In this document: in pieces, positions 1-64,000 of the stretch | Position numbering within the stretch: position 1 is the stretch's first letter | How the letters are laid out: each line of letters opens with the position of its first letter | Assembly (NCBI GenBank): GCA_016930375.1 | Contig: JAFGGU010000096.1 | Location: 3,981 to 67,980, forward strand | Length of the DNA: 64,000 nucleotides | From: Bacteroidales bacterium | GTDB lineage: Bacteria; Bacteroidota; Bacteroidia; Bacteroidales; UBA10428 | Direction: 5' to 3' | Made by a program: the position numbers and the translations under genes | The notes under the pieces: model-generated | Databases searched by the model: none | What the model saw: only the letters and a program-made list of their open reading frames with translations | What the model was told of the DNA's origin: nothing

Positions 1-21
1 GTTCTAAGCATTCAAATATAT

Positions 22-2205
22 ATGATTAAAAACATCGCCATTAAGGACTGTGCAAGTTTTGACAGTGTGAATGGAATTAACTTTGCACCAACTCTCGTTA
101 ATTATATTTACGGGTCAAATGGCAGTGGTAAAACTGCTATCTCAAATGTAATACGTGATTGTACAAGCTACCCCCTTTGCTCACTTGATTGGGGACTCGC
201 AGCACCGCTCCAGACTCTGGTTTACAATCGAACCTTTATCGAAGAGAATTTCGAGCAATCAAAGGAACTCAAAGGAATCTTTACGCTGGGAAAAGGTAGC
301 AAAGAGGAACTTGAAAAAATTAAAGTAAACCAAGCGGAGGTAGAGAAAAGGGAAAAATCCATCATCGACCTTAAGGGGACACTTGAAAACGAAAAACTGA
401 AACTTCTCACCATTGAAGACAACTTTGTTGATAAATGCTGGGGAGTACAAAAGAAATACGAAGGAATATTTATCAAGGCATTCGAAGGAAATAGAAATTC
501 AAAACAAAGGTTTAAAGACAAAGTTGTGTCTGAATATGCTGGTAACAAGCGACCACTTCTGTTGTTTGCTGAGTTGGAAAGCAAAGCCAGTCAAATATTA
601 AATGCTCCAGCCGTTAAGGTTGCACCTGTAATCGATTTTAGTTTGCCAGACTTTAATACTCTCGAAGAAAATCCGATTTTTCAAACAAGAATAATTGGCA
701 AAGATGATGTTGACATTGCAAGGATGATTTTAAAGCTGAACAACAGTGATTGGGTTAGGCAGGGTATAGTATTTTTTAAAGCTAACGATGAGTATTGTCC
801 TTTTTGCCAGCAAACAACGACAGAAAGTTTCAGAAAACAGTTAGACGAATACTTTGACGAGAGTTATAATCAACAGTTACAAGCATTAAAAAATGCATAT
901 GATAAATATAACTTTGAATGTGAAACACTGCTAATAGCAATTGGAAACTATTTGGCTCTGAATAATCAGTTCATTGATTTACCTGCTTTGACAGGACTTA
1001 GGGACATGATAGTTACTAAACAACAAAAGAACCTGTTGACAATTGAGAAGAAGCTAAATGAGCCGACCATTAAAATTACATTAGACAGTATTTCCGAGCA
1101 CATAGTTAAACTCAAAGAAATAATTGACCAAGCTATAACTAAGAGCAAGGAGCATAACAGACTCATCGACAACATCGAATCTGAAAAAAAAGCTTTGATT
1201 TCTAACATATGGTCGTTTATTCTCAACGAATTAAGGTTGGACTTCGGAACTTATACATCTGAAAAAGATTCCAGCGAAAAGGCGATTAAGAGTGTTTCCA
1301 CAAAAATCACTACAATCGAAGGTGAGGTAGGAGCATTGAAAACGGAGATACAGAATTCTGAAAGTAAGATTACAAGTACAAAACCCACCATCGGTACGAT
1401 AAACAAAACCCTAACAGGATTTGGTTTCACTAACTTTTCTTTAGCTGAAACTACAACAGTAGGCGGCTATAAAATTGTTCGTGAAAATGGAGTAGATGCT
1501 AAGAACACATTAAGTGAAGGGGAGAAGACATTTATTACATTCCTGTATTTTTATCATCTGACAAATGGTAGCTTTGAAACTAATCAGATAACCACTAACA
1601 AGATTCTTGTTATTGACGACCCAATATCAAGCTTAGACAGTGCTGTATTATTTATCGTATCAAATCTCGTCAGAAAACTTATCAGTGAATGCAGAGAAGG
1701 TAAAAGCCATGTGAAACAAGTATTTGTTCTGACTCATAATGTGTATTTTCATAAAGAAGTTACTTTTAAGAAGAGAAGCGAATCCAGCAGGGGGGAATCA
1801 TATTGGATAATAAGAAAAATCGGGAAAAATAGTACTATTGAGAAATACAAAGAGAATCCAGTCCAGACCTCTTACGATTTATTATGGCAGGAAATTAGAG
1901 ATAGAGCGAGTATTAATAAACTAACTGTTTTCAACACGTTGCGTAGAATTCTCGAATATTATTTTAAAATATTAGGTAAGATAAAAGATGATGAGTTGCT
2001 CGATAAGTTCGATGGCGAAGACAAAATAATAAGCAATTCACTCCTGTCGTGGATAAATGACGGGTCACATACAATAAATGACGATATATTTATATCAACT
2101 GATGAAGAAACTGTTGAAAAATACCTAAGAGTGTTCAAGAGAATTTTCGAAGTTGAAAGTCAGATTGAGCATTATAACATGATGATGAAAGTGCCTGTTA
2201 TTTAG
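22..2205 (+). CDS. RloC/PrrC-like ABC-type ATPase (AAA_13-like) with C-terminal anticodon-nuclease-like domain
   Basis: 727-aa ORF. ATPase motifs: Walker A GSNGSGKT; ABC signature LSEGEKT; Walker B/D-loop ILVIDDPISSLD; H-loop LTHN. A long Lys/Glu-rich coiled-coil insert carries a CPFC motif that looks like a Rad50 zinc hook. The C-terminal block NTLRRILEYYF...(38 aa)...WINDGSHT resembles the Arg/Glu/His arrangement of PrrC/RloC nuclease domains. Confidence 0.65.
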   Translation: MIKNIAIKDCASFDSVNGINFAPTLVNYIYGSNGSGKTAISNVIRDCTSYPLCSLDWGLAAPLQTLVYNRTFIEENFEQSKELKGIFTLGKGSKEELEKIKVNQAEVEKREKSIIDLKGTLENEKLKLLTIEDNFVDKCWGVQKKYEGIFIKAFEGNRNSKQRFKDKVVSEYAGNKRPLLLFAELESKASQILNAPAVKVAPVIDFSLPDFNTLEENPIFQTRIIGKDDVDIARMILKLNNSDWVRQGIVFFKANDEYCPFCQQTTTESFRKQLDEYFDESYNQQLQALKNAYDKYNFECETLLIAIGNYLALNNQFIDLPALTGLRDMIVTKQQKNLLTIEKKLNEPTIKITLDSISEHIVKLKEIIDQAITKSKEHNRLIDNIESEKKALISNIWSFILNELRLDFGTYTSEKDSSEKAIKSVSTKITTIEGEVGALKTEIQNSESKITSTKPTIGTINKTLTGFGFTNFSLAETTTVGGYKIVRENGVDAKNTLSEGEKTFITFLYFYHLTNGSFETNQITTNKILVIDDPISSLDSAVLFIVSNLVRKLISECREGKSHVKQVFVLTHNVYFHKEVTFKKRSESSRGESYWIIRKIGKNSTIEKYKENPVQTSYDLLWQEIRDRASINKLTVFNTLRRILEYYFKILGKIKDDELLDKFDGEDKIISNSLLSWINDGSHTINDDIFISTDEETVEKYLRVFKRIFEVESQIEHYNMMMKVPVI

Positions 2206-2330
2206 GCAATCACATTTATAAGTACGAGGTAAATAATAAATTACACTATTAATCTAAAGTAAAACATTATATATAATACGTTATTGTTATGTAAATAACC
2301 ATGATATACTTGTACTATAATTGACTTTTA

Positions 2331-2368
2331 CCCCCCCCCCTGCCTCATCACTTGCCCCACCCCCCCCC
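2331..2368 (+). repeat. Two homopolymeric C tracts: C10 (2331-2340) and CCCCAC9 (2355-2368), separated by 14 nt
   Basis: Read directly from the sequence. The tracts stand out inside an AT-rich intergenic region between the ATPase gene and the Rep-like gene. Confidence 0.9.
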
Positions 2369-2563
2369 TGTAAAATACGGTAATCGGAACGTATCCTAAT
2401 TAAACAGATTTTAATTTTGAAGTACTCTCACCACAAATGCACGTCCACCACGCATATCCTCTCTCAAAATATTTCAGTGCTGAAATGGTGGATTATAATT
2501 TTTTATAAAAAAATTTTAGCAAATCAAGGATTTTCGCTGCAATGGCAGTAGGTATGTATATAG

Positions 2564-2700
2564 TCTTCGGCAAGCTATAAGAAGAAGTAGCACTCTGTAG
2601 ACCTTTACTGGGTGCACTTCTTTAAATCAATGCTGAAGATTAAATAACTTAAATGCCGAGAAAGTTAACTTGCTGAAGAACGGCACAACTTGCCGAAGTA
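2564..2700. promoter_or_regulatory. Iteron-like repeats of GCTTGCYGAAGA upstream of the Rep-like gene
   Basis: Direct copies: TGCTGAAGA at 2631-2639; TGCCGAGAA at 2654-2662; ACTTGCTGAAGAA at 2668-2680; ACTTGCCGAAGTA at 2688-2700. The direct copies are spaced roughly 20 nt apart. One inverted copy, TCTTCGGCAAGC, lies at 2564-2575. Confidence 0.5.
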
Positions 2701-2745
2701 TGATTATCCAAAGAATTCTACTACTGGCTTCGTGGGGGTCAGTTT

Positions 2746-4116
2746 ATGAATCACGAAATTGAAGCCAACTTATTACATGCCTCTGATGAGGCAATTAAAA
2801 TCCGTTTAGGAATCTCAGGATTCCATAACTCTGTATTATCGTATGGTAAAATACTATATAACCATAGCATTTTGTCTTACGATAACGAATCCATATACTT
2901 TATAGATAAGCTACATGTAACATATAGCTTTAGTAAGAAGATTGAAAAGAGCATCGCTGAGGCATTCTACAAACGTAAACAGTATGATTGTGATAACCAT
3001 CTGATATTAATACCAAACTATAAACACGGCAATAACTACCATTATTCATTTGCGATTGAGTTTGACGGCAAGCACTTTGGTTATTTGCATCTGTGTAATA
3101 CCAAGAAAACCAATATTTGCAAGATTGAGACCGATAATCGCACTCTTTACGAATCCAGTATCATGTATATTCTTGCCAGACTATATCATATAGCATGGTC
3201 TTTTGACCTACAGTATAACAACATCAATACTTTTGAGATTGCACGTGATACAACAAAACAGTTGTACTCTCAAATGAGTGAAATTTATTACCAATCAACA
3301 ATTCGTAATGAAAATATTCAGATGATTTTTAATAAAGAGCCAAAATACAAGCCAATTACCAGAACTAAAATTCATGACTACCCTGCTGACAATGGAAATG
3401 GTGGAACATTCATTATCGGTGCTAATAGCAGTGAATCACTTATAAGGATTTACAGCAAAACCCCTGAAATAGTTGATAATAGCAACAAGAAAGAATATAT
3501 ACATGAACTTCATGTCAAACAGTTTGGCTTGTTACAAAACATTAACCGTGCTGAGGCGGTAATATTTGGGAATGCTTTTCGTACAGGTGGTATTTTAGGC
3601 TCATATGGCTACAATTTACTTGAAGTACTGATTCCACAGAACCTACCTTCAATTTATTTTAAGGTTTTAGGTGATAAGCTAACATTCAACAACCTCACAA
3701 CAAAAACATGGAATAAAGCTAACAATGAAAAATATGAAAGAGTAAGGTTGATTCCAGAATTAGACTCAAAAAACATTCAGCAGAAGAAACTCATTTTACA
3801 ACCGATAGTAACAAGATTTTCACATTGCAATCACATAAACAAGCACAAATTTAAACTCATCGAGTATCTTGATGGCGATATACCATATTCTGAATTAAAG
3901 CGGTATTTCACAGCAAAAAGGGGTAAGAATGAGATAAATGTTGATGATGTGTCGAAAGCATACCGAATAATTCAAAGGAATTATTGCGGAACGATAGACC
4001 ATGACCAAAATAAACGGATAGGCAGGTTGTTATTATCATTAGAGAGTAGAAGCAGAATTCCACACTGGTGGGCAACTGTGTGCTATGTTTTTTCGAAAAT
4101 AACCATGAAGCAATAA
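2746..4116 (+). CDS. Rep_trans-like rolling-circle replication initiator / relaxase candidate
   Basis: 456-aa ORF. Three blocks occur in the order recalled for the Rep_trans family: NTFEIARDTT (cf. RxDxAxD); GGTFIIGANSSESLIRIYSKTPE (cf. TxYxGSrxSxxxxRiYdK); INRAEAVIFGNAF (cf. wxRvExxxxg). The assignment is from memory of the family profile only. Confidence 0.45.
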   Translation: MNHEIEANLLHASDEAIKIRLGISGFHNSVLSYGKILYNHSILSYDNESIYFIDKLHVTYSFSKKIEKSIAEAFYKRKQYDCDNHLILIPNYKHGNNYHYSFAIEFDGKHFGYLHLCNTKKTNICKIETDNRTLYESSIMYILARLYHIAWSFDLQYNNINTFEIARDTTKQLYSQMSEIYYQSTIRNENIQMIFNKEPKYKPITRTKIHDYPADNGNGGTFIIGANSSESLIRIYSKTPEIVDNSNKKEYIHELHVKQFGLLQNINRAEAVIFGNAFRTGGILGSYGYNLLEVLIPQNLPSIYFKVLGDKLTFNNLTTKTWNKANNEKYERVRLIPELDSKNIQQKKLILQPIVTRFSHCNHINKHKFKLIEYLDGDIPYSELKRYFTAKRGKNEINVDDVSKAYRIIQRNYCGTIDHDQNKRIGRLLLSLESRSRIPHWWATVCYVFSKITMKQ

Positions 4117-4215
4117 CACCGGCAACAATGACATGAAGCAATAACCTTGTGGTGATGACACAGGTCATTGTATCTCTGTAGCTAAACACATGGAATTATG
4201 ACCATGAAGCAGTGA
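4099..4215 (+). repeat. Left three-subsite repeat module (cores ATAACCATGAAGCAATAA 4099-4116, ATGACATGAAGCAATAA 4128-4144, ATGACCATGAAGCAGTGA 4198-4215)
   Basis: Core spacing is 29 and 70 nt. An internal bulged hairpin ACCTTGTG...CACAGGT is present. The module is a direct repeat of 7211-7329. Confidence 0.85.
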
Positions 4216-4375
4216 ATATATAAAATTAGCACTGGTCGCTAAAATTATGGAGTAAAAGCACAGTAAGTAAGAGGAACTTACATATGGTTTCTAATTGTCG
4301 GCAAAAATTGGTATCATTACACATGTGCATAAAGAAAATAGCGGACTGTGTCATATTAAAACGGAATAGGTTCTT

Positions 4376-4383
4376 TACATTTG
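4376..4383 (+). promoter_or_regulatory. Candidate Bacteroidota sigma-A -7 element (TACATTTG = TAnnTTTG) for the endonuclease gene
   Basis: Exact match to the TAnnTTTG consensus, ending 29 nt upstream of the ATG at 4413. I saw no clear -33 TTTG. Confidence 0.3.
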
Positions 4384-4412
4384 TGGGAATAAATAATCAA
4401 TCATTGCGCCAT

Positions 4413-5450
4413 ATGAATTACAAGCGGACTATTGATGAGTTGAAGACCAAGGCAATAAACTTTTGGTCAGAAGAATTGCTCATTGAGGCAAGTAAGAAGA
4501 GTAAAATTCCAATTTTATTACAGACCCAAGACCAATTTTTAAACATCATAAAGGTTGAGGTTGACTCGGTGGATAATTTTTTCAAAATTGTTGAAGCTGC
4601 AAAAATCAGCATAAATTTATTTGTTCAACACCTTATGGTTCTTTCTAATGTTGGTGGAGAGTTCCTTCAAAGAATTAATGGGAATTATGCTACGTTGTTT
4701 CCATCGAAATCAATAACGTTCACATGGCGTGGTGCAAATTATGTTTACAAGTTCTCAGCCTTACCATTGAAACACCTTGGTAATACTACACTTAATATCG
4801 ATGGTGAAAACCTGTTTAAAAAGCAGCCGCTTACACCGCTTTATAAGGATGTTATAATTCTGATGTTATTTGGTAGTTCATGTACGATGGATGAAACGTC
4901 AACCATTCTTGAAGAATGCCAGATTGGTGGATTAATTGGCAATGATGTCGAATTGGAAAAATTTGTTAGGCAAAGATATATTCAAGTAAGTCGTATCACA
5001 GGTGGAGCGAAAGCAAACGACTTGGGTCAAATTGCACAGACAAAGTTGATGGATTACATGACAGCGAAACTGAAAGAACTAAATCTGACATTCAGAACAA
5101 ATGGTCATGTGCCAGAAATTTATAATAAAGAAGAAGATGGTGTTAAGACACTGACTACATTCGACTTGGTTATCAATAATGCTGAAAAAACTAAATATGT
5201 GGTTATTGAACTTACCTTTCAAGTGACAACAAATAGCACGATTGAAAGAAAATCGGGTCAAGCAATGGAAAGGTACAAGCAGGTTGATGCTAAAGGATAC
5301 AAGATTGCCTATGTCATTGATGGTGCTGGTAATTTTCAACGGACAGCAGCGATAAGCAAAATTTGTTCCTATAGTCACTGTAATGTTGCATATACTGAAG
5401 CCGAATTTGATGTTCTCATTGAGTTTATATCAAGCTATATTAAATCATAG
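4413..5450 (+). CDS. Type II restriction endonuclease, DpnII/MboI-like (GATC?)
   Basis: The ORF track starts at 4284, but M44 (ATG 4413) follows the promoter-like motif. The C-terminal block TFDLVINN..YVVIELTFQVTTNSTIERKSGQAMERYK...YKIAYVIDGAGNF parallels the DpnII block RFDFVIKN..YLIEVNFYSGSGSKLNETARSYK...FMWITDGQGW (from memory). The gene lies directly upstream of, and 1 nt from, a DNA methyltransferase gene. Confidence 0.55.
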   Translation: MNYKRTIDELKTKAINFWSEELLIEASKKSKIPILLQTQDQFLNIIKVEVDSVDNFFKIVEAAKISINLFVQHLMVLSNVGGEFLQRINGNYATLFPSKSITFTWRGANYVYKFSALPLKHLGNTTLNIDGENLFKKQPLTPLYKDVIILMLFGSSCTMDETSTILEECQIGGLIGNDVELEKFVRQRYIQVSRITGGAKANDLGQIAQTKLMDYMTAKLKELNLTFRTNGHVPEIYNKEEDGVKTLTTFDLVINNAEKTKYVVIELTFQVTTNSTIERKSGQAMERYKQVDAKGYKIAYVIDGAGNFQRTAAISKICSYSHCNVAYTEAEFDVLIEFISSYIKS

Positions 5451-5451
5451 T

Positions 5452-7203
5452 ATGGAATTCTTTTCTGAAAATAGCATACCACTCCAAATAAAAAAAATTC
5501 AGCTTCATGATATTGGTGCTGTTACAGGTAATAATGCATTTGTCATTTTGCTACCAAAGGAAAAGGGCATCGATTTAGCTCCCATTTATCAGACCATTTT
5601 AAATAGCATGTTGGATGAAAGTGCACTGATTACCGTTGGTCATCCTGAGATATTGGTTGAGGCACAAATCTTATTAAAAGCATCACTTAGGTATCAGTCA
5701 TGGATAGCAATTCGAGAACGGAATGCCTCAACAGACATCGATTCTCACCGATTGGAAAATTCTCATTTCGGTGCTCTCATTCATTCAAAGTATAAGAATT
5801 CTCTTAAACACTGCGAAACAAGGTTAAAGTACACCATTTGTCCATTTTGTGGTAAGACCACGAAGGATTATGGGGGGAAGAAACACACCTTTCATGAGTT
5901 CGGCACATTAATATCTGATGTGTGGAAGGAGATTTCACTTGACTATTCTAATGAGGATGATATTAATAAACTCCTTAGCTACTTTGCATTGATTTTTGGG
6001 TTGCAGGAGTATAGTGATTTGATTGTTCTCGATTACCGTCAGACAGGTACACAGGTAAGCATACAGCCAAATTTAACCCGAATCTGGTCTGATGTAACAA
6101 ACGCATATGGAAATAATTCTTTGCTAATCAAAGGCGATTGTATTGAGGAACTGAAGAAAATACCAGACAACTCTATTGATTTTATATTTGCCGACCCCCC
6201 ATATAATGTTAATAAAAAATATGTTGGTTATAATGATGGGAAAGCAATTGAGGATTACTTTAACTGGTGTGATGAATGGTTATTACAATTAGCACGGGTA
6301 TTAAAGCCACACAGAACCCTCGCAGTATTAAACATACCATTATGGTCGATAAGGCATTTTGAGTACCTTAAAACCATATTAAACTACCAGAATTGGATAG
6401 TCTGGGATGGATTATCATTCCCTGTAAGACAAATAATGCCTGCACATTACTCGATATTATGTTTTACTAAAGGAGAGAGCAGAGTATTACCCAAATTTGC
6501 CGCTGCAGGTGGCGTGAACGAGATAGTGAATGCGTCAAAGTCCTTTAAGTCTCTAAAACCGCTAAAGGCTGGGTATTGTCTGAGAGAGTCTTGTATAAAC
6601 AAAAGGAGCAAGGTTGATTCAAGTACTCGTGAAATTGATGTTTCTGACATATGGTGGGATATCCATAGATTAAAGCACAATAGTAGACGTGTTGACCATC
6701 CATGTCAATTACCACCAGCTTTAATGTATCGATTGATTTCGATATTCTCTGATGAGGGTGAGATAGTTCTTGATTGTTTTAATGGTGCAGGAACAACAAC
6801 ACTATGTGCACAACAGCTAAACAGGATGTATATCGGCATCGAAGCATCAGATGATTATCACGCAATTGCTCAGAAACGACATGATGAGATTTTGAATGGA
6901 CTTGACCCATTCCGTAAAGAGCCACGCAAAGTTGGTGCGAAGAATAGTAGAGTTCCAAGGATGGAAAAAAACACAACTGGTTTTACTAAGAAAGAGATTC
7001 AGTTAGATGTTAGAAATGTTGCGTTAGTATTAGGACATATCCCCACAAAAGAAGAATACAAGACTGCTGGTAAATATCCCATTGATATCGTTGATAGACT
7101 ATTTCAATCATGGAGTGATGCATGTGTAGCAACAAAGACTAATGGCGTTACAGAGTACCCTAAAGAAGCGACTGAACAGCAGAGAACACTTGAATTTACA
7201 TGA
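5452..7203 (+). CDS. Beta-class N6-adenine/N4-cytosine DNA methyltransferase with N- and C-terminal extensions
   Basis: ATG 5452 lies 1 nt after the endonuclease stop (5448-5450). Motif IV DFIFADPPYN precedes motif I VLDCFNGAGTT, which is the beta-class order, and HPCQLPPAL lies between them. The ~240-aa N-terminal extension contains CPFCGK..GGKKH (zinc-ribbon-like). The ~100-aa C-terminal tail contains HIPTKEEYKTAGKYPIDIVDRLFQSWSDA. Confidence 0.85.
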   Translation: MEFFSENSIPLQIKKIQLHDIGAVTGNNAFVILLPKEKGIDLAPIYQTILNSMLDESALITVGHPEILVEAQILLKASLRYQSWIAIRERNASTDIDSHRLENSHFGALIHSKYKNSLKHCETRLKYTICPFCGKTTKDYGGKKHTFHEFGTLISDVWKEISLDYSNEDDINKLLSYFALIFGLQEYSDLIVLDYRQTGTQVSIQPNLTRIWSDVTNAYGNNSLLIKGDCIEELKKIPDNSIDFIFADPPYNVNKKYVGYNDGKAIEDYFNWCDEWLLQLARVLKPHRTLAVLNIPLWSIRHFEYLKTILNYQNWIVWDGLSFPVRQIMPAHYSILCFTKGESRVLPKFAAAGGVNEIVNASKSFKSLKPLKAGYCLRESCINKRSKVDSSTREIDVSDIWWDIHRLKHNSRRVDHPCQLPPALMYRLISIFSDEGEIVLDCFNGAGTTTLCAQQLNRMYIGIEASDDYHAIAQKRHDEILNGLDPFRKEPRKVGAKNSRVPRMEKNTTGFTKKEIQLDVRNVALVLGHIPTKEEYKTAGKYPIDIVDRLFQSWSDACVATKTNGVTEYPKEATEQQRTLEFT

Positions 7204-7210
7204 TACAGTG

Positions 7211-7329
7211 ATGACCATGAATCTATAGCACCCGGACTAATGACCATGAAGGAATGACCTTGTAACAATTGCACAAGTCATAACAACCCAGGAGTCGTAA
7301 CACCGAGATTTATGACCATGAAGCAATGT
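7211..7329 (+). repeat. Right three-subsite repeat module (cores ATGACCATGAATCTATAG 7211-7228, ATGACCATGAAGGAATGA 7240-7257, ATGACCATGAAGCAATGT 7312-7329)
   Basis: Core spacing is 29 and 72 nt, mirroring the left module. An internal bulged hairpin ATGACCTTGT...ACAAGTCAT is present. The module lies between the methyltransferase stop and the recombinase stop. Confidence 0.85.
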
Positions 7330-7341
7330 CACTTATGCGTA

Positions 7342-8988
7342 TTACTGGTTTATTTCTTGCACAAGAGTCATTTTGTGTAGTTTATTATTAAGCAGTTGGT
7401 AGCTGTGACCATTGAATCCTGTTACGGTATAAAAATCATACTTGTTAAATAATGTGGTTATCACTATTCGGGTGATTCTCTCATGATGTATTTTCGGGAT
7501 AAGTTTTTCCAAGTTTGCATGGTCAGATATACTGCTTTTTTTTATCTCCACTGATAATATGAAAGTCTTAATGAGCCTTTTATATAATTCTATACCCATG
7601 TCATACCTTTCAGTAAGGGACTTTACACCATAAGTGTTTATCTGGTCTACAAATTGTTCAACATTTAACATTGCATCAGATGTGCTCGACTGGTTTAATG
7701 TAGATTCATTTATTAGTAGCTGATTCAATCTGTTGCTATTAATTATTATACCGTCTTCGATTTTATTTTTCTGGGACAGATATTCTGCCTCATCGATAAC
7801 ATTGCTTACCACAAGCTCAGTAAGTCTCTTAGTTTTGTTGCTGCTCTTTTCGATTTCAGCTTTTAATATGTCTATTTCCCGTCTGATGTTGCTCAATTCA
7901 TGATTCCTGCTTTTATTGAATTTACTTATATGTTTTTCTTTGTGAATACGCTTGGAGAATTCAACCAGCAAAGCAAATAACGCATAGTAGACCATTGAGT
8001 TTAACAGATTAATGCCAATGCTATTATTTCCGCAGCTTTCTGTAAGCTGTCCTAATGTTGCTTTGCGATTGCTCATGCATTTATATGCAAAATCCTTTCT
8101 GGATTTTCTTGCATGTATAAAATATCCTGAACCACATTCACCACATACAACCAAACCACTGAGATAATTCTGAAATATTGCCTTGTCTTTGTTCAAGTTG
8201 CTGTTCTTCTTAAATATTTGCTGCGCTGTCAAATAGTCGCTTTTACTTACTATAGCAGGGACTTCAACGAAACCAAAATTATACTTTCGTTGTCCGAAAT
8301 ACATAGTATTGTGTAAAATATCACGAACCTGTACATCATTCCACTTAACATCCTTTTTAGTAGGAATATTGGTTAGATTTAAGTGCTTTGAAATTGACGG
8401 AGAAGCCATACCACCAATAAATAACTTATATATTTCTTTTACTATTTCGGCTTCGTTGGCATCAACTACTATTTTACCGTTGAGGTTAGTATATCCATAT
8501 GGGGACAAGCTAAAAGCACCGCCACTTTTCAGATGATGGTGCAAACCTCTTTTGCTTCGGTCAATTATAGTCGTTCTCTCATACTGTGCCACACTTCCCA
8601 TAATACCTAAAATCATATTTGCAGTATTATTTATGGTCTTGTCATCATTCAATGTACTTATGTTTTCTTTCTTGGCATATACATTTATACGTTTTTCAGT
8701 CAGTAATTCGATGGTGGTAAGTACGTCTTTCAGATTTCTGCCCAAACGACTTAATTCCCAGACGATTAAATTGTCAACAGGATGTGTTTCAATAAAGTTT
8801 AATAGCTCCTTAAAGGCTAATCTGTCACTGGCTTTGGTTTTTCCACTGATTATTTCGTCAAATACTCCTAATACACTATATTTCATGTATTTAGCATAGT
8901 TCTTTAGGTCATCAATCTGAGATTTATTGCTCTGGTGTTCTGTGGAGACACGAGAGTAAATGACACAAGTACCAGAAGCAGTCTTCAT
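7342..8988 (-). CDS. Large serine recombinase (integrase)
   Basis: 548 aa. The N-terminal resolvase catalytic motif is VIYSRVSTEHQ. Downstream lie a recombinase domain, a zinc-ribbon-like CGECGSGY...C...C segment and a coiled-coil-like region. The gene sits at the extreme edge of the island. Confidence 0.9.
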   Translation of the reverse strand: MKTASGTCVIYSRVSTEHQSNKSQIDDLKNYAKYMKYSVLGVFDEIISGKTKASDRLAFKELLNFIETHPVDNLIVWELSRLGRNLKDVLTTIELLTEKRINVYAKKENISTLNDDKTINNTANMILGIMGSVAQYERTTIIDRSKRGLHHHLKSGGAFSLSPYGYTNLNGKIVVDANEAEIVKEIYKLFIGGMASPSISKHLNLTNIPTKKDVKWNDVQVRDILHNTMYFGQRKYNFGFVEVPAIVSKSDYLTAQQIFKKNSNLNKDKAIFQNYLSGLVVCGECGSGYFIHARKSRKDFAYKCMSNRKATLGQLTESCGNNSIGINLLNSMVYYALFALLVEFSKRIHKEKHISKFNKSRNHELSNIRREIDILKAEIEKSSNKTKRLTELVVSNVIDEAEYLSQKNKIEDGIIINSNRLNQLLINESTLNQSSTSDAMLNVEQFVDQINTYGVKSLTERYDMGIELYKRLIKTFILSVEIKKSSISDHANLEKLIPKIHHERITRIVITTLFNKYDFYTVTGFNGHSYQLLNNKLHKMTLVQEINQ

Positions 8989-9011
8989 ATTGTAAATGGT
9001 TTATTCATATG

Positions 9012-9019
9012 CAAATGTA
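9012..9019 (-). promoter_or_regulatory. Candidate -7 element (TACATTTG on the minus strand) for the recombinase gene
   Basis: The reverse complement of 9012-9019 is TACATTTG (TAnnTTTG), 23 nt upstream of the recombinase ATG and within the last ~40 nt of the island. Confidence 0.3.
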
Positions 9020-9053
9020 ATAAAACACCACACATAAAAAAAATAATACAGAT

Positions 9054-9752
9054 GTGGCCCTGGTAGGAGGGGGATCCTACCCTCAACCCGGGGAAATTTC
9101 CCTGGCCCATAACGGTGTGCTTTTTCTCGACGAATTGCCGGAATTCAAGCGGTCGGTGCTCGAAGTTATGCGTCAGCCGCTGGAGGACCGGAACATCACC
9201 ATCTCCCGGTCGAAATTCAGTATTGAATACCCTGCCTCATTTATGTTGATCGCGAGCATGAATCCTTGTCCCTGCGGCTTTTACAACCATCCGGAAAAGG
9301 ACTGCGTATGTTCATCCGGCGTGGTGCAGAAATACCTGAACCGCATTTCGGGACCGCTGCTCGACCGCATCGACATTCATATTGAGGTAGTGCCGGTACC
9401 TTTTGACAAGCTTTCGGAGCTGAAACCTTCGGAATCCAGCGAAGATGTTCGTTACCGGGTGATAAAGGCCCGGAAGATCCAGCACGAACGCTATAAGAGC
9501 AATGACGGGATACATTGCAATGCCCAACTCACGCCGGCCCTGATGCGGGAGCATTGCCAGATCAGTCAGGAAGGCAGCCTGCTTCTCAAAAATGCCATGG
9601 AAAAGCTGGGCCTTTCAGCCCGCGCCTATGACCGGATCATTAAAGTTTCCCGCACCGTAGCAGACCTGGAAGAGAGCACGAATATCGAACCGCATCACCT
9701 GGCAGAGGCGATCAATTACAGGAGCCTGGACAGGGAGAGCTGGGCGGGGTAA
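9054..9752 (+). pseudogene. comM: 3' fragment of comM/yifB (Mg-chelatase-like AAA+ competence protein) truncated by the island insertion
   Basis: Translation begins mid-protein at (D)[31 protein letters not shown]... and continues through the conserved C-terminal half to a normal stop. The N-terminal ~280 aa (Lon-like and Walker A parts) are absent. The GTG at 9054 is an ORF-caller artefact rather than a real start. Confidence 0.85.
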
Positions 9753-9785
9753 CAACCCTTCAAGCGGTCCTTAGACCCTTGAAGG

Positions 9786-9926
9786 GTGAGATGGGGAGAT
9801 GGGGAGAGTGGGAGATAGGGTGAAAAGGTGACAAGGAGAAAAGGTGAAGAGGTGATTAGGTGATTAGGTGATTAGGTGATTAGGTGATTAGGTGATTAGG
9901 TGATTAGGTGATTAGGTGATTAGGTG
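9786..9926 (+). repeat. Purine-rich 8-nt-period tandem array ending in 9.5 perfect copies of GGTGATTA (9851-9926)
   Basis: Read directly. Degenerate units (aaaaggtg, acaaggag, aagaggtg) resolve into perfect GGTGATTA units. The array begins ~35 nt after the comM stop. Confidence 0.9.
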
Positions 9927-9989
9927 GGGAGGCAGTTCTTTGTCTTGTCAGAAAATAGTACTATCTTGGAACAAAAACAGGGCAGGCGT

Positions 9990-10424
9990 ATGAATACTAA
10001 ACCGGAACTCATTGAGGCCATTTTGTTGGTATATATCAAATCGGAAATAAAAAATGTAATCATACATCATGAGGAGTATGTAAAAACGGATTTTGAGAAC
10101 TGCAAAGAATACCAGGTATTCAATAAAACGCTCAAGGAAAAGGATATTCTTGCCTATCATTCCACATCCAATGTATATGAAGCATTTTCTCAGAGTATGC
10201 ATGAATTCGGCTGGCCTGAAATCAGGTTCATATTTCTGCAATATAAACTTGATAACAACTCATACCTTAAATTGAAGCTTCGTCCGATCGCAGTTGATGA
10301 ATCATTATCACCACAATGGCAGGTGTATGGCAGGAGTATTCCCTTCTTTACATTTACGGCAAGTACGAATAAAGATGATTTTATGGATACTTTCGAGAAA
10401 CAACTCATCGAGTTTCTAAAGTGA
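9990..10424 (+). CDS. Hypothetical protein (AT-rich orphan ORF)
   Basis: The ORF track starts at 9924 inside the repeat array. The ATG at 9990 (MNTKPELIE...) is the more plausible start. I recognised no motif. Confidence 0.4.
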   Translation: MNTKPELIEAILLVYIKSEIKNVIIHHEEYVKTDFENCKEYQVFNKTLKEKDILAYHSTSNVYEAFSQSMHEFGWPEIRFIFLQYKLDNNSYLKLKLRPIAVDESLSPQWQVYGRSIPFFTFTASTNKDDFMDTFEKQLIEFLK

Positions 10425-10451
10425 TATTTGCGGATATTTCATGACCAGGTT

Positions 10452-11324
10452 TTAAAGAAAAGCATTCAGGATAAACAACGCCATCACCAGCAAACCAAAT
10501 GCATTTACCATGATATAAGCCGTTCTCAGGGCGTTTGAGCTGTATTGCCTGAAGAGCAGCCGGTAGAACAAGAGGATAAAAGCCGCATTGACCGGTATCA
10601 GGACAGCATTCAGATATGCGTTAAAAACAAGTCCTCTTACACTGAAAACAACCAATAAGGATGTTGTACATACGATCCAGCCGAAAACAAGATATTTGAT
10701 CTGTGCATCCGATACCTTGCTGGAAAATGTTTTAAATCCCGCTTTTTGATAGTCATCGCGGTACTTAACCAGGATCAGCCAGAAGTGAGGAAGTTGCCAT
10801 AAAAACAGGAAGGTGGCAAATAAAACAATTTCAGCTTTCGGCGTAATTCCACCTGCAGCCGTGAAACCGATTAAAGGCGGAATGGCTCCCACAGCAGATC
10901 CGGGAATTACGGCCAGGGATGTGATTCTTTTCAGGCGGGTGTAAATAAGGTTATACAGGAGTATATTTAAAAGTCCCAACATTGCAGGTATAATTCCGAT
11001 GAACAGTAGCAACCCGATCCCGGTTGTTATGAGTGCGATGGAAATAGCCAGGGCGGTCGGCGGTTTTATTTTACCCAGCGGAAGAGGTCTTTTCCCGGTA
11101 CGTCCCATGAGGATGTCCAGATCTTTCTCATCATACTGGTTTAATGCAGAGGCTCCTGCTGCCAGTAGGAAAACACCGGTGATGAGCAGAACCAGGGATG
11201 CTTCCACCCTGGCAGTAAATATAAAATACCCGGTAACCGCAGACAGTGTCACTGCCGCTGAAAGCCTGAACCTGACCAGTTCAGTCACGGTCAACAATTT
11301 AGCGCCTGTTTTCAGGCTATTCAT
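10452..11324 (-). CDS. ctaB: Protohaem IX farnesyltransferase (haem O synthase), UbiA family
   Basis: 290-aa polytopic protein with the NQYDEKDLDILMGRT (NxxxDxxxD) prenyltransferase motif. It is the last gene of the oxidase operon and overlaps coxII by 8 nt. Confidence 0.85.
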   Translation of the reverse strand: MNSLKTGAKLLTVTELVRFRLSAAVTLSAVTGYFIFTARVEASLVLLITGVFLLAAGASALNQYDEKDLDILMGRTGKRPLPLGKIKPPTALAISIALITTGIGLLLFIGIIPAMLGLLNILLYNLIYTRLKRITSLAVIPGSAVGAIPPLIGFTAAGGITPKAEIVLFATFLFLWQLPHFWLILVKYRDDYQKAGFKTFSSKVSDAQIKYLVFGWIVCTTSLLVVFSVRGLVFNAYLNAVLIPVNAAFILLFYRLLFRQYSSNALRTAYIMVNAFGLLVMALFILNAFL

Positions 11325-12237
11325 GCAAGGTTTTTAAATAATCGTTTATTTTTTTCAGGTCTTCTTCTTTCAGCACATCCGTATATGACTTCATGAGGCC
11401 CTTATTATATCCTGCTGCTATTTCAGCATCGGGAGAATAAACTGACCTGGAGATGAAAGCATCATCAGCAATTACTTTCGTTTCCGTATTATTGGCGATC
11501 ACGGTTCTTTCACTTCCGTAAAAATCTTTAAAGGTGGGTCCCACGAGTTTGGATCCGTCGATCGAGTGACAGGCCAGGCAACCGGTATTCCGCAACACGA
11601 TGAGGCCTTCAGCCTCCGGTATTTTACTTGCCTTTTCAAGATCGGCATACCATTTTTCATATTCTTCCTGGTCCACCACCCTTACTTTTGACATCATATT
11701 GGAATGCAGTAATCCGCAGTATTGTGTGCACAGGATCTCATAATTGCCGATATACTGGGGAATAAACCACATGTAATTATTGTAGCCCGGCACAACGTCT
11801 TCCTTGACACGAAAGGCAGGGATGAAGAAACCGTGGTTGACATCCTCTGAGACCAGATCGAGTCGCACAGCTTTGTTAAGGGGGATTACAAGTTCTTTGG
11901 ATGTCATGCCGTTGCCGTAATCAAAGATCCATTCCCACATTTTGCCGATGACCTTCACCTGCATGGCGTCCGGCGGTGCTTTTCGCATGGGGGCAAAAGC
12001 AATCCAGCCGTAATAAAACATAAGCAGGACCAGGATAATGGGAATCACGGTCCATATTATCTCAAGTTTAATATTGTCAGTGAATTGCATGGCTTTCAGT
12101 CCTTTCTTTCTCCTGAAGCGGACGAGGGTATACACGATAAACACGGAGATGCCGATAAGAAAGATCAGGGATATAATGATGATAAACGCAAATACTTTGT
12201 CTACCCCGGCTGATACATTTGATGCTTCTGAAAACAT
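11317..12237 (-). CDS. ctaC: Cytochrome c oxidase subunit II fused to a cytochrome c domain (caa3-type)
   Basis: Two N-terminal TM segments. CuA ligands are H...CTQYCGLLHSNM. A C-terminal CLACH haem-binding motif is present. Confidence 0.9.
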   Translation of the reverse strand: MFSEASNVSAGVDKVFAFIIIISLIFLIGISVFIVYTLVRFRRKKGLKAMQFTDNIKLEIIWTVIPIILVLLMFYYGWIAFAPMRKAPPDAMQVKVIGKMWEWIFDYGNGMTSKELVIPLNKAVRLDLVSEDVNHGFFIPAFRVKEDVVPGYNNYMWFIPQYIGNYEILCTQYCGLLHSNMMSKVRVVDQEEYEKWYADLEKASKIPEAEGLIVLRNTGCLACHSIDGSKLVGPTFKDFYGSERTVIANNTETKVIADDAFISRSVYSPDAEIAAGYNKGLMKSYTDVLKEEDLKKINDYLKTLHE

Positions 12238-12258
12238 ATCCTTTGGTTTTAATCCGTT

Positions 12259-12543
12259 TTACCTGAATAGATAGTCGAAAAAAGTAATGATGATGACCAG
12301 TGCAAAAAGCACAAAAACACCTGCCACCGCCAGTTTTAAAAAGAGGTTCTCCGATCGGAGGTGCATAAAAACAGCCAGCACGAATGCCACCTTGATGGAT
12401 GCGATTAAGAGAGCAAGGGCCACGGTAAAAGCGCCTAGGTGGATTCCGGTGACTGCTACAGAAAGTGTCGTTAGTGCCAGCAATCCAATGAGAACAATGG
12501 CGTAGGTCAGATACCCTGTGCTATGTGTTTCTTGGTTTTTCAT
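12259..12543 (-). CDS. Cytochrome c oxidase subunit IV (small prokaryotic type)
   Basis: 94-aa hydrophobic protein with three TM-like segments, lying between the subunit III and subunit II genes. Confidence 0.65.
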   Translation of the reverse strand: MKNQETHSTGYLTYAIVLIGLLALTTLSVAVTGIHLGAFTVALALLIASIKVAFVLAVFMHLRSENLFLKLAVAGVFVLFALVIIITFFDYLFR

Positions 12544-12554
12544 GGGCGGATATA

Positions 12555-13169
12555 TCAGGATACGAGATACAATAAGGGGAAAAGGAAGATCCAGATCAGG
12601 TCCACCAGGTGCCAGTATAACCCGGAGTTTTCGAGCAGGAGATAATTTTCCCGGTGAATAATGCCTTTCTTTACTTTTACCAGGTTGATGGTCAGGAGGA
12701 TCATTCCGATAAAAACATGCAGGGCGTGCAATCCGGTCATCATGAAATACAGTCCGAAAAATAGCAATTCGCCCCGCGGCATATTTTTCAGCACTTCGGA
12801 TCCGGGATAAACCTTATAGGCAAATTCGTGCGACCATTCGATGTATTTATCCACCATGAATAGTCCTGCCAGAATGAGTGTTATGAGAATGAGCATGAAG
12901 GCCAGGGTCCGGTTATTTTTCTGAATAGCGGTAATGGACATGGCAACCGTCATGCTGCTGGTGAGCAGGAAAACCGTGTTAAGGGTTCCGATGAATGTAT
13001 TCAGTTCCGATGCAGCTTCATGAAAATCAGCTGAATATGTTGCCCGGAATACAGCATAAACCAGGAATAACCCACCGAATAAAAACAATTCCGTGAACAG
13101 GAAAATCCACATGCCGAGTTTTCCGGCTTCCCTGTCATAATGTTCCGAATGAACTGCATGATCACTCAT
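12555..13169 (-). CDS. ctaE: Cytochrome c oxidase subunit III
   Basis: 204-aa polytopic protein with a subunit-III-like sequence (GLHALHVFIG, WHLVDLIW). Confidence 0.85.
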   Translation of the reverse strand: MSDHAVHSEHYDREAGKLGMWIFLFTELFLFGGLFLVYAVFRATYSADFHEAASELNTFIGTLNTVFLLTSSMTVAMSITAIQKNNRTLAFMLILITLILAGLFMVDKYIEWSHEFAYKVYPGSEVLKNMPRGELLFFGLYFMMTGLHALHVFIGMILLTINLVKVKKGIIHRENYLLLENSGLYWHLVDLIWIFLFPLLYLVS

Positions 13170-13180
13170 ATACCTGAGGG

Positions 13181-14806
13181 CTATTTTTCATTTTTACTTT
13201 CTCCGAAAAAATAGGGTCTTCTTTTGATCTCGGGGATTATATCAAAATTCTCCAGCGGAGGTGGTGACGGGATCTGCCATTCCAGGGTTACGCCTTTCCA
13301 GGGATTGGCCGGAGCGGTTTTCCCTTTTTTGCGTGTGGCAAGCAGGTTAATCAGCATCATCAGCAGTCCGGTTACCAGGATATAGGATCCTATGGTGGAA
13401 AGAACCTGGCCGGTTTTGAACTGCGGGAGGTAATCGAAATATCTCCTGGGCATACCCTGCATGCCGATCACCAGCTGTGGGAAGTAGAACAGGTTAAAAC
13501 CCGTGAAAATGACTACCCAGGCAATATTGGCAAACCGGATGTTGTACATTTTACCGAACATTTTGGGGTACCAGTAATGGATGCCGGCAAAGGCTGCAAA
13601 TCCCATACCGCCGAATATGATATAATGAAAATGGGCCACGACAAACGCAGTATCATGCACCTGGATGTTGGTGGCCAGGGCACCCTGTATAAGTCCGGTG
13701 AGACCGCCGATCATGAACAGAAAAATGAATCCGACGGCATAAAGCAGGGGCGGTTTAAGGTCGATGGATCCGCCATACATGGTGGCCACCCAGTTAAACA
13801 CTTTAATGGCGCTCGGAACGGCAACCAGAAAAGTAAGCAGTGAAAAAAACAACCTGGAGAAATAGCTGGTCCCGGAAGTAAACATATGATGGCCCCACAC
13901 AAAATATCCGATAAAGGCAATGGTGAGGCTTGATATGGCTATGGCGGTGTAGCCGAAAACCGGTTTCTGACTGAAGGTTGGAAAGATTTCCGTAACAACT
14001 CCCATGGCGGGCAGGATCATTATATATACTGCCGGGTGAGAGTAGATCCAGAACAGGTGCTGGAAAAGGATGGGATCTCCTCCCAGCGCAGGATCAAAGA
14101 AACCGATGCTGAAGGCTCTTTCTGCAACCACCATGAGCAGCGTAATGCCGATAATGGGGGTTGCCAGTACCTGTATCCAGGCGGTGGCATAAATCGACCA
14201 GGGGAACAGGGGCATTCTCATAAAGGTCATACCCGGAGCCCGCATCCGGTGAATCGTAACGATAAAATTGATACCGGTCAGGATGGATGAAAATCCCAGG
14301 ATAAAGGCGGCTGTGAGCGCAAAAATCACATTGGTGGAGGACTCTACGCTGTAAGGCACATAAAAACTCCAGCCGGTATCCGGAGGACCGTCTCCCAAAA
14401 ATTGGGAAAGAACCGCCATGATGGCACCCAGCAGGAAAAGATAGAACGAGAGGAGGTTGAGTTTGGGGAAGGCAACATCTTTGGCCCCAATGAGTATGGG
14501 CAGGAAAAAGTTCCCGAAAACGACTGAAAGACCCGGAATGACGATAATGAAAATCATGATGATACCATGAACCGTGAAGAGACCATTGTAGGTCTGGGGG
14601 CTCATGATGGTTTCGCCCGGAGCAATCAGCTCGGTCCTCATTAGCAGGCCGAGGGAAACCGCAATAAAAAAGAATGTTGCAATAACATAAAAATACATTA
14701 GTCCAATTCGCTTATGGTCTGTGGATAGCAGCCATGCCAATAATCCCCTGTACTTACCCTGCTGGTCGAGGTAGCTGATATAGTGATCGCCTTCCTGGTT
14801 TGCCAT
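13181..14806 (-). CDS. ctaD: Cytochrome c oxidase subunit I (haem-copper oxidase)
   Basis: 541 aa with canonical blocks: GHPEVY-like WIYSHPAVYIMILPAMG; WGHHMF; VVAHFHYIIFGG. Confidence 0.95.
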   Translation of the reverse strand: MANQEGDHYISYLDQQGKYRGLLAWLLSTDHKRIGLMYFYVIATFFFIAVSLGLLMRTELIAPGETIMSPQTYNGLFTVHGIIMIFIIVIPGLSVVFGNFFLPILIGAKDVAFPKLNLLSFYLFLLGAIMAVLSQFLGDGPPDTGWSFYVPYSVESSTNVIFALTAAFILGFSSILTGINFIVTIHRMRAPGMTFMRMPLFPWSIYATAWIQVLATPIIGITLLMVVAERAFSIGFFDPALGGDPILFQHLFWIYSHPAVYIMILPAMGVVTEIFPTFSQKPVFGYTAIAISSLTIAFIGYFVWGHHMFTSGTSYFSRLFFSLLTFLVAVPSAIKVFNWVATMYGGSIDLKPPLLYAVGFIFLFMIGGLTGLIQGALATNIQVHDTAFVVAHFHYIIFGGMGFAAFAGIHYWYPKMFGKMYNIRFANIAWVVIFTGFNLFYFPQLVIGMQGMPRRYFDYLPQFKTGQVLSTIGSYILVTGLLMMLINLLATRKKGKTAPANPWKGVTLEWQIPSPPPLENFDIIPEIKRRPYFFGESKNEK

Positions 14807-14807
14807 A

Positions 14808-15596
14808 TTACTGAGTTGATTTGTTTCTTCTTTTTTTACGAATGATCAGTGGTATAAAAATCGCCAAAGCTGCAAGGAGAATAAAACTGCCGAAGATCCG
14901 CGTAACCTGAAGCGAATAGGTTTTACTTGTAGGGTTATAGGCAAAGCAATACTCAAGTACTTTATTGATGCTTGGCCTGGCGATTCCTTTTTGCGCTTCG
15001 ATGATGGCCATTTTAACATCAAAAGGGAGGTAAATAAGACCGTAAAGATAACGGGTGATTTTCCCCGACGGGCTCAGGACCATAATTACCGAAGGATGCG
15101 CAAAATCAAGTCCCTGCGGTTTATATTTATATCCTGCAGCAGCTGTGATGGCTGAAATGCTTTCCTGGGTGCCGGTAAGATAGATCCAGCTATCCTGGTT
15201 TTCTTTGCTGATGTTCTGGACAAAATTCCGTTTTTTCTCCAGGGCTTTCTCGGGCGTATCACTGGTATTAAAACTTATGGTAATGATCTGGTAATCTTTG
15301 CCAAGCTCCATTGTAAGTTTGCCAACCATATCGGAAACTCCTGAGAGCAAAGGGCTGCAGAGGCCCGGACAGTCGAAATACACGAAGCACATAATGGTAG
15401 GTCTGTCTATCAATTGCCGGAGTGAAACCAGTTCGTTCTTTTCATTGAAGAAAGTCAGGTCCAGCGGTATAGTATCGCCAAGTTTTTCAACTACCCCTAT
15501 GTCGATTTCCCGGGTCAGGTTGCTTCCGTCGGAAAATTGCTGGGCATTCACAAAGAGCGGGGCAGCAGCCAGAAAAAGGATCAGTAAAATTTTCAT
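14808..15596 (-). CDS. SCO1/SenC-family copper chaperone
   Basis: It has a signal peptide, a thioredoxin-like CPGLC motif (FVYFDCPGLCSP) and a C-terminal TM segment. It lies 1 nt upstream of coxI. Confidence 0.7.
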   Translation of the reverse strand: MKILLILFLAAAPLFVNAQQFSDGSNLTREIDIGVVEKLGDTIPLDLTFFNEKNELVSLRQLIDRPTIMCFVYFDCPGLCSPLLSGVSDMVGKLTMELGKDYQIITISFNTSDTPEKALEKKRNFVQNISKENQDSWIYLTGTQESISAITAAAGYKYKPQGLDFAHPSVIMVLSPSGKITRYLYGLIYLPFDVKMAIIEAQKGIARPSINKVLEYCFAYNPTSKTYSLQVTRIFGSFILLAALAIFIPLIIRKKRRNKSTQ

Positions 15597-15615
15597 CGTA
15601 AAATGAGTTTGAATG

Positions 15616-16017
15616 TTAAAGTTTATTTTCCATGCTCAAACCAGCTATCATAAGGGATCCACCCATCAGGGAAACATCTTTGAGCAGGGCTATCATTGTT
15701 ACCTCAACATCTTTCTGATTGATCAGGTTTGGAATGTGAATGGTAACAATAAAAATGAAAAGAAGAAAAGCCAGTGAAAACGAAGTAAGGGCAATATATT
15801 TCTTGGAAATAATACTTATACAAGCTACAATCATACAGAAGCCCGTAAGCAGAACAGTAAATCCACCTCCCGGGATAAACGAGGTGAGCTGCCCGATATA
15901 GAAATCCTGCATGATGAAATGGTTGATCCCGAAAATTCCGAAGGGAAGGGCATAAAAAATCCGCCCTAAAGTATTTACATTTTTCATAGTGTTTGGTTTA
16001 TGTGTCATCTTCAACAC
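15616..16017 (-). CDS. DoxX-like small membrane protein
   Basis: 133 aa with four hydrophobic segments and a DoxX-like N-terminus (LGRIFYALPFGIFGINHF). It abuts the upstream cytochrome c gene with no gap. Confidence 0.45.
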   Translation of the reverse strand: MLKMTHKPNTMKNVNTLGRIFYALPFGIFGINHFIMQDFYIGQLTSFIPGGGFTVLLTGFCMIVACISIISKKYIALTSFSLAFLLFIFIVTIHIPNLINQKDVEVTMIALLKDVSLMGGSLMIAGLSMENKL

Positions 16018-16989
16018 TCATGCTTCACGTTTGTTTTCCTTTTCTGTAAATTCTCCGATAATAAAGATATCTCTTAGCTTTAACATCACCACGATGATGA
16101 ATCCCCAGACCAGGATTACCCCCAGCCCATAGGACAAAAGAATCCACCAGGGTGCCTTACGGAGTGTATTCCACATGGCCCTGTCTTTAACCAGGCTGAC
16201 TGGAATGACTTTTAATCCGGCCTGCAAGACCGTATCTTTGGCAGCCGTTCCAAATTTCTCTTCATCCGTGAACCGGGCGGATACCCGTATATTACCGGTG
16301 GTGTCACCCCGCAGATCGGGAGGTATGCCAAAGGTGGCCATGCCGTTATCATCTGTGATTTTCTCCTCATCAAGGGGTAACAAGCCAAAAGTTCTTTTAA
16401 CAAAAAGTTTCACGCCGGCACCAACCACCGGAACTGAAGTATTATCCCTGATGGCGGATACTTTCATAATAACCGATTCCTTTTCCGCAGCAAGACGGAG
16501 TGTAATGGCAATCAATGCGCCTGGGTATGCTCCGGAGGTAATTTCCGGCATAACGGTCTGAACATAGCCTGAATTAAAGCTGCGGATATAGGCAACAATG
16601 GCCCAGATATCCCCGGATGAGAGGGTGTTCTTAAAGGAGGGCATCTGACCGCGACCTTCCATGATCTTGAAAAAGATCTCCCCGTCGCGGTTACGCTGTA
16701 TCTTTTCCGTTGCCGGATCGCCGGGGGGTGGAATCAACTGCTGATAATTTCCCTTGCCCGGATTGCCATGGCACGACAAGCAGTTGAGGTTGTAAAGCTG
16801 TAACCCTGCTTTTTCAATGGAATCATTGAATGCAAAGGTGCTCAGCCTTCCCTGCCGGTCCGCCGGCACCAGCCATTCCTGCGAAATGACCGGAACCACG
16901 ACAAGGAGAGCCAATACCAGTAAGGAAATGGATCGCCTTCTGAAACGAACGGATCTCTTTCTATTTGATTTCATTTTCCTTTTCTTCAT
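16018..16989 (-). CDS. Membrane-anchored monohaem cytochrome c with extra beta-rich domain and C-terminal TM segment (ActE-like?)
   Basis: One CLSCH haem motif with a downstream MP (Met ligand) context. It has an N-terminal Arg/Lys-rich anchor, a ~150-aa additional domain and a C-terminal TM (WWILLSYGLGVILVWGFIIVVML). The start is taken at the internal Met (16989); the ORF track gives 17004. Confidence 0.75.
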   Translation of the reverse strand: MKKRKMKSNRKRSVRFRRRSISLLVLALLVVVPVISQEWLVPADRQGRLSTFAFNDSIEKAGLQLYNLNCLSCHGNPGKGNYQQLIPPPGDPATEKIQRNRDGEIFFKIMEGRGQMPSFKNTLSSGDIWAIVAYIRSFNSGYVQTVMPEITSGAYPGALIAITLRLAAEKESVIMKVSAIRDNTSVPVVGAGVKLFVKRTFGLLPLDEEKITDDNGMATFGIPPDLRGDTTGNIRVSARFTDEEKFGTAAKDTVLQAGLKVIPVSLVKDRAMWNTLRKAPWWILLSYGLGVILVWGFIIVVMLKLRDIFIIGEFTEKENKREA

Positions 16990-18298
16990 GGGCTGTTTCA
17001 ACAATAGGTATCACCGGAAAGAATTTTGACAGCAAGGTTATTATAATCAGTACCAGGAGGAATGAGGCCAGGGTTATGGCTGATTCCATCAAAGTGGGTC
17101 TGTACACCATCCATTCTTCCGGTACATATTGAATGGGCAGATAAGGATGTCCCTGGGGAGGAACTACAATGATATACCGCTTCAGCCATGCTGCGGCAAA
17201 CATGAATAGGGCAATAATCAGCATGGGCAATGGCCTGCGTATTCTTTTGAACAGCAGGAGAATTAGGGGCAGTATCAGTCCCATGGTCTGTGTAACCCAA
17301 AATAATAAGGCATAGTCTCCTGTGAACAACTCATGGATATGAACAGCATCAAATTTTTTCATTTTATAAGCCGGAACCAGGTACTCGTTCAGGTTAAAAT
17401 ACAGATAAACGGCTGATACGAGGAACAGCAATCTGGCTAACCGCTCAAAATGAAAATCAGTAATATAATCTTTAAGCCTGTAATTGGTTCTGAAGAAGTA
17501 CATGGCGATGATAAGTGCCGATGTGCCGGAAACAAAGGCCCCTGAAACAAAATAAGGCCCGAATATGGTGCTGTCCCATCCGGCACGCGGATTCACGGCA
17601 AAAAGCCACGACGTAACCGTATGGATCGCCAGCGCAGTAGGAATGATTAACAGAATGAGAATCTTCACCGCCTGTCTGAGGATTTTGTATTGTTCGGCGT
17701 GATGAACCCATTTGAACGATAAAATCTCATAGATGCGGATAAGAAATGCAGGCCGTCCTTTGAGCCTGGTTTTGGCAACTGCAATATCCGGAATCAGGGG
17801 GAAGAACCAGAGCAGCAGACTCAGGACAAAATAGGTGGTAACAACCGTGACATCCCAAAGGATAGGCGACTGAACCCGGGCATGTAAAAAAACATAGGGC
17901 AGGCGATCGGGACGACCCATATCGGAAATAATAACCAGGCCTGCGATTGCAGCGAATGCCACGGCTATGATTTCTGCAATCCTCGACAGTGGGGTGATCC
18001 ACTTAAAGCCTATCAGTCCCAATACACAACTGATAAGCATGCCAACCAGGCTGGTGGCCACGAAGAATACAAAATTGGCAATGTACATGCCCCAGCTGGT
18101 AAAGTCGCGGATACCGGTAATGATTAGTCCTTTGCGTAACTGGATGGTATAAACGTATAAACACACGGCCAGCGCAATGAATAAAAAAGCCGTCCAGATA
18201 ATGAAAACCTTGTTAATCCTTACCGGTCTCAGGATATCGGATGCGATCCTGTCAATCTTTTCTGTTTCCAGGCCTGGTATTTTAGTTTCTGCATTCAT
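16961..18298 (-). CDS. NrfD/PsrC/ActC-like polytopic quinol-interacting membrane subunit
   Basis: 445-aa highly hydrophobic protein directly downstream of the NrfC-like FeS gene. Its size is closer to ActC/ActF than to the shorter PsrC. Confidence 0.75.
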   Translation of the reverse strand: MNAETKIPGLETEKIDRIASDILRPVRINKVFIIWTAFLFIALAVCLYVYTIQLRKGLIITGIRDFTSWGMYIANFVFFVATSLVGMLISCVLGLIGFKWITPLSRIAEIIAVAFAAIAGLVIISDMGRPDRLPYVFLHARVQSPILWDVTVVTTYFVLSLLLWFFPLIPDIAVAKTRLKGRPAFLIRIYEILSFKWVHHAEQYKILRQAVKILILLIIPTALAIHTVTSWLFAVNPRAGWDSTIFGPYFVSGAFVSGTSALIIAMYFFRTNYRLKDYITDFHFERLARLLFLVSAVYLYFNLNEYLVPAYKMKKFDAVHIHELFTGDYALLFWVTQTMGLILPLILLLFKRIRRPLPMLIIALFMFAAAWLKRYIIVVPPQGHPYLPIQYVPEEWMVYRPTLMESAITLASFLLVLIIITLLSKFFPVIPIVETAHEEKENEIK

Positions 18299-18308
18299 GG
18301 ACCGGGCT

Positions 18309-19283
18309 TTAAATAATTAAATCTTCTTCCCTGGGTTTGTCTTGATCAAAATCAAAAATCCTGTTCTTAGGCGGCAGGTAATAAACCCTGGGTTGTGTAC
18401 CAAGTTCCGGCATCAGCCGGTAACCTCCGTTTTGCTTGAGCAGTTCACTCAATTTTACAGTTTCCTTGGTAGTTCCGTTGGTTACAGCATCTTCGTTTTC
18501 ATCACCGAAATAGTAAACGCCATTGGGGCAGGCAGAGACACAATACGGCAATTGGTTCTCCCTGAGCCTGTCGGAGCTAAACAAACACTTGGAGATGGTA
18601 CCTTTCTTTTGCGGAACATTGAGTTCAATATCATATTCCTTATCCTTATCGGCCTGGGCATTGACCGGTTCCTCCCAGTGAAACATCCTGGCGGAGTATG
18701 GGCAGGCTGCGATACAGAATCTGCAGCCAATGCAGCGTTCATTGTCAATCAACACCACACCGTCCTGACGCTTAAATGTAGCATCAACAGGGCATACCGA
18801 TACGCAGGGAGGGTTGTCGCAATGCTGGCAGGGTTTTGGCATGAAATAGGCAGGTGTATTCACGGATTCCTGCATTACCAGCGTATTGATATGATATTCA
18901 TAAGGCCTGAGATGATGAGCGCTCTGGCAGGCCTCTATGCACTTTCTTGCATTCCGGCATTTCGAAAGGTCGATAATCATCACCCATTTCTTTCCGGGTA
19001 TGCCTTCTCTTCCTCTTTTCTGCAATTCCTTTAACCCGGGTTCGTAGCCCTCTACCTCCTCTGCCGCTATTTTAACCAGTTTATTGTCAGTTGTAAGTAC
19101 CTTGACAAACTCTCCTTTGTTTTTCGATTTTTCATGCCTGTATCCGGCAAGAACTGCCGCTGCCCCTGATAATACTGCTGCCCCTGAGATTCCGGCTTTT
19201 TTCAGGAAGTCCCGCCGGGAGGCTTCAAGTGTTTGTTGTATATCAGTGTTTTCAGCTTTATTTTTATTTTTCTTTCCACCCAT
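18309..19283 (-). CDS. Tat-exported 4Fe-4S ferredoxin-type subunit (NrfC/PsrB/ActB2-like)
   Basis: It has the twin-arginine signal SRRDFLKKAGISGAAV and several Cys clusters (CQHCDNPPCVSVCP, CIGCRFCIAACP, ...CVSACP). Confidence 0.85.
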   Translation of the reverse strand: MGGKKNKNKAENTDIQQTLEASRRDFLKKAGISGAAVLSGAAAVLAGYRHEKSKNKGEFVKVLTTDNKLVKIAAEEVEGYEPGLKELQKRGREGIPGKKWVMIIDLSKCRNARKCIEACQSAHHLRPYEYHINTLVMQESVNTPAYFMPKPCQHCDNPPCVSVCPVDATFKRQDGVVLIDNERCIGCRFCIAACPYSARMFHWEEPVNAQADKDKEYDIELNVPQKKGTISKCLFSSDRLRENQLPYCVSACPNGVYYFGDENEDAVTNGTTKETVKLSELLKQNGGYRLMPELGTQPRVYYLPPKNRIFDFDQDKPREEDLII

Positions 19284-19493
19284 ATATTTTGAAAAGGTTA
19301 ATCACCATTCATGAAATCATCTGACTACATTGTATTAAAAATACAAAATATTCATTACTCATATGTTAAAAGTAAAATTATTTGTTTCTGTCATTTACTG
19401 ATGATGCGTTAACTTTTAAAAAATATTAGTATATTATTGATATTAAATATAATATAAGCGATTATTTATTTTATTGATTTGAATTGACCTGTA

Positions 19494-19567
19494 GACCCCA
19501 ACGGGGTCAAATATTAATAACCGTGGGTTACAATCACGGTTATTGAAATTAAGCCACTTCGTGGCTT
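19494..19567. other. Three consecutive perfect hairpins in the intergenic region upstream of the respiratory operon
   Basis: Hairpin 1: GACCCC-aac-GGGGTC at 19494-19508. Hairpin 2: AATAACCGTG-ggttacaat-CACGGTTATT at ~19516-19544. Hairpin 3: AAGCCAC-ttc-GTGGCTT at 19551-19567. Confidence 0.6.
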
Positions 19568-19733
19568 GGTAGCAAAACAGGTGATATGTATCTTATAATT
19601 AACTGAGACTTCAACATATATTTTTTCTCTCCGTCCGACACTTCAGTTACGCTTGTTAATTCATTTAAAAGGAAATAATAAAGTCATCCGGGAGTGAATT
19701 CCTTGACTTCGCTGAGAGGGGAAGTGAATTCCA

Positions 19734-20201
19734 TCAGGCAGGTGCAGGTTTTGGAATTTTCCTGTTCTTAGGATTAAAAATAGCTTTCAGCGCCAGGTAA
19801 GCTAATCCAATGGTAAGTATATCACCGACAACTGCCACAAGAACTGCCAGTGCATTTAATCCCGAGCATGCAAGGCCGCACGATGCTGCCGCAATTCCAT
19901 ATGCTGCCGCGCAAAATGCTACGACTGTCAGAAACGTCAAAAGAACTTTCGCACCGGTACTTAAACCTTTTTTCTTAGGATTCGCCGGCTCATCCTGGAG
20001 CTGTTCTTCATAGGCATAAAATGCCTGATGACCTGTTGTCTGAATGTTATGGATTGCATGGTATCCGGACTGTTGCATTGTGCCCGCCGGAATAACTGTT
20101 TGCCGGGAAAAATGATTGCCAACCCATACCATAAGCAGGAAGCCCGATATAAATAACAGAATATCATGCACATGGTGTTTGGCCCCATGAATTATAAACA
20201 T
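19734..20201 (-). CDS. Hypothetical membrane protein
   Basis: 155 aa with an N-terminal and a C-terminal hydrophobic region (Ala/Gly/Cys-rich TM pair). I recognised no motif. Confidence 0.4.
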   Translation of the reverse strand: MFIIHGAKHHVHDILLFISGFLLMVWVGNHFSRQTVIPAGTMQQSGYHAIHNIQTTGHQAFYAYEEQLQDEPANPKKKGLSTGAKVLLTFLTVVAFCAAAYGIAAASCGLACSGLNALAVLVAVVGDILTIGLAYLALKAIFNPKNRKIPKPAPA

Positions 20202-20372
20202 AATTTAAAACAGTAATCACTTAAAGTCAAACTTTTACCCGACAATTCTACACATGAATGTGAAGAACGCCAGAATGCTTTCAGAGATAAGGATTACCGA
20301 AGCAAGAAAATATTCCAAAAAGTCAGGCGTTATTCTATAAAGTCAATCCTGGTTTTATCAATACTATACCTT

Positions 20373-21080
20373 ATGAAAACGAAATTACTGTCAACCCTGT
20401 TTACCCTGTTTCTTTTAGGTTTTGTTTCATTTTCCCATGGTCAGCAAACGACAAGCGACCCGTTGCGGTTTTCCGCCGGGGTGTTGACCGGTTACAACCG
20501 GGGATTTGGGATGCACGCCAACATCATGGCCCATAACTTTGCCCCGGGATTTCCGTTTGAACTCAGATTTGGAATGGGCTATACACTGCTAAATCCCGGA
20601 AATGCAGCTGATGCGCGTCGCATATTCATCAACAATGCCACCAACGGAACACCTGAAAAGAAGGGCAGATCGTTTGATATCAGGTTTGACTTTCTATTGT
20701 CAAAGCCTCTTTTCGGAACAGGTCATTCCTACCTTGTTCTTGGCCCGAGGTTTTCCACTTTCAGGGGAAATTTTGTATATGTCGGAGGTAATGAGGATTT
20801 TGATGTTACCTCCCATCAGTGGGGTATTGGGGCCGGTATCGAGAATCATTTCAGAATGACATCCAACCTGAATCTCATAATGGCCATCGGGCTTGATCAT
20901 TATTTCCCCAGTACACTTACGGGTCATGACACCTCCTATAGTCCGGATAACGATAATATCAACCCGCGGGAAGATAACCAGGATGGTGATACACCTTTCA
21001 CCTACCGGGATGCCGACAAGGCCATCCGGCAACCTGTGTTTATGCCAAGAGCGATGATTGGCGTTAGTTTCGGTTTGTAG
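20373..21080 (+). CDS. Outer-membrane beta-barrel protein (porin-family-like)
   Basis: It has a signal peptide (MKTKLLSTLFTLFLLGFVSFSHG), alternating beta-strand-like pattern and a terminal aromatic (...IGVSFGL). Confidence 0.5.
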   Translation: MKTKLLSTLFTLFLLGFVSFSHGQQTTSDPLRFSAGVLTGYNRGFGMHANIMAHNFAPGFPFELRFGMGYTLLNPGNAADARRIFINNATNGTPEKKGRSFDIRFDFLLSKPLFGTGHSYLVLGPRFSTFRGNFVYVGGNEDFDVTSHQWGIGAGIENHFRMTSNLNLIMAIGLDHYFPSTLTGHDTSYSPDNDNINPREDNQDGDTPFTYRDADKAIRQPVFMPRAMIGVSFGL

Positions 21081-21164
21081 ACATATAACCGAAACGAATA
21101 CAATCAGTTAGCGTATTCTATAAAAATAATCTGATTTTTTCTTGCTTTTTCTGAAGGCGTGTTG

Positions 21165-21172
21165 TATATTTG
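21165..21172 (+). promoter_or_regulatory. Candidate -7 element TATATTTG (TAnnTTTG) upstream of the GntR gene
   Basis: Exact consensus match ending 34 nt upstream of the ATG at 21207. Confidence 0.3.
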
Positions 21173-21206
21173 TACTAGATATATATTACAATAATATAAT
21201 ACTACA

Positions 21207-21587
21207 ATGATTAAATTTATTTTAGATCCTAAGGCAGGAGCTCCCTTTTACCGGCAGATCATTGATCAGATCAAGTTCGGTATAGCCTCGGGTAAGCTCA
21301 TGGTAGGGGAGCAGTTGCCCACTGTCAGATCCCTGGCTGTGGAGCTTAAAGTGAACCTCAATACGGTAGCCAAGGCGTATAAGGAACTCGAGATCCAAAA
21401 CATCCTCGAGACGCACCAGGGTACAGGCACTTTTATCAACCGGAGTGAAATTGATCTTTCAGAAAAGGAAAGACAGACAAAACTGCAGGAATTCTGCAGG
21501 GAATTCATGACCATAGCATTCAACTATGGATTTTCCGTTGACGACATGATCCAGGAACTTCAAAAACACAAAAACCATGAAAACTAA
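21207..21587 (+). CDS. GntR-family (YtrA-like) transcriptional regulator
   Basis: 126 aa with the winged-HTH motif PFYRQIIDQIKFGIASGKLMVGEQLPTVRSLAVELKVNLNTVAKAYKEL. Confidence 0.85.
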   Translation: MIKFILDPKAGAPFYRQIIDQIKFGIASGKLMVGEQLPTVRSLAVELKVNLNTVAKAYKELEIQNILETHQGTGTFINRSEIDLSEKERQTKLQEFCREFMTIAFNYGFSVDDMIQELQKHKNHEN

Positions 21588-22476
21588 TATTACTTCCAAG
21601 AGCTACTTTAATGGCGTTTCCTTTACAGTGCTGATCATTCTTGCAGGCACCTGGGTTGCCCTATACTACTTTAAGGTCATAACCATTCCCTGGCTGGTAG
21701 GTTTGATTATTCTGTCGCTGTTCTTGTCTTCATCCATACAGATTGCCGATCAGTGGGAAAAGGCAGTTGTTCTGAGGATGGGTAAATACAGGGGATTGAA
21801 AGGGCCCGGCATTTTCTTCATTATTCCCATCATCGACCGCATCATGAATTACATTGACCAGCGCATCAGGGTGACTGATTTCAAGGCCGAACAAACCCTC
21901 ACGAAAGACACGGTTCCAGTGAATGTTGTTGCCGTGCTGTACTGGACAGTCTGGGATGTGGAGAAATCCGCCCTTGAAGTTCAGGATTACAACGAAGCTA
22001 TTGAATACGTTGCACAAACCGGATTGCGGGACATCATCGGCCGGCATGAACTGGCTGAACTATTGCAGGAGAGAGAGAAAATTGCCCATGACCTGCAGGT
22101 TCTGCTGGATGAGATTTCAACACCCTGGGGCATTACCTGTCAGAATGTGGGTATTAAAGACATTACCATACCGCAGGCATTGGCCGATGCCATGAGTAAA
22201 GAGGCCCAGGCTGAAAGGGAACGGAGGGCGCGTGTAATCCTGGGCACTGCTGAGACTGAGATCGCGGAAAAATTTGCAAAGGCCAGTGAAGACTATATCA
22301 ATAATCCGGTAGCTTTGCAGCTCAGGGCGATGAACCTGATCGGCGAGGGCCTGAAGGAGAAAAGCTCCATGATCATTGTTCCAAGTTCAGCGCTTGATTC
22401 CATGAACCTGGGTGTGCTGGGAGGATTAGCGGCGTTGGGAAAGCAACAACTGCCTGGCACGGAGCCGCAGCCATGA
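21577..22476 (+). CDS. SPFH/band-7 (stomatin-like) membrane protein
   Basis: It has N-terminal TM segments followed by an SPFH core (EKAVVLRMGKYRGLKGPGIFFIIP...) and a C-terminal coiled-coil AQAERERRA. It overlaps the GntR gene by 11 nt. Confidence 0.85.
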   Translation: MKTNITSKSYFNGVSFTVLIILAGTWVALYYFKVITIPWLVGLIILSLFLSSSIQIADQWEKAVVLRMGKYRGLKGPGIFFIIPIIDRIMNYIDQRIRVTDFKAEQTLTKDTVPVNVVAVLYWTVWDVEKSALEVQDYNEAIEYVAQTGLRDIIGRHELAELLQEREKIAHDLQVLLDEISTPWGITCQNVGIKDITIPQALADAMSKEAQAERERRARVILGTAETEIAEKFAKASEDYINNPVALQLRAMNLIGEGLKEKSSMIIVPSSALDSMNLGVLGGLAALGKQQLPGTEPQP

Positions 22477-22526
22477 AATAAATACTTCAGATTCTATGAT
22501 CTTTTGGATTTGCATACCTTTGCTTA

Positions 22527-23666
22527 ATGAACTTGTCCCGGGAATTTCAAATCTTTGCTAAGCCTTCAGGTCCCTTGTGCAACCTGGGTTGCATGTATTG
22601 TTATTATCTCGACAAGGCTGATTTTTTCGGGAAAGAAGCATCGTTCCGCATGCCGGATGAAATACTGGATTCTTACATTCGTCAGCATATCGAAGCCGCC
22701 ACCGAACCGGTCATCACCTTTTCATGGCATGGAGGAGAACCCATGGTGGCCGGATTAAAGTTCTACCGGAAAGCGGTTGCCCTGCAAAAGGAGTATAATA
22801 GTGCAGGCAGAAAAATCATCAACGGCATGCAGACCAACGGTATGCTTGTAAATGCGGAATGGTGCAGATTCCTGGCGGAAGAGAATTTTGTCATCGGAAT
22901 CAGTATCGACGGACCGGAAAACCTGCATGACCTGTTCAGGCTCACCAAAGACGGCAGTCCCACTTTTAACCGGGTGATGCGTGGCTATGATCAGCTTGTT
23001 ATCCATGGCATTGACCCGGAGATCCTGTGCGTTGTGAATGCTGAAAATGTGAAGTATCCTTTGGAAGTATACCGATTCTTCAAACAACTGGGAGCAGGAT
23101 TTATGACTTTCATACCGCTTGTTGAAAAAATGGAATGCAATTCCCGTGTTGCAAGCAGCAGATCAGTCCCTTCCCAGGCTTTCGGCCATTTTCTGTGTAC
23201 AATTTTTGATGAATGGGTGGAGCAGGATATCGGCAAAGTCAGGGTTCAGATTTTTGAAGAAGCATTGCGCACAGCCTTTCCGCAGGAACATACCCTGTGC
23301 ATATTCAAACCCGTATGCGGTGGGGTGCCCGTGGTGGAGCACAACGGGGATTTTTTTTCCTGTGATCATTTTGTGACCCGGGAGCATCATGTGGGAAACA
23401 TAGGCAAAACCTCCCTGGCTGAAATGCTCGACAGCAGGCAGCAGAAGTTATTCGGCCAGTCGAAACAGGATACCCTGCCACGGTATTGCCTGGCATGTGA
23501 GGTGAGGGACATGTGCAACGGCGAATGCCCGAAAAACAGGTTTATCAATACCCCCGACGGGGAACCGGGGCTTAATTATTTATGCGCCGGATACAAGATG
23601 TTTTTTAACCATTGCAGGCCGTTTGCAAAGGCGGTGGCCAAAGCCTGGAAACAAAGCACTAAATAA
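22527..23666 (+). CDS. Anaerobic sulfatase-maturating enzyme-like radical SAM/SPASM protein
   Basis: It has the CNLGCMYCY radical-SAM cluster motif, FSWHGGEP, and a C-terminal Cys-rich SPASM-like region (CxxxC...CLACEVRDMCNGECP). Confidence 0.8.
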   Translation: MNLSREFQIFAKPSGPLCNLGCMYCYYLDKADFFGKEASFRMPDEILDSYIRQHIEAATEPVITFSWHGGEPMVAGLKFYRKAVALQKEYNSAGRKIINGMQTNGMLVNAEWCRFLAEENFVIGISIDGPENLHDLFRLTKDGSPTFNRVMRGYDQLVIHGIDPEILCVVNAENVKYPLEVYRFFKQLGAGFMTFIPLVEKMECNSRVASSRSVPSQAFGHFLCTIFDEWVEQDIGKVRVQIFEEALRTAFPQEHTLCIFKPVCGGVPVVEHNGDFFSCDHFVTREHHVGNIGKTSLAEMLDSRQQKLFGQSKQDTLPRYCLACEVRDMCNGECPKNRFINTPDGEPGLNYLCAGYKMFFNHCRPFAKAVAKAWKQSTK

Positions 23667-23790
23667 AATAGTGACTGACAGATGCGTATTGTTACAGGTA
23701 AAGATTATTTTCTAATGCAGGATGATTAAATGTAAAATAAATCATTATCTTGCCTATCAGGGGAAGTCTGTTTAACCAATACTTATCTTT

Positions 23791-25338
23791 ATGTTACTTC
23801 ATCAGCAGTTTGTCAGGATGGCAAAGAAGCACTCCCAAAAGCTCGCAATCATCGACAAAACAACGCAGAAAAGGGTTTTCTATTCCAGGGCTTTAATCGG
23901 ATCACTTATTCTGTGTTCGAAATTCAAAAAGTACGAAGCAGGTTTTATAGGCATTATGATTCCAACATCTGCAGGTTGTGCATTGGCTACCGTTGGTGCA
24001 TTGATGAGCGGCAGAATACCGGTTATGATAAACTATTCAACAGGTGCAGAGGGCAACGCAAAATATGCACAGAAAAAATGCAGATTCAAAACCATTATTA
24101 CTTCCAGAGCATTGTTGGAGAAGATAGGATGCCCGGTTATCGAGGGCATGGTAATGATTGAGGACATCATGGAAGGTGTCGGCCTGTTTGATAAACTTAA
24201 GGCGGCATTGAAAGCAAAACTGCCGGTAAGTAGCATCCTCAACGGTATACATAAAGGCGACGAGAATGATACCGCTGCAATCCTTTTTACGAGCGGAAGT
24301 GAAAAAGACCCTAAAGCAGTGCAGCTGAGCCACCGGAATCTTGCTTCAAACATTGAAAACTTTGGCAATTACGTTCATGTCAGTGAATCAGATATTATTC
24401 TGGCAAATCTTGTTTTCTTCCATATTTTCGGCTTAACAGTAAATCTATGGGTATCATTCTATTACGGCATGACTATGGTGACCTATGCAAATCCCCTGGA
24501 TTTTCAAACCATCAGCAATATTGCACGGGAAGAAAAACCAACGATCATGGTGGGTACGCCAAGTTTCTTCTGGGGTTATCTTCATAAGTCTGAACCCGGA
24601 GATTTTAAAACCCTCAGGTTAATGGTAGCAGGAGCTGATAAATGTCCGGATACCCTCAGGGAAGGGTACCTGATAAAACATGGGGTCACACTTCTTGAAG
24701 GTTATGGTGCTACCGAGACATCTCCGGTAATTTCAGTCAATTCACAAGAATTTAACAGACCCGGAAGTACTGGAAAAATCATTCCTAATGTGCAGGTCAG
24801 GATTGAGAATTTTGAGACGGGAGAGGAATGCAAGACCGGTGAAGTTGGAAAAATACTGGTAAAAGGGGACCTGGTGATGAAAGGATATTATGATGATCCA
24901 GAGCTTACTGCTGAGTCCATGGTAGACGGCTGGTACAATACCGGTGATATGGGTTACTTCGATGAAGATAAATATCTCTGGCATGCAGGCCGTTTTAAAA
25001 GATTCGTCAAGGTAGGAGGGGAAATGGTTTCCCTGGTCAAGGTAGAGAATACCTTGGAAAAGTTCCTTCCAACGGGAGTATCCTGCTGTGTCGTTGAAGT
25101 GTCAGATGAAAAAAAAGGTGCATCAATTATCGCAACAGTAAACATAGAAGTAAACAAGACGGAGATACTTAGAAAGATGGGAACAGAATTACCCAATATT
25201 GCCCTTCCGAAACAATTTGTCATTATCAAGGAGTTACCCATGATGAGTACAGGCAAAATTGATTTCAGAACCGTCACCAGGATTGTGCAGGATATCATCA
25301 ATGGTTCCGGATCCAGCACCGCTGCAAATATTGCGTAA
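23791..25338 (+). CDS. AMP-dependent synthetase/ligase (acyl-CoA or acyl-ACP synthetase-like)
   Basis: Motifs present: ILFTSGSEKDPKAV, EGYGATETS, TGDMGYFD...GRFKRFVKVGGEMV. Confidence 0.85.
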   Translation: MLLHQQFVRMAKKHSQKLAIIDKTTQKRVFYSRALIGSLILCSKFKKYEAGFIGIMIPTSAGCALATVGALMSGRIPVMINYSTGAEGNAKYAQKKCRFKTIITSRALLEKIGCPVIEGMVMIEDIMEGVGLFDKLKAALKAKLPVSSILNGIHKGDENDTAAILFTSGSEKDPKAVQLSHRNLASNIENFGNYVHVSESDIILANLVFFHIFGLTVNLWVSFYYGMTMVTYANPLDFQTISNIAREEKPTIMVGTPSFFWGYLHKSEPGDFKTLRLMVAGADKCPDTLREGYLIKHGVTLLEGYGATETSPVISVNSQEFNRPGSTGKIIPNVQVRIENFETGEECKTGEVGKILVKGDLVMKGYYDDPELTAESMVDGWYNTGDMGYFDEDKYLWHAGRFKRFVKVGGEMVSLVKVENTLEKFLPTGVSCCVVEVSDEKKGASIIATVNIEVNKTEILRKMGTELPNIALPKQFVIIKELPMMSTGKIDFRTVTRIVQDIINGSGSSTAANIA

Positions 25339-25410
25339 CGCAGGCTTTTTTCTGCCTGCGTAGTTTTAACCATACCCGGGGGCATGGTTTTCAAACTGTT
25401 TGTATATGGC

Positions 25411-26268
25411 CTAGGTCAGCTTCTCCTTGAAAAACGCGATCGTCCTTTCCCAGGCGAGTTTGGCAGCCTGTTCATGGTACCGCTCAGATCCCGTGTCATT
25501 GTTGAAACCGTGTTTTGCACCCTCGTATACGAAAATCTTGTATTCGATGCCTGCTTTTTTCAGAGCCTCTTCAAAGGCCGGTATCCCTTCGTTGATCCTT
25601 GCGTCATCACCCGCATAGTGTGCCATTAACGGGGCTTTGATTTTGGGAACATCCTCAGGTACCGGTGTACGGCCATAATAGGGAACGGCAGCATCGAGAG
25701 CCGGACAATTTACGGCAACCTGATTGGTCAAGGCCCCTCCCCAGCAGAAGCCGGTACAACCCACTTTGCCGGTCGACAAAGGATGGGTTTCCAGGTATTT
25801 AACAGCAGCAACATAATTCTTTGTCGTTTTTTCCCCATCCAGTTCGCGAATAAGGGTCGCGGCCTGGCTGCTTTCGGCCGGAGTTCCTCCTGCTTGCGAT
25901 AAGGCGTCAGGTGCAATGGCCAGGAATCCTTCCCTGGCAAAGCGCCGGGTTACATCCTGTATGTGCGCATTCAGGCCAAAGATTTCGTGTATGACAATTA
26001 CAGCCGGATATTTTTCCTTCTTTTCAGGCCGTGCCAGGTAGGCTTTCATTTCACCCGTTTCACCGGGATAGGTGATGAATTCGGCAACCAAACCGGTTTC
26101 ATCCTCCGGAGAATTGTTGGCCAGGGTACCACGGTCATCGAGGAGCGGCAGCAGGGCAGCGGCAGCAGCAGTGCTGCCTGCGTAAAGGGTGAGTTTTCTT
26201 AGAAAATCACGGCGGTTGATGCCTCCGCGCTTGTAATCCTGGAAAAGGGAGTTGATTTTTGGATTCAT
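25411..26268 (-). CDS. Dienelactone hydrolase-family protein with Tat-type signal
   Basis: It has the RRDFLRKLTLYAGSTAAAAA signal and a DLH-like core (VIVIHEIFGLN, GCTGFCWGG nucleophile elbow). Confidence 0.8.
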   Translation of the reverse strand: MNPKINSLFQDYKRGGINRRDFLRKLTLYAGSTAAAAALLPLLDDRGTLANNSPEDETGLVAEFITYPGETGEMKAYLARPEKKEKYPAVIVIHEIFGLNAHIQDVTRRFAREGFLAIAPDALSQAGGTPAESSQAATLIRELDGEKTTKNYVAAVKYLETHPLSTGKVGCTGFCWGGALTNQVAVNCPALDAAVPYYGRTPVPEDVPKIKAPLMAHYAGDDARINEGIPAFEEALKKAGIEYKIFVYEGAKHGFNNDTGSERYHEQAAKLAWERTIAFFKEKLT

Positions 26269-26327
26269 AGTGGTTTGCTATTTAGTTAATCAATACAAAT
26301 TCATGATTCCATGCTGGTTGTCCGAAT

Positions 26328-28604
26328 TCACTCCATCCTTCCCCCCGCCGGACAATGCTCATTCAGATAACTGGTGAGCAGGGTATAGAGATGCCTCCGG
26401 GTATTTTTCCCTTCGTAAATTCCATGAGATCGGTTGGGATAGGCCATCATGGTGAACGATTTGTTGTGCTTGATCAGTTCATTGATAAGCAGCTCGGCGT
26501 TCTGGTAATGCACATTGTCATCGCCGGTTCCATGCACGATCAGCAAATTGCCCCGGAGACCCGTTGCAAAGTTCTTCGCAGAGCATTCAATATACGCTGC
26601 CTCATTTTCCGCGGGAAGACCCATGTACCTTTCGGTATAAATATTGTCATAGGTGAGCTGATCCGATACTGCTGCTACCGCCATCCCGGTCTGGTAAATT
26701 TCAGGGTACCTGAACAGCAGGTTGAGCGTCATGCTTCCGCCTCCGCTCCAGCCCCATACCGCAATCCTGGAGCTGTCAACAAAGTTCCACTTCAAAATTT
26801 CGCGTGTTGCCATCGCCTGGTCCCTTGTATTGATAACGCCTGTCTTTCGGTAAATGCATTTTCTCCAGTTGCTGCCTTTCAGGCAAGGGGTGCCCCTGTT
26901 ATCCATGGCTATAACAATGTACCCCTGCTGGGCCAGCATGATGGTCCATAAGTCAGGCCAGTTATCTGTGGCCTCCTGACCTGCAGGCTCACCATAGACA
27001 TCAAATAATACCGGGTATTTTTTCAGCGGGTCAAAGTTGATCGGTTTGGTTATTCTGCCATCCATTTCAACCCCGTCGACGGTGGTGATTTTGAAAAATT
27101 CAGTAACGGGCCATTGCAGTTTGCTGATCTTCTTTTTGTAGGCAGCATTATCCACAAGAACTTTAATGGTTTTATGATCGGGAAGGCTGACCAGACTTAC
27201 CTCAGGCACATCGTTGACGCTGGAATGCCGGTATATTGAATATTGGCCTCCGGGACTTATATTATACCGGTTCAGCCCAGAGACGCCTGCAGGTGTAATT
27301 CTTGTGGTGTCACCCTTCCCTGCAAGTGAAACACGATACAGGTAACGTTGCGTACTGTTCAGGGGTGAAGCGCTGAAATAAGCAAATTTGTCATTGGCAA
27401 TATAATAGCGGGCAACATCATAATTTCCCGGGGTCAGGTCGGTCACCTGACCTGTAGTCAAATTAATCCGGATCAGGTGCCTCCATCCGTTTGTTTCTGA
27501 CATTTTCAGAACCGACTGTCCCTTTTCGGTGATGATCAGATCCTCCATTTCCCAGCTATCGGATGAAACATCAGGATAGGATATTTCCACCCAGGTATCT
27601 TCAGCTTCCTCATATACCTTAGCCAGTTTTCCGGTAACAAGCGAGTAGGTGTAAAACTTCAGGTTGTTCTGCCGGCGGTTGATCTGTTGAATCAACAAAG
27701 TATTGTCATTGATCCATTGCATGCGGGGAATGTAGTTTTCGACTGCATCACCGGGAACAGGAATCCAGCTGATTTTTTTGTCGGAAGTATTAATAATGCC
27801 TACTTTACAGGATGAAGGTGGCTGTCCGACCTTGGGATACTGTATGGGCAAAACTTTGGAATATATGGAGTCGGTGTTGTTTATCATGTAAAAAGTGCCA
27901 ATGGATGAGGCATCCAGCTGCCAAAAGGCGATGTGCCCTCCGGTACTGTTCCACCGGAAACCATCCCTGCATCCAAACTCCTCTTCATAAACCCAGTCAA
28001 AAGTACCGTTGATGATGTCTCCGGTTCCGTCAAAGGTGAGTTGTTTGACAGTCCCGTCAGAGAAATTCTCGATGTAAATGTTGAAATTGTGTACATAGGC
28101 TACGTACCGGTTGTCATTGGAAAACTTGGCAAACATCAGCGATGATGATTGAAATTGCGTACCCAGCCTGCTGAGTTTTTGGGTGGTCAGATCATATACC
28201 CAGAAATCGCCTTTGGTGTTGCTTCGCCATACCCTGCTGCTGTTGGTCATTATCAAAACCTTTGATTCATCGGGCGACAGGGTGAATTGTTCAATATTGA
28301 TCGGGTTGCTTTGGCCGGAAGGGATCAGTTTGTCAGCCGGAAGAAATGCAGTACGCTTTTGTGAGCCGGCTTCAATTCTCACCAGATCATCCTGACCGGT
28401 GTTTTTCAAGGAAGGTTCACTGGTGATGTATGCGTCACCTCCCTTGAGCCAGTGTATGCCGCGAGTGCTTTGCTGCCTGAATTCCATGGAGCCGAAAACC
28501 CGGTCCACGCTGAGGAGGGAGGAATCGGCGGGAGTCTGGGAAATTAAGGGAAGTGCAAAACAAATGATTGCAGCTTGAATAAGAAGTGCTTTACGTGAAT
28601 TCAT
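26328..28604 (-). CDS. Dipeptidyl-peptidase IV (S9B prolyl oligopeptidase family)
   Basis: 758 aa with a signal peptide, an N-terminal beta-propeller region and a C-terminal alpha/beta hydrolase carrying WGWSGGGSM (Ser nucleophile) and GTGDDNVH. Confidence 0.85.
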   Translation of the reverse strand: MNSRKALLIQAAIICFALPLISQTPADSSLLSVDRVFGSMEFRQQSTRGIHWLKGGDAYITSEPSLKNTGQDDLVRIEAGSQKRTAFLPADKLIPSGQSNPINIEQFTLSPDESKVLIMTNSSRVWRSNTKGDFWVYDLTTQKLSRLGTQFQSSSLMFAKFSNDNRYVAYVHNFNIYIENFSDGTVKQLTFDGTGDIINGTFDWVYEEEFGCRDGFRWNSTGGHIAFWQLDASSIGTFYMINNTDSIYSKVLPIQYPKVGQPPSSCKVGIINTSDKKISWIPVPGDAVENYIPRMQWINDNTLLIQQINRRQNNLKFYTYSLVTGKLAKVYEEAEDTWVEISYPDVSSDSWEMEDLIITEKGQSVLKMSETNGWRHLIRINLTTGQVTDLTPGNYDVARYYIANDKFAYFSASPLNSTQRYLYRVSLAGKGDTTRITPAGVSGLNRYNISPGGQYSIYRHSSVNDVPEVSLVSLPDHKTIKVLVDNAAYKKKISKLQWPVTEFFKITTVDGVEMDGRITKPINFDPLKKYPVLFDVYGEPAGQEATDNWPDLWTIMLAQQGYIVIAMDNRGTPCLKGSNWRKCIYRKTGVINTRDQAMATREILKWNFVDSSRIAVWGWSGGGSMTLNLLFRYPEIYQTGMAVAAVSDQLTYDNIYTERYMGLPAENEAAYIECSAKNFATGLRGNLLIVHGTGDDNVHYQNAELLINELIKHNKSFTMMAYPNRSHGIYEGKNTRRHLYTLLTSYLNEHCPAGGRME

Positions 28605-28630
28605 AGTATCAATATATTTTGATTATTTGT

Positions 28631-28690
28631 TACTCTTTACTCTTTACTTTTCACTTTTCACTCTTCACTCATCACTCATCACTCATCACT
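28631..28690 (-). repeat. 7-nt-period tandem array (8.5 units, TACTCTT drifting to CACTCAT on the plus strand)
   Basis: Read directly: TACTCTT x2, TACTTTT, CACTTTT, CACTCTT, CACTCAT x3, CACT. The array overlaps the stop codon of the permease gene and lies 26 nt upstream of the DPP-IV start. Confidence 0.9.
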
Positions 28691-29942
28691 AAAATGTACT
28701 GTTAATCGCCTTCACCGGATCCAGCCTTGCCGCCGAAAGCGCCGGCAGCAGTCCCGCTATCAGTCCTACTGTTGAACTGATAATTAATCCAACGATAATG
28801 TTTCCGGTACTCAAAAACAGGTTAAAGTCCTGTGCCTTTGCAATTAAAGTACCGATATAGATCAGCAGCAATCCCAGGATGCCGCCTATCAGGGAAAGCA
28901 ATACGGACTCATTGAGAACCTCCAGGATGATATAGTAACTTTTAGCACCGAGTGCTTTTTGTATACCAATAATGTTGGTTCTTTCCTTGACCGATACGAA
29001 CATGATATTGGCAATTCCGAAAGCGCCAACAAGCACAGCGAATATTCCGATAAATCCTCCCGCCACATTTACCACTTTAAATATCTGATCGATACCGGCG
29101 CTCATCAGGCTGGTTTCATTCAGCGCAAAGTTATCTTTGACCCTGGGATTCAACCTGCGCAGCGACCTCATGATGAGGCGTATACTTTGTTTCATTTCAT
29201 CAACGCTAACTCCTTCGGCAGTTTTCGCCCAAATCTGCGGATTGCTGCTCTCGCTTTTCAAATCGATCATAGAGGCCATAAACTGCACGGGTATAAGAAT
29301 TACCTGGTCCACGCTGCCTCCTCCGATCAAAGATTTCCCCTCTTTGGCAAAAACGCCGACTACAGTAATGCTTTTGCCCTTGATCCGGATACGCTTGCCC
29401 AGCGGACTCTGTCCCTGGAATAATTCATCGGCCAGTGTATAACCAATGATGCAGTTGTTTTTACCGGAATTGATTTCCAGAGTGGAAAGAAAGCGTCCCT
29501 GGGCGATATCAAAGGAACGGATTTCTTCAAATTCGCTGGATGTGCCCCAGAGTTGAAAACCCTCTGCCTTGTTATCGAGGTATTCAACATCTGTTTGTAT
29601 GATCGAGATAAAACAGGCGGCTTTAATATCATCCGTGCGGCTTTTCAGGCTTTCATATTCTTTGAGCGCAGGAACCGGCCGGTTCATATATTCCCACCAG
29701 GCATACTCGGTCCCGTCTTCAGGAGCCCAGGGATACTTATCAATTACGACTATGTCATTGCCAAAGGACTCCACCGATTTTCTCATATTGGCTTCCATCG
29801 AATCAAAAACCGTAAAAACCGATATGATGGAAAAAATACCAATAGTAACGCCAAGCAGCGACAGCAGCGTGCGAAGTTTGTTGAGAATCACCGTGCGGTA
29901 AGCCGACTGAAAACTTTCATGCATTATATAATACCATCGCAT
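28689..29942 (-). CDS. ABC transporter permease, FtsX/MacB-like
   Basis: 417 aa with an N-terminal TM, a large periplasmic domain and a C-terminal FtsX-type TM bundle (IGIQKALGAK...). Confidence 0.8.
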   Translation of the reverse strand: MRWYYIMHESFQSAYRTVILNKLRTLLSLLGVTIGIFSIISVFTVFDSMEANMRKSVESFGNDIVVIDKYPWAPEDGTEYAWWEYMNRPVPALKEYESLKSRTDDIKAACFISIIQTDVEYLDNKAEGFQLWGTSSEFEEIRSFDIAQGRFLSTLEINSGKNNCIIGYTLADELFQGQSPLGKRIRIKGKSITVVGVFAKEGKSLIGGGSVDQVILIPVQFMASMIDLKSESSNPQIWAKTAEGVSVDEMKQSIRLIMRSLRRLNPRVKDNFALNETSLMSAGIDQIFKVVNVAGGFIGIFAVLVGAFGIANIMFVSVKERTNIIGIQKALGAKSYYIILEVLNESVLLSLIGGILGLLLIYIGTLIAKAQDFNLFLSTGNIIVGLIISSTVGLIAGLLPALSAARLDPVKAINSTF

Positions 29943-30090
29943 GCGGGGAAAATTAACTCCAACAAAGATAAGAAAGCGCTGCTATTTTTGTTAAAAATTT
30001 AATATCTTGTAGCCGCACTGGAGGGGTTTCTTAAAGCCTTCATGTACAGCATCATTATAAGCATAACTGCAACCACTAACCACCTGAAAA

Positions 30091-31614
30091 ATGAACGATA
30101 AAAAAATCAAAACCGCGCTGATTTCAGTTTATTATAAAGATCATCTCGAAGAAATAGTCCGCAGGCTTAATGCACTGCAGGTGTCAATTCTTTCCACGGG
30201 AGGCACAAAGGAGTTCATCGAAAGATTAGGTATTCCGGTAACTGCTGTGGAGACACTGACGGGTTATCCTTCCATCCTGGGCGGCAGGGTAAAAACCCTT
30301 CATCCCAAGGTGTTTGGAGGCATACTGAGTCGAACGGGCCATGATTCGGATAAAAAGGAGATGAAAGAATATGCTATAGAATCCATTGATCTTGTTGTTG
30401 TGGATCTTTATCCCTTTGAACAAACAGTAGCATCGGGGGCTTCCCCGGATGAGATCATTGAAAAGATCGATATTGGCGGGATTTCCCTGATAAGAGCCGC
30501 TGCAAAGAATTACGAGGATGTCGTGATTATCCCTTCCAAAGACCAATACCAGGTATTGCTGGATGTGTTGAATACCCGGGAAGGAACAACCACGTTGGAT
30601 CAACGGCGAAATCTCGCCCTTGAGGCTTTCGGGGTGACATCCTATTATGATACAGCCATTTTTAACTATTTTAACCAGAACAGGGATAAACAGGTTTTCC
30701 GCCAAAGCATCAATGAGGCAAAACCTTTGCGATATGGCGAGAATCCTCATCAAAAGGGCACTTTCTACGGTGATTTCAGCCAGATCTTCGATCAACTGCA
30801 TGGCAAGGAAATATCGTACAACAACCTGCTCGATATAGAGGCCGCGGTCTACCTAATCGATGATTTCAAGGAAACCACCTTTGCCATCCTTAAACACAAC
30901 AATGCCTGCGGCATTGCCACACGTCCAGGCCTTTTGGCCGCATGGACGGATGCTTTGGCAGGGGACCCTGTTTCAGCATACGGAGGCATACTGATTACCA
31001 ATACTGTTATTGATGAAAGCACTGCTGTTGAGGCCGATAAGCTGTTTTTTGAAGTGATCATTGCACCTGCCTTCGCAGATGCTTCCCTGGAGGTGCTTAC
31101 AAAGAAAAAAAACCGGATCATCCTGGTACGGAAAAGTGTGAATTTGCCACGGGTTCAGTTCAGGAGCATGCTGAACGGAGTCATTGAACAGGACCGGGAT
31201 GTCAAGATTGAATCCAGGTCTGATATGAAACCGGTTACCCATGTCGTCCCAACTGACGCGGAATACGAAGACCTGGTTTTTGCCAACAAGGTTGTCAAAC
31301 ACTCCAAATCCAATACGATTGTTCTTGCCAAAAACAAACAATTAATTGCCAGTGGCGTTGGCCAAACCAGTCGGGTTGATGCCCTGAAACAGGCCATAAT
31401 AAAAGCGCGTAACTTCGGATTTGACACCCAAGGAGCTGTGATGGCATCCGATGCTTTTTTCCCTTTTCCCGACTGTGTTGAGATCGCCCATGAAGCAGGA
31501 ATAACAGCAGTTATACAACCGGGAGGATCAGTCAGGGATCAGGATTCTGTAGATTTCTGTGATAAGAATAGTATGTCCATGGTGTTTACCGGAATACGGC
31601 ATTTTAAACATTGA
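30091..31614 (+). CDS. purH: Bifunctional AICAR transformylase / IMP cyclohydrolase
   Basis: 507 aa with clear PurH similarity (ALISVYYK..., STGGT, GGILxxR, KHNNACG, VIQPGGSVRD). Confidence 0.95.
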   Translation: MNDKKIKTALISVYYKDHLEEIVRRLNALQVSILSTGGTKEFIERLGIPVTAVETLTGYPSILGGRVKTLHPKVFGGILSRTGHDSDKKEMKEYAIESIDLVVVDLYPFEQTVASGASPDEIIEKIDIGGISLIRAAAKNYEDVVIIPSKDQYQVLLDVLNTREGTTTLDQRRNLALEAFGVTSYYDTAIFNYFNQNRDKQVFRQSINEAKPLRYGENPHQKGTFYGDFSQIFDQLHGKEISYNNLLDIEAAVYLIDDFKETTFAILKHNNACGIATRPGLLAAWTDALAGDPVSAYGGILITNTVIDESTAVEADKLFFEVIIAPAFADASLEVLTKKKNRIILVRKSVNLPRVQFRSMLNGVIEQDRDVKIESRSDMKPVTHVVPTDAEYEDLVFANKVVKHSKSNTIVLAKNKQLIASGVGQTSRVDALKQAIIKARNFGFDTQGAVMASDAFFPFPDCVEIAHEAGITAVIQPGGSVRDQDSVDFCDKNSMSMVFTGIRHFKH

Positions 31615-31717
31615 AATATCGTAACCTCCTGAACTTTTATGCGTTTATAAGATTACTTTTTCAAGTAATTGAATAGTCAATGTATTACCTTTACAAATTC
31701 TTTAGATAAAAATTTTT

Positions 31718-32743
31718 ATGGGTATTTTTTCTTTATTTACTCAGGAACTCGCAATTGATCTGGGAACTGCAAATACAATTATCATTGAAAATGATAAAAT
31801 CGTGGTGGATGAGCCCTCTATAGTTGCCATTGATCAGACTACCAAGAAACTTGTTGCCATTGGAGAGACAGCCCGGCAGATGCACGGTAAGACACATCAG
31901 AACATCCGTACTATCAGGCCTTTACGTGATGGCGTTATCGCTGATTTTAATGCGGCAGAACAGATGATCCGCGGGATGATTCGGATGATCAATACAAAGA
32001 ACCGTTTCTTCACGCCCTCGCTGAGGATGGTTGTCAGCATTCCTTCAGGCAGTACGGAGGTGGAGATCAGAGCGGTTCGCGATTCCTCGGAACATGCGGG
32101 CGGACGTGATGTATATATGGTTTATGAGCCCATGGCCGCTGCCATTGGAATCGGACTGGATGTAATAGCTCCTGAAGGAAATATGGTTGTGGATATCGGA
32201 GGTGGTACCACTGAGATTGCGGTAATTGCCCTGGGCGGCATTGTTTGCAATGAGTCGATCCGCATAGCCGGTGACGGTTTTACAGCGGATATCCAGGCAT
32301 ATATGCGACATCAGCACAATATCAAGGTTGGTGAACGCACTGCCGAGGACATTAAAATATTGGTTGGTGCTGCTTTGCCCGACATCGACAATCCTCCTGC
32401 TGATTATACGGTGAGGGGACCCAATATGATGACAGCGCTTCCGATCGAAATTCCGGTCTCTTACCAGGAAATTGCACATTGCCTTGATAAAGCCCTGACC
32501 AAGGTGGAATCGGCCGTATTATCAGTTCTTGAACAGACTCCCCCTGAATTGTATGCCGATATCGTTCAGAAAGGCATTTATCTGGCAGGTGGCGGAGGCT
32601 TATTGCGGGGGTTGGCAAAACGGCTCACGGATAAAATAAGCATCACTTTTCACGTTGCCGAAAATCCTCTTCATGCTGTAGCCCGAGGCACAGGTATTAT
32701 TCTGAAGAATATTGAAAAGTATCAATCACTGCTGATCAGATAA
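31718..32743 (+). CDS. mreB: Rod-shape-determining actin homologue MreB
   Basis: 341 aa with DLGTANT, VDIGGGTTE, GIYLAGGGGLLRG. Confidence 0.95.
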   Translation: MGIFSLFTQELAIDLGTANTIIIENDKIVVDEPSIVAIDQTTKKLVAIGETARQMHGKTHQNIRTIRPLRDGVIADFNAAEQMIRGMIRMINTKNRFFTPSLRMVVSIPSGSTEVEIRAVRDSSEHAGGRDVYMVYEPMAAAIGIGLDVIAPEGNMVVDIGGGTTEIAVIALGGIVCNESIRIAGDGFTADIQAYMRHQHNIKVGERTAEDIKILVGAALPDIDNPPADYTVRGPNMMTALPIEIPVSYQEIAHCLDKALTKVESAVLSVLEQTPPELYADIVQKGIYLAGGGGLLRGLAKRLTDKISITFHVAENPLHAVARGTGIILKNIEKYQSLLIR

Positions 32744-32768
32744 TTTTCTGCAGCAAAGGTTTTTAAGG

Positions 32769-33593
32769 ATGAGAAATTTACTGCGGTTTATAATTCAGCA
32801 TCATTTCCTGATCCTGTTTCTTATTATTGAATCATTTTCTCTCTTTTTGCTATTCAATGCCAATCCTTATCACAGGGTAAGGTTTTACAGCTCATCACAC
32901 AAGGTCTCCGGAAGGATCTCCAATAAAATGGAGAACATCAAAGACTACTTTTCACTGTACAATGAAAACCAAAAACTTTCAGAAGAGAATGCCAGGTTGT
33001 ACAACCGGCTCAAGTCATCTTACAGACTGGTAGCTGCGGATACAATCTTTGAAGGAGATTCCCTGTCACAAAGAAAATTCATGTATCTGACAGCGCGTGT
33101 TATTAATAATACCGTGAACAAACAATACAATTACATTACCCTCGACAGGGGAAGTGCCGGTGGCATCGAACCTGAGATGGCCGTGATCAGCAGTGATGGT
33201 ATTGTGGGAATAGTTAAAACGGTTACCCCAAATTACGCCGCTGTGCTTTCGTTGCTGAACCGTGATTTCATTATCAGTGCCAAGATCAAAAAAAATGGCT
33301 ATTTTGGTCCTTTGAGCTGGAATGGCAATTCCACTGAATACGCCACTCTGGTGGATATACCTCACCATGTTCAGGTTAATGAGGGTGATACCATAGTAAC
33401 GAGCGGCTTTGGCGGGGTTTTTCCCGAAGGATTCATGATTGGCACCATTGATCATTTCAGGCTTAAAGGAGGAAATTATTATGAGATTACCGTGAATTTG
33501 TCAAGTGATTTCAGGAAACTCAGTTATGTTCAGGTGATCCGGAATTATGCCAGGCAGGAAATTGATTCCATTGAATATTCTGTAAACCAATGA
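32769..33593 (+). CDS. mreC: Rod-shape-determining protein MreC
   Basis: 274 aa with an N-terminal TM, a coiled coil (ENQKLSEENARLYNRL) and a beta-rich domain. It lies between mreB and mreD. Confidence 0.85.
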   Translation: MRNLLRFIIQHHFLILFLIIESFSLFLLFNANPYHRVRFYSSSHKVSGRISNKMENIKDYFSLYNENQKLSEENARLYNRLKSSYRLVAADTIFEGDSLSQRKFMYLTARVINNTVNKQYNYITLDRGSAGGIEPEMAVISSDGIVGIVKTVTPNYAAVLSLLNRDFIISAKIKKNGYFGPLSWNGNSTEYATLVDIPHHVQVNEGDTIVTSGFGGVFPEGFMIGTIDHFRLKGGNYYEITVNLSSDFRKLSYVQVIRNYARQEIDSIEYSVNQ

Positions 33594-34096
33594 TCAGGGA
33601 ACTCGGCAAATATCTGTTCCTATTTATTGTGCTGATCGCAGCGCAGTTACTGGTATTTAACAACATTGACTTTTCAGGCTATATCAATCCTTATGTCTAT
33701 GTTCTCTTCGTACTTTTATTGCCCTTCAAAACACCGAAACTGGTTATTCTGGTAAGTTCCTTTATGCTCGGACTTAGTATTGACCTGTTCATGGGTACCC
33801 CCGGGGTTCATTCCTCTGCCACTGTGCTGATGGCATTCAGCCGTCCCGGTATTATGGCCATGTACTCACCCCGCGAGGGATACCAGACCGGCACCTATCC
33901 GCGCCTGGAGCAATTTGGAATCGAGTGGTTTATTAAATATACGGTTACGCTTGTCTTGCTGCATCATTTTGCATTGTTCTATCTGGAAGTGTTTACCTTT
34001 CATCATTTTTTCAGCACGTTTTTAAGGGCATTGCTTAGTACCATATTATCATCATTGCTGATCATTTTCAGCCAGTTTTTTATTTTTCGCCGATAG
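33590..34096 (+). CDS. mreD: Rod-shape-determining protein MreD
   Basis: 168-aa polytopic protein that overlaps the mreC stop by 4 nt, in the conserved position. Confidence 0.75.
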   Translation: MIRELGKYLFLFIVLIAAQLLVFNNIDFSGYINPYVYVLFVLLLPFKTPKLVILVSSFMLGLSIDLFMGTPGVHSSATVLMAFSRPGIMAMYSPREGYQTGTYPRLEQFGIEWFIKYTVTLVLLHHFALFYLEVFTFHHFFSTFLRALLSTILSSLLIIFSQFFIFRR

Positions 34097-34099
34097 AGG

Positions 34100-35935
34100 A
34101 TGGATCAATATGCTAACCGCAGGAATATTTTAGTCGCAATCTTTTTGTTGACTGCACTGGTATTGTTGATTCGCCTGTTTTACATACAGGTGGTTGATTC
34201 CAGCTATAAACTTTCAGCCGAGAACAATTCCAAGCGTACCGAAATCCTCTACCCGGCCCGGGGCCTTATTTATGACAGGAACGGGGAGTTGCTGGTTTAC
34301 AATATGCCAGCTTATGACCTGATGATCGCTCCTTATGAGCTTAAACCTTTTGACAGTGCAGAGCTCTGCGAAATACTGGATATCACGATAGACAGGTTGA
34401 GAGCCGGCATTGCCCGATCCTACAATCCCAGGTATCGTCGCGAGCCCTTCATTAAACAGATATCTCCTGAAAACTATGCGGTTTTACAGGAAAGAATGTA
34501 CAAATTCCCCGGTTTCTATATGCGGACAAGAACACTTCGCAAGTACAGCAAGGAATTTGCATCACATTTGCTGGGATATGTAGGTGAGGTTGATGAGAAA
34601 ATGATAGCTTCCAATGCGGATTATCTTATGGGAGATTATATCGGGATCAGCGGGCTGGAGGGATATTATGAGAAAGTTCTGCGAGGGACGAAAGGTCAGG
34701 AAGTTTTGCTGGTGGACGTGCATGGCAGGGTCAAAGGGCCCTATCAGGATGGCCGGTTTGATGAGGATGCCATCGTGGGGAAAAACCTTGTCTGCACAAT
34801 TGATGCAAAGCTGCAGCAATACGGGGAAACCCTGATGAAAAATTACAGGGGCAGCATCGTTGCCATTGAACCCGCAACAGGTGAGATCCTGTCCATCATA
34901 TCAACACCGACTTATAATCCTTCATTGCTTGTAGGCAGGGCACGCAGCATGAATTATTCCAAACTTCAGCGTGATTCCCTCAGGAAACCTTTATTTAACC
35001 GTGCGCTTATGGCCAATTATCCGCCGGGTTCCACTTTTAAGCCAATACAGGCATTAATAGGATTACAGGAAGGCGTGATCAATGTGAATTCTTCTTTTTC
35101 CTGCAATGCCGGGTTCTATGCACGCGGTGTGAGTGTCGGTTGTCATGTGCACAGCAGTCCGCTGAACCTTCTCCATGGCATTGAGAATTCCTGTAATGCA
35201 TACTTCTGCAACGTTTACAAACGGATCATCGAAAATCCGAAATATGCCAATGCTGAAAAAGCATACAATGCATGGCGTGATCTTGTCCTTTCATTCGGCG
35301 TGGGGGACAGACTGAATGCTGACTTCACGAACGAGCTGAAAGGTTTTATAGCACCTTCGAGTTATTATGACCGCTATTATGGATCAAACCACTGGAATGC
35401 TTTAACTACCATATCGTTGGCAATCGGTCAGGGGGAAATACTGGTTACTCCGCTGCAGATGGCCAACTGGACCGCCGCCATTGCCAACAGGGGTTTTTAC
35501 ATTATTCCGCATGTGGTAAAGCAGATCGAGGGGATTGACACCCTCGAACGCCGCTTTTATGATAAACACATGATCAATATCGACACGGCGAATTTCGGAC
35601 TGGTCATAAAAGGTATGGAACTTGCGGTAAACGGGGGCCCGGGAAGAACAGCAGGGAGCGCCCAGCTTCAAAACATCATCGTGTGTGGTAAGACCGGCAC
35701 TGCAGAGAATCCACACGGGAAAGATCACTCTGTATTTATTGCCTTTGCCCCCAAAGACAATCCGAAAATCGCTATTTCGGTGTATGTGGAGCACGGTGAA
35801 TGGGGAGCACGATGGGCTGCGCCCATTGCCAGCCTGATGATCGAAAAATACCTCACCGATTCCATTTCCCCGGGGAGAAAGTGGGTGGAAGCAAGAATCC
35901 TAAATGGCAATCTCTTGGACAGCTATGATCGATAA
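34100..35935 (+). CDS. mrdA: Penicillin-binding protein 2 (elongasome transpeptidase)
   Basis: 611 aa with an N-terminal TM and motifs STFKP (SxxK), SCN (SxN) and KTGT. Confidence 0.9.
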   Translation: MDQYANRRNILVAIFLLTALVLLIRLFYIQVVDSSYKLSAENNSKRTEILYPARGLIYDRNGELLVYNMPAYDLMIAPYELKPFDSAELCEILDITIDRLRAGIARSYNPRYRREPFIKQISPENYAVLQERMYKFPGFYMRTRTLRKYSKEFASHLLGYVGEVDEKMIASNADYLMGDYIGISGLEGYYEKVLRGTKGQEVLLVDVHGRVKGPYQDGRFDEDAIVGKNLVCTIDAKLQQYGETLMKNYRGSIVAIEPATGEILSIISTPTYNPSLLVGRARSMNYSKLQRDSLRKPLFNRALMANYPPGSTFKPIQALIGLQEGVINVNSSFSCNAGFYARGVSVGCHVHSSPLNLLHGIENSCNAYFCNVYKRIIENPKYANAEKAYNAWRDLVLSFGVGDRLNADFTNELKGFIAPSSYYDRYYGSNHWNALTTISLAIGQGEILVTPLQMANWTAAIANRGFYIIPHVVKQIEGIDTLERRFYDKHMINIDTANFGLVIKGMELAVNGGPGRTAGSAQLQNIIVCGKTGTAENPHGKDHSVFIAFAPKDNPKIAISVYVEHGEWGARWAAPIASLMIEKYLTDSISPGRKWVEARILNGNLLDSYDR

Positions 35936-37349
35936 ACTTAACCTGACGGAAGAAATCGACTGGATCACAGTAGGCTTGTACCTCCTGCTTGTGATCTTCG
36001 GATGGATGAATATATTCGCTTCTTCTTATAACGAACAGTTTACATCCATCTTTAATATCCGGCAGAATTACGGAGACCAGCTTTTGTGGATACTGGTCTC
36101 ATTTATCATGATCATCCTGCTTTTTGCCATTGACTACCGTTTCTATCATTTTTTTACCTGGGTGATTTACGGATTTTCAATCCTTTTACTTATAGCGGTG
36201 CTTGTATTTGGCGTCACTGTTAATAATTCGAAATCGTGGATAAGGATCCTGGGATTCAACCTTCAGCCTGCGGAATTCGTCAAGATTGCCACAGCCCTTG
36301 CAATTGCCAGATATCTGAGTGGTTACAATATTAAACTTTGGACCTGGAAATCCATTGCAGTAATGGCAGTCCTGATAGGATTACCGGTACTGCTGATCGG
36401 TTTGCAGCCCGACTGGGGAACTGCTTTGGTTTTCACTTGCTTTATATTGCTGATGTACCGTGAAGGTATGCCGGGATGGATTCTTGCAATAAGTTTGTTC
36501 GTCACCATCCTTTTTCTGATGACCTTGCTGATATCCAACATTTCTGTTCTGCTGGTTTTAGTTATCCTGGCACTGGCCATTTTCGGAGTTCTGAACCGGA
36601 AGGTCAGTCATGTATTGTATGCCATGCTGATCATGACTGCTTTTTATTTTGGGTTACGTTATGCTCTTCCTTTGGTGGGTTTGAAATTCAATACCTACTA
36701 CCTGTTGCTTTTTGCCCTGGTAGGTTCATCCATCGTTTTCCTGATTTATTCTTTGGTAAGGAAGAACAGGATCATTGCCTTTATCCTTGTTTTGCTTTTT
36801 GGATTCATTGGCTTTACCTATACCGTAAACTATGTTTTTAGTAACGTGCTGAAGCCTCATCAGCAGACGCGTGTGAATATTCTGCTGGGGAAGGAAACAG
36901 ATATCCGGAATGTTGGATATAACCTGAACCAGTCAAAAATCGCCATAGGTTCCGGAGGATTTTTCGGAAAGGGATTTCTAAAAGGCACTCAAACCAAGCT
37001 TGATTTCGTGCCTGAACAGAGCACCGATTTTATCTTTTGCACGGTCGGCGAAGAATGGGGTTTTGCCGGAACCACCATAGCCATATTGCTTTATGTGGGC
37101 CTGTTAATCAGAATCATTTTTCTTGCTGAGCGGCAGCGATCTCAATTTGCACGTATTTACGGATATGGTGTAGCTTCCGTATTGTTTTTTCATTTCGCGG
37201 TCAATATTGGCATGACCATCGGAATTTTTCCGGTGATTGGGATCCCACTTCCATTTTTTAGTTATGGCGGTTCATCCATGCTTGCCTTTACACTGCTGTT
37301 ATTTGTCCTTGTCAGGCTCGATTCGGTGCGGAAGGTATATATCAGATAG
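35925..37349 (+). CDS. rodA: SEDS-family peptidoglycan polymerase RodA
   Basis: Polytopic FtsW/RodA/SpoVE-type protein (PEQSTDFIF, GGSSM). The start is taken at ATG 35925, overlapping the mrdA stop; the ORF track gives 35904. Confidence 0.9.
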   Translation: MIDKLNLTEEIDWITVGLYLLLVIFGWMNIFASSYNEQFTSIFNIRQNYGDQLLWILVSFIMIILLFAIDYRFYHFFTWVIYGFSILLLIAVLVFGVTVNNSKSWIRILGFNLQPAEFVKIATALAIARYLSGYNIKLWTWKSIAVMAVLIGLPVLLIGLQPDWGTALVFTCFILLMYREGMPGWILAISLFVTILFLMTLLISNISVLLVLVILALAIFGVLNRKVSHVLYAMLIMTAFYFGLRYALPLVGLKFNTYYLLLFALVGSSIVFLIYSLVRKNRIIAFILVLLFGFIGFTYTVNYVFSNVLKPHQQTRVNILLGKETDIRNVGYNLNQSKIAIGSGGFFGKGFLKGTQTKLDFVPEQSTDFIFCTVGEEWGFAGTTIAILLYVGLLIRIIFLAERQRSQFARIYGYGVASVLFFHFAVNIGMTIGIFPVIGIPLPFFSYGGSSMLAFTLLLFVLVRLDSVRKVYIR

Positions 37350-37352
37350 TCT

Positions 37353-37982
37353 TCAGAACCCGATCTTTTTCAATCCCGTGGGGTATACTTCCTGTTCAAA
37401 GCTTATTCCAAATGAATCGGAGACATAATGGATCAAAGCGGGGAAAAATGAAGCAAACTCTTCCTTGAGCATGTCATATTCTTCCCGAAGAACTTTGATG
37501 GCAAAGTCGGTTTCCTCAGGAAGTGTGGTTCGGCTCGACATGCGGTGAAGAATATCCTCAATGCCCTCGATGGTTGAATATTTCTTGATCCAGTTGTTTT
37601 TGATAAATGAAGGAAGGAAAAGCCTGACCCCTTCAGGAAGTGCATCCAGGTGGTTACAAAGGATACCATGCACCTGAAGTATAAAATCCTGGATCGGATG
37701 ATTGGAATAGGTATGCCAGTCATTCACCAGGAAATGATCATAAAATATATCGATGATGATCCCTGAATATTTGCGGTACTTCTCATTAATCCGCATTTTG
37801 CTTTTCTTAACAATCTGGTTGGTATCCGTGAAGGAATCAATATGCCGGTGAAGCATGATTCCTTTGCGGACCTCTTCCGAATAACGTGCCAGTTCAAACC
37901 CCTTGACATAATCTCCAATAAAGTTACCCACCAGAATTTCTTCGTTGGTGCCTGACAAATATATGTGCGCCAAATAATTCAA
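37353..37982 (-). CDS. acpH: Acyl carrier protein phosphodiesterase
   Basis: 209 aa with the characteristic AcpH N-terminus MNYLAHIYLSG and an HRxID motif (HRHIDSFTD). Confidence 0.8.
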   Translation of the reverse strand: MNYLAHIYLSGTNEEILVGNFIGDYVKGFELARYSEEVRKGIMLHRHIDSFTDTNQIVKKSKMRINEKYRKYSGIIIDIFYDHFLVNDWHTYSNHPIQDFILQVHGILCNHLDALPEGVRLFLPSFIKNNWIKKYSTIEGIEDILHRMSSRTTLPEETDFAIKVLREEYDMLKEEFASFFPALIHYVSDSFGISFEQEVYPTGLKKIGF

Positions 37983-38176
37983 AACAAAGCATTTGCGGAT
38001 AATACCTTATGTTATAAAGATAACGAATCTAAAAATTACCTACAATAATTGTGCAAATTACTTATTAAAAAGTAATTAACGTAGAAAATTTATGAATTGA
38101 GGATTATGGGTTGTCTATAAGGTTGCAACTACGCCGTGAAACATAACTTATGAAACAGCGTGTACGTTTCTTCAAT

Positions 38177-39520
38177 CTAAATCCTGCTCTTAATTTTTTT
38201 CGTTTCCTCTTCGTATCCCCGCTTTTCAAGCAGGGCAAACATGTTCTTCTTGTATGCTTCGACTCCGGGCTGGTCGAACGGATTTACGCCCAGCAAATAA
38301 CCACTTATACCACATGCTTTTTCGAAGAAATACAACAGTTGACCCAGGTAATATTCATTGAGCCTGGGAATTTCAATGCGCAGGTTCGGTACCCCGCCAT
38401 CCACATGGGCCAGCATGGTGCCCAGTTCGGCCATTTTGTTGACGGCATCCACCCGTTTACCAGCGATGTAATTCAATCCGTCAAGATCGTTTTTATCTTT
38501 GGGAATCAGCAATTTAGAGGAAGTTTCTTTCACTGAGATGACAGTTTCAATGAGCAGGCGCTCGCCTTCCTGGATATACTGTCCCATGGAATGAAGATCA
38601 GCCGAGAAATCAACACTGGCCGGAAAAATCCCTTTCCCTTCCTTGCCTTCGCTTTCACCGTAAAGTTGTTTCCACCATTCAGCCAGGTAATGCAGCTTAT
38701 TTTCAAAATTGGCAAGAATTTCTATTTTCTTTCCCGAGCGATAAAGCGCAGTCCGGGCTGCTGCATAAAGGCAGGACGGATTTTCACCGAAGGGAATTGA
38801 CGAATCAGTTAATTTTTCCATGTCAATGGCTCCCTTCACCAGGGCGCGAATGTCGATTCCTGCAATGGCAAGGGGAACAAGTCCCACAGGTGTCAGCACT
38901 GAATACCTGCCGCCAATGTCATCGGGGATAACATAGGTTTTATAGCCTTCCTGCGTGGCCGTGCTGCGCAATGCCCCTTTATGTGCATCGGTGATGGCAA
39001 CAATCAGTTCCCTGGCAACTGCTCTACCTGCTTTCTTTTCGAGGTGGTTCTTCAGGATCCTGAATGCTATGGCAGGTTCGGTTGTGGTACCTGATTTTGA
39101 GATAACTACGATTGCATATTTCAGATCATCCAGCGTCTCCATCAGCTCATTCAGATAATCCTCACCCATATTCTGTCCTGCATAAAGGACAATCGGATTC
39201 TTCCTGTTCTTTCTCAGATGGAGAAAGGAATGAGAAAGGGTTTCGGCCACAGCCCTCGTACCCAGGTAGGATCCGCCAATACCAATAACCACTACCGCTT
39301 CCACCTGTTTCCTGATCAGGGCAGCAGTCTTCTCAATATCCCTGAGTTCAATGTCGGAGATTGAGGAGGGAAGGCTCACCCAGCCCACAAAATCATTTCC
39401 TTTCCCGGTCTTTTTTTCCAGCGCTTTAATGCTGTTAACAGCTTTTTCAGACAAATCATAAATATCCTCTTTGGGCACAAATCCAAATGCTTTGCTGATG
39501 TCGATTGTAAGGGCTTCCAT
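38177..39520 (-). CDS. pgi: Glucose-6-phosphate isomerase
   Basis: 447 aa, short bacterial PGI type ([24 protein letters not shown]). Confidence 0.9.
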
Positions 39521-39527
39521 GAGTTGA

Positions 39528-40523
39528 TTATTTAAGTTTTTCAGTTAGTAATTTTATTTCCAGGGCAGGTGATATTTTATCATACAGGATATGATACACC
39601 GCATCAGTGATGGGCATGTTAATGCCATAGCTTTTATTCAGTTCCCGAATGCAGGCAACTGCATAATATCCTTCTGCAATCATGCTCATTTCGAGCTGAG
39701 CTGACTTCACCGAGTAGCCCTTCCCGATCATCATTCCAAAGGTGCGATTCCGGCTGAACTGGGAATAGGCAGTTACCATTACGTCGCCCAGATAGGGTGA
39801 ACTAAGCAGTTTACGTTTACTTTTATAGGTTTTGGCCAGGAACCGCTTAATTTCAAGCATTGCATTTGAAACAAGAACTGCCTGAAAATTATCGCCATAG
39901 CCCAGGCCGTGACATATACCTGCAGCAATGGCAATGATATTCTTAAGCACTGCGGTATATTCGGTGCCGTAAATATCATCTGAAGATTTCACCTTCACAT
40001 GATGACAGGTGATAAGCCTGGCAAGCTCTTCGGATTTCTCTGCCGGGGACGAAGCTATGGTGAGGTATGAAAGACGCTCAAGCGCAATTTCTTCGGCATG
40101 ACAGGGACCGCTGATGATGCTGATATTCTTAAAGGGGACCTGGTAGGTTTTATTAAAGAACTCGGCAACAGTGAGGTTTACCACAGGGACAATTCCCTTG
40201 ATGGCTGAAACAACCGTTTTGTTGTCAAACGAACCCGTGAATTCTTTGAGAGAATCCTTCAGGAATGGGGCCGGAATGGCAAAAAGGATAATATCCGATG
40301 ATTCAATAGCTTCTGAAATGGAAGAAAAGAAGCGTATGCGGGAAACATCAAACTCGATGTCGCTGATGTATTTCGGATTATGCCTGAATTTTCGGAAATA
40401 ATCAATAGTCTCCTGCGAACGCACAAACCAATTTATTTCAGGCAGATTGTTCAATACAAGTTTCGCAAGGGCTGTCGCCCAACTGCCGCTTCCAATGATT
40501 GCGACCTTAGGATTATCTGACAT
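39528..40523 (-). CDS. gpsA: NAD(P)H-dependent glycerol-3-phosphate dehydrogenase
   Basis: 331 aa with [11 protein letters not shown] (Rossmann) and GpsA-like blocks ([16 protein letters not shown]-like LGDVMVT). Confidence 0.9.
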
Positions 40524-40618
40524 CTTGGTTTGGTTCAGTTGAAAGAAGCAAAAATAATACTAAATATGAATTCACACTGAATCGGGTTCAATTAATGGAA
40601 CAGACCATGTCGGTCGGC

Positions 40619-42250
40619 TTAATTCACGATTGCTTTCATCGTGATGTGCTCAAGATCATCCCGGAGGACCACCTGGTAAATTCCTGGAGGAAGTTTAATA
40701 TTTCTGGTTATGTGGGCTGCCTCTTCCAGCGATTCTGAATAAACAAGGTGTCCGGTAAAATGGTATAAACACAACTGCAGTTTTTTCTTCTCAGGATTCA
40801 GGATTTTAAGATTGATTTGATCATTTGCCGGATTGGGATAGAGGACAGCCTGAAAACCGAGTTTTTCATATTCCTGTTCCCCGGTAACTACGCAAATGCC
40901 CGGCATATTCTCGTCGAGCCAGCTGGCACGCTGACTGATCCAGTTTTTCAAATAAAAGACTTCTTCCTGATAGGTGTTTCCAATATAGGGATTTGGCCAT
41001 ACATAACTTCCCAGGATAGGGAAGGAGGCGAAATTACGGGTGGCAGCATCCCCGATATGCTCCACCAGACCATCGATATAGTCATTGAGACTGTCAGTAT
41101 GCAGAACGACTTCCCGCAACTGGTTCCACCAGCATCTTAAATTTCCTGTGAAGTAAGTGTCGGTCATCATTCTTTCCCACCAGAACGGAACCGGGTGAAC
41201 ATCATCTTCGTACAGGTGTTGCCAGCCTGAGTTCAAATCGCCTCCGCCATAGTAACAATTCCCGAAGGCAATGTCATAATCCCACGCAGGTCCCGCATGG
41301 AATCTCGGATCCCTGTCATCCCTGTCCTTATGCAAATAGGAGCTTAGCCTGAAACCATCTATATTTCTGCTGAGCTCATTGATGATAAAGAAATCTACAA
41401 ACGACTGTAAATCTATGTAGGAACGATATCCTGCTTCCGGGTCTTTATAGTATGCGCTTCTCAGGGAGGCTTCGAAATCGCTTACTTTATTGCGGATATA
41501 ATTCCTCTGGACAGGTTGAATTTCATCACCATCAGGATCATCAAAAATAAAGAAATGTGGCCGGTTAATAATGGTGGGCGCATTGCGCGAATAAAAGCCT
41601 TCATTGCTTTCGTCGCCAGTGGTTTTATCCAGTTTAAGTATATAGCCGCCTGTAAGATCCATATCCCGGATATCAGTATCCATCAACTCATCAACATTCA
41701 CACGGAAGGGGCCACCTTTTATTTTCTCCACCAGTACATAAATGCCGCGGTATTGATCATTAAGATACAATTCAACAAATTTTGTCCGGGGGGAATAATG
41801 CCCAAACCTTCCAAATAAATAATAGGCCAGTGAATTTCTCATGAGCGACTTATCGGAATAGGGCGCATACAACACCCAGTCGGATTCAGGAGGAAAACCC
41901 AAAAGAGAAACGGAAGAGTCATTACCAGCATGGTCCCGGGTTTCAAAGCCATAGGATTTCTTGGGGAATTGCTGTGAGGAGGACCCTCTCCGCTCTATTC
42001 CTATAATACCATGGTAATCGTTGAAAGGATCGGTCGGCCGGTTCATTTTGCCGGGACCGTTGTCAATGATGCCCATCATGGCCGCAATTTTCGGATCATC
42101 GGGTATCACCTGGCCACGGGTATTGATTACAATGACAGGGAGGTGATGGGAATTGTCATCGTCTGAATTTGTTGCCTTAGCAATACAGGGATTCAGCAGG
42201 ATAAGTATGCATATTACTGTCCGCAAACAGGTTTTTATCAGTCGGTTCAT
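40619..42250 (-). CDS. CotH-family (atypical kinase-like) secreted protein with T9SS C-terminal sorting domain
   Basis: It has a signal peptide, CotH-like blocks (YRGIYVLVEKIK, WDYDIAFGN) and a C-terminal ~80 aa of the LYPNPANDQINLKI...V type, typical of type-A T9SS CTDs. Confidence 0.7.
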   Translation of the reverse strand: MNRLIKTCLRTVICILILLNPCIAKATNSDDDNSHHLPVIVINTRGQVIPDDPKIAAMMGIIDNGPGKMNRPTDPFNDYHGIIGIERRGSSSQQFPKKSYGFETRDHAGNDSSVSLLGFPPESDWVLYAPYSDKSLMRNSLAYYLFGRFGHYSPRTKFVELYLNDQYRGIYVLVEKIKGGPFRVNVDELMDTDIRDMDLTGGYILKLDKTTGDESNEGFYSRNAPTIINRPHFFIFDDPDGDEIQPVQRNYIRNKVSDFEASLRSAYYKDPEAGYRSYIDLQSFVDFFIINELSRNIDGFRLSSYLHKDRDDRDPRFHAGPAWDYDIAFGNCYYGGGDLNSGWQHLYEDDVHPVPFWWERMMTDTYFTGNLRCWWNQLREVVLHTDSLNDYIDGLVEHIGDAATRNFASFPILGSYVWPNPYIGNTYQEEVFYLKNWISQRASWLDENMPGICVVTGEQEYEKLGFQAVLYPNPANDQINLKILNPEKKKLQLCLYHFTGHLVYSESLEEAAHITRNIKLPPGIYQVVLRDDLEHITMKAIVN

Positions 42251-42262
42251 TACGATGCGATT

Positions 42263-43102
42263 TTACAATTTTTTTTTAACAGAACCTACTGTTTGCGCCA
42301 GGGTAATTACCGGGCTGAATCCCAGCACCGGGTGACGGGTGGCTGCAAGGTCAATCCTCAGTGATCTGCATTGAAATCCAAGGCCAAAGGAATAGCCTGG
42401 AAAAACTCCCGAGGAAACACCAAAACGGGCGATCAAGGAATTCTTCCAGCTGATCTCGATCCCCCCGCAATACTTTATCTTTTCATTTTCTTTTTTTTCA
42501 GCCTCAAAACAGACCAGCACTTCCTCACCAAGCTTGTAACCCAGACCTGCCTGAATGATTACCGGCAATTTCAGGTAACCTTCGGGCCGGTAGTTTTGGG
42601 CAGCCGGGTTAAATACCCGGAATCCGATTGTCAATTCGTCAGCCGGCATGACCTGCAAACCCAGGGAAGGAGAAATCACAGACAGGTTTTCGAAACCTGT
42701 CGGCTGGCGAACCACCAGGTAATGCATGCTGATGCCAGCTCTTAATTTACCGCCCAGACTTTTACCAAAGGAAACGCAAACCTGATTTTCACGGTATACT
42801 GAGTTTCCAAGGCTTGTGTAATCCAGGCTGAAGGCACCAGTCATTGCAGGCAGGCCTACCGAAAAGGCACCCTGTCCCAATTCAGGCACCATGAAGTAAT
42901 TTGCATATTGGAGGCCCAGTGTAAGGTCGGAAAGAACGGCCAGGCCGGCCGGGTTTCCCACACCCGGTCCCTGACCGGTAAGCATGACACCGGCGCCGGA
43001 CATTCCCAGCGACCTTGCGCCTGCAGAAACCGGATCAATAGCTGCGCTGCTCCAGGTGTTCAGCAGAGCCATTAGCCCGATAAGACCAAATGTTGTTTTC
43101 AA
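42263..43102 (-). CDS. PorV/PorQ-family-like outer-membrane beta-barrel
   Basis: It has a signal peptide followed by GARSLGMSGAGV...NPAGLA, recalled as typical of PorQ/PorV-type barrels, and alternating beta pattern. It is adjacent to a T9SS cargo gene. Confidence 0.4.
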   Translation of the reverse strand: MKTTFGLIGLMALLNTWSSAAIDPVSAGARSLGMSGAGVMLTGQGPGVGNPAGLAVLSDLTLGLQYANYFMVPELGQGAFSVGLPAMTGAFSLDYTSLGNSVYRENQVCVSFGKSLGGKLRAGISMHYLVVRQPTGFENLSVISPSLGLQVMPADELTIGFRVFNPAAQNYRPEGYLKLPVIIQAGLGYKLGEEVLVCFEAEKKENEKIKYCGGIEISWKNSLIARFGVSSGVFPGYSFGLGFQCRSLRIDLAATRHPVLGFSPVITLAQTVGSVKKKL

Positions 43103-43182
43103 AAAGAAACCGATAAATATCCTTTAACTCCCACAATTTCACCTGAAAAACAAACTCTTAACGTATTTAATCTTCCTGATTT

Positions 43183-43710
43183 TTATCCCACTTTATGGGT
43201 GAATTTTATTTTGGCGAGTTCTTCATTAGCTGTCAGAATTTTCTTTTTAAGACTCTCCTTGTGTTTTTTCATGCCGGCAGCCAGTTTCTCATCCTGAATC
43301 GCAAGGATCTGAGCGGCCAGTATGCCTGCATTCAGGGAGGCATTGATACCCACCGTGGCAACAGGAATGCCCGGAGGCATTTGCACGATAGCCAGCAGTG
43401 CATCCAAACCCTCCAGTGAGGCTTTAATGGGTACGCCTATTACAGGGAGGCTGGTCATGGAGGCAATAACGCCCGGCAAATGTGCAGCCATCCCGGCAGC
43501 TGCAATGATTACCTTAAGCCCGCGTTCCTCAGCGCTTCTGGCAAATTTCTCGACTTCTGCAGGCGTCCGGTGGGCCGACAATGCGTTTATTTCAAAAGGG
43601 ATCTTATATTCATCGAGAAACTTAGCTGCGGCTTCCATAACCGGATAATCGGATGTACTTCCCATGATGATACTTACAAGGGGCTTCATTCGGTTAAATT
43701 TAAAATTCAA
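43183..43710 (-). CDS. purE: N5-carboxyaminoimidazole ribonucleotide mutase
   Basis: It contains [10 protein letters not shown] and [11 protein letters not shown] blocks. The real start is probably the internal Met at 43689 (MKPLVSII). Confidence 0.9.
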
Positions 43711-43759
43711 GCCTAAGATAAGGCAAATATTTGTATCTTGCGAATCATATTGAATCCTG

Positions 43760-44296
43760 ATGGCTACAATAACACTGCTCGATAAGGAATTTACACTCCT
43801 TCTTCCTGCTGAAAAAATCCAGGCGCGGGTTCAAAACATGGCCGACCAAATGAACAGCGATCTGAAGGATGAGGATGTCATTTTTATCGGAATCCTCAAT
43901 GGGGCCTTTATGTTCGCATCTGACCTGCTTCGAAAGATCAGTTTCGACGCGCAGGTATCCTTTGTTAAATTATCGTCCTACCAAAGTACCACCAGTACCG
44001 GTAATGTGAGAAGACTGATAGGCATCAATGAAGTATTAAAGGACAAAACGGTAGTGATCATTGAAGATATCATCGATACCGGAAATACAATTGAAAATAT
44101 CATCCACCAGATCAAGGGCTTCTTACCCAGGCAGGTTTACATTGCCACGCTGCTGTTAAAGCCGGAATACTACAATAAGGATATCCGGCTGGACTACATC
44201 GGATTCCAGATCCCGAAAGAATTTGTCGTTGGCTACGGTCTCGATTACCAGGGTTATGGCAGAAACCTCCGCAACATTTATAAAATTGTTCAATAA
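43760..44296 (+). CDS. hpt: Hypoxanthine phosphoribosyltransferase
   Basis: 178 aa with the PRPP-binding motif [13 protein letters not shown]. Confidence 0.9.
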
Positions 44297-44329
44297 CTCA
44301 CTTTTTAATAATTTAATAGTCTTCATACC

Positions 44330-44905
44330 ATGCTGAATATCGTATTATTTGGCCCTCCGGGCGCAGGTAAGGGAACACAGGCCGCAAACCTGATCGAGAA
44401 GTATCAATTGGTGCACCTTTCAACAGGTGACATTTTGCGCGGAGAATTGGCCGCAAAATCACCGCTTGGATTGGAAGCAAAGAAATTCATGGACAAGGGT
44501 GAGCTGGTCCCGGATGAAGTTGTTATCGGGATGATTGAGGTAAAGCTCGATCAGAACCCGGCCGCCAAAGGGTTCATTTTCGACGGATTTCCGCGCACCA
44601 AAGCCCAGGCCGGCGCACTCGACAAACTACTGGATAAGAAAAATAAATCCATTACCATCATGGTGGCCCTGGAAGTTGAAAAGCAAGAACTGGTGAAACG
44701 CCTTATGGGACGCGGGAAAATTTCGGGAAGAGCTGATGACCAGGATATGAATGTCATTGAAAACCGCATCACCGTTTACAACCGTGAAACCGCACCGGTA
44801 ATTGACTATTACAATGCGCAAAAAAAATTCCAGTCGGTTGACGGTATGGGAACCATTGAGGAGATCTTTGGGAGACTGTGTAAAACAATTGATAAGGTGA
44901 AGTAA
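44330..44905 (+). CDS. adk: Adenylate kinase (short, zinc-less lid)
   Basis: It has the GPPGAGKGTQ P-loop, a LSTGDILR block and a GFIFDGFPRT block. Confidence 0.95.
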   Translation: MLNIVLFGPPGAGKGTQAANLIEKYQLVHLSTGDILRGELAAKSPLGLEAKKFMDKGELVPDEVVIGMIEVKLDQNPAAKGFIFDGFPRTKAQAGALDKLLDKKNKSITIMVALEVEKQELVKRLMGRGKISGRADDQDMNVIENRITVYNRETAPVIDYYNAQKKFQSVDGMGTIEEIFGRLCKTIDKVK

Positions 44906-44934
44906 GAGGTAGGGTGGGTTGCGAGTTGTGATTG

Positions 44935-44954
44935 CCTGCCTGCCGGCAGGCAGG
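44935..44954 (+). terminator. Perfect 20-nt GC-rich palindrome CCTGCCTGCCGGCAGGCAGG downstream of adk
   Basis: The sequence is self-complementary, begins 30 nt after the adk stop and is flanked on both sides by TTGTGATTG. No U-tract follows. Confidence 0.55.
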
Positions 44955-45016
44955 TTGTGATTGTTGTGAAAGCCAGGTCGACCAGATGTCGATTGTAAAT
45001 GGTTATCTTTACCTAT

Positions 45017-46018
45017 ATGTCGGAAACAAATTTTGTTGATTATATTAAAATATTCTGCCGTTCGGGCCGGGGTGGTAAGGGCTCTGCCCATTTACGGAGG
45101 GAGAAATTCGTGCCCAAAGGCGGCCCCGACGGAGGTGACGGAGGGCGTGGCGGACATGTTATCTTACGTGGAAACAGCCAGTTATGGACCCTCTTGCATC
45201 TGCGTTACCGGAAGCACATTTTTGCCGGTCATGCCGAAGACGGCATGAAGGCTAACAAGACAGGATCCAACGGGGAAGATGTAACTATTGAAGTTCCATT
45301 GGGAACGGTGGTCCGGCTTGCTGAAAGCAATGAATTCCTTTTCGAGATCACCAAGCACGATGAGGAGCATATCATGGTGCCGGGAGGCAGGGGCGGACTG
45401 GGAAACACGCATTTCAAATCGGCTACCAACCAGACTCCGCGATACGCACAACCTGGGGAACCTGCCATTGAAGGATATTACACGCTTGAACTGAAGATTC
45501 TTGCGGATGTGGGTCTTGTAGGTTTTCCCAATGCCGGAAAATCGACCTTGTTGTCGGTGATATCGGCTGCCAAACCCAAAATTGCCGATTATCCTTTCAC
45601 AACCCTGGTGCCCAATTTGGGAATTGTAAAATACCGCGAATCCCGTTCTTTTGTAATGGCCGATATACCGGGGATTATCGAGGGTGCTCATGAAGGCAAG
45701 GGATTGGGATTGAGATTTCTCCGGCACATTGAGCGCAATTCCATCCTGTTGTTCATGATCCCGGCGGATACGAGGAGCATTAAAGGGGAATATGAAATAT
45801 TGCTGAACGAACTGAAGCAGTATAATCCTGAACTGCTGGATAAAAAAAGAGTACTGGCTGTCACAAAGAGTGACCTGGCCGACCCCGAATTAATTCAGGA
45901 AATGAAAGCTGATCTTCCCGGTATCCCCTGGGTTTTCATATCTTCCCTGATCGGGACCAACCTGAATAAGCTGAAAGATATCCTCTGGCGGGAACTCAAT
46001 TCGCCTGAAGATGTTTGA
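45017..46018 (+). CDS. obg: GTPase Obg
   Basis: It has the Obg fold N-terminus [38 protein letters not shown] and G motifs GFPNAGKST and DIPG. The start is taken at ATG 45017; the ORF track gives 44999. Confidence 0.95.
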
Positions 46019-46562
46019 GACGCTGGAAAACCTGGATCAGCACTGGTTGCTCTGGCTCAACGGTCAACATTCGGATGTACTTGACCGGATCATGTATTTT
46101 GTTTCGGGGAAATATGAATGGATACCGCTGTATGCTGTTATTTTAGCCATCATCATTTACAGGTACCGGTGGAAATCTTTGTGGATCATACTGGCTGTTG
46201 TAATTATGATCACCCTGAGTGATCAGATCGCCAATCTGTTGAAAAACGGGGTGAAACGTTACCGGCCTTGCAAAGACCCGGAAATAGGTCACCTGGTTCA
46301 CCTTGTAAATGACTACTGCCAAAGCTCGTATGGATTTGTTTCGGGCCATGCAGCCAATTCATTTACCCTCGCAACCTTTCTTTCATTGCTCTTCAGAAAA
46401 AAATGGGCCACCGCAGGAATGGTAATGTGGGCCGTGCTGGTCTCTTACAGCCGCATTTACCTGGGCGTTCACTACCCCGGAGATGTGATTTGCGGAGCTT
46501 TGCTGGGAGCTTTACTCGGATGGATAGCGTTTGTCGCGTTGAAACGGTTCAGAATTGTATAA
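46011..46562 (+). CDS. PAP2-family phosphatase (undecaprenyl-diphosphatase-like)
   Basis: 183-aa polytopic protein with the PAP2 motifs KxxxxRxRP (KNGVKRYRP), SGH (FVSGHAA) and SRxxxxxHxxxD ([12 protein letters not shown]). Confidence 0.85.
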
Positions 46563-46610
46563 CCGCACAACTGCACAACTGCGCAACCGCACAACTGCAC
46601 AACTGCACGA
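46563..46610. repeat. 8-nt-period tandem array (six units of CYGCRCRA, mostly CTGCACAA) filling the gap between convergent genes
   Basis: Read directly: CCGCACAA, CTGCACAA, CTGCGCAA, CCGCACAA, CTGCACAA, CTGCACGA. The array starts at the first nt after the PAP2 stop and ends 9 nt before the ferritin-like gene stop. Confidence 0.9.
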
Positions 46611-46619
46611 CCAATCCTA

Positions 46620-47132
46620 CTACATCCTGATCTTTTTAAACTCCTCCTTCATCCTGTTGATATCGGTGATCCAGTCCTCGATGTCATTTTCATGCTCAAG
46701 TTCTTCATTCAGAATGGTAGTCGCCATTTGATGAGTGGTATGGTCTTTCCCGCTAGTGAAGTCGGCCAGTTCTTTGTAGCGCTGAATGGCACAACGTTCA
46801 CCGTTAAGGTTCTGTTCAAGGATCACTTCAATATATGGATCAGCCGGAGCATCGTATTTGCAACGGCCCAGTTTGAACCAGTCTTTCGGATTTAATACCG
46901 GTGTGCCACCCAGCTGAATAATACGGTCAACCACCAGCACGGCATGGTTTAATTCTTGCGTGGCATGTAACAGCAACTCCGGCTCTATTTCACTGCGCAT
47001 GGGGCCCTCCATAAGGCGGGCGCCGATCCAGTACTGATAATAGGCCAGCCATTCTTCCGATAAGGCAGCATTTAACATGTCGATGAGTTTTGGTACATCG
47101 AGCTTCAGAATATCGATCGCTTTTTTCCCCAT
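46620..47132 (-). CDS. Ferritin-like (Dps-like/bacterioferritin-like) four-helix-bundle protein
   Basis: 170 aa with ferritin-like di-iron ligand spacing (LSEEW...E..H; ...ELEHE). Confidence 0.55.
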   Translation of the reverse strand: MGKKAIDILKLDVPKLIDMLNAALSEEWLAYYQYWIGARLMEGPMRSEIEPELLLHATQELNHAVLVVDRIIQLGGTPVLNPKDWFKLGRCKYDAPADPYIEVILEQNLNGERCAIQRYKELADFTSGKDHTTHQMATTILNEELEHENDIEDWITDINRMKEEFKKIRM

Positions 47133-47149
47133 AATACGGTATATGTTTT

Positions 47150-47347
47150 TTAAGGAATGAGTTTAATCGTCTTATCTGCAATCATGGCCTGCAATTCTCT
47201 CAGTAACGCTCTTTCCTGATTGTCAATATGGCCGTCTTCAGTAGCTTCATGAATGATCATATCGTATTCCGCCTTGGAGATCTTGTGGTCATCCATGGCT
47301 TTCTCGATCACCTGCCTCAGATTTTTTGCACCTGCACTTAATTTCAT
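47150..47347 (-). CDS. Small hypothetical protein (65 aa), probably co-transcribed with the ferritin-like gene
   Basis: It lies 17 nt upstream of the ferritin-like gene on the same strand, and its helical, acidic sequence has no overlapping longer ORF. I recognised no motif. Confidence 0.4.
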   Translation of the reverse strand: MKLSAGAKNLRQVIEKAMDDHKISKAEYDMIIHEATEDGHIDNQERALLRELQAMIADKTIKLIP

Positions 47348-47586
47348 AGTTCTCAGTTTTAAAAGCTAATTTAAAAATAATTCTCAGACAATCATAACAG
47401 GGCTTAAGAATGTCCTTTCACAACAATTCTCATGATCTTATAATTTAATCTGAAAAACTTGTAAATCTGATACATGAAATTGGTTCTCCAGAACCTGGTA
47501 CCCCTGGTAGGGATGGGAGGATAATATTCATCTTTATATCCCCTGACTTTCATATTCTGTTCCATACAGAAGTTCTTTTAGATTAA

Positions 47587-49041
47587 TTATTCTGGTATCA
47601 GCCACCAAAATGGGTAACCTTTTGCTTTGTGAATAAACATGTAGTGCAGGAAAAGCTTTATCCAGTGTCCTGCCAAACCCACTTCTCCAACTGTTGCATG
47701 AATATCTCTACCCCAATCCGGATATTTTTCCCAGTCAGGTACGATCGGACTTACCGTCATAGTTGCTCCCAGACCTCTTGTCATTCCGTATCCGACTGAT
47801 ATGATGCAGGCAGCACCCATCCTGCCCATACTTGCTGTATGCCTGGGCACAGATACACCTTTCCTGATAATATCCGTAATATTCTCTGCGACGACTTTAC
47901 CGATTACACCCGATGGCATACCGGTACGTGGCGGGGATGGGAATATGGCCGTACCATTTGAACTTTTCATGGGTTTTGATATAGAATGCGGAGGGGCAAA
48001 TGCAATGCCAGCCGCATATATATTTTTATAGGTTGGAGATTGATAATGTTGCGGCCAGTCCTTCATGTTCCATTCTTCAAAGGGCTTTTGCACATAGTCT
48101 CCATCAACATACATAAATCCGTTCGGAGCAAATACTTTTGCCGTAATGTCTTCACCTGTTTTGTTGTAAGCTTTCAAACCATGACCGGAAAAGGCAGGAA
48201 GAAGCATTGCAAAATCAAATTCAATGGTATTATAAGCACCATCAAGCGTTTCGTAAGAAACAAGTCCGGGTTCAACTTTATTAACGCCAGCCCTCTTGAT
48301 CCATTTGATGTTATATTCTGACAGGATGGATTCTGCAAATATTTTGGTCGAGGTATAGTATCCTCCCCTTTTAATAAAGGCACCTGCCATTCCAAAGTCG
48401 CCTAGCTCGTATTCATTAGTTATCCAAGTGATTTCAGCGAGATGATCCAGTTTTTTATGCCTCAGTAAAAATGCGAGGTTAAGTGCATACTCAAACGCCG
48501 CACCCTGACATGTAGCTGTAGGGTGGCCGGTACCAATCAGGAATCGCTGCCGCTTCCCCTCTTTTAATCGGATAATGCATTTTTCGAGTTCTTCCCAGGT
48601 ATGTGCAGCATGGTCACAGGTGCATACTGACAGTGTGTTTTTTCCGGGTCCCAAGCCTGGTGTAGCTTCAAAATTCAATTTTGGTCCGGTGGCATTTACC
48701 AGAAAATCATAACTTACTTTTTCCCGCGAACCTTTATTTTCTTCGCAAGTGTATTCAATTTCAACGAAACCCTTGCTTGTTCCTACATCTCCCTCAGGGA
48801 AAATGGCTTTAACCAGGGCTTGTTTGAATACTATTCCCCAACGATGGTAGACTCTATTCAGATCGAATCTGACCTGTTCAACTTTCATTTTTCCAATACC
48901 AACCCAAATATTTGAGGGCACCCATTGATAATATTTACTGGGGGATACTACCACTACTTCATGTTTATTACCCAGCTTTTTCTTTAAAAAAGCAGCGGCA
49001 GTGTGCCCGGATACACCGGCGCCGAGTACAACCACTTTCAT
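47587..49041 (-). CDS. FAD-dependent pyridine-nucleotide-disulfide oxidoreductase, sulfide:quinone oxidoreductase-like
   Basis: 484 aa with an N-terminal VVVLGAGVSGHTAA dinucleotide fold. Its length and internal Cys residues are compatible with SQR-type flavoproteins. NDH-2 is not excluded. Confidence 0.55.
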   Translation of the reverse strand: MKVVVLGAGVSGHTAAAFLKKKLGNKHEVVVVSPSKYYQWVPSNIWVGIGKMKVEQVRFDLNRVYHRWGIVFKQALVKAIFPEGDVGTSKGFVEIEYTCEENKGSREKVSYDFLVNATGPKLNFEATPGLGPGKNTLSVCTCDHAAHTWEELEKCIIRLKEGKRQRFLIGTGHPTATCQGAAFEYALNLAFLLRHKKLDHLAEITWITNEYELGDFGMAGAFIKRGGYYTSTKIFAESILSEYNIKWIKRAGVNKVEPGLVSYETLDGAYNTIEFDFAMLLPAFSGHGLKAYNKTGEDITAKVFAPNGFMYVDGDYVQKPFEEWNMKDWPQHYQSPTYKNIYAAGIAFAPPHSISKPMKSSNGTAIFPSPPRTGMPSGVIGKVVAENITDIIRKGVSVPRHTASMGRMGAACIISVGYGMTRGLGATMTVSPIVPDWEKYPDWGRDIHATVGEVGLAGHWIKLFLHYMFIHKAKGYPFWWLIPE

Positions 49042-49299
49042 ATTTCCCCGTTTAAATGCGACTAAATGAAAATTGAGGCTTCACCATAAGATGCATGATT
49101 TGCGATATCATTAAAAATAATGAAAAGATTTATATAATTTCATATTTTCAGATATCTGCTCGTCGATTTTTCTGTTCATGTTTTACATTTAGGGACAGTT
49201 GGTTTATGGTAGATTCGTTGAGATTGTCCGGAAAATATTTTAAATGTGATCGCTTTTAATACACCGCAACAAGCACTTAATCCGCTGAGATACCCACAC

Positions 49300-49869
49300 A
49301 TGACCGGGGTAGTCCTTGCCGGAGGTGAAAGCAAGCGTATGGGACGCGACAAGGCTCTCCTGGAATTTCGGGGCACACCCCTGGTCCTGCATGCTGTGAA
49401 TATACTACAACAATTTTGCAGCCAGGTGGTAATCAGTTCAAACCGGAAGGATTATCTTTTCACCGGATGCGAGATATGGCCCGATGATGTGGATATTCAT
49501 GCCCCTATGGCCGGTATTTATTCTTGCCTGAAACGGTCAACATACCCATGGATCATGGTTTTGTCATGCGACATGCCATTGATTGATCCCCGGGTATTTG
49601 ACCTGCTGATTACACAGGCGGATTTGCTTCGCGATGATGTGTTGGTTCCGGTTCATGACAAGGATTGCATTGAACCGCTTTGCGGCTTGTATAATCAAAG
49701 GGCAATTCATTTGCTGGAGGAAAGTATCCGGACCCATCGGTTCAGTTTGCAGCAATTTATAAGGAATAGTAAGTCCAGACTGGTGGAAGTAGGTCCTGAT
49801 CGGGACTTCTACAGGGCCGATCTGTTTTCAAATATCAACAACATCACAGACTTTAATCTCCTGAAATAA
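49300..49869 (+). CDS. mobA: Molybdenum cofactor guanylyltransferase
   Basis: It contains the VVLAGGESKRMGRDKALL motif. The start is taken at ATG 49300; the ORF track's 49246 is a GTG. Confidence 0.8.
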   Translation: MTGVVLAGGESKRMGRDKALLEFRGTPLVLHAVNILQQFCSQVVISSNRKDYLFTGCEIWPDDVDIHAPMAGIYSCLKRSTYPWIMVLSCDMPLIDPRVFDLLITQADLLRDDVLVPVHDKDCIEPLCGLYNQRAIHLLEESIRTHRFSLQQFIRNSKSRLVEVGPDRDFYRADLFSNINNITDFNLLK

Positions 49870-49968
49870 TATCCCACACCGACGGGGTGGAATATGTTTT
49901 TAAACCAAAAAATTGCATACCACTTGCAGGCTTGCTATCTTTAGGCCTGGAAATAAGATGTTTTGCAT

Positions 49969-51975
49969 ATGGCCCTGGATGTACTGAAAAATATTGTAAT
50001 CATTCTTGCCCTTTCCACCTTCGTAAACTATGTGTTTACCAGGATAAAGGTTCCGACCATTCTGGGTTATTTAATCACGGGAATTATAGTTGGTCCTTCG
50101 TTGCTGGGCATAATCCACTCTCCTGAAGAAATTGAACTGATGGCGGAGATCGGGGTAGTCATGCTGTTATTTACCATTGGCATTGAATTCTCCCTGAATC
50201 ATTTGCTGAAGATCAGAAAAATTGTATTCCTGGGAGGGTTCATGCAATTGCTGTTTACGGTGTTGGTAATCATGCTCATCTCCCGCGGGTATGATATCGA
50301 CTGGAAGGGCGCCCTGTTCATTGGTTTCCTTTCTGCACTGAGCAGTACAGCTGTAGTTTTAAAGATTCTGCAGGAACGCTCGGAGCTCACCTCCAATTAT
50401 GGTCGTACCGTGCTCGGGATCCTCATTTTTCAGGATCTATTGCTGGTTCCTCTTTTGTTGTTTACGCCTATCCTGGGCGGACAAACAACATTTGGCTGGG
50501 ACCAGTTAATATTACTCCTTTTAAAAGCCGGTTTTATCATCGGGTTGATATTTGTGGGAAACAAGTGGCTGATGCCCAGATTTCTAAGAGCTGTAGCCAT
50601 GACCAAGAATCAGGAATTGTTTCTAATGAGTACCTTTCTGATTTGTCTTTCCGTGGCACTTCTGACTTCGGCTCTTGGCATGTCACTGGCTGTTGGCGCA
50701 TTCCTGGCAGGATTGATGATTTCGGAATCGGGATACAGCCACAATGCATTTGGTAATATAGTACCGTTTAAAGATACCTTCACCAGTTTCTTTTTTGTTT
50801 CGATCGGGATTTTGCTTGACCTGAATTTTGTTGTTGATCACCTCTGGCTGGTTCTTTTGTCCGCCCTCATACTTATTTTTTTCAAGGCCATACTGGCAGG
50901 GATTACTGCTTTTTTTCTGGGACATACGTTCAGGGGAGTGGTTATGGTAGGGATCGCCCTGAGCCAGGTCGGGGAATTCTCATTTATTCTGTCAAAACTA
51001 GGACTTGAATACAAAATCATCACCAACTTCTACTACCAGTTATTTATCGCTGTAGCAGTGATCTCCATGTCACTTACACCCCTGTTGATGCAGATATCGC
51101 GTCCGATTGCCAACCTGTTGTTAAAACTTCCCCTGCCTGGAAAGCTGGTTGATGGGATATTTCCACTTCCGCAGATTGATATACCTGAGTTGAGAGACCA
51201 CCTGGTTTTCATAGGCAAGGATTCCAGGGCGCTTAATTTATCTGTAATGGCCAAAAATATGGACCTTCCCTATGTGTCTATTGCTTTCGATCCTGATTCT
51301 GTAAGAAAGCGCCAGTTGAAGGGGGAAATGGTCATTTACGGGGATGCTTTCAATGAGCCAATTCTTCGGAAAGCACATACAGATAAGGCAGATATCGTGG
51401 TAATTTCGATAGGCAACGTCATTACTACCATGGCCATTATTGAAAAGATTAGAAACATGAATCCGCATGCCTATATCATCGCCAGGGCGAAAAGGGTTGA
51501 GGACCTGATTGAATTGCACAATATCGGTGCTAACCAGGTGATTCCGGAAGAGTTTGAAACATCCATCGAAATGTTTGACCGGGTTTTATCGAAGATGCTG
51601 ATACCCCGCAAAGAAATCAATGCCGTGATCGCCAGGATCAGGGATGATAATTATGGGATCTTCATGGAAAAGGAAACCAAGACAGATCTTTCGGTATTAA
51701 AAAACCATGCCAATTTTGAGATCACTGCCGTGAAGGTGGATGATCATTCCCCTGTGATCGGTAAAAGCCTTGTGGAAATGCAGTTTCGGAAGACATATGG
51801 AGTCACGCTGGTGGCTCTTTTCCGGAAAAAAGTACTGTATGATAATCCTGACCCGGAAACCCTTTTCGAAAAAGGGGACATGGTTTACATCATGGGCCGT
51901 TCCGAGCAGATTGCAAACACCACGGAACTGTTCTCCAAAAGTGAAGCGCCCAGAGATACATTTGTTGATAATTAA
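49969..51975 (+). CDS. CPA2-family cation:proton antiporter with C-terminal RCK (TrkA-N/TrkA-C) domains (Kef-type)
   Basis: It has a ~400-aa polytopic Na/H-exchanger-like region followed by soluble RCK-like domains (HLVFIGKDSRA..., ...TAVKVDDHSPVIGKSL). The start is taken at ATG 49969. Confidence 0.85.
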   Translation: MALDVLKNIVIILALSTFVNYVFTRIKVPTILGYLITGIIVGPSLLGIIHSPEEIELMAEIGVVMLLFTIGIEFSLNHLLKIRKIVFLGGFMQLLFTVLVIMLISRGYDIDWKGALFIGFLSALSSTAVVLKILQERSELTSNYGRTVLGILIFQDLLLVPLLLFTPILGGQTTFGWDQLILLLLKAGFIIGLIFVGNKWLMPRFLRAVAMTKNQELFLMSTFLICLSVALLTSALGMSLAVGAFLAGLMISESGYSHNAFGNIVPFKDTFTSFFFVSIGILLDLNFVVDHLWLVLLSALILIFFKAILAGITAFFLGHTFRGVVMVGIALSQVGEFSFILSKLGLEYKIITNFYYQLFIAVAVISMSLTPLLMQISRPIANLLLKLPLPGKLVDGIFPLPQIDIPELRDHLVFIGKDSRALNLSVMAKNMDLPYVSIAFDPDSVRKRQLKGEMVIYGDAFNEPILRKAHTDKADIVVISIGNVITTMAIIEKIRNMNPHAYIIARAKRVEDLIELHNIGANQVIPEEFETSIEMFDRVLSKMLIPRKEINAVIARIRDDNYGIFMEKETKTDLSVLKNHANFEITAVKVDDHSPVIGKSLVEMQFRKTYGVTLVALFRKKVLYDNPDPETLFEKGDMVYIMGRSEQIANTTELFSKSEAPRDTFVDN

Positions 51976-51979
51976 AACA

Positions 51980-52396
51980 ATGCCAATGAAAGTTACTGTT
52001 TGCAGAAAATCACATTTCAATGCGGCACACCGTATTTACAATCCGGCTTGGGATGACCGGAAGAATGAGGAGGTTTTCGGATTATGCAGTTTGCCCAACT
52101 ATCACGGGCACAATTACGATCTCGTTGTAAAATTAACCGGTGATGTAAATCCGGATACCGGGTACGTTTTTGATATGAAACTGCTCAAGGATATTGTCGA
52201 GGAGAACATCGTAGATCGTTATGATCATAAAAACCTGAACCTCGATGTGGATGACTTCATCAGCACGATTCCTTCGGCGGAGAATATCGCCATTGCCATC
52301 TGGAATATACTCAGGAAGAAAATTGATCCTGAATATGCCATCCAGGTAATCCTGTATGAAACCGAACGCAATTTCGTTGAATATTCAGGTTCCTGA
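51980..52396 (+). CDS. queD: 6-carboxy-5,6,7,8-tetrahydropterin synthase
   Basis: It contains SHFNAAHR...GHNY... motifs. The true start, ATG 51980 (MPMKVTV...), lies just after the antiporter stop. The ORF track's 51770 start overlaps the antiporter gene. Confidence 0.85.
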   Translation: MPMKVTVCRKSHFNAAHRIYNPAWDDRKNEEVFGLCSLPNYHGHNYDLVVKLTGDVNPDTGYVFDMKLLKDIVEENIVDRYDHKNLNLDVDDFISTIPSAENIAIAIWNILRKKIDPEYAIQVILYETERNFVEYSGS

Positions 52397-52401
52397 TCGT
52401 G

Positions 52402-52686
52402 ATGAAAATACTGAAGGTTATCCAGGCCGGAATCATCTGGCTGATGATACTTCCGATAAAGTTCTATAAATATTCCATTTCTCCTTTACTCCCGAACAGT
52501 TGCAGACATGTGCCGACCTGTTCGGAATACGCCATGGAAGCGTTGAAAGTGCATGGTATATTCCGGGGAAGTCTCCTGGCGATCTGGAGAATTCTCAGGT
52601 GTAATCCATGGGGTACGCACGGGTATGATCCTGTTCCGCCGGCAAAGAAGCCAAAGACGACTAACGAAAAGCGAATAATTTATTAG
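52402..52686 (+). CDS. yidD: Membrane protein insertion efficiency factor YidD
   Basis: It contains the CRHVPTCSEYAMEAL...RILRCNPW signature. Confidence 0.85.
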   Translation: MKILKVIQAGIIWLMILPIKFYKYSISPLLPNSCRHVPTCSEYAMEALKVHGIFRGSLLAIWRILRCNPWGTHGYDPVPPAKKPKTTNEKRIIY

Positions 52687-52886
52687 TCCTTTTTTTGTCG
52701 GCACCCTTGCTGTGCCAGTAAGCAAAGTATGGCCAGAAGCAGAAGATTACTGGAAACCAGAAAATAGTTGATTTCATGTCTGATCCCAAAAGGATTACTC
52801 CCCATAAAGAGTGCAATGGTTCCGAAGATGATCAGGGCAACGGCGATTATACCACTGATCCAGGCGACAATTGTAAATAATTTCAT
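52683..52886 (-). CDS. Small two-TM hypothetical membrane protein
   Basis: 67 aa with two hydrophobic helices. It overlaps the yidD stop convergently by 4 nt. Confidence 0.35.
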   Translation of the reverse strand: MKLFTIVAWISGIIAVALIIFGTIALFMGSNPFGIRHEINYFLVSSNLLLLAILCLLAQQGCRQKKD

Positions 52887-52897
52887 GGCGGTGTTTT

Positions 52898-53392
52898 TTA
52901 TGTTGAAAAAGATGAATCAATCGTAGCAGCTACCTGTTTGAGCTCCCGGACAATGAGCACCATCGCTTCGGAATTCAGCCGGGGCCTGTTGAAACTGTCC
53001 ATGATATCGGCATCGTTCTGCTGTATCAGAGGATACCAGGCGCCGGGACTTTTCAGGTCGTCCTTCAGCCTGGGAACGATGTGCAGATGCAGATGCTCAA
53101 TGGTCTGTCCTGCCTCAGGTTTTTCCTGGATTGACCAGTCGAATGAATCGGTATGAAAAGCTTTCATGAGAATACGGACGGTTATCCTGGCTGTTTCGAA
53201 AAATTCATACAATTCCTGGTCGTTCAGTTCCAGGATTCCTGAATAATGTTTCACGGGAATAATGAGTGAATGCCCCGGAAGCACGGGGGCAATATTATAA
53301 ATGGACAGGAATTCAGCCTTTTTATAAAAGACGGATGCTTTAACAGATGCATCACAAAAAGGGCACGATGAAATATTTTTAAGGTCTGTCAT
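52898..53392 (-). CDS. HIT-family nucleotide hydrolase/transferase
   Basis: It has the histidine triad HLHLHIVPR and an N-terminal CPFC. Confidence 0.8.
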   Translation of the reverse strand: MTDLKNISSCPFCDASVKASVFYKKAEFLSIYNIAPVLPGHSLIIPVKHYSGILELNDQELYEFFETARITVRILMKAFHTDSFDWSIQEKPEAGQTIEHLHLHIVPRLKDDLKSPGAWYPLIQQNDADIMDSFNRPRLNSEAMVLIVRELKQVAATIDSSFST

Positions 53393-53527
53393 TTCGGTGA
53401 AAGCTTATCCATTATGCCAAGTTACGTCAAAATGGTCAAACTTGCATGCAATTCCTTTAATAACCTGGCTAATGCATCCGGCTGGCCGGCGAATAAGTGC
53501 CGGCCACTGCCACATGCAGGATTAACC

Positions 53528-53878
53528 TTATTCTTCCTGAGAGCCTTTTCCGCGCATCATAACCATCTCATTCATCACAATTTCAGTAAAGAAGCACTTT
53601 TTGCCATCCTTGTCATCATAGGACCGGTGTGTGAGTTTTCCTTCCACAGCCACCTCACTGCCCTTGACCAGGTATTTTTCTACCAGCTTGGCAAGATTAC
53701 CCCAGGCCACAAGGTTATGCCACTGGGTTTCGGTGATTTTTTTGCCGCTGGTATCACGGTATGAATCGGTGGTAGCCAGTGAAAAGCGGGCCATGGCCTT
53801 GCCGTTGTCGAATGTCCTTACTTCCGGGTTCTGGCCCAGGTTACCGATTAACTGAACCTTGTTGCGTAATGTGTTCAT
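53528..53878 (-). CDS. ssb: Single-stranded DNA-binding protein (short form)
   Basis: It has the OB-fold N-terminus MNTLRNKVQLIGNLGQNPEVRTF..G...A.FSLAT and WHNLVAWG. At 116 aa, it ends ...GKGSQEE without a typical acidic DDxPF tail. Confidence 0.8.
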   Translation of the reverse strand: MNTLRNKVQLIGNLGQNPEVRTFDNGKAMARFSLATTDSYRDTSGKKITETQWHNLVAWGNLAKLVEKYLVKGSEVAVEGKLTHRSYDDKDGKKCFFTEIVMNEMVMMRGKGSQEE

Positions 53879-54059
53879 AACAGTTGAATTTAAAGGTTAA
53901 AAAAACTTGTTATTTTAGTTGTCTAAATTGACGATTCAAAGTAACTTACACCCGCACAGATTATTCGGTTAATAATTGTTTATTGTCATTTGTAAACGGA
54001 TGTAAGTGTTTGTAAACGGGTACAAACGCATATATAATAGAATTACAATAAATTAAGTT

Positions 54060-54425
54060 ATGGAAAAAAGATGCCTGGAATGCGGCGAAGTTTTACATGG
54101 CCGCACCGATAAGAAGTTTTGTTCAGATGCCTGCCGAAACACTTACAACAACAAGCTAAAAAGTGTGGCAGGCAGCCAGTATGTCAGAAAGGTGAACGGT
54201 ATCCTGAAGAAAAACAGGAATATCATGGCAAGCCTGAATCCTGAAGGCAAGATTCGTTTGCATAAGGCACGGCTTGTTAAAAAGGGATTTGATTTCGGAT
54301 TTGTCACCAACCTGTACAGGACGAAAGCAGGTACGATTTATTATTTCTGTTATGACCAGGGTTATTTGCCACTGGATAATGACTTCTATATGCTGGTAAG
54401 CAGGAAGGTTGATGAAGCAGGGTGA
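54060..54425 (+). CDS. Hypothetical protein with N-terminal zinc-ribbon-like motif
   Basis: 121 aa with CLECGE...(11)...CSDACRNTYNN. Confidence 0.45.
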   Translation: MEKRCLECGEVLHGRTDKKFCSDACRNTYNNKLKSVAGSQYVRKVNGILKKNRNIMASLNPEGKIRLHKARLVKKGFDFGFVTNLYRTKAGTIYYFCYDQGYLPLDNDFYMLVSRKVDEAG

Positions 54426-54429
54426 GCGC

Positions 54430-54705
54430 TTAAAGAGATCCGTTGGAATCAGCCAATTGATCAATATTCACAAGGGAATTGGGTAAAATATTCCGGGGAA
54501 TTCGTTTGCCAAGTTTCATATATGCATTATACCTTTTGCACATTTTATATTTTTTGTTCACCTGCAAACAGTAAAGGCTTCTGTATGTGAGACCAACCAT
54601 TTCGTTATGGCAGAGATTGTTGAGGTAAACCGAGCAATCCTCTAATATCGGGCAATGCATTGTGTTTTTCATGAGCGTTTTTATCCATGTAAAATTCCTA
54701 TACAA
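54430..54705 (-). CDS. Hypothetical Cys-rich small protein
   Basis: 91-aa ORF (possibly starting at an internal Met) with seven Cys. I recognised no motif. Confidence 0.3.
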   Translation of the reverse strand: MYRNFTWIKTLMKNTMHCPILEDCSVYLNNLCHNEMVGLTYRSLYCLQVNKKYKMCKRYNAYMKLGKRIPRNILPNSLVNIDQLADSNGSL

Positions 54706-54812
54706 TGATAATAAATTTTATCATCCGGCGAATTTATTTCTGATGAATCGGGGGAATTCAATGACAATGGCGGCCTGATTGTTGAGGAATGGCGATTCGA
54801 TTAACAATTGTC

Positions 54813-54834
54813 GAGACGCACAATTGTGCGTCTC
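54813..54834 (-). terminator. Perfect 22-nt palindrome GAGACGCACAATTGTGCGTCTC just downstream of mscL
   Basis: The sequence is self-complementary and lies 15 nt after the mscL stop codon (54849-54851). Confidence 0.6.
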
Positions 54835-54848
54835 TACGAATTGGCATG

Positions 54849-55262
54849 TTATTTTTTCAACAGGTCCCGGATTTCAGTTAACAGTTTCTCTTCCTTGGAA
54901 GGTTCGGGGGGCGCTGCAGGGGCTTCTTCCTCCTTTTTCTTCATCCGGTTAATGGCTTTTATCAGTAAAAAGATGGCGAAAGCGATAATCAGAAAATCAA
55001 GTGCCGTCTGGGCAAAATTTCCCCAGTTTAGTGTTACAGCATCAATGACATTTCCGGCATCATCCACACCGGCCCCTTTCAACGTGACCTTAAGATCGGT
55101 AAAATCAACACCACCGATAAGCAGGCCGATCGGAGGCATAATGACATCATTGACCAGGGAGGAGATGATTTTACCAAAAGCGGCACCAATGATGATACCT
55201 ACTGCCATGTCGACTACATTGCCTTTCATGGCGAATTGTTTGAATTCCTGTACAATTTTCAT
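54849..55262 (-). CDS. mscL: Large-conductance mechanosensitive channel
   Basis: 137 aa with [41 protein letters not shown]. Confidence 0.95.
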
Positions 55263-55280
55263 GGTTATGGTATTTAGGGA

Positions 55281-56204
55281 TTAGAACTTCATGGAGAAAC
55301 CAATGGCCAGAACTTCCTTGAACTGAATCCTGGGTCCGAATTCATCGGCAGTGCCGTCATCATTGCTGTCAATAGCAATATCAACATCATCATCATACAA
55401 AAGATGGGTAGACAGTGTGGCAGATATGAACTTATTCACTTTCAGTGACAGCAGGGATTCCCAGCTCACATCAATGCACTCGGGATTGTCAAGGTAATTG
55501 GAGAAGAGATCCAACTTGGTCTGGAAGGTTATATTCTCCATCAGATCCTTTTTAAGAAAGGCACGCAGATAACCGCCGAATTCACTTCTCAGGTGATCCC
55601 CCGGATCGACACCGAAGGCTCCGGCATCAGCCAGGTCATCGTCGTTAACAAAAGTCATTTTCAGGGTAACCGGGGCAAAAAAGAGGGTAAAGTTCTCGCC
55701 GGGCCGGTAGTCGATTCCGATCGCTCCCAACAGGTAAGCCGGGGCAAAGAGACCGGAAATCTTTACCTCATCATCCGGGTAATTGTAACCGTTGGTCATT
55801 TGGGTTTTGAAATTCACCAGGCCTGCATAGTACAATTTTTCAGCAGCTTTTAATCCATACTTGGAGGTAAAGTCAATTTTATCATCGGTTTTCCACCAGC
55901 CGGCATCTTTTCCCTGTTTCATGGATCCGTAAGCGATATCCAGATAATTTTCCCAGAGGCTTTTTTCCTGTTTGTTATTCGCGAACAAACTCAGCAATCC
56001 GCCGATCGCCACAGAACTCTGGCCACCGGAAGCCCAATTGGTCAATGAGGTTTGCGATGTGTTTATGTTGATGACACCCCCTTTTTTCCAGCCCATCAGG
56101 GTGTCCTCCTTTTGTGTTAAAAGCTGTTTTTCAGCTTCAGTAGTCTGGCTAACACCATTCAAAACCGCCAGGATCATGGCAGCAGTAAAAATCACTCTTT
56201 TCAT
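55281..56204 (-). CDS. DUF3078-like outer-membrane beta-barrel protein
   Basis: It has a signal peptide, WKKGGVININTSQTSLTNWASGG (recalled as DUF3078-type) and a terminal ...GFSMKF. Confidence 0.6.
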   Translation of the reverse strand: MKRVIFTAAMILAVLNGVSQTTEAEKQLLTQKEDTLMGWKKGGVININTSQTSLTNWASGGQSSVAIGGLLSLFANNKQEKSLWENYLDIAYGSMKQGKDAGWWKTDDKIDFTSKYGLKAAEKLYYAGLVNFKTQMTNGYNYPDDEVKISGLFAPAYLLGAIGIDYRPGENFTLFFAPVTLKMTFVNDDDLADAGAFGVDPGDHLRSEFGGYLRAFLKKDLMENITFQTKLDLFSNYLDNPECIDVSWESLLSLKVNKFISATLSTHLLYDDDVDIAIDSNDDGTADEFGPRIQFKEVLAIGFSMKF

Positions 56205-56273
56205 AACAAGACATATTGGTTGGTAGTTAGTAAATTTAACTTAAAACCATTGGATTTCCAAAGAGGAACTCTT

Positions 56274-57638
56274 TTAAAACAGGCCATACATCAGTCTGCC
56301 CATGGCAAGATATATCGACAGCCCGATAATATCATTGGTCGTGGTGATAAACGGACCGGTAGCCAGCGCAGGATCTATCTTAAAGCGCTGCAATACCAGC
56401 GGTACAAATGTTCCGAATACCGAGGCAAAGATTATTACGACAAACAGGGCAATACTCACTGTAACGGTAAGTGCGAACGATTCACTGAAAAGCAGATTAT
56501 AAATAAAGAGCAGCGCCGACAGGATGAAGCCATTGATCAGGGCGACGGACAGTTCCTTCATCAGTTTTCCGGCAATGCCCTGAAGGTCAATAGTACCTGC
56601 TGCAATGCCCTGAACCACAATGGAAGAAGACTGTACGCCGACATTTCCGCCCATAGCCCCAATAAGCGGGAAAAAGAGGGCCATCTCGGGTGATATTTTC
56701 AGATCGGATTCGTGCATGCTGATAACCCTTGAGCCCAGGATTCCTCCCGTGAGCCCGATAATCAGCCAGGGCAACCGGGCCCTGGTGAGCACGAAGATGT
56801 TATCGGTGTGCTCTACATCTTCGGTAATACCGGATATTAACTGGTAATCCTTTTCAGCTTCTTCCTGAATAACATCCACAATGTCATCAATGGTGATCCT
56901 GCCCACCAGTCGCCCTATCGCATCCACTACCGGAAGAGAAACCAGGTCATATTTTTTCATGATATTGGCGACCTCTTCCGAAGGCGTGTCGGTCTTTACC
57001 AGGATGACATCCTTATTGGCTATGTTCCGGATCCGTGTGGATGCCCGTGATATCAGAAGTTTTTTTAACGAAACCGTACCCTTGAGTATATCGTCGTCAT
57101 CTACCACGTATACAACGTAAAACTCATAAACCTCGCTGGCCTGTTTACGGATATCACGGATACAGTGCGCAATATCCCAGTTCTCGTTCACTTTGATGAG
57201 CTCTTTCGCCATTAAACCTCCGGCCGTATCCGGATCATAGCTGAGGAGGTCGACAATATCACCGGCTACCTCAACATCTTCGATGCTATGCAGTACCTCT
57301 TCCTGCTTTTCTTCGGATAGTTCACCCAGCAGATCCGCAGCATCGTCCGACTCCATATTGTCGATTACCTTTCGGGCGATCATTTCACCCGGCATTTCTT
57401 CTATGAACTGCTCCCGTTCATTTTCGGTAAGTTCAGCCAGTACATCCGCCGACGTTTCGCTATCGAGCAGATTGTAGAGATATGCTGATTCATCAGGATC
57501 CAGTTCATTAAAGATCTCCGCTATATCAGCCGGATGGAGGTCCTTAATCCGGGTCATTGCCGAAACATCGTTTTTTGCTTCAATGAGCTCCTTGAGCTCA
57601 TCGATAAATTCACGTGTCAGTTCAAATTGCATGCGCAA
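56274..57638 (-). CDS. mgtE: Magnesium transporter MgtE
   Basis: 454 aa with an acidic N-domain, tandem CBS region and a C-terminal 5-TM domain containing GNVGVQSS and PFITTTNDIIG. Confidence 0.9.
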   Translation of the reverse strand: MRMQFELTREFIDELKELIEAKNDVSAMTRIKDLHPADIAEIFNELDPDESAYLYNLLDSETSADVLAELTENEREQFIEEMPGEMIARKVIDNMESDDAADLLGELSEEKQEEVLHSIEDVEVAGDIVDLLSYDPDTAGGLMAKELIKVNENWDIAHCIRDIRKQASEVYEFYVVYVVDDDDILKGTVSLKKLLISRASTRIRNIANKDVILVKTDTPSEEVANIMKKYDLVSLPVVDAIGRLVGRITIDDIVDVIQEEAEKDYQLISGITEDVEHTDNIFVLTRARLPWLIIGLTGGILGSRVISMHESDLKISPEMALFFPLIGAMGGNVGVQSSSIVVQGIAAGTIDLQGIAGKLMKELSVALINGFILSALLFIYNLLFSESFALTVTVSIALFVVIIFASVFGTFVPLVLQRFKIDPALATGPFITTTNDIIGLSIYLAMGRLMYGLF

Positions 57639-57643
57639 AAGTT

Positions 57644-58417
57644 TTAGGTACTGTGCTCAAGTAGACGGGTCAGCTTTACAAAATCCTGAACACCTAATTG
57701 TTCGGGCCTTTTTTGCCATAGGGCCTCACTGGTTTCCAAATTGCCTGTCAGGCTTTTGAGAGAATTGCGCAAGGTTTTCCTGCGCTGGTTGAAGGCAGTT
57801 TTTACGACTTTATGGAAGTGTCCCTCATGGCAGTCGAGGTTTACCGTGCTGTTTCGTCTCAGTCTGATGACAGCTGAATTAACCCTGGGTGGCGGGTTAA
57901 AAACCTGGGGAGGGACTGAAAACAGGTATTCGATCTCATAAAAAGCCTGAAGCAGAACGCTCAGTATTCCATAGGCCCTGGATCCCGGGGGTGATGCAAT
58001 CCGGGTGGCGACCTCCTTCTGGATCATGCATACTGTTTCAACAACAAGATTCCGGTGATCCAGAATTCTGAAAAAGAGCTGACTTGAAATATTATAGGGA
58101 AAATTCCCGATAATGGCAAAGGGCTGACGGAAGATATCCGACAGCGGAACTTCCAGTATATCGGCATTCAGGATCTTCTCAGAAACATTCGGGAAACGGG
58201 TGTTCAGGTATTCAACAGAGGTGCGGTCAATCTCAACATACCGCATTTCTTTATCAGGCAAAGCAAGCAGGATTTCGGTAAGGATTCCCATGCCGGGACC
58301 TATTTCAAGGGCTTTGTCATATCCCTGCCAGGTGAGGCTGTTCACTATTTTTTGGGCTATGTTTTTATCTGTCAGGAAATGCTGACCTAAACTTTTCTTG
58401 GGTTTTACGGGAATCAC
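57644..58417 (-). CDS. rsmA: 16S rRNA (adenine1518/1519-N6)-dimethyltransferase
   Basis: It contains KKSLGQHFL, the SAM motif EIGPGMGILT and the NFPYNISS block. Confidence 0.95.
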   Translation of the reverse strand: MIPVKPKKSLGQHFLTDKNIAQKIVNSLTWQGYDKALEIGPGMGILTEILLALPDKEMRYVEIDRTSVEYLNTRFPNVSEKILNADILEVPLSDIFRQPFAIIGNFPYNISSQLFFRILDHRNLVVETVCMIQKEVATRIASPPGSRAYGILSVLLQAFYEIEYLFSVPPQVFNPPPRVNSAVIRLRRNSTVNLDCHEGHFHKVVKTAFNQRRKTLRNSLKSLTGNLETSEALWQKRPEQLGVQDFVKLTRLLEHST

Positions 58418-58472
58418 TGACAGCTGCTTTTAATGCAAAAATACCTATTTTCGGTATTTCAAATCATGGACC

Positions 58473-59654
58473 ATGCATTATAATTTCGATGAGATTATCA
58501 ACCGGGAAAAAACCGGAAGCGTAAAATACGATCTCCGAGAAAGAATTTTTGGCGATGAAAAGGTCCTTCCTCTTTGGGTGGCCGATATGGATTTCAGGAC
58601 GCCTGATTTCATCATGGGCGCCCTGCAGAAAAGACTGGAGCATGAAATTCTGGGATATACCTTGGTCCCGCCTTCTTTTTATCAATCTGTCGCAGACTGG
58701 AACAAGCGACGCCATAACTGGATGATAAAATCAGAATGGATCTCATTTTCACCGGGAGTTGTCCCTGCCCTTAATTTACTGGTAATGGCCTTTACGCAAC
58801 CCGGTGACGGCATCATCATCCAGCCTCCGGTATACTTCCCGTTTTTTACGGCGGTTGAGAATCATGGCCGCCGGCTTATTGCCAATCCTTTAAGGTATGA
58901 GCAGGGCAGGTATGAGATGGATTTCAGAGATCTCGAATCAAAAATTGACAAAGGCACACGCATGCTGATCCTTTGCAGTCCTCATAATCCAACGGGTAAT
59001 GTATGGTCACCGGAAGTTTTGAGACGCATCGGAGAAATCTGTATCAGGAATAAGATGCTTCTGGTTTCGGATGAGATTCATTCTGACCTGGTATTTACCG
59101 GATTCAGGCATACTCCTGCAGCAAGTATTTCTGAAGATATCGCCGGGATCACAATTACCTGCATGTCGCCCAGCAAAACCTTTAATCTCGCGGGTTTATC
59201 CACGGCATATCTTATTATACCCGATGCGGGTCTCCGTAAAAAATACGAAACCCTGTTGGATCATGTACATGTGGGATCCGGAAATATTTTCGGCTTTATT
59301 GCTGCAGAGGCCGCTTATGGCAAGGGAGAGGAGTGGCTGAAACAGCTTATGGCTTATCTCGAAGGCAATCTTATGTTTTTGCGGGACTTCCTGGCAAAGC
59401 ATTTGCCCATGATCGGGGTGGTTTCCCCGGAGGCTACCTATCTTACGTGGCTCGATTGCAGTAAGCTGGGGATGTCTCCCGGGTCTTTACGTTCATTTAT
59501 GATACAGGAGGCAGGCCTTGGATTAAACGATGGACCTCAGTTTGGCAAAGAAGGAGAAGGATTTCAGAGGATCAATATTGCCTGTCCGAGACGCATACTC
59601 TATGAAGCACTTGTAAAAATGCATACTGCAGTCAAAAACTATTTTGCAAAATAA
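58473..59654 (+). CDS. PLP-dependent C-S lyase (MalY/PatB-type cystathionine beta-lyase)
   Basis: 393 aa with LPLWVADMDF, CSPHNPTG and SPSKTFNLAG (PLP lysine). Confidence 0.8.
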   Translation: MHYNFDEIINREKTGSVKYDLRERIFGDEKVLPLWVADMDFRTPDFIMGALQKRLEHEILGYTLVPPSFYQSVADWNKRRHNWMIKSEWISFSPGVVPALNLLVMAFTQPGDGIIIQPPVYFPFFTAVENHGRRLIANPLRYEQGRYEMDFRDLESKIDKGTRMLILCSPHNPTGNVWSPEVLRRIGEICIRNKMLLVSDEIHSDLVFTGFRHTPAASISEDIAGITITCMSPSKTFNLAGLSTAYLIIPDAGLRKKYETLLDHVHVGSGNIFGFIAAEAAYGKGEEWLKQLMAYLEGNLMFLRDFLAKHLPMIGVVSPEATYLTWLDCSKLGMSPGSLRSFMIQEAGLGLNDGPQFGKEGEGFQRINIACPRRILYEALVKMHTAVKNYFAK

Positions 59655-59756
59655 CCGAACCTTTTTGAAAAAATGCAGTAAGAATAGTAGATCATTTTAC
59701 TGTAAATTTTTACTAATTTAGTTTTCAGTATATTCAAGGATTAACCGGTAATTGCC

Positions 59757-61409
59757 ATGAGACTTAAAATTGCTGCCAAAATAGGATTGGGATTTGGTAT
59801 CATAACCATTGCTGTGATCATCAATGCCTGGATCACCAGTATTGCGCTTGAAAGCAGCCGCGATATCAATGAAAAGATTACCAGCGTATATACGCCTTCC
59901 CAGGCTTATATCTCGGATCTGCATACCATCATCAGCGATTCACGAATGCTCATTAAATCGTGGGTTTTCATTGATAAAATATCAGATACGCCGGATAAGG
60001 TCACTTTGAAGGAATTGCACTCCACCAATTACAAAACGGTGATGGATACCCTCAAACAACTGAGCGCGTTTTGGGACAGCACCAGGTTCCAGTCGGTTTT
60101 ATTGAAGATCGACTCGGTGATTGTGGATTCGTTGTTTCCCAAACATCAGTACATCATGGAGCAGTTGAATTCTTTCGAGCAGTACGACGATCCGTTTGTC
60201 GTGTTTGAAGTTACACCTATGGTGGAGGAAGGTGGTGAAGTTATGATGCTCACAAACAGGATATTATCTATGATTGAAAGCCTGCAGATGAAACAGGAAG
60301 CTGTGGTTGAAGCAGGACAACAGCAGATGATATCCACCTTTAACCGTTTTCAGCAGTGGATCCTGATTATGGGACTGATTCTGGTTATTGGCGCAATCGT
60401 TATCGGCATCATTACGATTAATTCATTGGCAGTTCCCATCAACCATACCAAAAACGTCCTTCTTTCCATGGGTAAGGGTGTGCTCCCCAAGGAAAAATTA
60501 AAGGAGGGGAGTGACGAGGTGGGACAAATGTCCAAAGCTCTTAATATGCTGGTTCAGGGACTCAGGAATATCTTCAACTTCTCGCTTGAGATCGGAAAGG
60601 GAAATTTTGACACCCATTTTACACCGCTCAGTGATGAAGACGTACTGGGACACTCGCTCCTTGATATGCGGAATGAACTTAAAAAAGCAGCTGAAGAAGA
60701 AAACCGCAGGAAACAGGAAGATGAACAGCGGAATTGGGCTGCTCAGGGTGTTGCCAAGTTCAGTGATATCCTCCGCAAGAATACAGATGAACTGGAAGAA
60801 CTTTCGTATAATATCATCAGCAACCTGGTGAAATACACAAACTCCAACCAGGGAGGGATTTATATTGTGAATGATAATGACAAGGACAACCTGTTCATCG
60901 AGATGAAGGCCAGTTATGCATACGATCGCCGTAAGTTTATCACCAAGCGGATCGAGATTGGCGAAGGTTTGGTGGGAAGGTGCTACCAGGAAAAGGAAAA
61001 GATTTACCTGACGGAGATCCCGCATGATTATATGAAGATCACCTCGGGATTGGGAGAAGATAATCCCCGGGCCCTGCTTATCGTTCCTTTGATTTACAAC
61101 GATGTGATTTATGGATTGGTTGAAATCGCGTCCTTCAATGAATATGCTGATTACTTGATTGAATTCATTGAACGGATCGGGGAAAGCATAGCGGCTACCA
61201 TTTCATCGAGTAAAGCGCAGATTCAGACTGCGATATTGCTTGAACAATCCCAGCAGCAGGCTGAAGAAATGTCCTCCCAGGAAGAAGAAATGCGGCAGAA
61301 CATGGAAGAATTACGGGCAACCCAGGAACAATCCGCGCGTCGCGAAGAAGAATTGCAGCGCGAGGTTGGGGAGCTGAGAAAACGAATCAAAGAAATCACA
61401 CAGTCCTAA
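59757..61409 (+). CDS. Membrane-bound HAMP + GAF signalling protein with C-terminal Glu/Gln-rich coiled coil
   Basis: Two TM segments flank a ~190-aa outer domain. These are followed by a HAMP-like linker, a GAF-like core (LVGRCYQEKEKIYL...LLIVPLIYNDVIYGLVEIASF) and an MCP-like heptad tail (QEEEMRQNMEELRATQEQ). No kinase or output domain is present. Confidence 0.6.
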   Translation: MRLKIAAKIGLGFGIITIAVIINAWITSIALESSRDINEKITSVYTPSQAYISDLHTIISDSRMLIKSWVFIDKISDTPDKVTLKELHSTNYKTVMDTLKQLSAFWDSTRFQSVLLKIDSVIVDSLFPKHQYIMEQLNSFEQYDDPFVVFEVTPMVEEGGEVMMLTNRILSMIESLQMKQEAVVEAGQQQMISTFNRFQQWILIMGLILVIGAIVIGIITINSLAVPINHTKNVLLSMGKGVLPKEKLKEGSDEVGQMSKALNMLVQGLRNIFNFSLEIGKGNFDTHFTPLSDEDVLGHSLLDMRNELKKAAEEENRRKQEDEQRNWAAQGVAKFSDILRKNTDELEELSYNIISNLVKYTNSNQGGIYIVNDNDKDNLFIEMKASYAYDRRKFITKRIEIGEGLVGRCYQEKEKIYLTEIPHDYMKITSGLGEDNPRALLIVPLIYNDVIYGLVEIASFNEYADYLIEFIERIGESIAATISSSKAQIQTAILLEQSQQQAEEMSSQEEEMRQNMEELRATQEQSARREEELQREVGELRKRIKEITQS

Positions 61410-61415
61410 CAATTG

Positions 61416-62324
61416 ATGCAACCTTCATTACTGATTCTTGCTGCCGGAATGGGCAGCCGTTATGGAAGTCTGAAACAAGTTGACCGGTTTGGTCCTTCCG
61501 GAGAGACAATTGTAGAGTATTCCTTATATGACGCCCTCAGGGCTGGGTTTGGGAAAGTTGTCCTTGTGGTAAGGCAGGAATTTGTCGATGATTTCAAGGA
61601 AATAATCCTGAAAAGAGCTTTAAAAAAGGCTGATATCAGTTTCGTATACCAGGAGCTCAGGAATTTGCCACCAGGATTCGAGGTGCCTCCCGATCGTAAA
61701 AAGCCCTGGGGAACCGGGCATGCTGTGATGATGGCCGGTGAAGCCATTGCTGAACCCTTTGCCGTTATCAACGCAGATGATTTCTACGGTCCCGATTCAT
61801 ACCGTATCATCTATGAATTCCTTTCCAAAAAGCAATCCGGGGGAATCGAGGAATATTGCCTGGTAGATTATCAGCTTGACAACACACTTTCAGAATCAGG
61901 CTCAGTTTCCAGGGGTGTATGCAAGGTAGACGGCCAGGGATATCTGGCCGATATCACCGAACACAAAAAGGTTCGCCGGACCAGCAATCGGATTACCGGT
62001 GAAGCTGAAGGCGTCGGTGAAGTAGTTTTTACCGGCAAGGAACCTGTCTCCATGAACCTTATGGGCTTCAAACCCTCCATGTTTGGTCATTTGAAACGTC
62101 AGTTCACGGAATTCTTACTGTCCCATATCACCCAAAACGATACGGAATTCTATCTTCCGTTTGCCATGAACGAAGTGATACGTACAGGTGAAGCCCGGGT
62201 AAAGGTTTTACATACAGCAGAGAAATGGTTTGGAGTTACTTATCGCGAAGATCGGGAAATGGTTATGAAAAGTCTCAGAAAGCTGGTGAAAGAGGGTATA
62301 TATCCCTCCGATCTGTGGGCGTAA
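61416..62324 (+). CDS. Sugar-phosphate nucleotidyltransferase-family protein
   Basis: It has the N-terminal LILAAGMGSRYGSLKQ motif. The start is taken at ATG 61416. Confidence 0.7.
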   Translation: MQPSLLILAAGMGSRYGSLKQVDRFGPSGETIVEYSLYDALRAGFGKVVLVVRQEFVDDFKEIILKRALKKADISFVYQELRNLPPGFEVPPDRKKPWGTGHAVMMAGEAIAEPFAVINADDFYGPDSYRIIYEFLSKKQSGGIEEYCLVDYQLDNTLSESGSVSRGVCKVDGQGYLADITEHKKVRRTSNRITGEAEGVGEVVFTGKEPVSMNLMGFKPSMFGHLKRQFTEFLLSHITQNDTEFYLPFAMNEVIRTGEARVKVLHTAEKWFGVTYREDREMVMKSLRKLVKEGIYPSDLWA

Positions 62325-62355
62325 GTCTTCAACCTGAAATATAAATCAAGTCATT

Positions 62356-62754
62356 ATGGGTGTAGTGCGATTTGGGGTATCCCTGGACAAAGAAATCATG
62401 CAGGAACTGGATAGTTATGTCACGGTGAATGGTTTTCCAAATCGTTCCCAGGCCATCCGGAATCTCATTGAAAAATATGCTGTGGAACAGAAATGGCAGT
62501 GTGACAACCAGGTGGCAGGCGCTATTGTCATCGTGTACGATCATCACAAACGCAACATTGACAACGAGATCAATGATGTACAGCATGAAAATCATCACCT
62601 GATACTCTCCACGCAGCATGTGCACCTGAACCATGAAACCTGTCTGGAAACGATAGTTGTTAAAGGCAAGGCCTCGGAATTAACCGGTCTGGCCGATAAG
62701 ATCATTGCCCTCAAAGGCATTCATCACGGCAAGCTCATCATGACCAGGGCTTGA
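62356..62754 (+). CDS. nikR: Nickel-responsive repressor NikR
   Basis: It has a ribbon-helix-helix N-terminus (RFGVSLDKEIMQELD...NRSQAIRNLI) and a C-terminal metal-binding domain with His cluster (YDHHKR...HENHH...HVHLNHETCLE), collinear with E. coli NikR. Confidence 0.9.
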   Translation: MGVVRFGVSLDKEIMQELDSYVTVNGFPNRSQAIRNLIEKYAVEQKWQCDNQVAGAIVIVYDHHKRNIDNEINDVQHENHHLILSTQHVHLNHETCLETIVVKGKASELTGLADKIIALKGIHHGKLIMTRA

Positions 62755-62758
62755 TGGT

Positions 62759-64000
62759 TTACAATCCGAGGTCATTCTGGATCTGTTCCAGCCTCTTCCC
62801 TTTGGTCTCGGGGAATACAAAATAGACAACGAAGAACTGAATCAGCATCATCAGGGCAAAAAACGCAAAAGCCAGTCCTGTGGAACGTGAACTTGTGGCC
62901 GCAATAACCGGGAAAACCCACGAAACCAGGGCGGCAAGCAACCAGTGTGTTAAGCTTCCCAAAGCCTGTCCCTTGGCTCTGACCTTGTTTGGAAATATTT
63001 CAGAGATGAAGACCCAGATAACCGCACCCTGGGACGATGCAAAAAAGGCAATAAATCCTACCAGGCCTATCAATACCGCCCCACCTCCAAAACGGTTCAG
63101 GAGGAATCCCAGTGATACCAGCATCAGCGTGAATACCATACCGACTGATCCGATCAGCAGCAACTTTTTCCTTCCTACCCTGTCAATAATGAACAGGGCG
63201 ACAATGGTGAATATCAGATTGGTAAAACCGATGGAAACCGACTGAAACAAGGATGACGTTCGATCCAGGCCAGCCATTTCAAAGATCCTGGGAGCATAAT
63301 ACATGATGGCATTAATGCCCGAGAACTGATTGAAAAATGCCACCAGGATGGCCAGGATAATGGGGAACTTCAATTTTGCCGTGAACAGACGTTCGGACTT
63401 GATATGTTTTTCCGAAGAGATGGATTCTTCTATAACATCAACCTGTTCAGAAGCATCTGATTCGCCCAGTTTTTCAAGGATCATGACTGCCTTCTTTTTC
63501 TCGCCTTTCAGGACAAGCCATCTCGGGGTTTCAGGAATGGCAAACAGGAGGCCAAAGAATATTCCGGCCGGCAGTGTCTGTACACCGAGCATCCAGCGCC
63601 AGGAAGCCTGATCGGTCACCATGGCCACAATATAATTGGAAAGAAAAGCCAGCAGGATGCCGGTAACCACATTCAGCTGAAATAAAATAACCAGCCGGCC
63701 TCTTTTTTCAGCAGGTGATATTTCGGCTATGTACATGGGACCTATGACAGAGGAAGCCCCAACGCTCAGCCCTCCCAGGAACCTGAACACAAGAATTCCG
63801 TACCAGCTTTGCGAAAGTGCAGCACCAAGAGCTGAGAAAAGAAAAAGTATCGCGATCACCATCAGGATTTTTCTTCTGCCGAAAAAATCAGCCGGTTTGC
63901 CGGCGGCTATGGCTCCCACAATGGTGCCGATGAGTGCGATCGCCACGGTGAATCCCAGCCAGAATCCGTTGAGACCGAATAGTTGCTGAATGGATTTTTC
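62759..64000 (-). CDS. MFS sugar-porter-family transporter (5' end beyond the window)
   Basis: It carries sugar-porter signatures (GRRKILM, PETPRWL, PETKG...LE). The reading frame stays open upstream of the first Met to the window edge. Confidence 0.85.
   Translation of the reverse strand, partial: EKSIQQLFGLNGFWLGFTVAIALIGTIVGAIAAGKPADFFGRRKILMVIAILFLFSALGAALSQSWYGILVFRFLGGLSVGASSVIGPMYIAEISPAEKRGRLVILFQLNVVTGILLAFLSNYIVAMVTDQASWRWMLGVQTLPAGIFFGLLFAIPETPRWLVLKGEKKKAVMILEKLGESDASEQVDVIEESISSEKHIKSERLFTAKLKFPIILAILVAFFNQFSGINAIMYYAPRIFEMAGLDRTSSLFQSVSIGFTNLIFTIVALFIIDRVGRKKLLLIGSVGMVFTLMLVSLGFLLNRFGGGAVLIGLVGFIAFFASSQGAVIWVFISEIFPNKVRAKGQALGSLTHWLLAALVSWVFPVIAATSSRSTGLAFAFFALMMLIQFFVVYFVFPETKGKRLEQIQNDLGL

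Follow-up and report, generated by a model that had tools for sequence, protein, structure and literature searches.

A GATC-free island in GATC-dense host DNA

Why should a 9-kb island contain no GATC when the chromosome around it is full of this tetranucleotide? The window analysed here, a 64,000-nt stretch of DNA from a Bacteroidales bacterium, opens with such an island, for which the preliminary description, made by reading the letters, had claimed complete absence of the site up to position 9053. An exact recount gave 0 GATC in 1-9053 (35.5% G+C) and 317 in host positions 9054-64000 (45% G+C; 307.7 expected, z = +0.7), in agreement with that claim, as are the Markov-corrected expectations of 24-30 sites. 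Base composition alone predicts 29.7 GATC in the island, first-order Markov simulation 28.2 +/- 5.2, second-order simulation 23.0 +/- 4.7 and the maximal-order Markov formula 23.9 (z = -5.8). Across two sets of 1000 simulated islands, none held fewer than 9 GATC and 0 of 2000 reached zero; the Poisson chance of a GATC-free island is ~4e-11 to 1e-13. Each of the five island genes lacks the site, with 2.5-7.2 expected per gene. The longest GATC-free run spans 9,073 nt, compared with 2,324 nt for the second-longest gap and a median host spacing of 115 nt, and the 155 nt of island lying left of the window, in contig L001, are likewise without GATC. The first GATC occurs at 9073-9076, as had been described, and the five or more said to follow shortly were recounted at 9248, 9476, 9560, 9635 and 9710; TCGA, put at 11 or more in the first 2.2 kb, has 14 occurrences in 1-2200 and 35 in the island as a whole. 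Among other tetranucleotides, the island contains CTAG 0, GGCC 0, CGCG 0, CCGG 2 and GCGC 2 times, and the absence of CTAG, GGCC and CGCG had been overlooked in the preliminary description.

The island has the following layout:

1-9052, no strand: integrated element with a total length of ~9.2 kb; attL and the leftmost 155 nt are outside the window, in contig L001
22-2205, plus strand: cargo 1, 727-aa AAA_13/SMC-like ATPase, PADLOC candidate defence system PDC-S06
2206-2745, no strand: 540-nt spacer preceding the core gene, with homopolymer tracts (C10 at 2331-2340, C4AC9 at 2355-2368)
2746-4116, plus strand: core gene for a 456-aa protein kept across the element family
4085-4225, plus strand: left copy of an imperfect direct repeat of ~135 nt, with ATGACCATGAAG-like motifs within
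4413-5450, plus strand: cargo 2a, Type II restriction endonuclease of the BanI family, 345 aa (PF24447)
5383-7203, plus strand: cargo 2b, beta-class N6_N4 DNA methyltransferase with FADPPY motif and C-terminal HNH_repeat
7195-7335, plus strand: right copy of the imperfect ~135-nt direct repeat
7342-8988, minus strand: core gene for a large serine recombinase (integrase), 548 aa, Resolvase + Recombinase + Zn_ribbon_recom
9020-9053, no strand: attR, with the element-end motif CCACA(C/T)ATAAA
9054-9752, plus strand: 3' fragment of host comM/yifB, profile positions 278-499 (TIGR00368, E = 4e-90)

The element interrupts comM, which is broken after ...HHTIS and picks up again at 9053; the N-terminal half lies in L001, 146 nt upstream of the AAA_13 gene, and the window fragment carries the Mg_chelatase and Mg_chelatase_C domains (Pfam). 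The right junction falls at 9050-9053, and the dinucleotide GA, at 9051-9052 on this side, is common to both junctions. The attR was placed by aligning this region both to uninterrupted comM genes and to the attR sites of four sisters, in which the element-end motif is conserved. Cargo 1 matched Pfam AAA_13 (E = 9e-175) and PADLOC PDC-S06 (E = 2e-261), with weaker PADLOC matches to LmuB and PrrC, and its gene would be expected to hold 7.0 GATC in place of the 0 present. The direct repeats flank the restriction-modification (R-M) cassette on either side.

A family of integrative elements purged by synonymous codon choice

The window island belongs to a family of small integrative elements (6.5 to >12 kb) that occurs in Bacteroidia (Bacteroidales and Marinilabiliales), spread over six or more different hosts or metagenomes. 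All members encode a large serine recombinase together with a Rep_trans-like protein of ~455 aa, and each (26-37% G+C) is more AT-rich than its host. Most are inserted at one and the same codon of comM, where recombinase homologs with 50-67% identity adjoin the identical break in five further contigs (L010, L011, L016, L026 and L027), and one (L028) is inserted in yjbQ. The 456-aa core protein shares 34% identity with its counterpart in L011 in a full-length alignment and 47-63% with seven other homologs. It appears to resemble Rep_trans rolling-circle initiators or MOB_T relaxases at a level below the Pfam threshold, with sub-threshold PF02486 matches in 6 of 8 members (best E = 1.7e-4); a Foldseek search with a poor structure model of the protein gave no match, and no oriT was identified for the element. 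Outside the two core genes, each element consists of anti-phage cargo that is interchangeable: the PDC-S06 ATPase and a BanI-family R-M cassette in the window island, a Bse634I-like REase with an m5C methylase and Vsr in L011, Shedu, ABC-3C, Mrr-like and Endonuclease I genes in L013, and ORFs without PHROG match in L016, the last three elements being GATC-free as well. The PHROG search of element ORFs returned no match and thus no phage genes, and the viral contigs searched held no close relatives.

Measuring GATC density in homologous elements, as the preliminary description had proposed, extended the depletion to the sisters. Six independent sister elements with unrelated or unidentified cargo are as GATC-free as the window island, and the non-redundant set of seven elements (57.1 kb, core-gene nucleotide identity only ~65-70%) contains 1 GATC versus 164 expected (z = -15.2); L028 has 1 GATC versus ~16 expected. 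GGCC (4 versus 38.5 expected) and CGCG (1 versus 22.6) are also scarce in this set, and TCGA, CATG, GTAC, ACGT and CCGG are as frequent as expected. Across the family, GATC has thus been removed almost entirely, and GGCC and CGCG have been reduced about ten- to twenty-fold. Pooled host flanks contain 516 GATC versus 523 expected, and the boundary is sharp, coinciding exactly with the att junctions, with normal flanks on the same contigs. As negative controls, two AT-rich elements whose serine recombinases are more distantly related (L017 and L032) showed normal GATC content. The removal of GATC tracks the element backbone across hosts, independent of cargo. The one host flank that is itself GATC-poor is that of the Maribellus element (9 versus 26.5 expected, ratio 0.34), the other hosts being closer to expectation.

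Shuffling synonymous codons in 54 element ORFs yielded 124 +/- 9 GATC (minimum 95) compared with 0 observed, and the TCGA and CATG controls fitted expectation. In these ORFs, Asp codons preceding a C-starting codon are GAC in 65 cases and GAT in 0 (elsewhere, 225 and 663, respectively), none of 240 Ile codons following a G-ending codon is ATC, and none of 18 Ser codons following an xGA codon is TCN; host genes showed no such codon-context bias. The same recoding is visible in a single cargo gene: the two nearest relatives of the window endonuclease gene, which match it in GC and are 86% and 78% identical at the amino-acid level, hold 2 and 4 GATC, a normal density, and at all six positions the window gene encodes the same amino acids with GATC-free codons. 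The purge therefore operates via synonymous codon choice, in the core genes and in newly captured cargo alike.

Probable restriction-site avoidance and its alternatives

These observations are best explained, with good though not full confidence, by restriction-site avoidance in a promiscuous integrative element. The suggestion in the preliminary description that the target of GATC/G6mATC-directed systems had been purged across the host range is supported by the backbone linkage, the synonymous changes and the depletion of other 4-bp palindromes. The selective agent would be restriction during horizontal transfer, which we infer indirectly, since the host data comprise the flanks, in which no GATC-directed nuclease was identified. 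An element entering new cells would do so with a GATC methylation state mismatched to that of the recipient: in a host range with patchy GATC methylation, enzymes of the DpnII/MboI/Sau3AI type would cut unmethylated GATC and those of the DpnI type methylated GATC, and a site-free element alone would be safe in both directions. In the Bacteroides fragilis group, GATC methylation indeed varies by strain and lineage, and CGCG and CCWGG are also methylated (PMC10333322). Complementary DpnI/DpnII systems have been discussed, as has GATC avoidance as a help to DNA exchange (PMC4687349).

The GATC purge is far more complete than those of GGCC and CGCG, so a GATC-specific process other than restriction could be involved. 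One such process would be the nicking or cleaving of GATC that is briefly un- or hemi-methylated in rapidly replicating, rolling-circle or single-stranded intermediates within a GATC-methylating host, as argued for phiX174 and T7; another would be avoidance of Dam-dependent regulation. The rolling-circle replicon phiX174 is wholly without GATC (PMC5014478). The weakly Rep_trans-like core protein would suit such a process, and GATC at or near expectation in most hosts is compatible with GATC methylation. We nevertheless consider this account unlikely: GGCC and CGCG, unrelated to Dam, have dropped 10- to 20-fold in the elements with no such depletion in the hosts, and the GATC-depleted host Maribellus points to GATC-directed cleavage within the host range. 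To our knowledge, MutH and SeqA are confined to Gammaproteobacteria, which would also count against it.

Passive inheritance from a recent donor lineage with a GATC-free genome, with amelioration still to come, is very improbable. The elements are consistently more AT-rich than their hosts and genome-level depletion does occur in the clade, but even GATC-poor Maribellus stands at 0.34 of expectation rather than 0. Moreover, elements with core genes as divergent as those above and unrelated cargo, spread over at least six hosts or metagenomes, are all at or near zero, and a cargo gene has been silently recoded relative to GATC-containing relatives of the same GC.

Hardly tenable is the proposal that the island was purged of the target of its own R-M pair, read as DpnII/MboI-like. 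The endonuclease fits RE_BanI PF24447 over positions 1-337 of 338 (E = 2e-127, 425 bits; PADLOC REase_II, E = 3e-85) and gave no match to DpnII PF04556 even at E <= 10. Some ~47%-identical homologs show a weak C-terminal DpnII match (12-26 bits versus 464-514 for RE_BanI), and NCBI calls one 'DpnII family'; it was probably this distant relatedness that the preliminary description picked up. The methyltransferase (PF01555, E = 3e-42; PF18780; true start likely Met24 at 5452) is an amino-methyltransferase with a DPPY motif and so might in principle act on the A of GATC, and the specificity of the pair is itself a prediction from sequence. At ~600 aa, however, this beta-class enzyme is neither Dam-like nor short and DpnA-like, and it falls below cutoff for NCBIfam YhdJ and CcrM. 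About 1,700 endonuclease homologs are partnered with such an amino-methyltransferase with HNH_repeat tail, and 39%-identical homologs on enterobacterial plasmids are paired with m5C methylases, as expected of BanI/Eco64I-type GGYRCC systems. The same cassette in Gloeothece, Desulfonema, Chloroflexi and a metagenome carries 11-16 GATC per 2.8 kb versus ~10 expected, the nearest endonuclease genes hold GATC at normal density, sister elements devoid of the cassette are equally GATC-free, and the purge extends to GGCC and CGCG. Self-purging thus appears largely refuted already by the sister elements; we rejected a DpnII-like system as the cause, and with it falls the idea that the GATC-dense chromosome had come to depend on the methylase of the element. 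The R-M system, one cargo among several, has no connection with the purge, although it may also stabilise the island through post-segregational killing at its own, non-GATC site.

An artefact of assembly or library preparation, or chance, for which we looked for supporting points and found none, can be dismissed, since the pattern recurs in independent assemblies (NCBI, JGI, ENA, Logan) with its sharp change at the att junctions, and the probability for the window alone is below 1e-10.

Comparison with known systems

Restriction-site avoidance is a known phenomenon (phage K, phiX174, small plasmids) that is here unusually complete and family-wide; we found no description of such a GATC-purged element family in the literature. 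As in staphylococcal phage K and Twort-like phages (PMC5618024) and in phiX174 (PMC5014478), in which GATC is totally absent and whose hosts have GATC-directed enzymes, a mobile genome has been emptied of GATC. Unlike phage K and phiX174, which are viruses, the present elements are small, chromosomal and integrative, lack phage genes, and have demonstrably imposed the purge on captured cargo genes. They also resemble small, broad-host-range plasmids (compare palindrome avoidance of the RP4 type), which, according to Shaw, Rocha & MacLean 2023 (PMC10359461), avoid R-M targets by a tuned sequence rather than by carrying anti-restriction genes; there, depletion is stronger in plasmids than in host core genes and clearest for 6-bp targets, whereas here one 4-bp site is essentially eliminated throughout an integrative family. 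Rusinov et al. 2015 (PMC4687349) likewise argued that DNA passing between strains differing in GATC methylation is cut either way and that site loss aids exchange, but their cases were chromosomes of species with DpnI-like enzymes; here it is the element, not most hosts, that is depleted.

In their small size, large serine recombinase, location inside a conserved gene, single Rep_trans-like protein and lack of a conjugation apparatus, the elements resemble integrative and mobilizable elements (IMEs; reviewed in PMC5704250) that have serine recombinases and Rep_trans/MOB_T-type relaxases. Described MOB_T IMEs are mainly from Firmicutes; by comparison, Rep_trans similarity is here below the Pfam threshold and the element is known from sequence alone. 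BanI, HgiCI and Eco64I-type Type II R-M systems have the specificity GGYRCC, and the window endonuclease shares their full-length profile; its partner, unlike theirs, is a beta-class DPPY amino-methyltransferase with an HNH_repeat tail, so a different base would be modified and the exact site may differ too. The AbaR/Tn6022 islands of Acinetobacter are comM-targeting Tn7-like transposons with resistance genes. Like them, the present island interrupts the competence gene comM/yifB; unlike them, its family relies on a serine recombinase, inserts at a fixed codon and has defence genes as cargo.

Absence of GATC from the comM island

Exact counting of the AT-rich island at window positions 1-9053 (GC 35.5%) found no GATC, in agreement with the preliminary description, against 317 sites in the remaining 54,947 nt of the window (GC 45.2%), where 308 are expected. 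The first GATC at 9073 and the five further ones by 9710 had also been placed correctly, and TCGA, said to be frequent in the first 2.2 kb, occurs there 14 times. The proposed comparison of tetranucleotide counts with Markov expectations gave the same result: the island should contain 29.7 GATC from base composition, 28.2 ± 5.2 in first-order and 23.0 ± 4.7 in second-order Markov simulations, and 23.9 by the maximal-order Markov formula (z = -5.8), with 9 or more in every simulated island sequence. None of the 256 tetranucleotides is more depleted in the island than GATC, which stands at expectation in the host DNA. It is missing from each of the five island genes (2.5-7.2 expected per gene), and the longest GATC-free run measures 9,073 nt, compared with a median host GATC spacing of 115 nt. 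CTAG, GGCC and CGCG are likewise absent from the island, which the preliminary description had missed.

The next longest GATC-free gaps, 18344-20668 (2.3 kb, 4Fe-4S protein/NrfD neighbourhood) and 52857-54437 (1.6 kb, HIT-family protein), were considered as further islands and rejected, both consisting of ordinary host genes with normal GC. Host DNA (9054-64000) contains 6 CTAG in 55 kb and 383 CCGG sites, ~2.7 times the base-composition expectation; scans of the whole window returned no tRNA genes and no Rfam matches.

Features of the island and its right flank
Left part of the island: AAA_13 ATPase, 727 aa, matching PADLOC candidate defence system PDC-S06 (E = 2e-261)
2746-4116, plus strand: core protein, 456 aa, sub-threshold Rep_trans match
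4085-4225 and 7195-7335: imperfect direct repeats of ~135 nt, ~70% identity
4413-5450, plus strand: endonuclease, 345 aa, RE_BanI family
5383-7203, plus strand: methylase, ~600 aa, N6_N4, motif FADPPY, HNH_repeat at the C-terminus
7342-8988, minus strand: large serine recombinase, 548 aa
Immediately right of the island: 3' part of comM/yifB, profile positions 278-499

On a Logan contig (L001), the gene for an identical AAA_13 protein is preceded, at a distance of 146 nt, by the 5' part of comM, so that the window misses just 155 nt of the island, also without GATC. Both junctions (attL and attR) share the dinucleotide GA, which fits the 2-bp crossover of serine recombinases, and joining them reconstitutes comM; the element combines a site-specific integrase with defined att junctions in a conserved target, as an IME does. 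The integration codon in comM is identical in 5 further loci, and identical copies of the endonuclease, the recombinase and the 456-aa protein are annotated in a Bacteroidales MAG.

The conserved ~455-aa core protein gave weak, consistent sub-threshold Rep_trans matches in 6 of 8 family members. The AlphaFold2 model of the 456-aa protein is poor (mean pLDDT 52, residues 1-166 alone being reasonable) and, as a Foldseek query against the PDB, retrieved nothing below E = 0.1, so that it is the sub-threshold HMM matches that carry the Rep_trans assignment. Among the five annotated ORFs of the 9.2-kb element, no mating-pair-formation gene was seen. The 10 ORFs of a related metagenomic element (L016) had no PHROGs matches, which lends no support to a phage or satellite nature; in scans of viral contigs the core protein had no relative, and the recombinase had only distant ones with normal GATC. 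Plasmids, phages and E. coli genomes, searched by megablast, contained no match to the island. The label that suits the island best is a small integrative element, probably mobilizable, that carries defence genes. The 540-nt spacer upstream of the core gene contains the homopolymer tracts C10 (2331-2340) and C4AC9 (2355-2368), unusual at 35% GC, which might be phase-variable or part of an origin/nick region.

Identity and history of the restriction-modification cassette

The preliminary description had regarded the restriction-modification pair as DpnII-like and suggested a DpnII profile search; this assignment did not hold. The endonuclease has no match to PF04556 (DpnII) at E ≤ 10 and belongs to the BanI family by a full-length match to PF24447 (RE_BanI; 425 bits, E = 2e-127, profile positions 1-337 of 338), with the C-terminal domain PF26568 precomputed for an identical protein (P0001). 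A few ~47%-identical homologs, one of them labelled 'DpnII family' by NCBI, show a weak C-terminal DpnII match (12-26 bits versus 464-514 for RE_BanI), indicating that the two families are remotely related, and this kinship is probably what had been sensed. The partner is a single ~600-aa N6_N4 (PF01555) enzyme with an N-terminal extension and an HNH_repeat, and fits neither a Dam-like (alpha class, PF02086) nor a short DpnA-type methylase; its best NCBIfam matches (YhdJ, CcrM) fall far below cutoff.

In the prototype BanI/Eco64I arrangement, the partner is an m5C methylase and the site is GGYRCC. The window pair departs from it in having a DPPY amino-methyltransferase; m5C partners were found only with 39%-identical RE_BanI homologs on small mobilizable plasmids of E. 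coli and Salmonella (4-7 kb; H1-H12, e.g. NZ_CP148487.1), where a DNA cytosine methyltransferase gene is adjacent. Since the DPPY motif suggests adenine methylation, a site with an A in it, for instance a subset of GGYRCC, would be our guess. The island contains neither GGYRCC nor GGTACC, zero counts that are uninformative on the site because only ~2 and ~0.3 are expected; host DNA has 48 GGYRCC sites in 55 kb. Literature searches on BanI/HgiCI yielded nothing usable for the site of the window pair, and a sequence search of the PDB with the endonuclease found no match. The further suggestion that the chromosome becomes addicted to the island methylase through GATC falls away, since nothing links GATC to this enzyme. 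Post-segregational killing is generic for Type II systems, and an ordinary form of it, acting through the cassette's own site without involving GATC, is possible.

In Gloeothece, Desulfonema, Chloroflexi and metagenomes, the endonuclease gene has the same ~600-aa N6_N4 + HNH_repeat methylase after it in every case; the two genes form a conserved cassette. In the island, the two direct repeats flank this cassette and give it the appearance of a separate module that was inserted into the element backbone. About three copies of a ATGACCATGAAG-like motif, with exact matches at 4198, 7240 and 7312, occur in each repeat together with a small hairpin, and none of the other loci retrieved contains the motif. 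The repeats may serve as a set of regulatory sites, or else derive from a long target duplication or from a scar of module insertion. The listed methylase ORF, from 5383, overlaps the endonuclease gene by 68 nt; in orthologous cassettes the two genes overlap by just 4 nt or stand a few nucleotides apart, and translation more likely begins at Met24 (5452), which follows immediately on the endonuclease stop codon.

Outside the element, the cassette is GATC-normal: four cassettes in other genomes contain 11, 13, 16 and 16 sites per ~2.8 kb (~10 expected), compared with none in the window cassette (9.5 expected). The two closest endonuclease genes (86% and 78% amino-acid identity; 34-36% GC, as in the window copy) are GATC-normal as well, with 2 and 4 sites. 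Each of these six sites is replaced in the window copy by synonymous codons that avoid GATC and leave the protein sequence there unchanged.

Synonymous recoding at GATC positions, from relative to window
LI: TTGATC to TTAATT
AI: GCGATC to GCGATA
DQ: GATCAA to GACCAA
DL: GATCTA to GACTTG
DL: GATCTG to GACTTG
TI: ACGATC to ACGATT

Such silent recoding of captured genes within roughly 15-20% protein divergence provides a natural gauge of the strength and speed of selection against a restriction site.

A family of GATC-free elements

Elsewhere, in other genomes and in metagenomes, comM is broken at the same point, next to recombinases with 50-67% identity to that of the window. The family core consists of this recombinase and the ~455-aa protein, and the sister elements, whose GATC density the preliminary description had proposed to measure, contain 0-1 GATC each.

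Related loci, with source, content and GATC count
L010: JGI metagenome; partial; 0 GATC in 3.5 kb
L011: Carboxylicivirga; Bse634I-like REase, m5C methylase and Vsr, plus a second, unrelated tandem element; 0 GATC in 10.3 kb
L013: Maribellus; Shedu, ABC-3C, Mrr-like, Endonuclease I; 0 GATC in 12.6 kb
L016 = L026: two metagenomes; ORFs without PHROG match; 0 GATC in 11.7 kb
L027: metagenome; secreted Endonuclease I and others; 0 GATC in 7.2 kb
L028 (6708-13164): JGI 3300035390, 832-kb contig; complete 6.5-kb element in yjbQ, same recombinase and 455-aa core; 1 intergenic GATC, ~16 expected
L014 (3001-13000) and L015 (6001-12997): Dysgonomonas MAGs; 20-30% GC, distantly related serine recombinases; 0 GATC, 0 GGCC and 0 CCGG over 7-10 kb

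The flanks of the sister elements are GATC-normal, with a lower value in Maribellus; the pooled host flanks contain 516 GATC against 523 expected, and the change is sharp at the att junctions. As the two Dysgonomonas loci demonstrate, the GATC-free trait reaches beyond the comM family. AT-rich elements used as negative controls (L017, L032), with recombinases 32-38% identical to that of the window, are GATC-normal.

Several loci differ in layout. In Carboxylicivirga sp. RSCT41 (L011 9947-20282), two unrelated serine-recombinase elements lie in tandem in one comM, at ~residues 289 and 220, with recombinases 52% and 27% identical to that of the window, and both are without GATC; comM looks like a hotspot for several such element families. 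In Maribellus maritimus 5E3 (L013 7406-21623) and at L023 8437-14277, the GATC-free element lies beside an intact comM, not inside it, a geometry unlike that of the other loci; two small ORFs separate the L013 element boundary from the recombinase, and the far ends of both elements lie outside the recovered sequence. L016 9933-21641 and L026 7281-18824 are one element (99.1% identity) in two unrelated metagenome assemblies, with a block of ~ten small minus-strand ORFs and weak or faint Pfam matches on the two largest only. Besides the family core, the yjbQ element has an HTH gene and a second resolvase, which is small.

For word statistics, we assembled a non-redundant set of seven elements (57.1 kb), counting L016 and L026 once because of their near-identity; its members share at most ~65-70% nucleotide identity, even in core genes.

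Palindrome counts in the non-redundant set (57.1 kb)
GATC: observed 1, expected 164.3, z = -15.2
GGCC: observed 4, expected 38.5, z = -6.6
CGCG: observed 1, expected 22.6, z = -5.2
AGCT: observed 99, expected 136.7, z = -4.6 (partial depletion)
CTAG: observed 20, expected 77.1, z = -7.4

CTAG is rare in the hosts too, and its depletion is therefore not element-specific; TCGA, CATG, GTAC, ACGT, CCGG and GCGC occur at expectation. With the second tandem element of L011 and the two Dysgonomonas loci added, 77.7 kb contain 1 GATC against 216 expected. When synonymous codons were shuffled within 54 element ORFs, keeping proteins and codon usage, 124 ± 9 GATC were expected (minimum 95) and none was observed; GGCC (30 expected versus 4) and CGCG (19 versus 0) were depleted as well, and the control words were spared (TCGA, 143 versus 141; CATG, 116 versus 120). 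The avoidance is visible in codon choice: Asp before a C-starting codon is encoded by GAT 0 times and by GAC 65 times (663 and 225 elsewhere), Ile after a G-ending codon by ATC in 0 of 240 cases (255 of 1,250 elsewhere), and Ser after an xGA codon by TCN in 0 of 18, biases absent from host genes. Depletion is seen against both Markov and codon-preserving nulls, hits short restriction-modification palindromes, and characterizes the element, not the chromosome.

Cause of the purge and relation to known cases

The purge belongs to the element family, irrespective of cargo and integration site; it has outlasted the deep divergence of the elements, is achieved through synonymous codon changes and extends to captured genes. 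The idea that the island was purged of the target of its own restriction-modification pair fails, sister elements with other cargo being equally GATC-free and the same cassette being GATC-normal elsewhere. A missing tetranucleotide beside a restriction-modification system need not be the target of that system, and the tempting conclusion is corrected here.

The depleted words are short palindromes, the classical targets of Type II enzymes, and we infer that the selective agent is restriction. Best supported is the alternative offered in the preliminary description, a purge driven by GATC-directed systems over the range of hosts. Each of the five Bacteroides fragilis group species analysed shows GATC methylation, confined to certain isolates or lineages, and CGCG and CCWGG motifs are also methylated in the group (PMC10333322). 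With methylation so patchy, GATC-bearing DNA would be cut by DpnII-type enzymes if unmethylated and by DpnI-type enzymes if methylated; avoidance of GATC to ease exchange under such two-way cutting was proposed by Rusinov et al. (PMC4687349). The Maribellus host flank (L013 1-8999) contains 9 GATC against 26.5 expected (observed/expected 0.34), which suggests GATC-directed restriction pressure on that chromosome. Both observations are indirect signs of cognate restriction systems in the host range, and no GATC-directed nuclease was identified in the host flanks.

Some doubt attaches to GATC itself, whose purge is far more complete (1 site in 57 kb) than the ten- to twenty-fold depletion of GGCC and CGCG. 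A methylation-linked process on rolling-circle or single-stranded intermediates, or another GATC-specific step, may lie behind its loss. That the absolute ban reflects such a step in the life cycle of the elements or their helpers, and not ordinary restriction avoidance, we consider improbable; for example, a helper conjugative element or the host could process transferred or rolling-circle DNA with a GATC-directed nuclease, making an internal GATC lethal. If so, these defence-gene shuttles would be obligately GATC-free, and each captured gene would have to be recoded before the chimera could spread. In a weaker version, GATC-directed nucleases could be the single dominant barrier to gene flow across Bacteroidia.

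The purged words GATC, GGCC and CGCG suggest sites to delete from vectors for poorly tractable Bacteroidia. The family defined here comprises small Bacteroidia serine-recombinase elements, mostly at comM, that shuttle restriction-modification, Shedu, ABC-3C and PDC-S06 systems; its members are invisible to common 4-bp restriction enzymes, and they can be spotted cheaply as long GATC-free runs in GATC-normal genomes. Neither GATC-free integrative elements nor comM-targeting serine-recombinase islands turned up for Bacteroidia in a literature search of incomplete coverage. Restriction-site avoidance is already known: GATC is completely absent from phage K-type phages (PMC5618024) and phiX174 (PMC5014478), and small, broad-host-range plasmids likewise tune their sequence against restriction (PMC10359461). 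The present case is unusually absolute and family-wide, and is found in integrative defence islands of Bacteroidia.

Follow-up and report, generated by a model that had tools for sequence, protein, structure and literature searches.

Direct-repeat modules flanking a BanI-family restriction-modification operon in a Bacteroidota integrative island as probable copies of a duplicated Rep-integrase spacer

A type II restriction-modification (R-M) operon in a Bacteroidales genome lies between two ~120-bp modules, beside a gene for a large serine recombinase (LSR), and the question that this locus raises is whether the modules are recombination sites, as the original prediction suggested, or have another origin. 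The window, by which we mean the whole 64,000-nucleotide stretch of contig JAFGGU010000096.1 that was analyzed, begins inside a low-GC island of ~9.2 kb that splits comM and carries five genes, in the order PDC-S06 ATPase, Rep_trans-like gene, R, M and LSR (Table 1). The island could be fully delimited, from attL on Logan contig L041 to attR; on L041 the 5' part of comM is followed by the ATPase gene, the first cargo of the island, and attL together with that 5' part falls ~145 nt to the left of the window start. At attR there is a step in GC content, with ~35% before it and ~45-50% after it. Relatives of the LSR, at 50-67%, adjoin a split comM in other Bacteroidota, and no modules were found beside these relatives in the other comM islands. 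The locus is a minimal integrative island in which two cargo slots accompany the integrase and the Rep_trans-like gene, and it shows concretely how a defense operon is placed inside such an element. It is like the integrative mobilizable elements that combine a serine integrase with a Rep_trans-type relaxase (Guedon, Payot and co-workers; PMC5704250, PMC7563843) in its size of ~9 kb, its integrase and Rep_trans-related protein, its variable cargo and its site-specific integration in a conserved gene, but it belongs to Bacteroidota and not Firmicutes and has defense cargo and a very distant Rep family.

Table 1. Features of the island and its target gene, in window coordinates.
Feature	Coordinates	Strand	Evidence or details
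AAA_13 ATPase, PADLOC PDC-S06 candidate defense gene	22..2205	+	Pfam AAA_13 E 8.6e-175; PDC-S06 E 1.9e-261
Conserved non-coding region before Rep	2254..2745	+	aligned with L032, L013, L008, L011, L015
Rep_trans-superfamily initiator/relaxase-like gene	2746..4116	+	Pfam Rep_trans E 3.6e-4, below cutoff
Left module	4099-4215	+	cores 4099-4112, 4128-4140, 4198-4211; degenerate core 4140-4153
BanI-family type II R-M operon	4358..7203	+	Pfam RE_BanI E 3.4e-127; N6_N4_Mtase E 3.3e-42
Right module	7211-7329	+	cores 7211-7224, 7240-7253, 7312-7325; degenerate core 7254-7267
LSR, island integrase, 548 aa	7342..8988	-	Pfam Resolvase + Recombinase + Zn_ribbon_recom; PHROG integrase E 5.5e-87
attR region	8989..9053	.	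conserved block ACACCACAYATAAAAAAA; dyad CCACAcAT..ATGTGG; alignment with L027, L017, L028
comM 3' part (Mg-chelatase-like), split target gene	9054..9752	+	Pfam Mg_chelatase match from profile position 89

The six cores in one orientation that had been described, three on each side of the R-M pair, are all present. Five of them match ATGACCATGAAGCA, all on the + strand, with one mismatch at 4099, none at 4198, two at 7211, one at 7240 and none at 7312, and the sixth, starting at 4128, reads ATGAC-ATGAAGCA with a 1-nt deletion. In this search 0.91 matches were expected per shuffle and six were reached in none of 100 shuffles; a two-mismatch match at 50599 is unrelated to the modules. The internal spacing is nearly identical, as predicted, at 29 and 70 nt on the left and 29 and 72 nt on the right, and the three-core pattern occurs in exactly two places, which are the two modules (0/100 shuffles match). 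Both modules hold a fourth, degenerate core 14 nt past core 2, and the actual repeat unit is ~29-31 nt long and consists of a core with a TAACACCGG-like tail. Their placement against the neighboring genes was likewise seen correctly: the last five codons of Rep (C-terminus ..KITMKQ*) form core 1 of the left module, and the right module fills the gap between the two stops on its side, starting 8 nt past the MTase stop and ending 13 nt short of the stop codon of the LSR (7342-7344). What did not hold up was an extra copy proposed at 2293-2304, a mere 12-nt identity outside any module that was equalled in 27 of 500 shuffles; the cassette organization suggested for the whole island falls with it and is unsupported.

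The two modules are homologous to each other. Their local alignment scores 67 (shuffles 16.0 +/- 2.4) with 71% identity over 119 columns, and the homology of the left module to the right possibly extends to ~4238. A duplication created by mis-joined repeats is conceivable for a metagenome-assembled genome, yet it is extremely unlikely here: the independent Logan assembly of SRR13394437 (contig L016) has the identical six cores and agrees with the NCBI assembly on the structure, and copies that diverged this far, with no exact identity longer than 16 nt between them, could not have been confused by an assembler.

Outwardly the modules do recall the res sites of Tn3 and gamma-delta, since one molecule carries two directly repeated copies of ~120 bp, with three kept subsites each and a serine recombinase gene adjoining. 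If they were res-like or attC-like sites, the LSR or a recombinase acting in trans would recombine them and the R-M cassette would be excised or exchanged, and for this it can also be said that the cargo in the slot differs among relatives and that one related island, L008, encodes a small serine recombinase of 241 aa. In res, however, a resolvase dimer binds at each subsite, which is an imperfect inverted repeat of two half-sites, and the cognate enzyme is a resolvase of ~185 aa (range ~180-210 aa) encoded beside the site. Here the cores are direct repeats in a single orientation without dyad symmetry, neither core 1 nor core 3 has a dyad partner, and the only recombinase in the fully delimited island is the 548-aa LSR, with no small resolvase. 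LSRs use simple sites of ~40-50 bp, imperfect dyads that have no accessory subsites, and this one uses its own att sites at comM, which are unlike the modules: no match between attR and the modules was found by blastn-short, and the similarity of attL to them is not above that of shuffles. In addition, the relatives L014 and L013 have a module on one side only, relatives of the R-M pair have none, and L008, the island with the small resolvase, carries no cores. Recombination at res-like or attC-like modules is, on this evidence, very improbable, and we hold with good confidence that the modules are neither res sites nor LSR sites.

A different origin is suggested by the gap between the Rep and integrase genes in related islands. 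It holds the BanI-family R-M operon here, a GDSL lipase in L013, L014 and L032, and a BsuBI/PstI REase in L015, and it is empty in L008, where it measures 106 nt; in the window, 113 nt separate the equivalent of the Rep stop in the right module from the LSR stop. The idea that the R-M pair is an exchangeable cassette thus keeps its first half, since the cargo slot does vary across relatives, and loses the second, excision by a resolvase. The core is common only to the window and L014, whose single module, partly homologous to ours, lies at the Rep end next to lipase cargo. Both ends of the cargo can be seen in L014 and L013; no second module was found there and module sequence stands at the Rep end only, an outcome in homologous islands that the original prediction had itself named as counting against recombination sites. 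L008 has no cargo but is too diverged to align with the modules, and a sibling island with one three-core module and no cargo was not found, so the "empty site" is one that we infer.

The R-M unit, for its part, comes without the modules. Its closest counterpart (L034) is 71% identical over 2768 nt by blastn, counted from the REase start codon, and in a more sensitive local alignment the homology spans only ~4358 to ~7200, near the MTase stop; around the closest R-M units, with an MTase at 71%, the context is unrelated and contains no modules. The upstream region that belongs to the operon carries, at 4376-4383, the motif TAcaTTTG. Both gene calls need trimming: the probable start of the REase is 4413 (4413-5450, 345 aa), and that of the MTase, which is of the N4/N6 type with a C-terminal HNH_repeat, is 5452 (5452-7203, 583 aa).

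The modules are very probably the two copies of a duplicated Rep-LSR spacer. The spacer is, throughout this island family, a short piece of non-coding DNA between the convergent Rep_trans-like and integrase genes; it starts within the last five Rep codons and consists of iteron-like units of ~29 nt (a 14-nt core plus a tail), the second of which a small insert interrupts. An R-M operon with its own promoter region would then have entered the slot, and its entry would have duplicated the whole ~120-140-bp spacer without any involvement of the LSR or of resolvase-type chemistry; Rep is still completed by the left copy, and the right copy adjoins the LSR stop as before. The closest Rep, that of L014 (63% identical), ends in ..KMTMKQ*, or ATGACCATGAAGCAATGA, with the same final 18 nt, and is followed 30 nt later by a degenerate core, GTGACCCTGAAGCATAG, and then by a hairpin; in L032 the Rep end AAAATGACCATGAGCTGA is followed by a hairpin and then by AAATAACCATCAAG. 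The repetition of the Rep end downstream is above chance in the window (p < 0.0005), in L014 (p = 0.0035) and in L013 (p = 0.03). In a hand comparison, which was not scored, the spacers between cores 1 and 2 bring the two modules nearer to one another than to the module of L014, so the duplication would fall within this lineage.

There is precedent for such an event, as R-M pairs with flanking direct repeats of 46-420 bp have been documented (Nobusato/Furuta/Kobayashi; PMC2853133), where a long target duplication was defined by R and M inside, a length <20 kb, no mobility gene inside and repeats >30 bp. The insert here, ~3.0 kb in length (4239-7208) against the limit of <20 kb, contains the REase and MTase only, an R plus M pair with no mobility gene of its own, and its direct repeats exceed 30 bp. 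The repeat is also, as in the published cases, local target sequence, and it overlaps the 3' end of a neighboring gene, as the repeat of one H. influenzae R-M insertion does by 15 bp (PMC2853133). The published repeats are 93-100% identical (PMC2853133), in contrast to 71% with selectively kept cores here, so the event was either old or of another kind, and the target is the cargo slot of a mobile island and not the chromosome. The modules extend the pattern of R-M systems with long direct repeats to Bacteroidota, and the repeats here would be old ones whose short cores are still kept. As it stands, they are a well-explained structural feature and no pointer to a new recombination system.

Whether the cores still have a function is a separate matter. 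On the formal alignment 37 of 42 columns are identical in the cores (88%) and 48 of 77 in the spacers (62%; Fisher p = 0.003), which bears out the predicted pattern of diverged spacers with kept cores and geometry and, as had been argued, is more in keeping with functional sites than with a recent duplication. Since all cores are in register while the spacers are down to 62%, the cores are probably protein-binding sites, and we lean slightly towards regarding them as putative sites under selection, although gene conversion among the copies could also keep them alike. The complete account, in which the spacer was duplicated at R-M entry and the cores are still functional sites, we put at an even chance.

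The modules could also be relics of the R-M arrival, with no present function, cores included, beyond ending transcription units, in which case coding constraint on core 1 of the left module and gene conversion among short repeats would have to account for the kept cores. Transcription units do end at the modules (Rep at the left, R-M and LSR at the right), a strong hairpin resembling a terminator occupies this place in relatives, the module is lineage-specific, with its core in the window and L014 only, and the family-wide conservation falls on the Rep-upstream region instead. The hairpins of the window, on the other hand, are weak, and no intrinsic terminator (a stable GC-rich stem-loop with a T tract) was called in 4000-7400. 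A shared bulged hairpin of ~9 bp had been predicted, and only the left module bears it out, weakly, with an inverted repeat at 4125-4135 / 4161-4171 and an RNA dG of -14.4 kcal/mol (z -2.2); the right module reaches -6.6 kcal/mol (z -0.7), a gap-free search found no inverted repeat in it, and the DNA folds of the whole modules are no better than those of shuffles. At the corresponding place the hairpins of four relatives have a dG of -17.6 to -28 kcal/mol and that of L015 is weaker at -15.7 kcal/mol; the strong GC hairpin that comes after Rep in all relatives is missing from both window modules. The five non-coding cores, moreover, have stayed in register with 12-14 of their 14 positions kept, beside spacers at 62%, with 5 core mismatches seen and ~16 expected at the spacer rate by our own binomial estimate. 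Modules that are relics only we consider unlikely, though with an appreciable share of the probability.

Should the cores be bound, the most likely candidate for the binder would be the island's own Rep_trans-like protein, a tentative and on balance doubtful assignment, and the module would then most likely form part of its putative replication or transfer cis-region. The best Foldseek match of the protein is 4CIJ, a rolling-circle initiator (E 7.8e-7; model pLDDT 61.5), and PF02486 is matched by 16 of 50 distant family members (best E 5e-9); the family is tiny and very distant, with 110 representatives among 1.84 billion. The closest Rep, that of L014 (63% identical), ends in ..KMTMKQ*, or ATGACCATGAAGCAATGA, with the same final 18 nt, and is followed 30 nt later by a degenerate core, GTGACCCTGAAGCATAG, and then by a hairpin; in L032 the Rep end AAAATGACCATGAGCTGA is followed by a hairpin and then by AAATAACCATCAAG. 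The repetition of the Rep end downstream is above chance in the window (p < 0.0005), in L014 (p = 0.0035) and in L013 (p = 0.03).

When an RCR plasmid carries a pair of directly repeated origins, the intervening DNA is lost. Rolling-circle initiators recognize repeats near their own genes: RepB of pMV158 binds to three 11-bp direct repeats that lie 84 bp from the nick hairpin (PMC1851628), and the bind site of the MOBT relaxase RelSt3 lies 68 bp from nic (PMC9371924). The modules are comparable to such origins and oriTs (pMV158, pT181 IR-II/IR-III, ICESt3) in that they adjoin a Rep_trans-superfamily gene and contain two to four direct repeats and a small inverted repeat in ~120 bp; unlike them, they have no recognizable nick-site hairpin (a GC-rich CT'AA repeat or pT181 IR-II), lie downstream of rep and overlap its stop, and are present twice. 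The Rep_trans-like protein might nick in or beside the cores, with the modules as initiation and termination signals, so that the excised island would give an R-M-less circle and a 3.1-kb single-stranded circle of R-M plus module, and the R-M pair would be a Rep-dependent cassette. The Rep_trans-fold gene immediately upstream, the direct orientation of modules that have both kept their cores, and the likeness of this layout, direct repeats with a small hairpin, to RCR double-strand origins (PMC1851628) speak for such a pair of signals. There is, however, no conserved nick hairpin, the GC-rich inverted repeat of MOBT type with CT'AA is absent from the modules and from the rest of the island, one module suffices in relatives, and the region upstream of Rep offers a better-conserved candidate for the origin. 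Contig L016, which runs unbroken through both modules, is weak evidence, at contig level, against abundant alternative junctions. An origin and terminus pair is accordingly improbable, and so, to the same degree, is a Rep_trans-like protein that acts as a recombinase-like strand-transferase on the modules as its cis-sites, with the intervening DNA spun out or taken in; on that view the gap between Rep and integrase would serve small islands as a rolling-circle "cassette slot" for the exchange of defense genes such as this R-M pair, and every exchange would leave behind a copied Rep 3' end as its footprint. If the cores do prove to be Rep-binding or -nicking sites, they would offer a handle on cargo exchange and a sequence tag for such islands.

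The best-conserved non-coding DNA of the family lies on the other side of Rep, in a C-rich block followed by a structured element of ~200 nt. The Rep-upstream region contains C10 (2331-2340) and C9 (2360-2368) tracts and the conserved block CTGTAAAAnACG..GTATCC, and no Rfam match to it was found. Judged by its conservation, it is a better candidate for an origin or oriT than the modules, which weakens the case for a module as origin. In the element itself (2547-2745), 90% of cells are paired as against 35-42% in slid controls, with 9 compensatory pairs in the consensus structure, and this incidental observation may be a more original lead than the modules.

The two direct-repeat modules that bracket the R-M pair are a real and non-random feature. 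The 14-nt core ATGACCATGAAGCA is found on the + strand at five positions with 0-2 mismatches, and a sixth copy carries a 1-nt deletion; 0.9 matches were expected by chance, and six were reached in 0 of 100 shuffles. The arrangement in the original prediction, six cores in a single orientation with three on each side of the R-M pair, is present above shuffles, and the three-core pattern at its observed spacings matches only the two modules in the window and never the shuffles. The formal alignment that had been called for gave a local score of 67 (shuffles 16.0 +/- 2.4), with homology over the full length and 71% identity across 119 columns. Matches at 37/42 core and 48/77 spacer positions (Fisher p = 0.003) agree with the claim that the spacers diverged while the cores were kept. 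The repeat unit, ~29-31 nt long, joins a core to a TAACACCGG-like tail, and each module has a fourth, degenerate core 14 nt past core 2. The hairpin said to be shared is present in both modules but weak, with a dG of -14.4 kcal/mol on the left (z -2.2) and -6.6 on the right (z only -0.7), and whole-module folds did not differ from shuffles. An extra core copy proposed at 2293 did not hold up, being a borderline 12-nt identity (27/500 shuffles were equal) outside any module. A genome-wide REP/MITE repeat was rejected, with no further copies in the 64 kb. Mis-assembly is very unlikely, since L016, a Logan contig of the same island from an independent second assembly, has an identical module layout, and the longest exact identity between the module copies is at most 16 nt.

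The modules are related to the end of the Rep gene. As predicted, the left module overlaps the last Rep codons, and core 1 encodes the Rep end itself (..FSKITMKQ*). In L014, the locus with the closest Rep (63% identical), ATGACCATGAAGCAATGA encodes the end ..FAKMTMKQ*; 30 nt further on there is a second core, GTGACCCTGAAGCATAG, in degenerate form, and after it a perfect 14-bp hairpin. A more distant relative, L032 (Rep 50%), ends Rep with AAAATGACCATGAGCTGA, after which come a GC hairpin and then AATGGTCAT in inverted and AAATAACCATCAAG in direct orientation, and in a third, L013, AAAATGACC spans the stop codon in a different reading frame and its own Rep end is recopied 58 nt downstream. Downstream repetition of the Rep end was above the chance level in three loci, with p < 0.0005 for the window, p = 0.0035 for L014 and p = 0.03 for L013, and was not above it in L032 and the related loci L015, L008 and L011. 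These copies mark the module as a lineage-specific elaboration of a 'Rep tail', in which the final Rep codons recur one to three times about a hairpin; it belongs neither to the R-M pair nor to the recombinase. In a hand comparison of the spacers between cores 1 and 2, the two modules were more alike than either was to the module of L014. A GC-rich hairpin stands right after the Rep stop in every relative, with dG from -15.7 to -28 kcal/mol in the five that were folded and the sixth, in L028, judged by eye; a search of the window found this family hairpin nowhere in the island. The loop is TTTA in three relatives, and the arms are swapped between L015 (GCTGCG/CGCAGC) and L032 and L013 (GCAGCG/CGCTGC). 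Five of the six cores have an in-frame stop right behind them, so that they can be read as the mini-ORFs MKQ*/MTMKQ*/MTMNL*/MTMKE*. As a translated feature these were rejected, being statistically not compelling on a rough estimate, and stops are expected for copies of a gene 3' end; they are consistent with an origin of the cores as Rep 3'-end copies.

Positions of features in the window and in related loci (handles beginning with L), with the contents of the Rep-integrase slot
Feature	Window	L008	L011	L013	L014	L015	L028	L032
Core starts (+)	4099, 4128 (1-nt deletion), 4198, 7211, 7240, 7312							
In-frame stops after cores	4114-4116 (TAA), 4142-4144 (TAA), 4213-4215 (TGA), 7226-7228 (TAG), 7255-7257 (TGA)							
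Rep-integrase slot	BanI R-M pair	empty; gap 106 nt with hairpin; island in yjbQ, unrelated LSR		GDSL lipase	GDSL lipase	BsuBI/PstI REase		GDSL lipase
Post-Rep hairpin		11375-11402		7642-7675	1481-1513	1535-1555	13382-13420	1773-1796
Rep-upstream ~200-nt element	2547-2745 (+)	9812-10003	1445-1648	6072-6273		1-142	~11830-12015	204-406
C-rich block	2331-2340 (C10), 2360-2368 (C9)	9535-9560		5850-5925			11635-11655	1-50
AAA_13 ATPase	22-2205							
MTase, longest ORF	5383-7203							
comM 3' part (ORF)	9054-9752							
Island splitting yjbQ		6552-13428						

The modules are best explained as an old duplication of the Rep-integrase spacer around an inserted R-M operon. In the simplest history, the ancestral island would have consisted of Rep, a single spacer of ~120-140 bp and the large serine recombinase (LSR), and the R-M unit would have inserted there, duplicating that spacer. 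In the right module, 113 nt separate the LSR stop from the equivalent of the Rep stop, a TAG at 7226, and this distance is near the length of the empty gap in L008. By blastn, DNA homology to the closest R-M units begins at the REase start codon and reaches ~7155; local alignment at higher sensitivity extends it leftwards to ~4358, so that it takes in an upstream region that belongs to the unit itself and has a TAcaTTTG motif. Those closest relatives (MTase 71%) lie in a different context without any module, and a module travelling with the R-M unit was rejected on this ground. Among the matches listed, none was a sibling with only one three-core module. R-M 'insertion with long target duplication' is documented, with repeats of 46-420 bp, one of which overlaps a gene 3' end by 15 bp; the published repeats are 93-100% identical, in contrast to 71% for the modules here (PMC2853133). 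The longest MTase ORF (606 aa) shares 68 nt with the REase, and database entries start the protein at 5452 (583 aa), one base past the REase stop. The protein has a C-terminal HNH_repeat domain, which is homing-endonuclease-associated, and ~1550 homologues of the MTase were found at E <= 1e-60.

GC content is ~35% in positions 1 to ~9000 and 44-50% in the DNA to the right, where the 3' part of comM begins (its match starts at position 89 of the Mg_chelatase profile), and the 5' part of comM is found on a second Logan contig of the island, L041, some 145 nt to the left of the first gene in the window. Together these delimit an island of ~9.2 kb that splits comM in this Bacteroidales MAG. Its five genes encode an AAA_13 ATPase matching the PADLOC candidate defence gene PDC-S06, the Rep-like protein, the BanI-family REase, the N4/N6 MTase and a 548-aa LSR that adjoins attR. 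It is a small defence island that targets comM and belongs to a new, very small Rep_trans-related family. A second cargo slot, between attL and the conserved region upstream of Rep (L041 1089-1233), is occupied by the ATPase in the window and empty in L013, and has no flanking module.

The analogy to Tn3/gamma-delta res sites is not supported by this layout, as the cores are direct and without dyad symmetry, a gap-free search found no inverted repeat in the right module, and the five-gene island has no small resolvase. Sites for the LSR were likewise rejected because this enzyme already has its comM attR, a conserved ACACCACAYATAAAAAAA block with a CCACAcAT..ATGTGG dyad unrelated to the modules, and attL showed no similarity to them either. 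Other Bacteroidota, Carboxylicivirga among them, have LSR relatives of 50-67% identity in comM with neither Rep nor module; two further LSR relatives, P0013 and P0017, belong to other islands, and a genome scan found LSR islands without modules in comM of Carboxylicivirga and Maribellus. Against metagenome contigs, a single LSR query gave no match and an alignment query gave one 50% relative in comM, again without Rep or module. Cores are absent from L008, which alone among the relatives has a serine recombinase of 241 aa. DNA near the LSR in another locus, L027, resembled the right module by eye and did not rise above shuffles. An integron attC was also rejected, the module being no imperfect palindrome and an integron integrase being absent. 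Of the seven loci from a three-core pattern scan of IMG/VR, those inspected (L001, L003 and L006) were chance matches in tandem-repeat coding sequence; a two-core degenerate scan gave 0 matches, and module DNA had none in plasmids and phages. In L014 and L013, where both cargo ends are visible, the flanks are not repeats of one another, an outcome that had been given beforehand as refuting the original prediction. Exchangeable cargo stands in so far as the slot between Rep and the convergent integrase gene holds differing cargo across relatives, but the res-type mechanism proposed for it is unsupported. L016 crosses both modules unbroken, weak evidence against abundant alternative junctions.

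At the spacer rate ~16 core mismatches would be expected, and 5 were seen (own calculation), with the register kept in all cores. The pattern speaks for selection acting on both sets of cores, gene conversion being an alternative source of the same conservation, and the cores are probably still functional. Direct repeats with a small inverted repeat, beside an initiator gene of the rolling-circle type, are reminiscent of double-strand origins and of oriT regions, such as the three 11-bp direct repeats of pMV158, 84 bp from the nick hairpin (PMC1851628), and the bind site of the ICESt3 relaxase, 68 bp from nic (PMC9371924). By this likeness, Rep is weakly suggested as the most likely binder. 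The suggestion is weak because the modules have no recognisable nick hairpin, because the GC hairpin that follows Rep in all relatives is missing here, and because the best-conserved non-coding DNA of the family lies upstream of Rep. The oriT of MOBT elements sits upstream, as does the conserved region here. A Rep-mediated mechanism of initiation and termination between the two modules is improbable.

The Rep-like protein belongs to the Rep_trans superfamily, though very distantly. Its Pfam match reaches an E of only 3.6e-4, and 16/50 distant family members match PF02486. When the Rep alignment was used as a sequence profile against PDB there was no match; only a fold search with the predicted structure (pLDDT 61.5) succeeded, its sole strong match being the Geobacillus rolling-circle initiator 4CIJ (E 7.8e-7). 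The family numbers 9 proteins in a 5.8-billion-protein set and 110 representatives among 1.84 billion, with none in plasmids, phages or IMG/VR.

Directly upstream of the Rep start codon is a non-coding element of ~200 nt, whose DNA is conserved far above Rep itself, including in a 34%-identical relative from cultured Carboxylicivirga sp. RSCT41. Its consensus structure consists of nested helices with 90% of cells paired (35-42% when slid) and 9 compensatory pairs (1-4 when slid), and it is specific to the + strand through its invariant G-U pairs. Rfam gave no match (E <= 1, window 1-12000). The element is a candidate rep leader RNA or single-strand origin. The island of L008, ~6.4 kb, has in addition an Xre-type HTH gene and a small serine recombinase, and its LSR is only 23% identical; thus the Rep unit and upstream element occur together with differing integrases. 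In L011 a tyrosine integrase lies nearby. In L028 (13440-14703), from Carboxylicivirga sp. RSCT41, the LSR precedes the Rep relative in the same orientation, and past the Rep relative come a hairpin and two further genes, the first guessed by eye to be Vsr-like. The corresponding slot may thus contain a further cargo for defence or repair. Some 400 nt upstream of Rep, the C tracts of the window lie in a C-rich block common to the island family and are followed by a conserved CTGTAAAAnACG..GTATCC. This block is possibly an origin/oriT region or a slippage-prone site, and L041 and L016 both break at C tracts.
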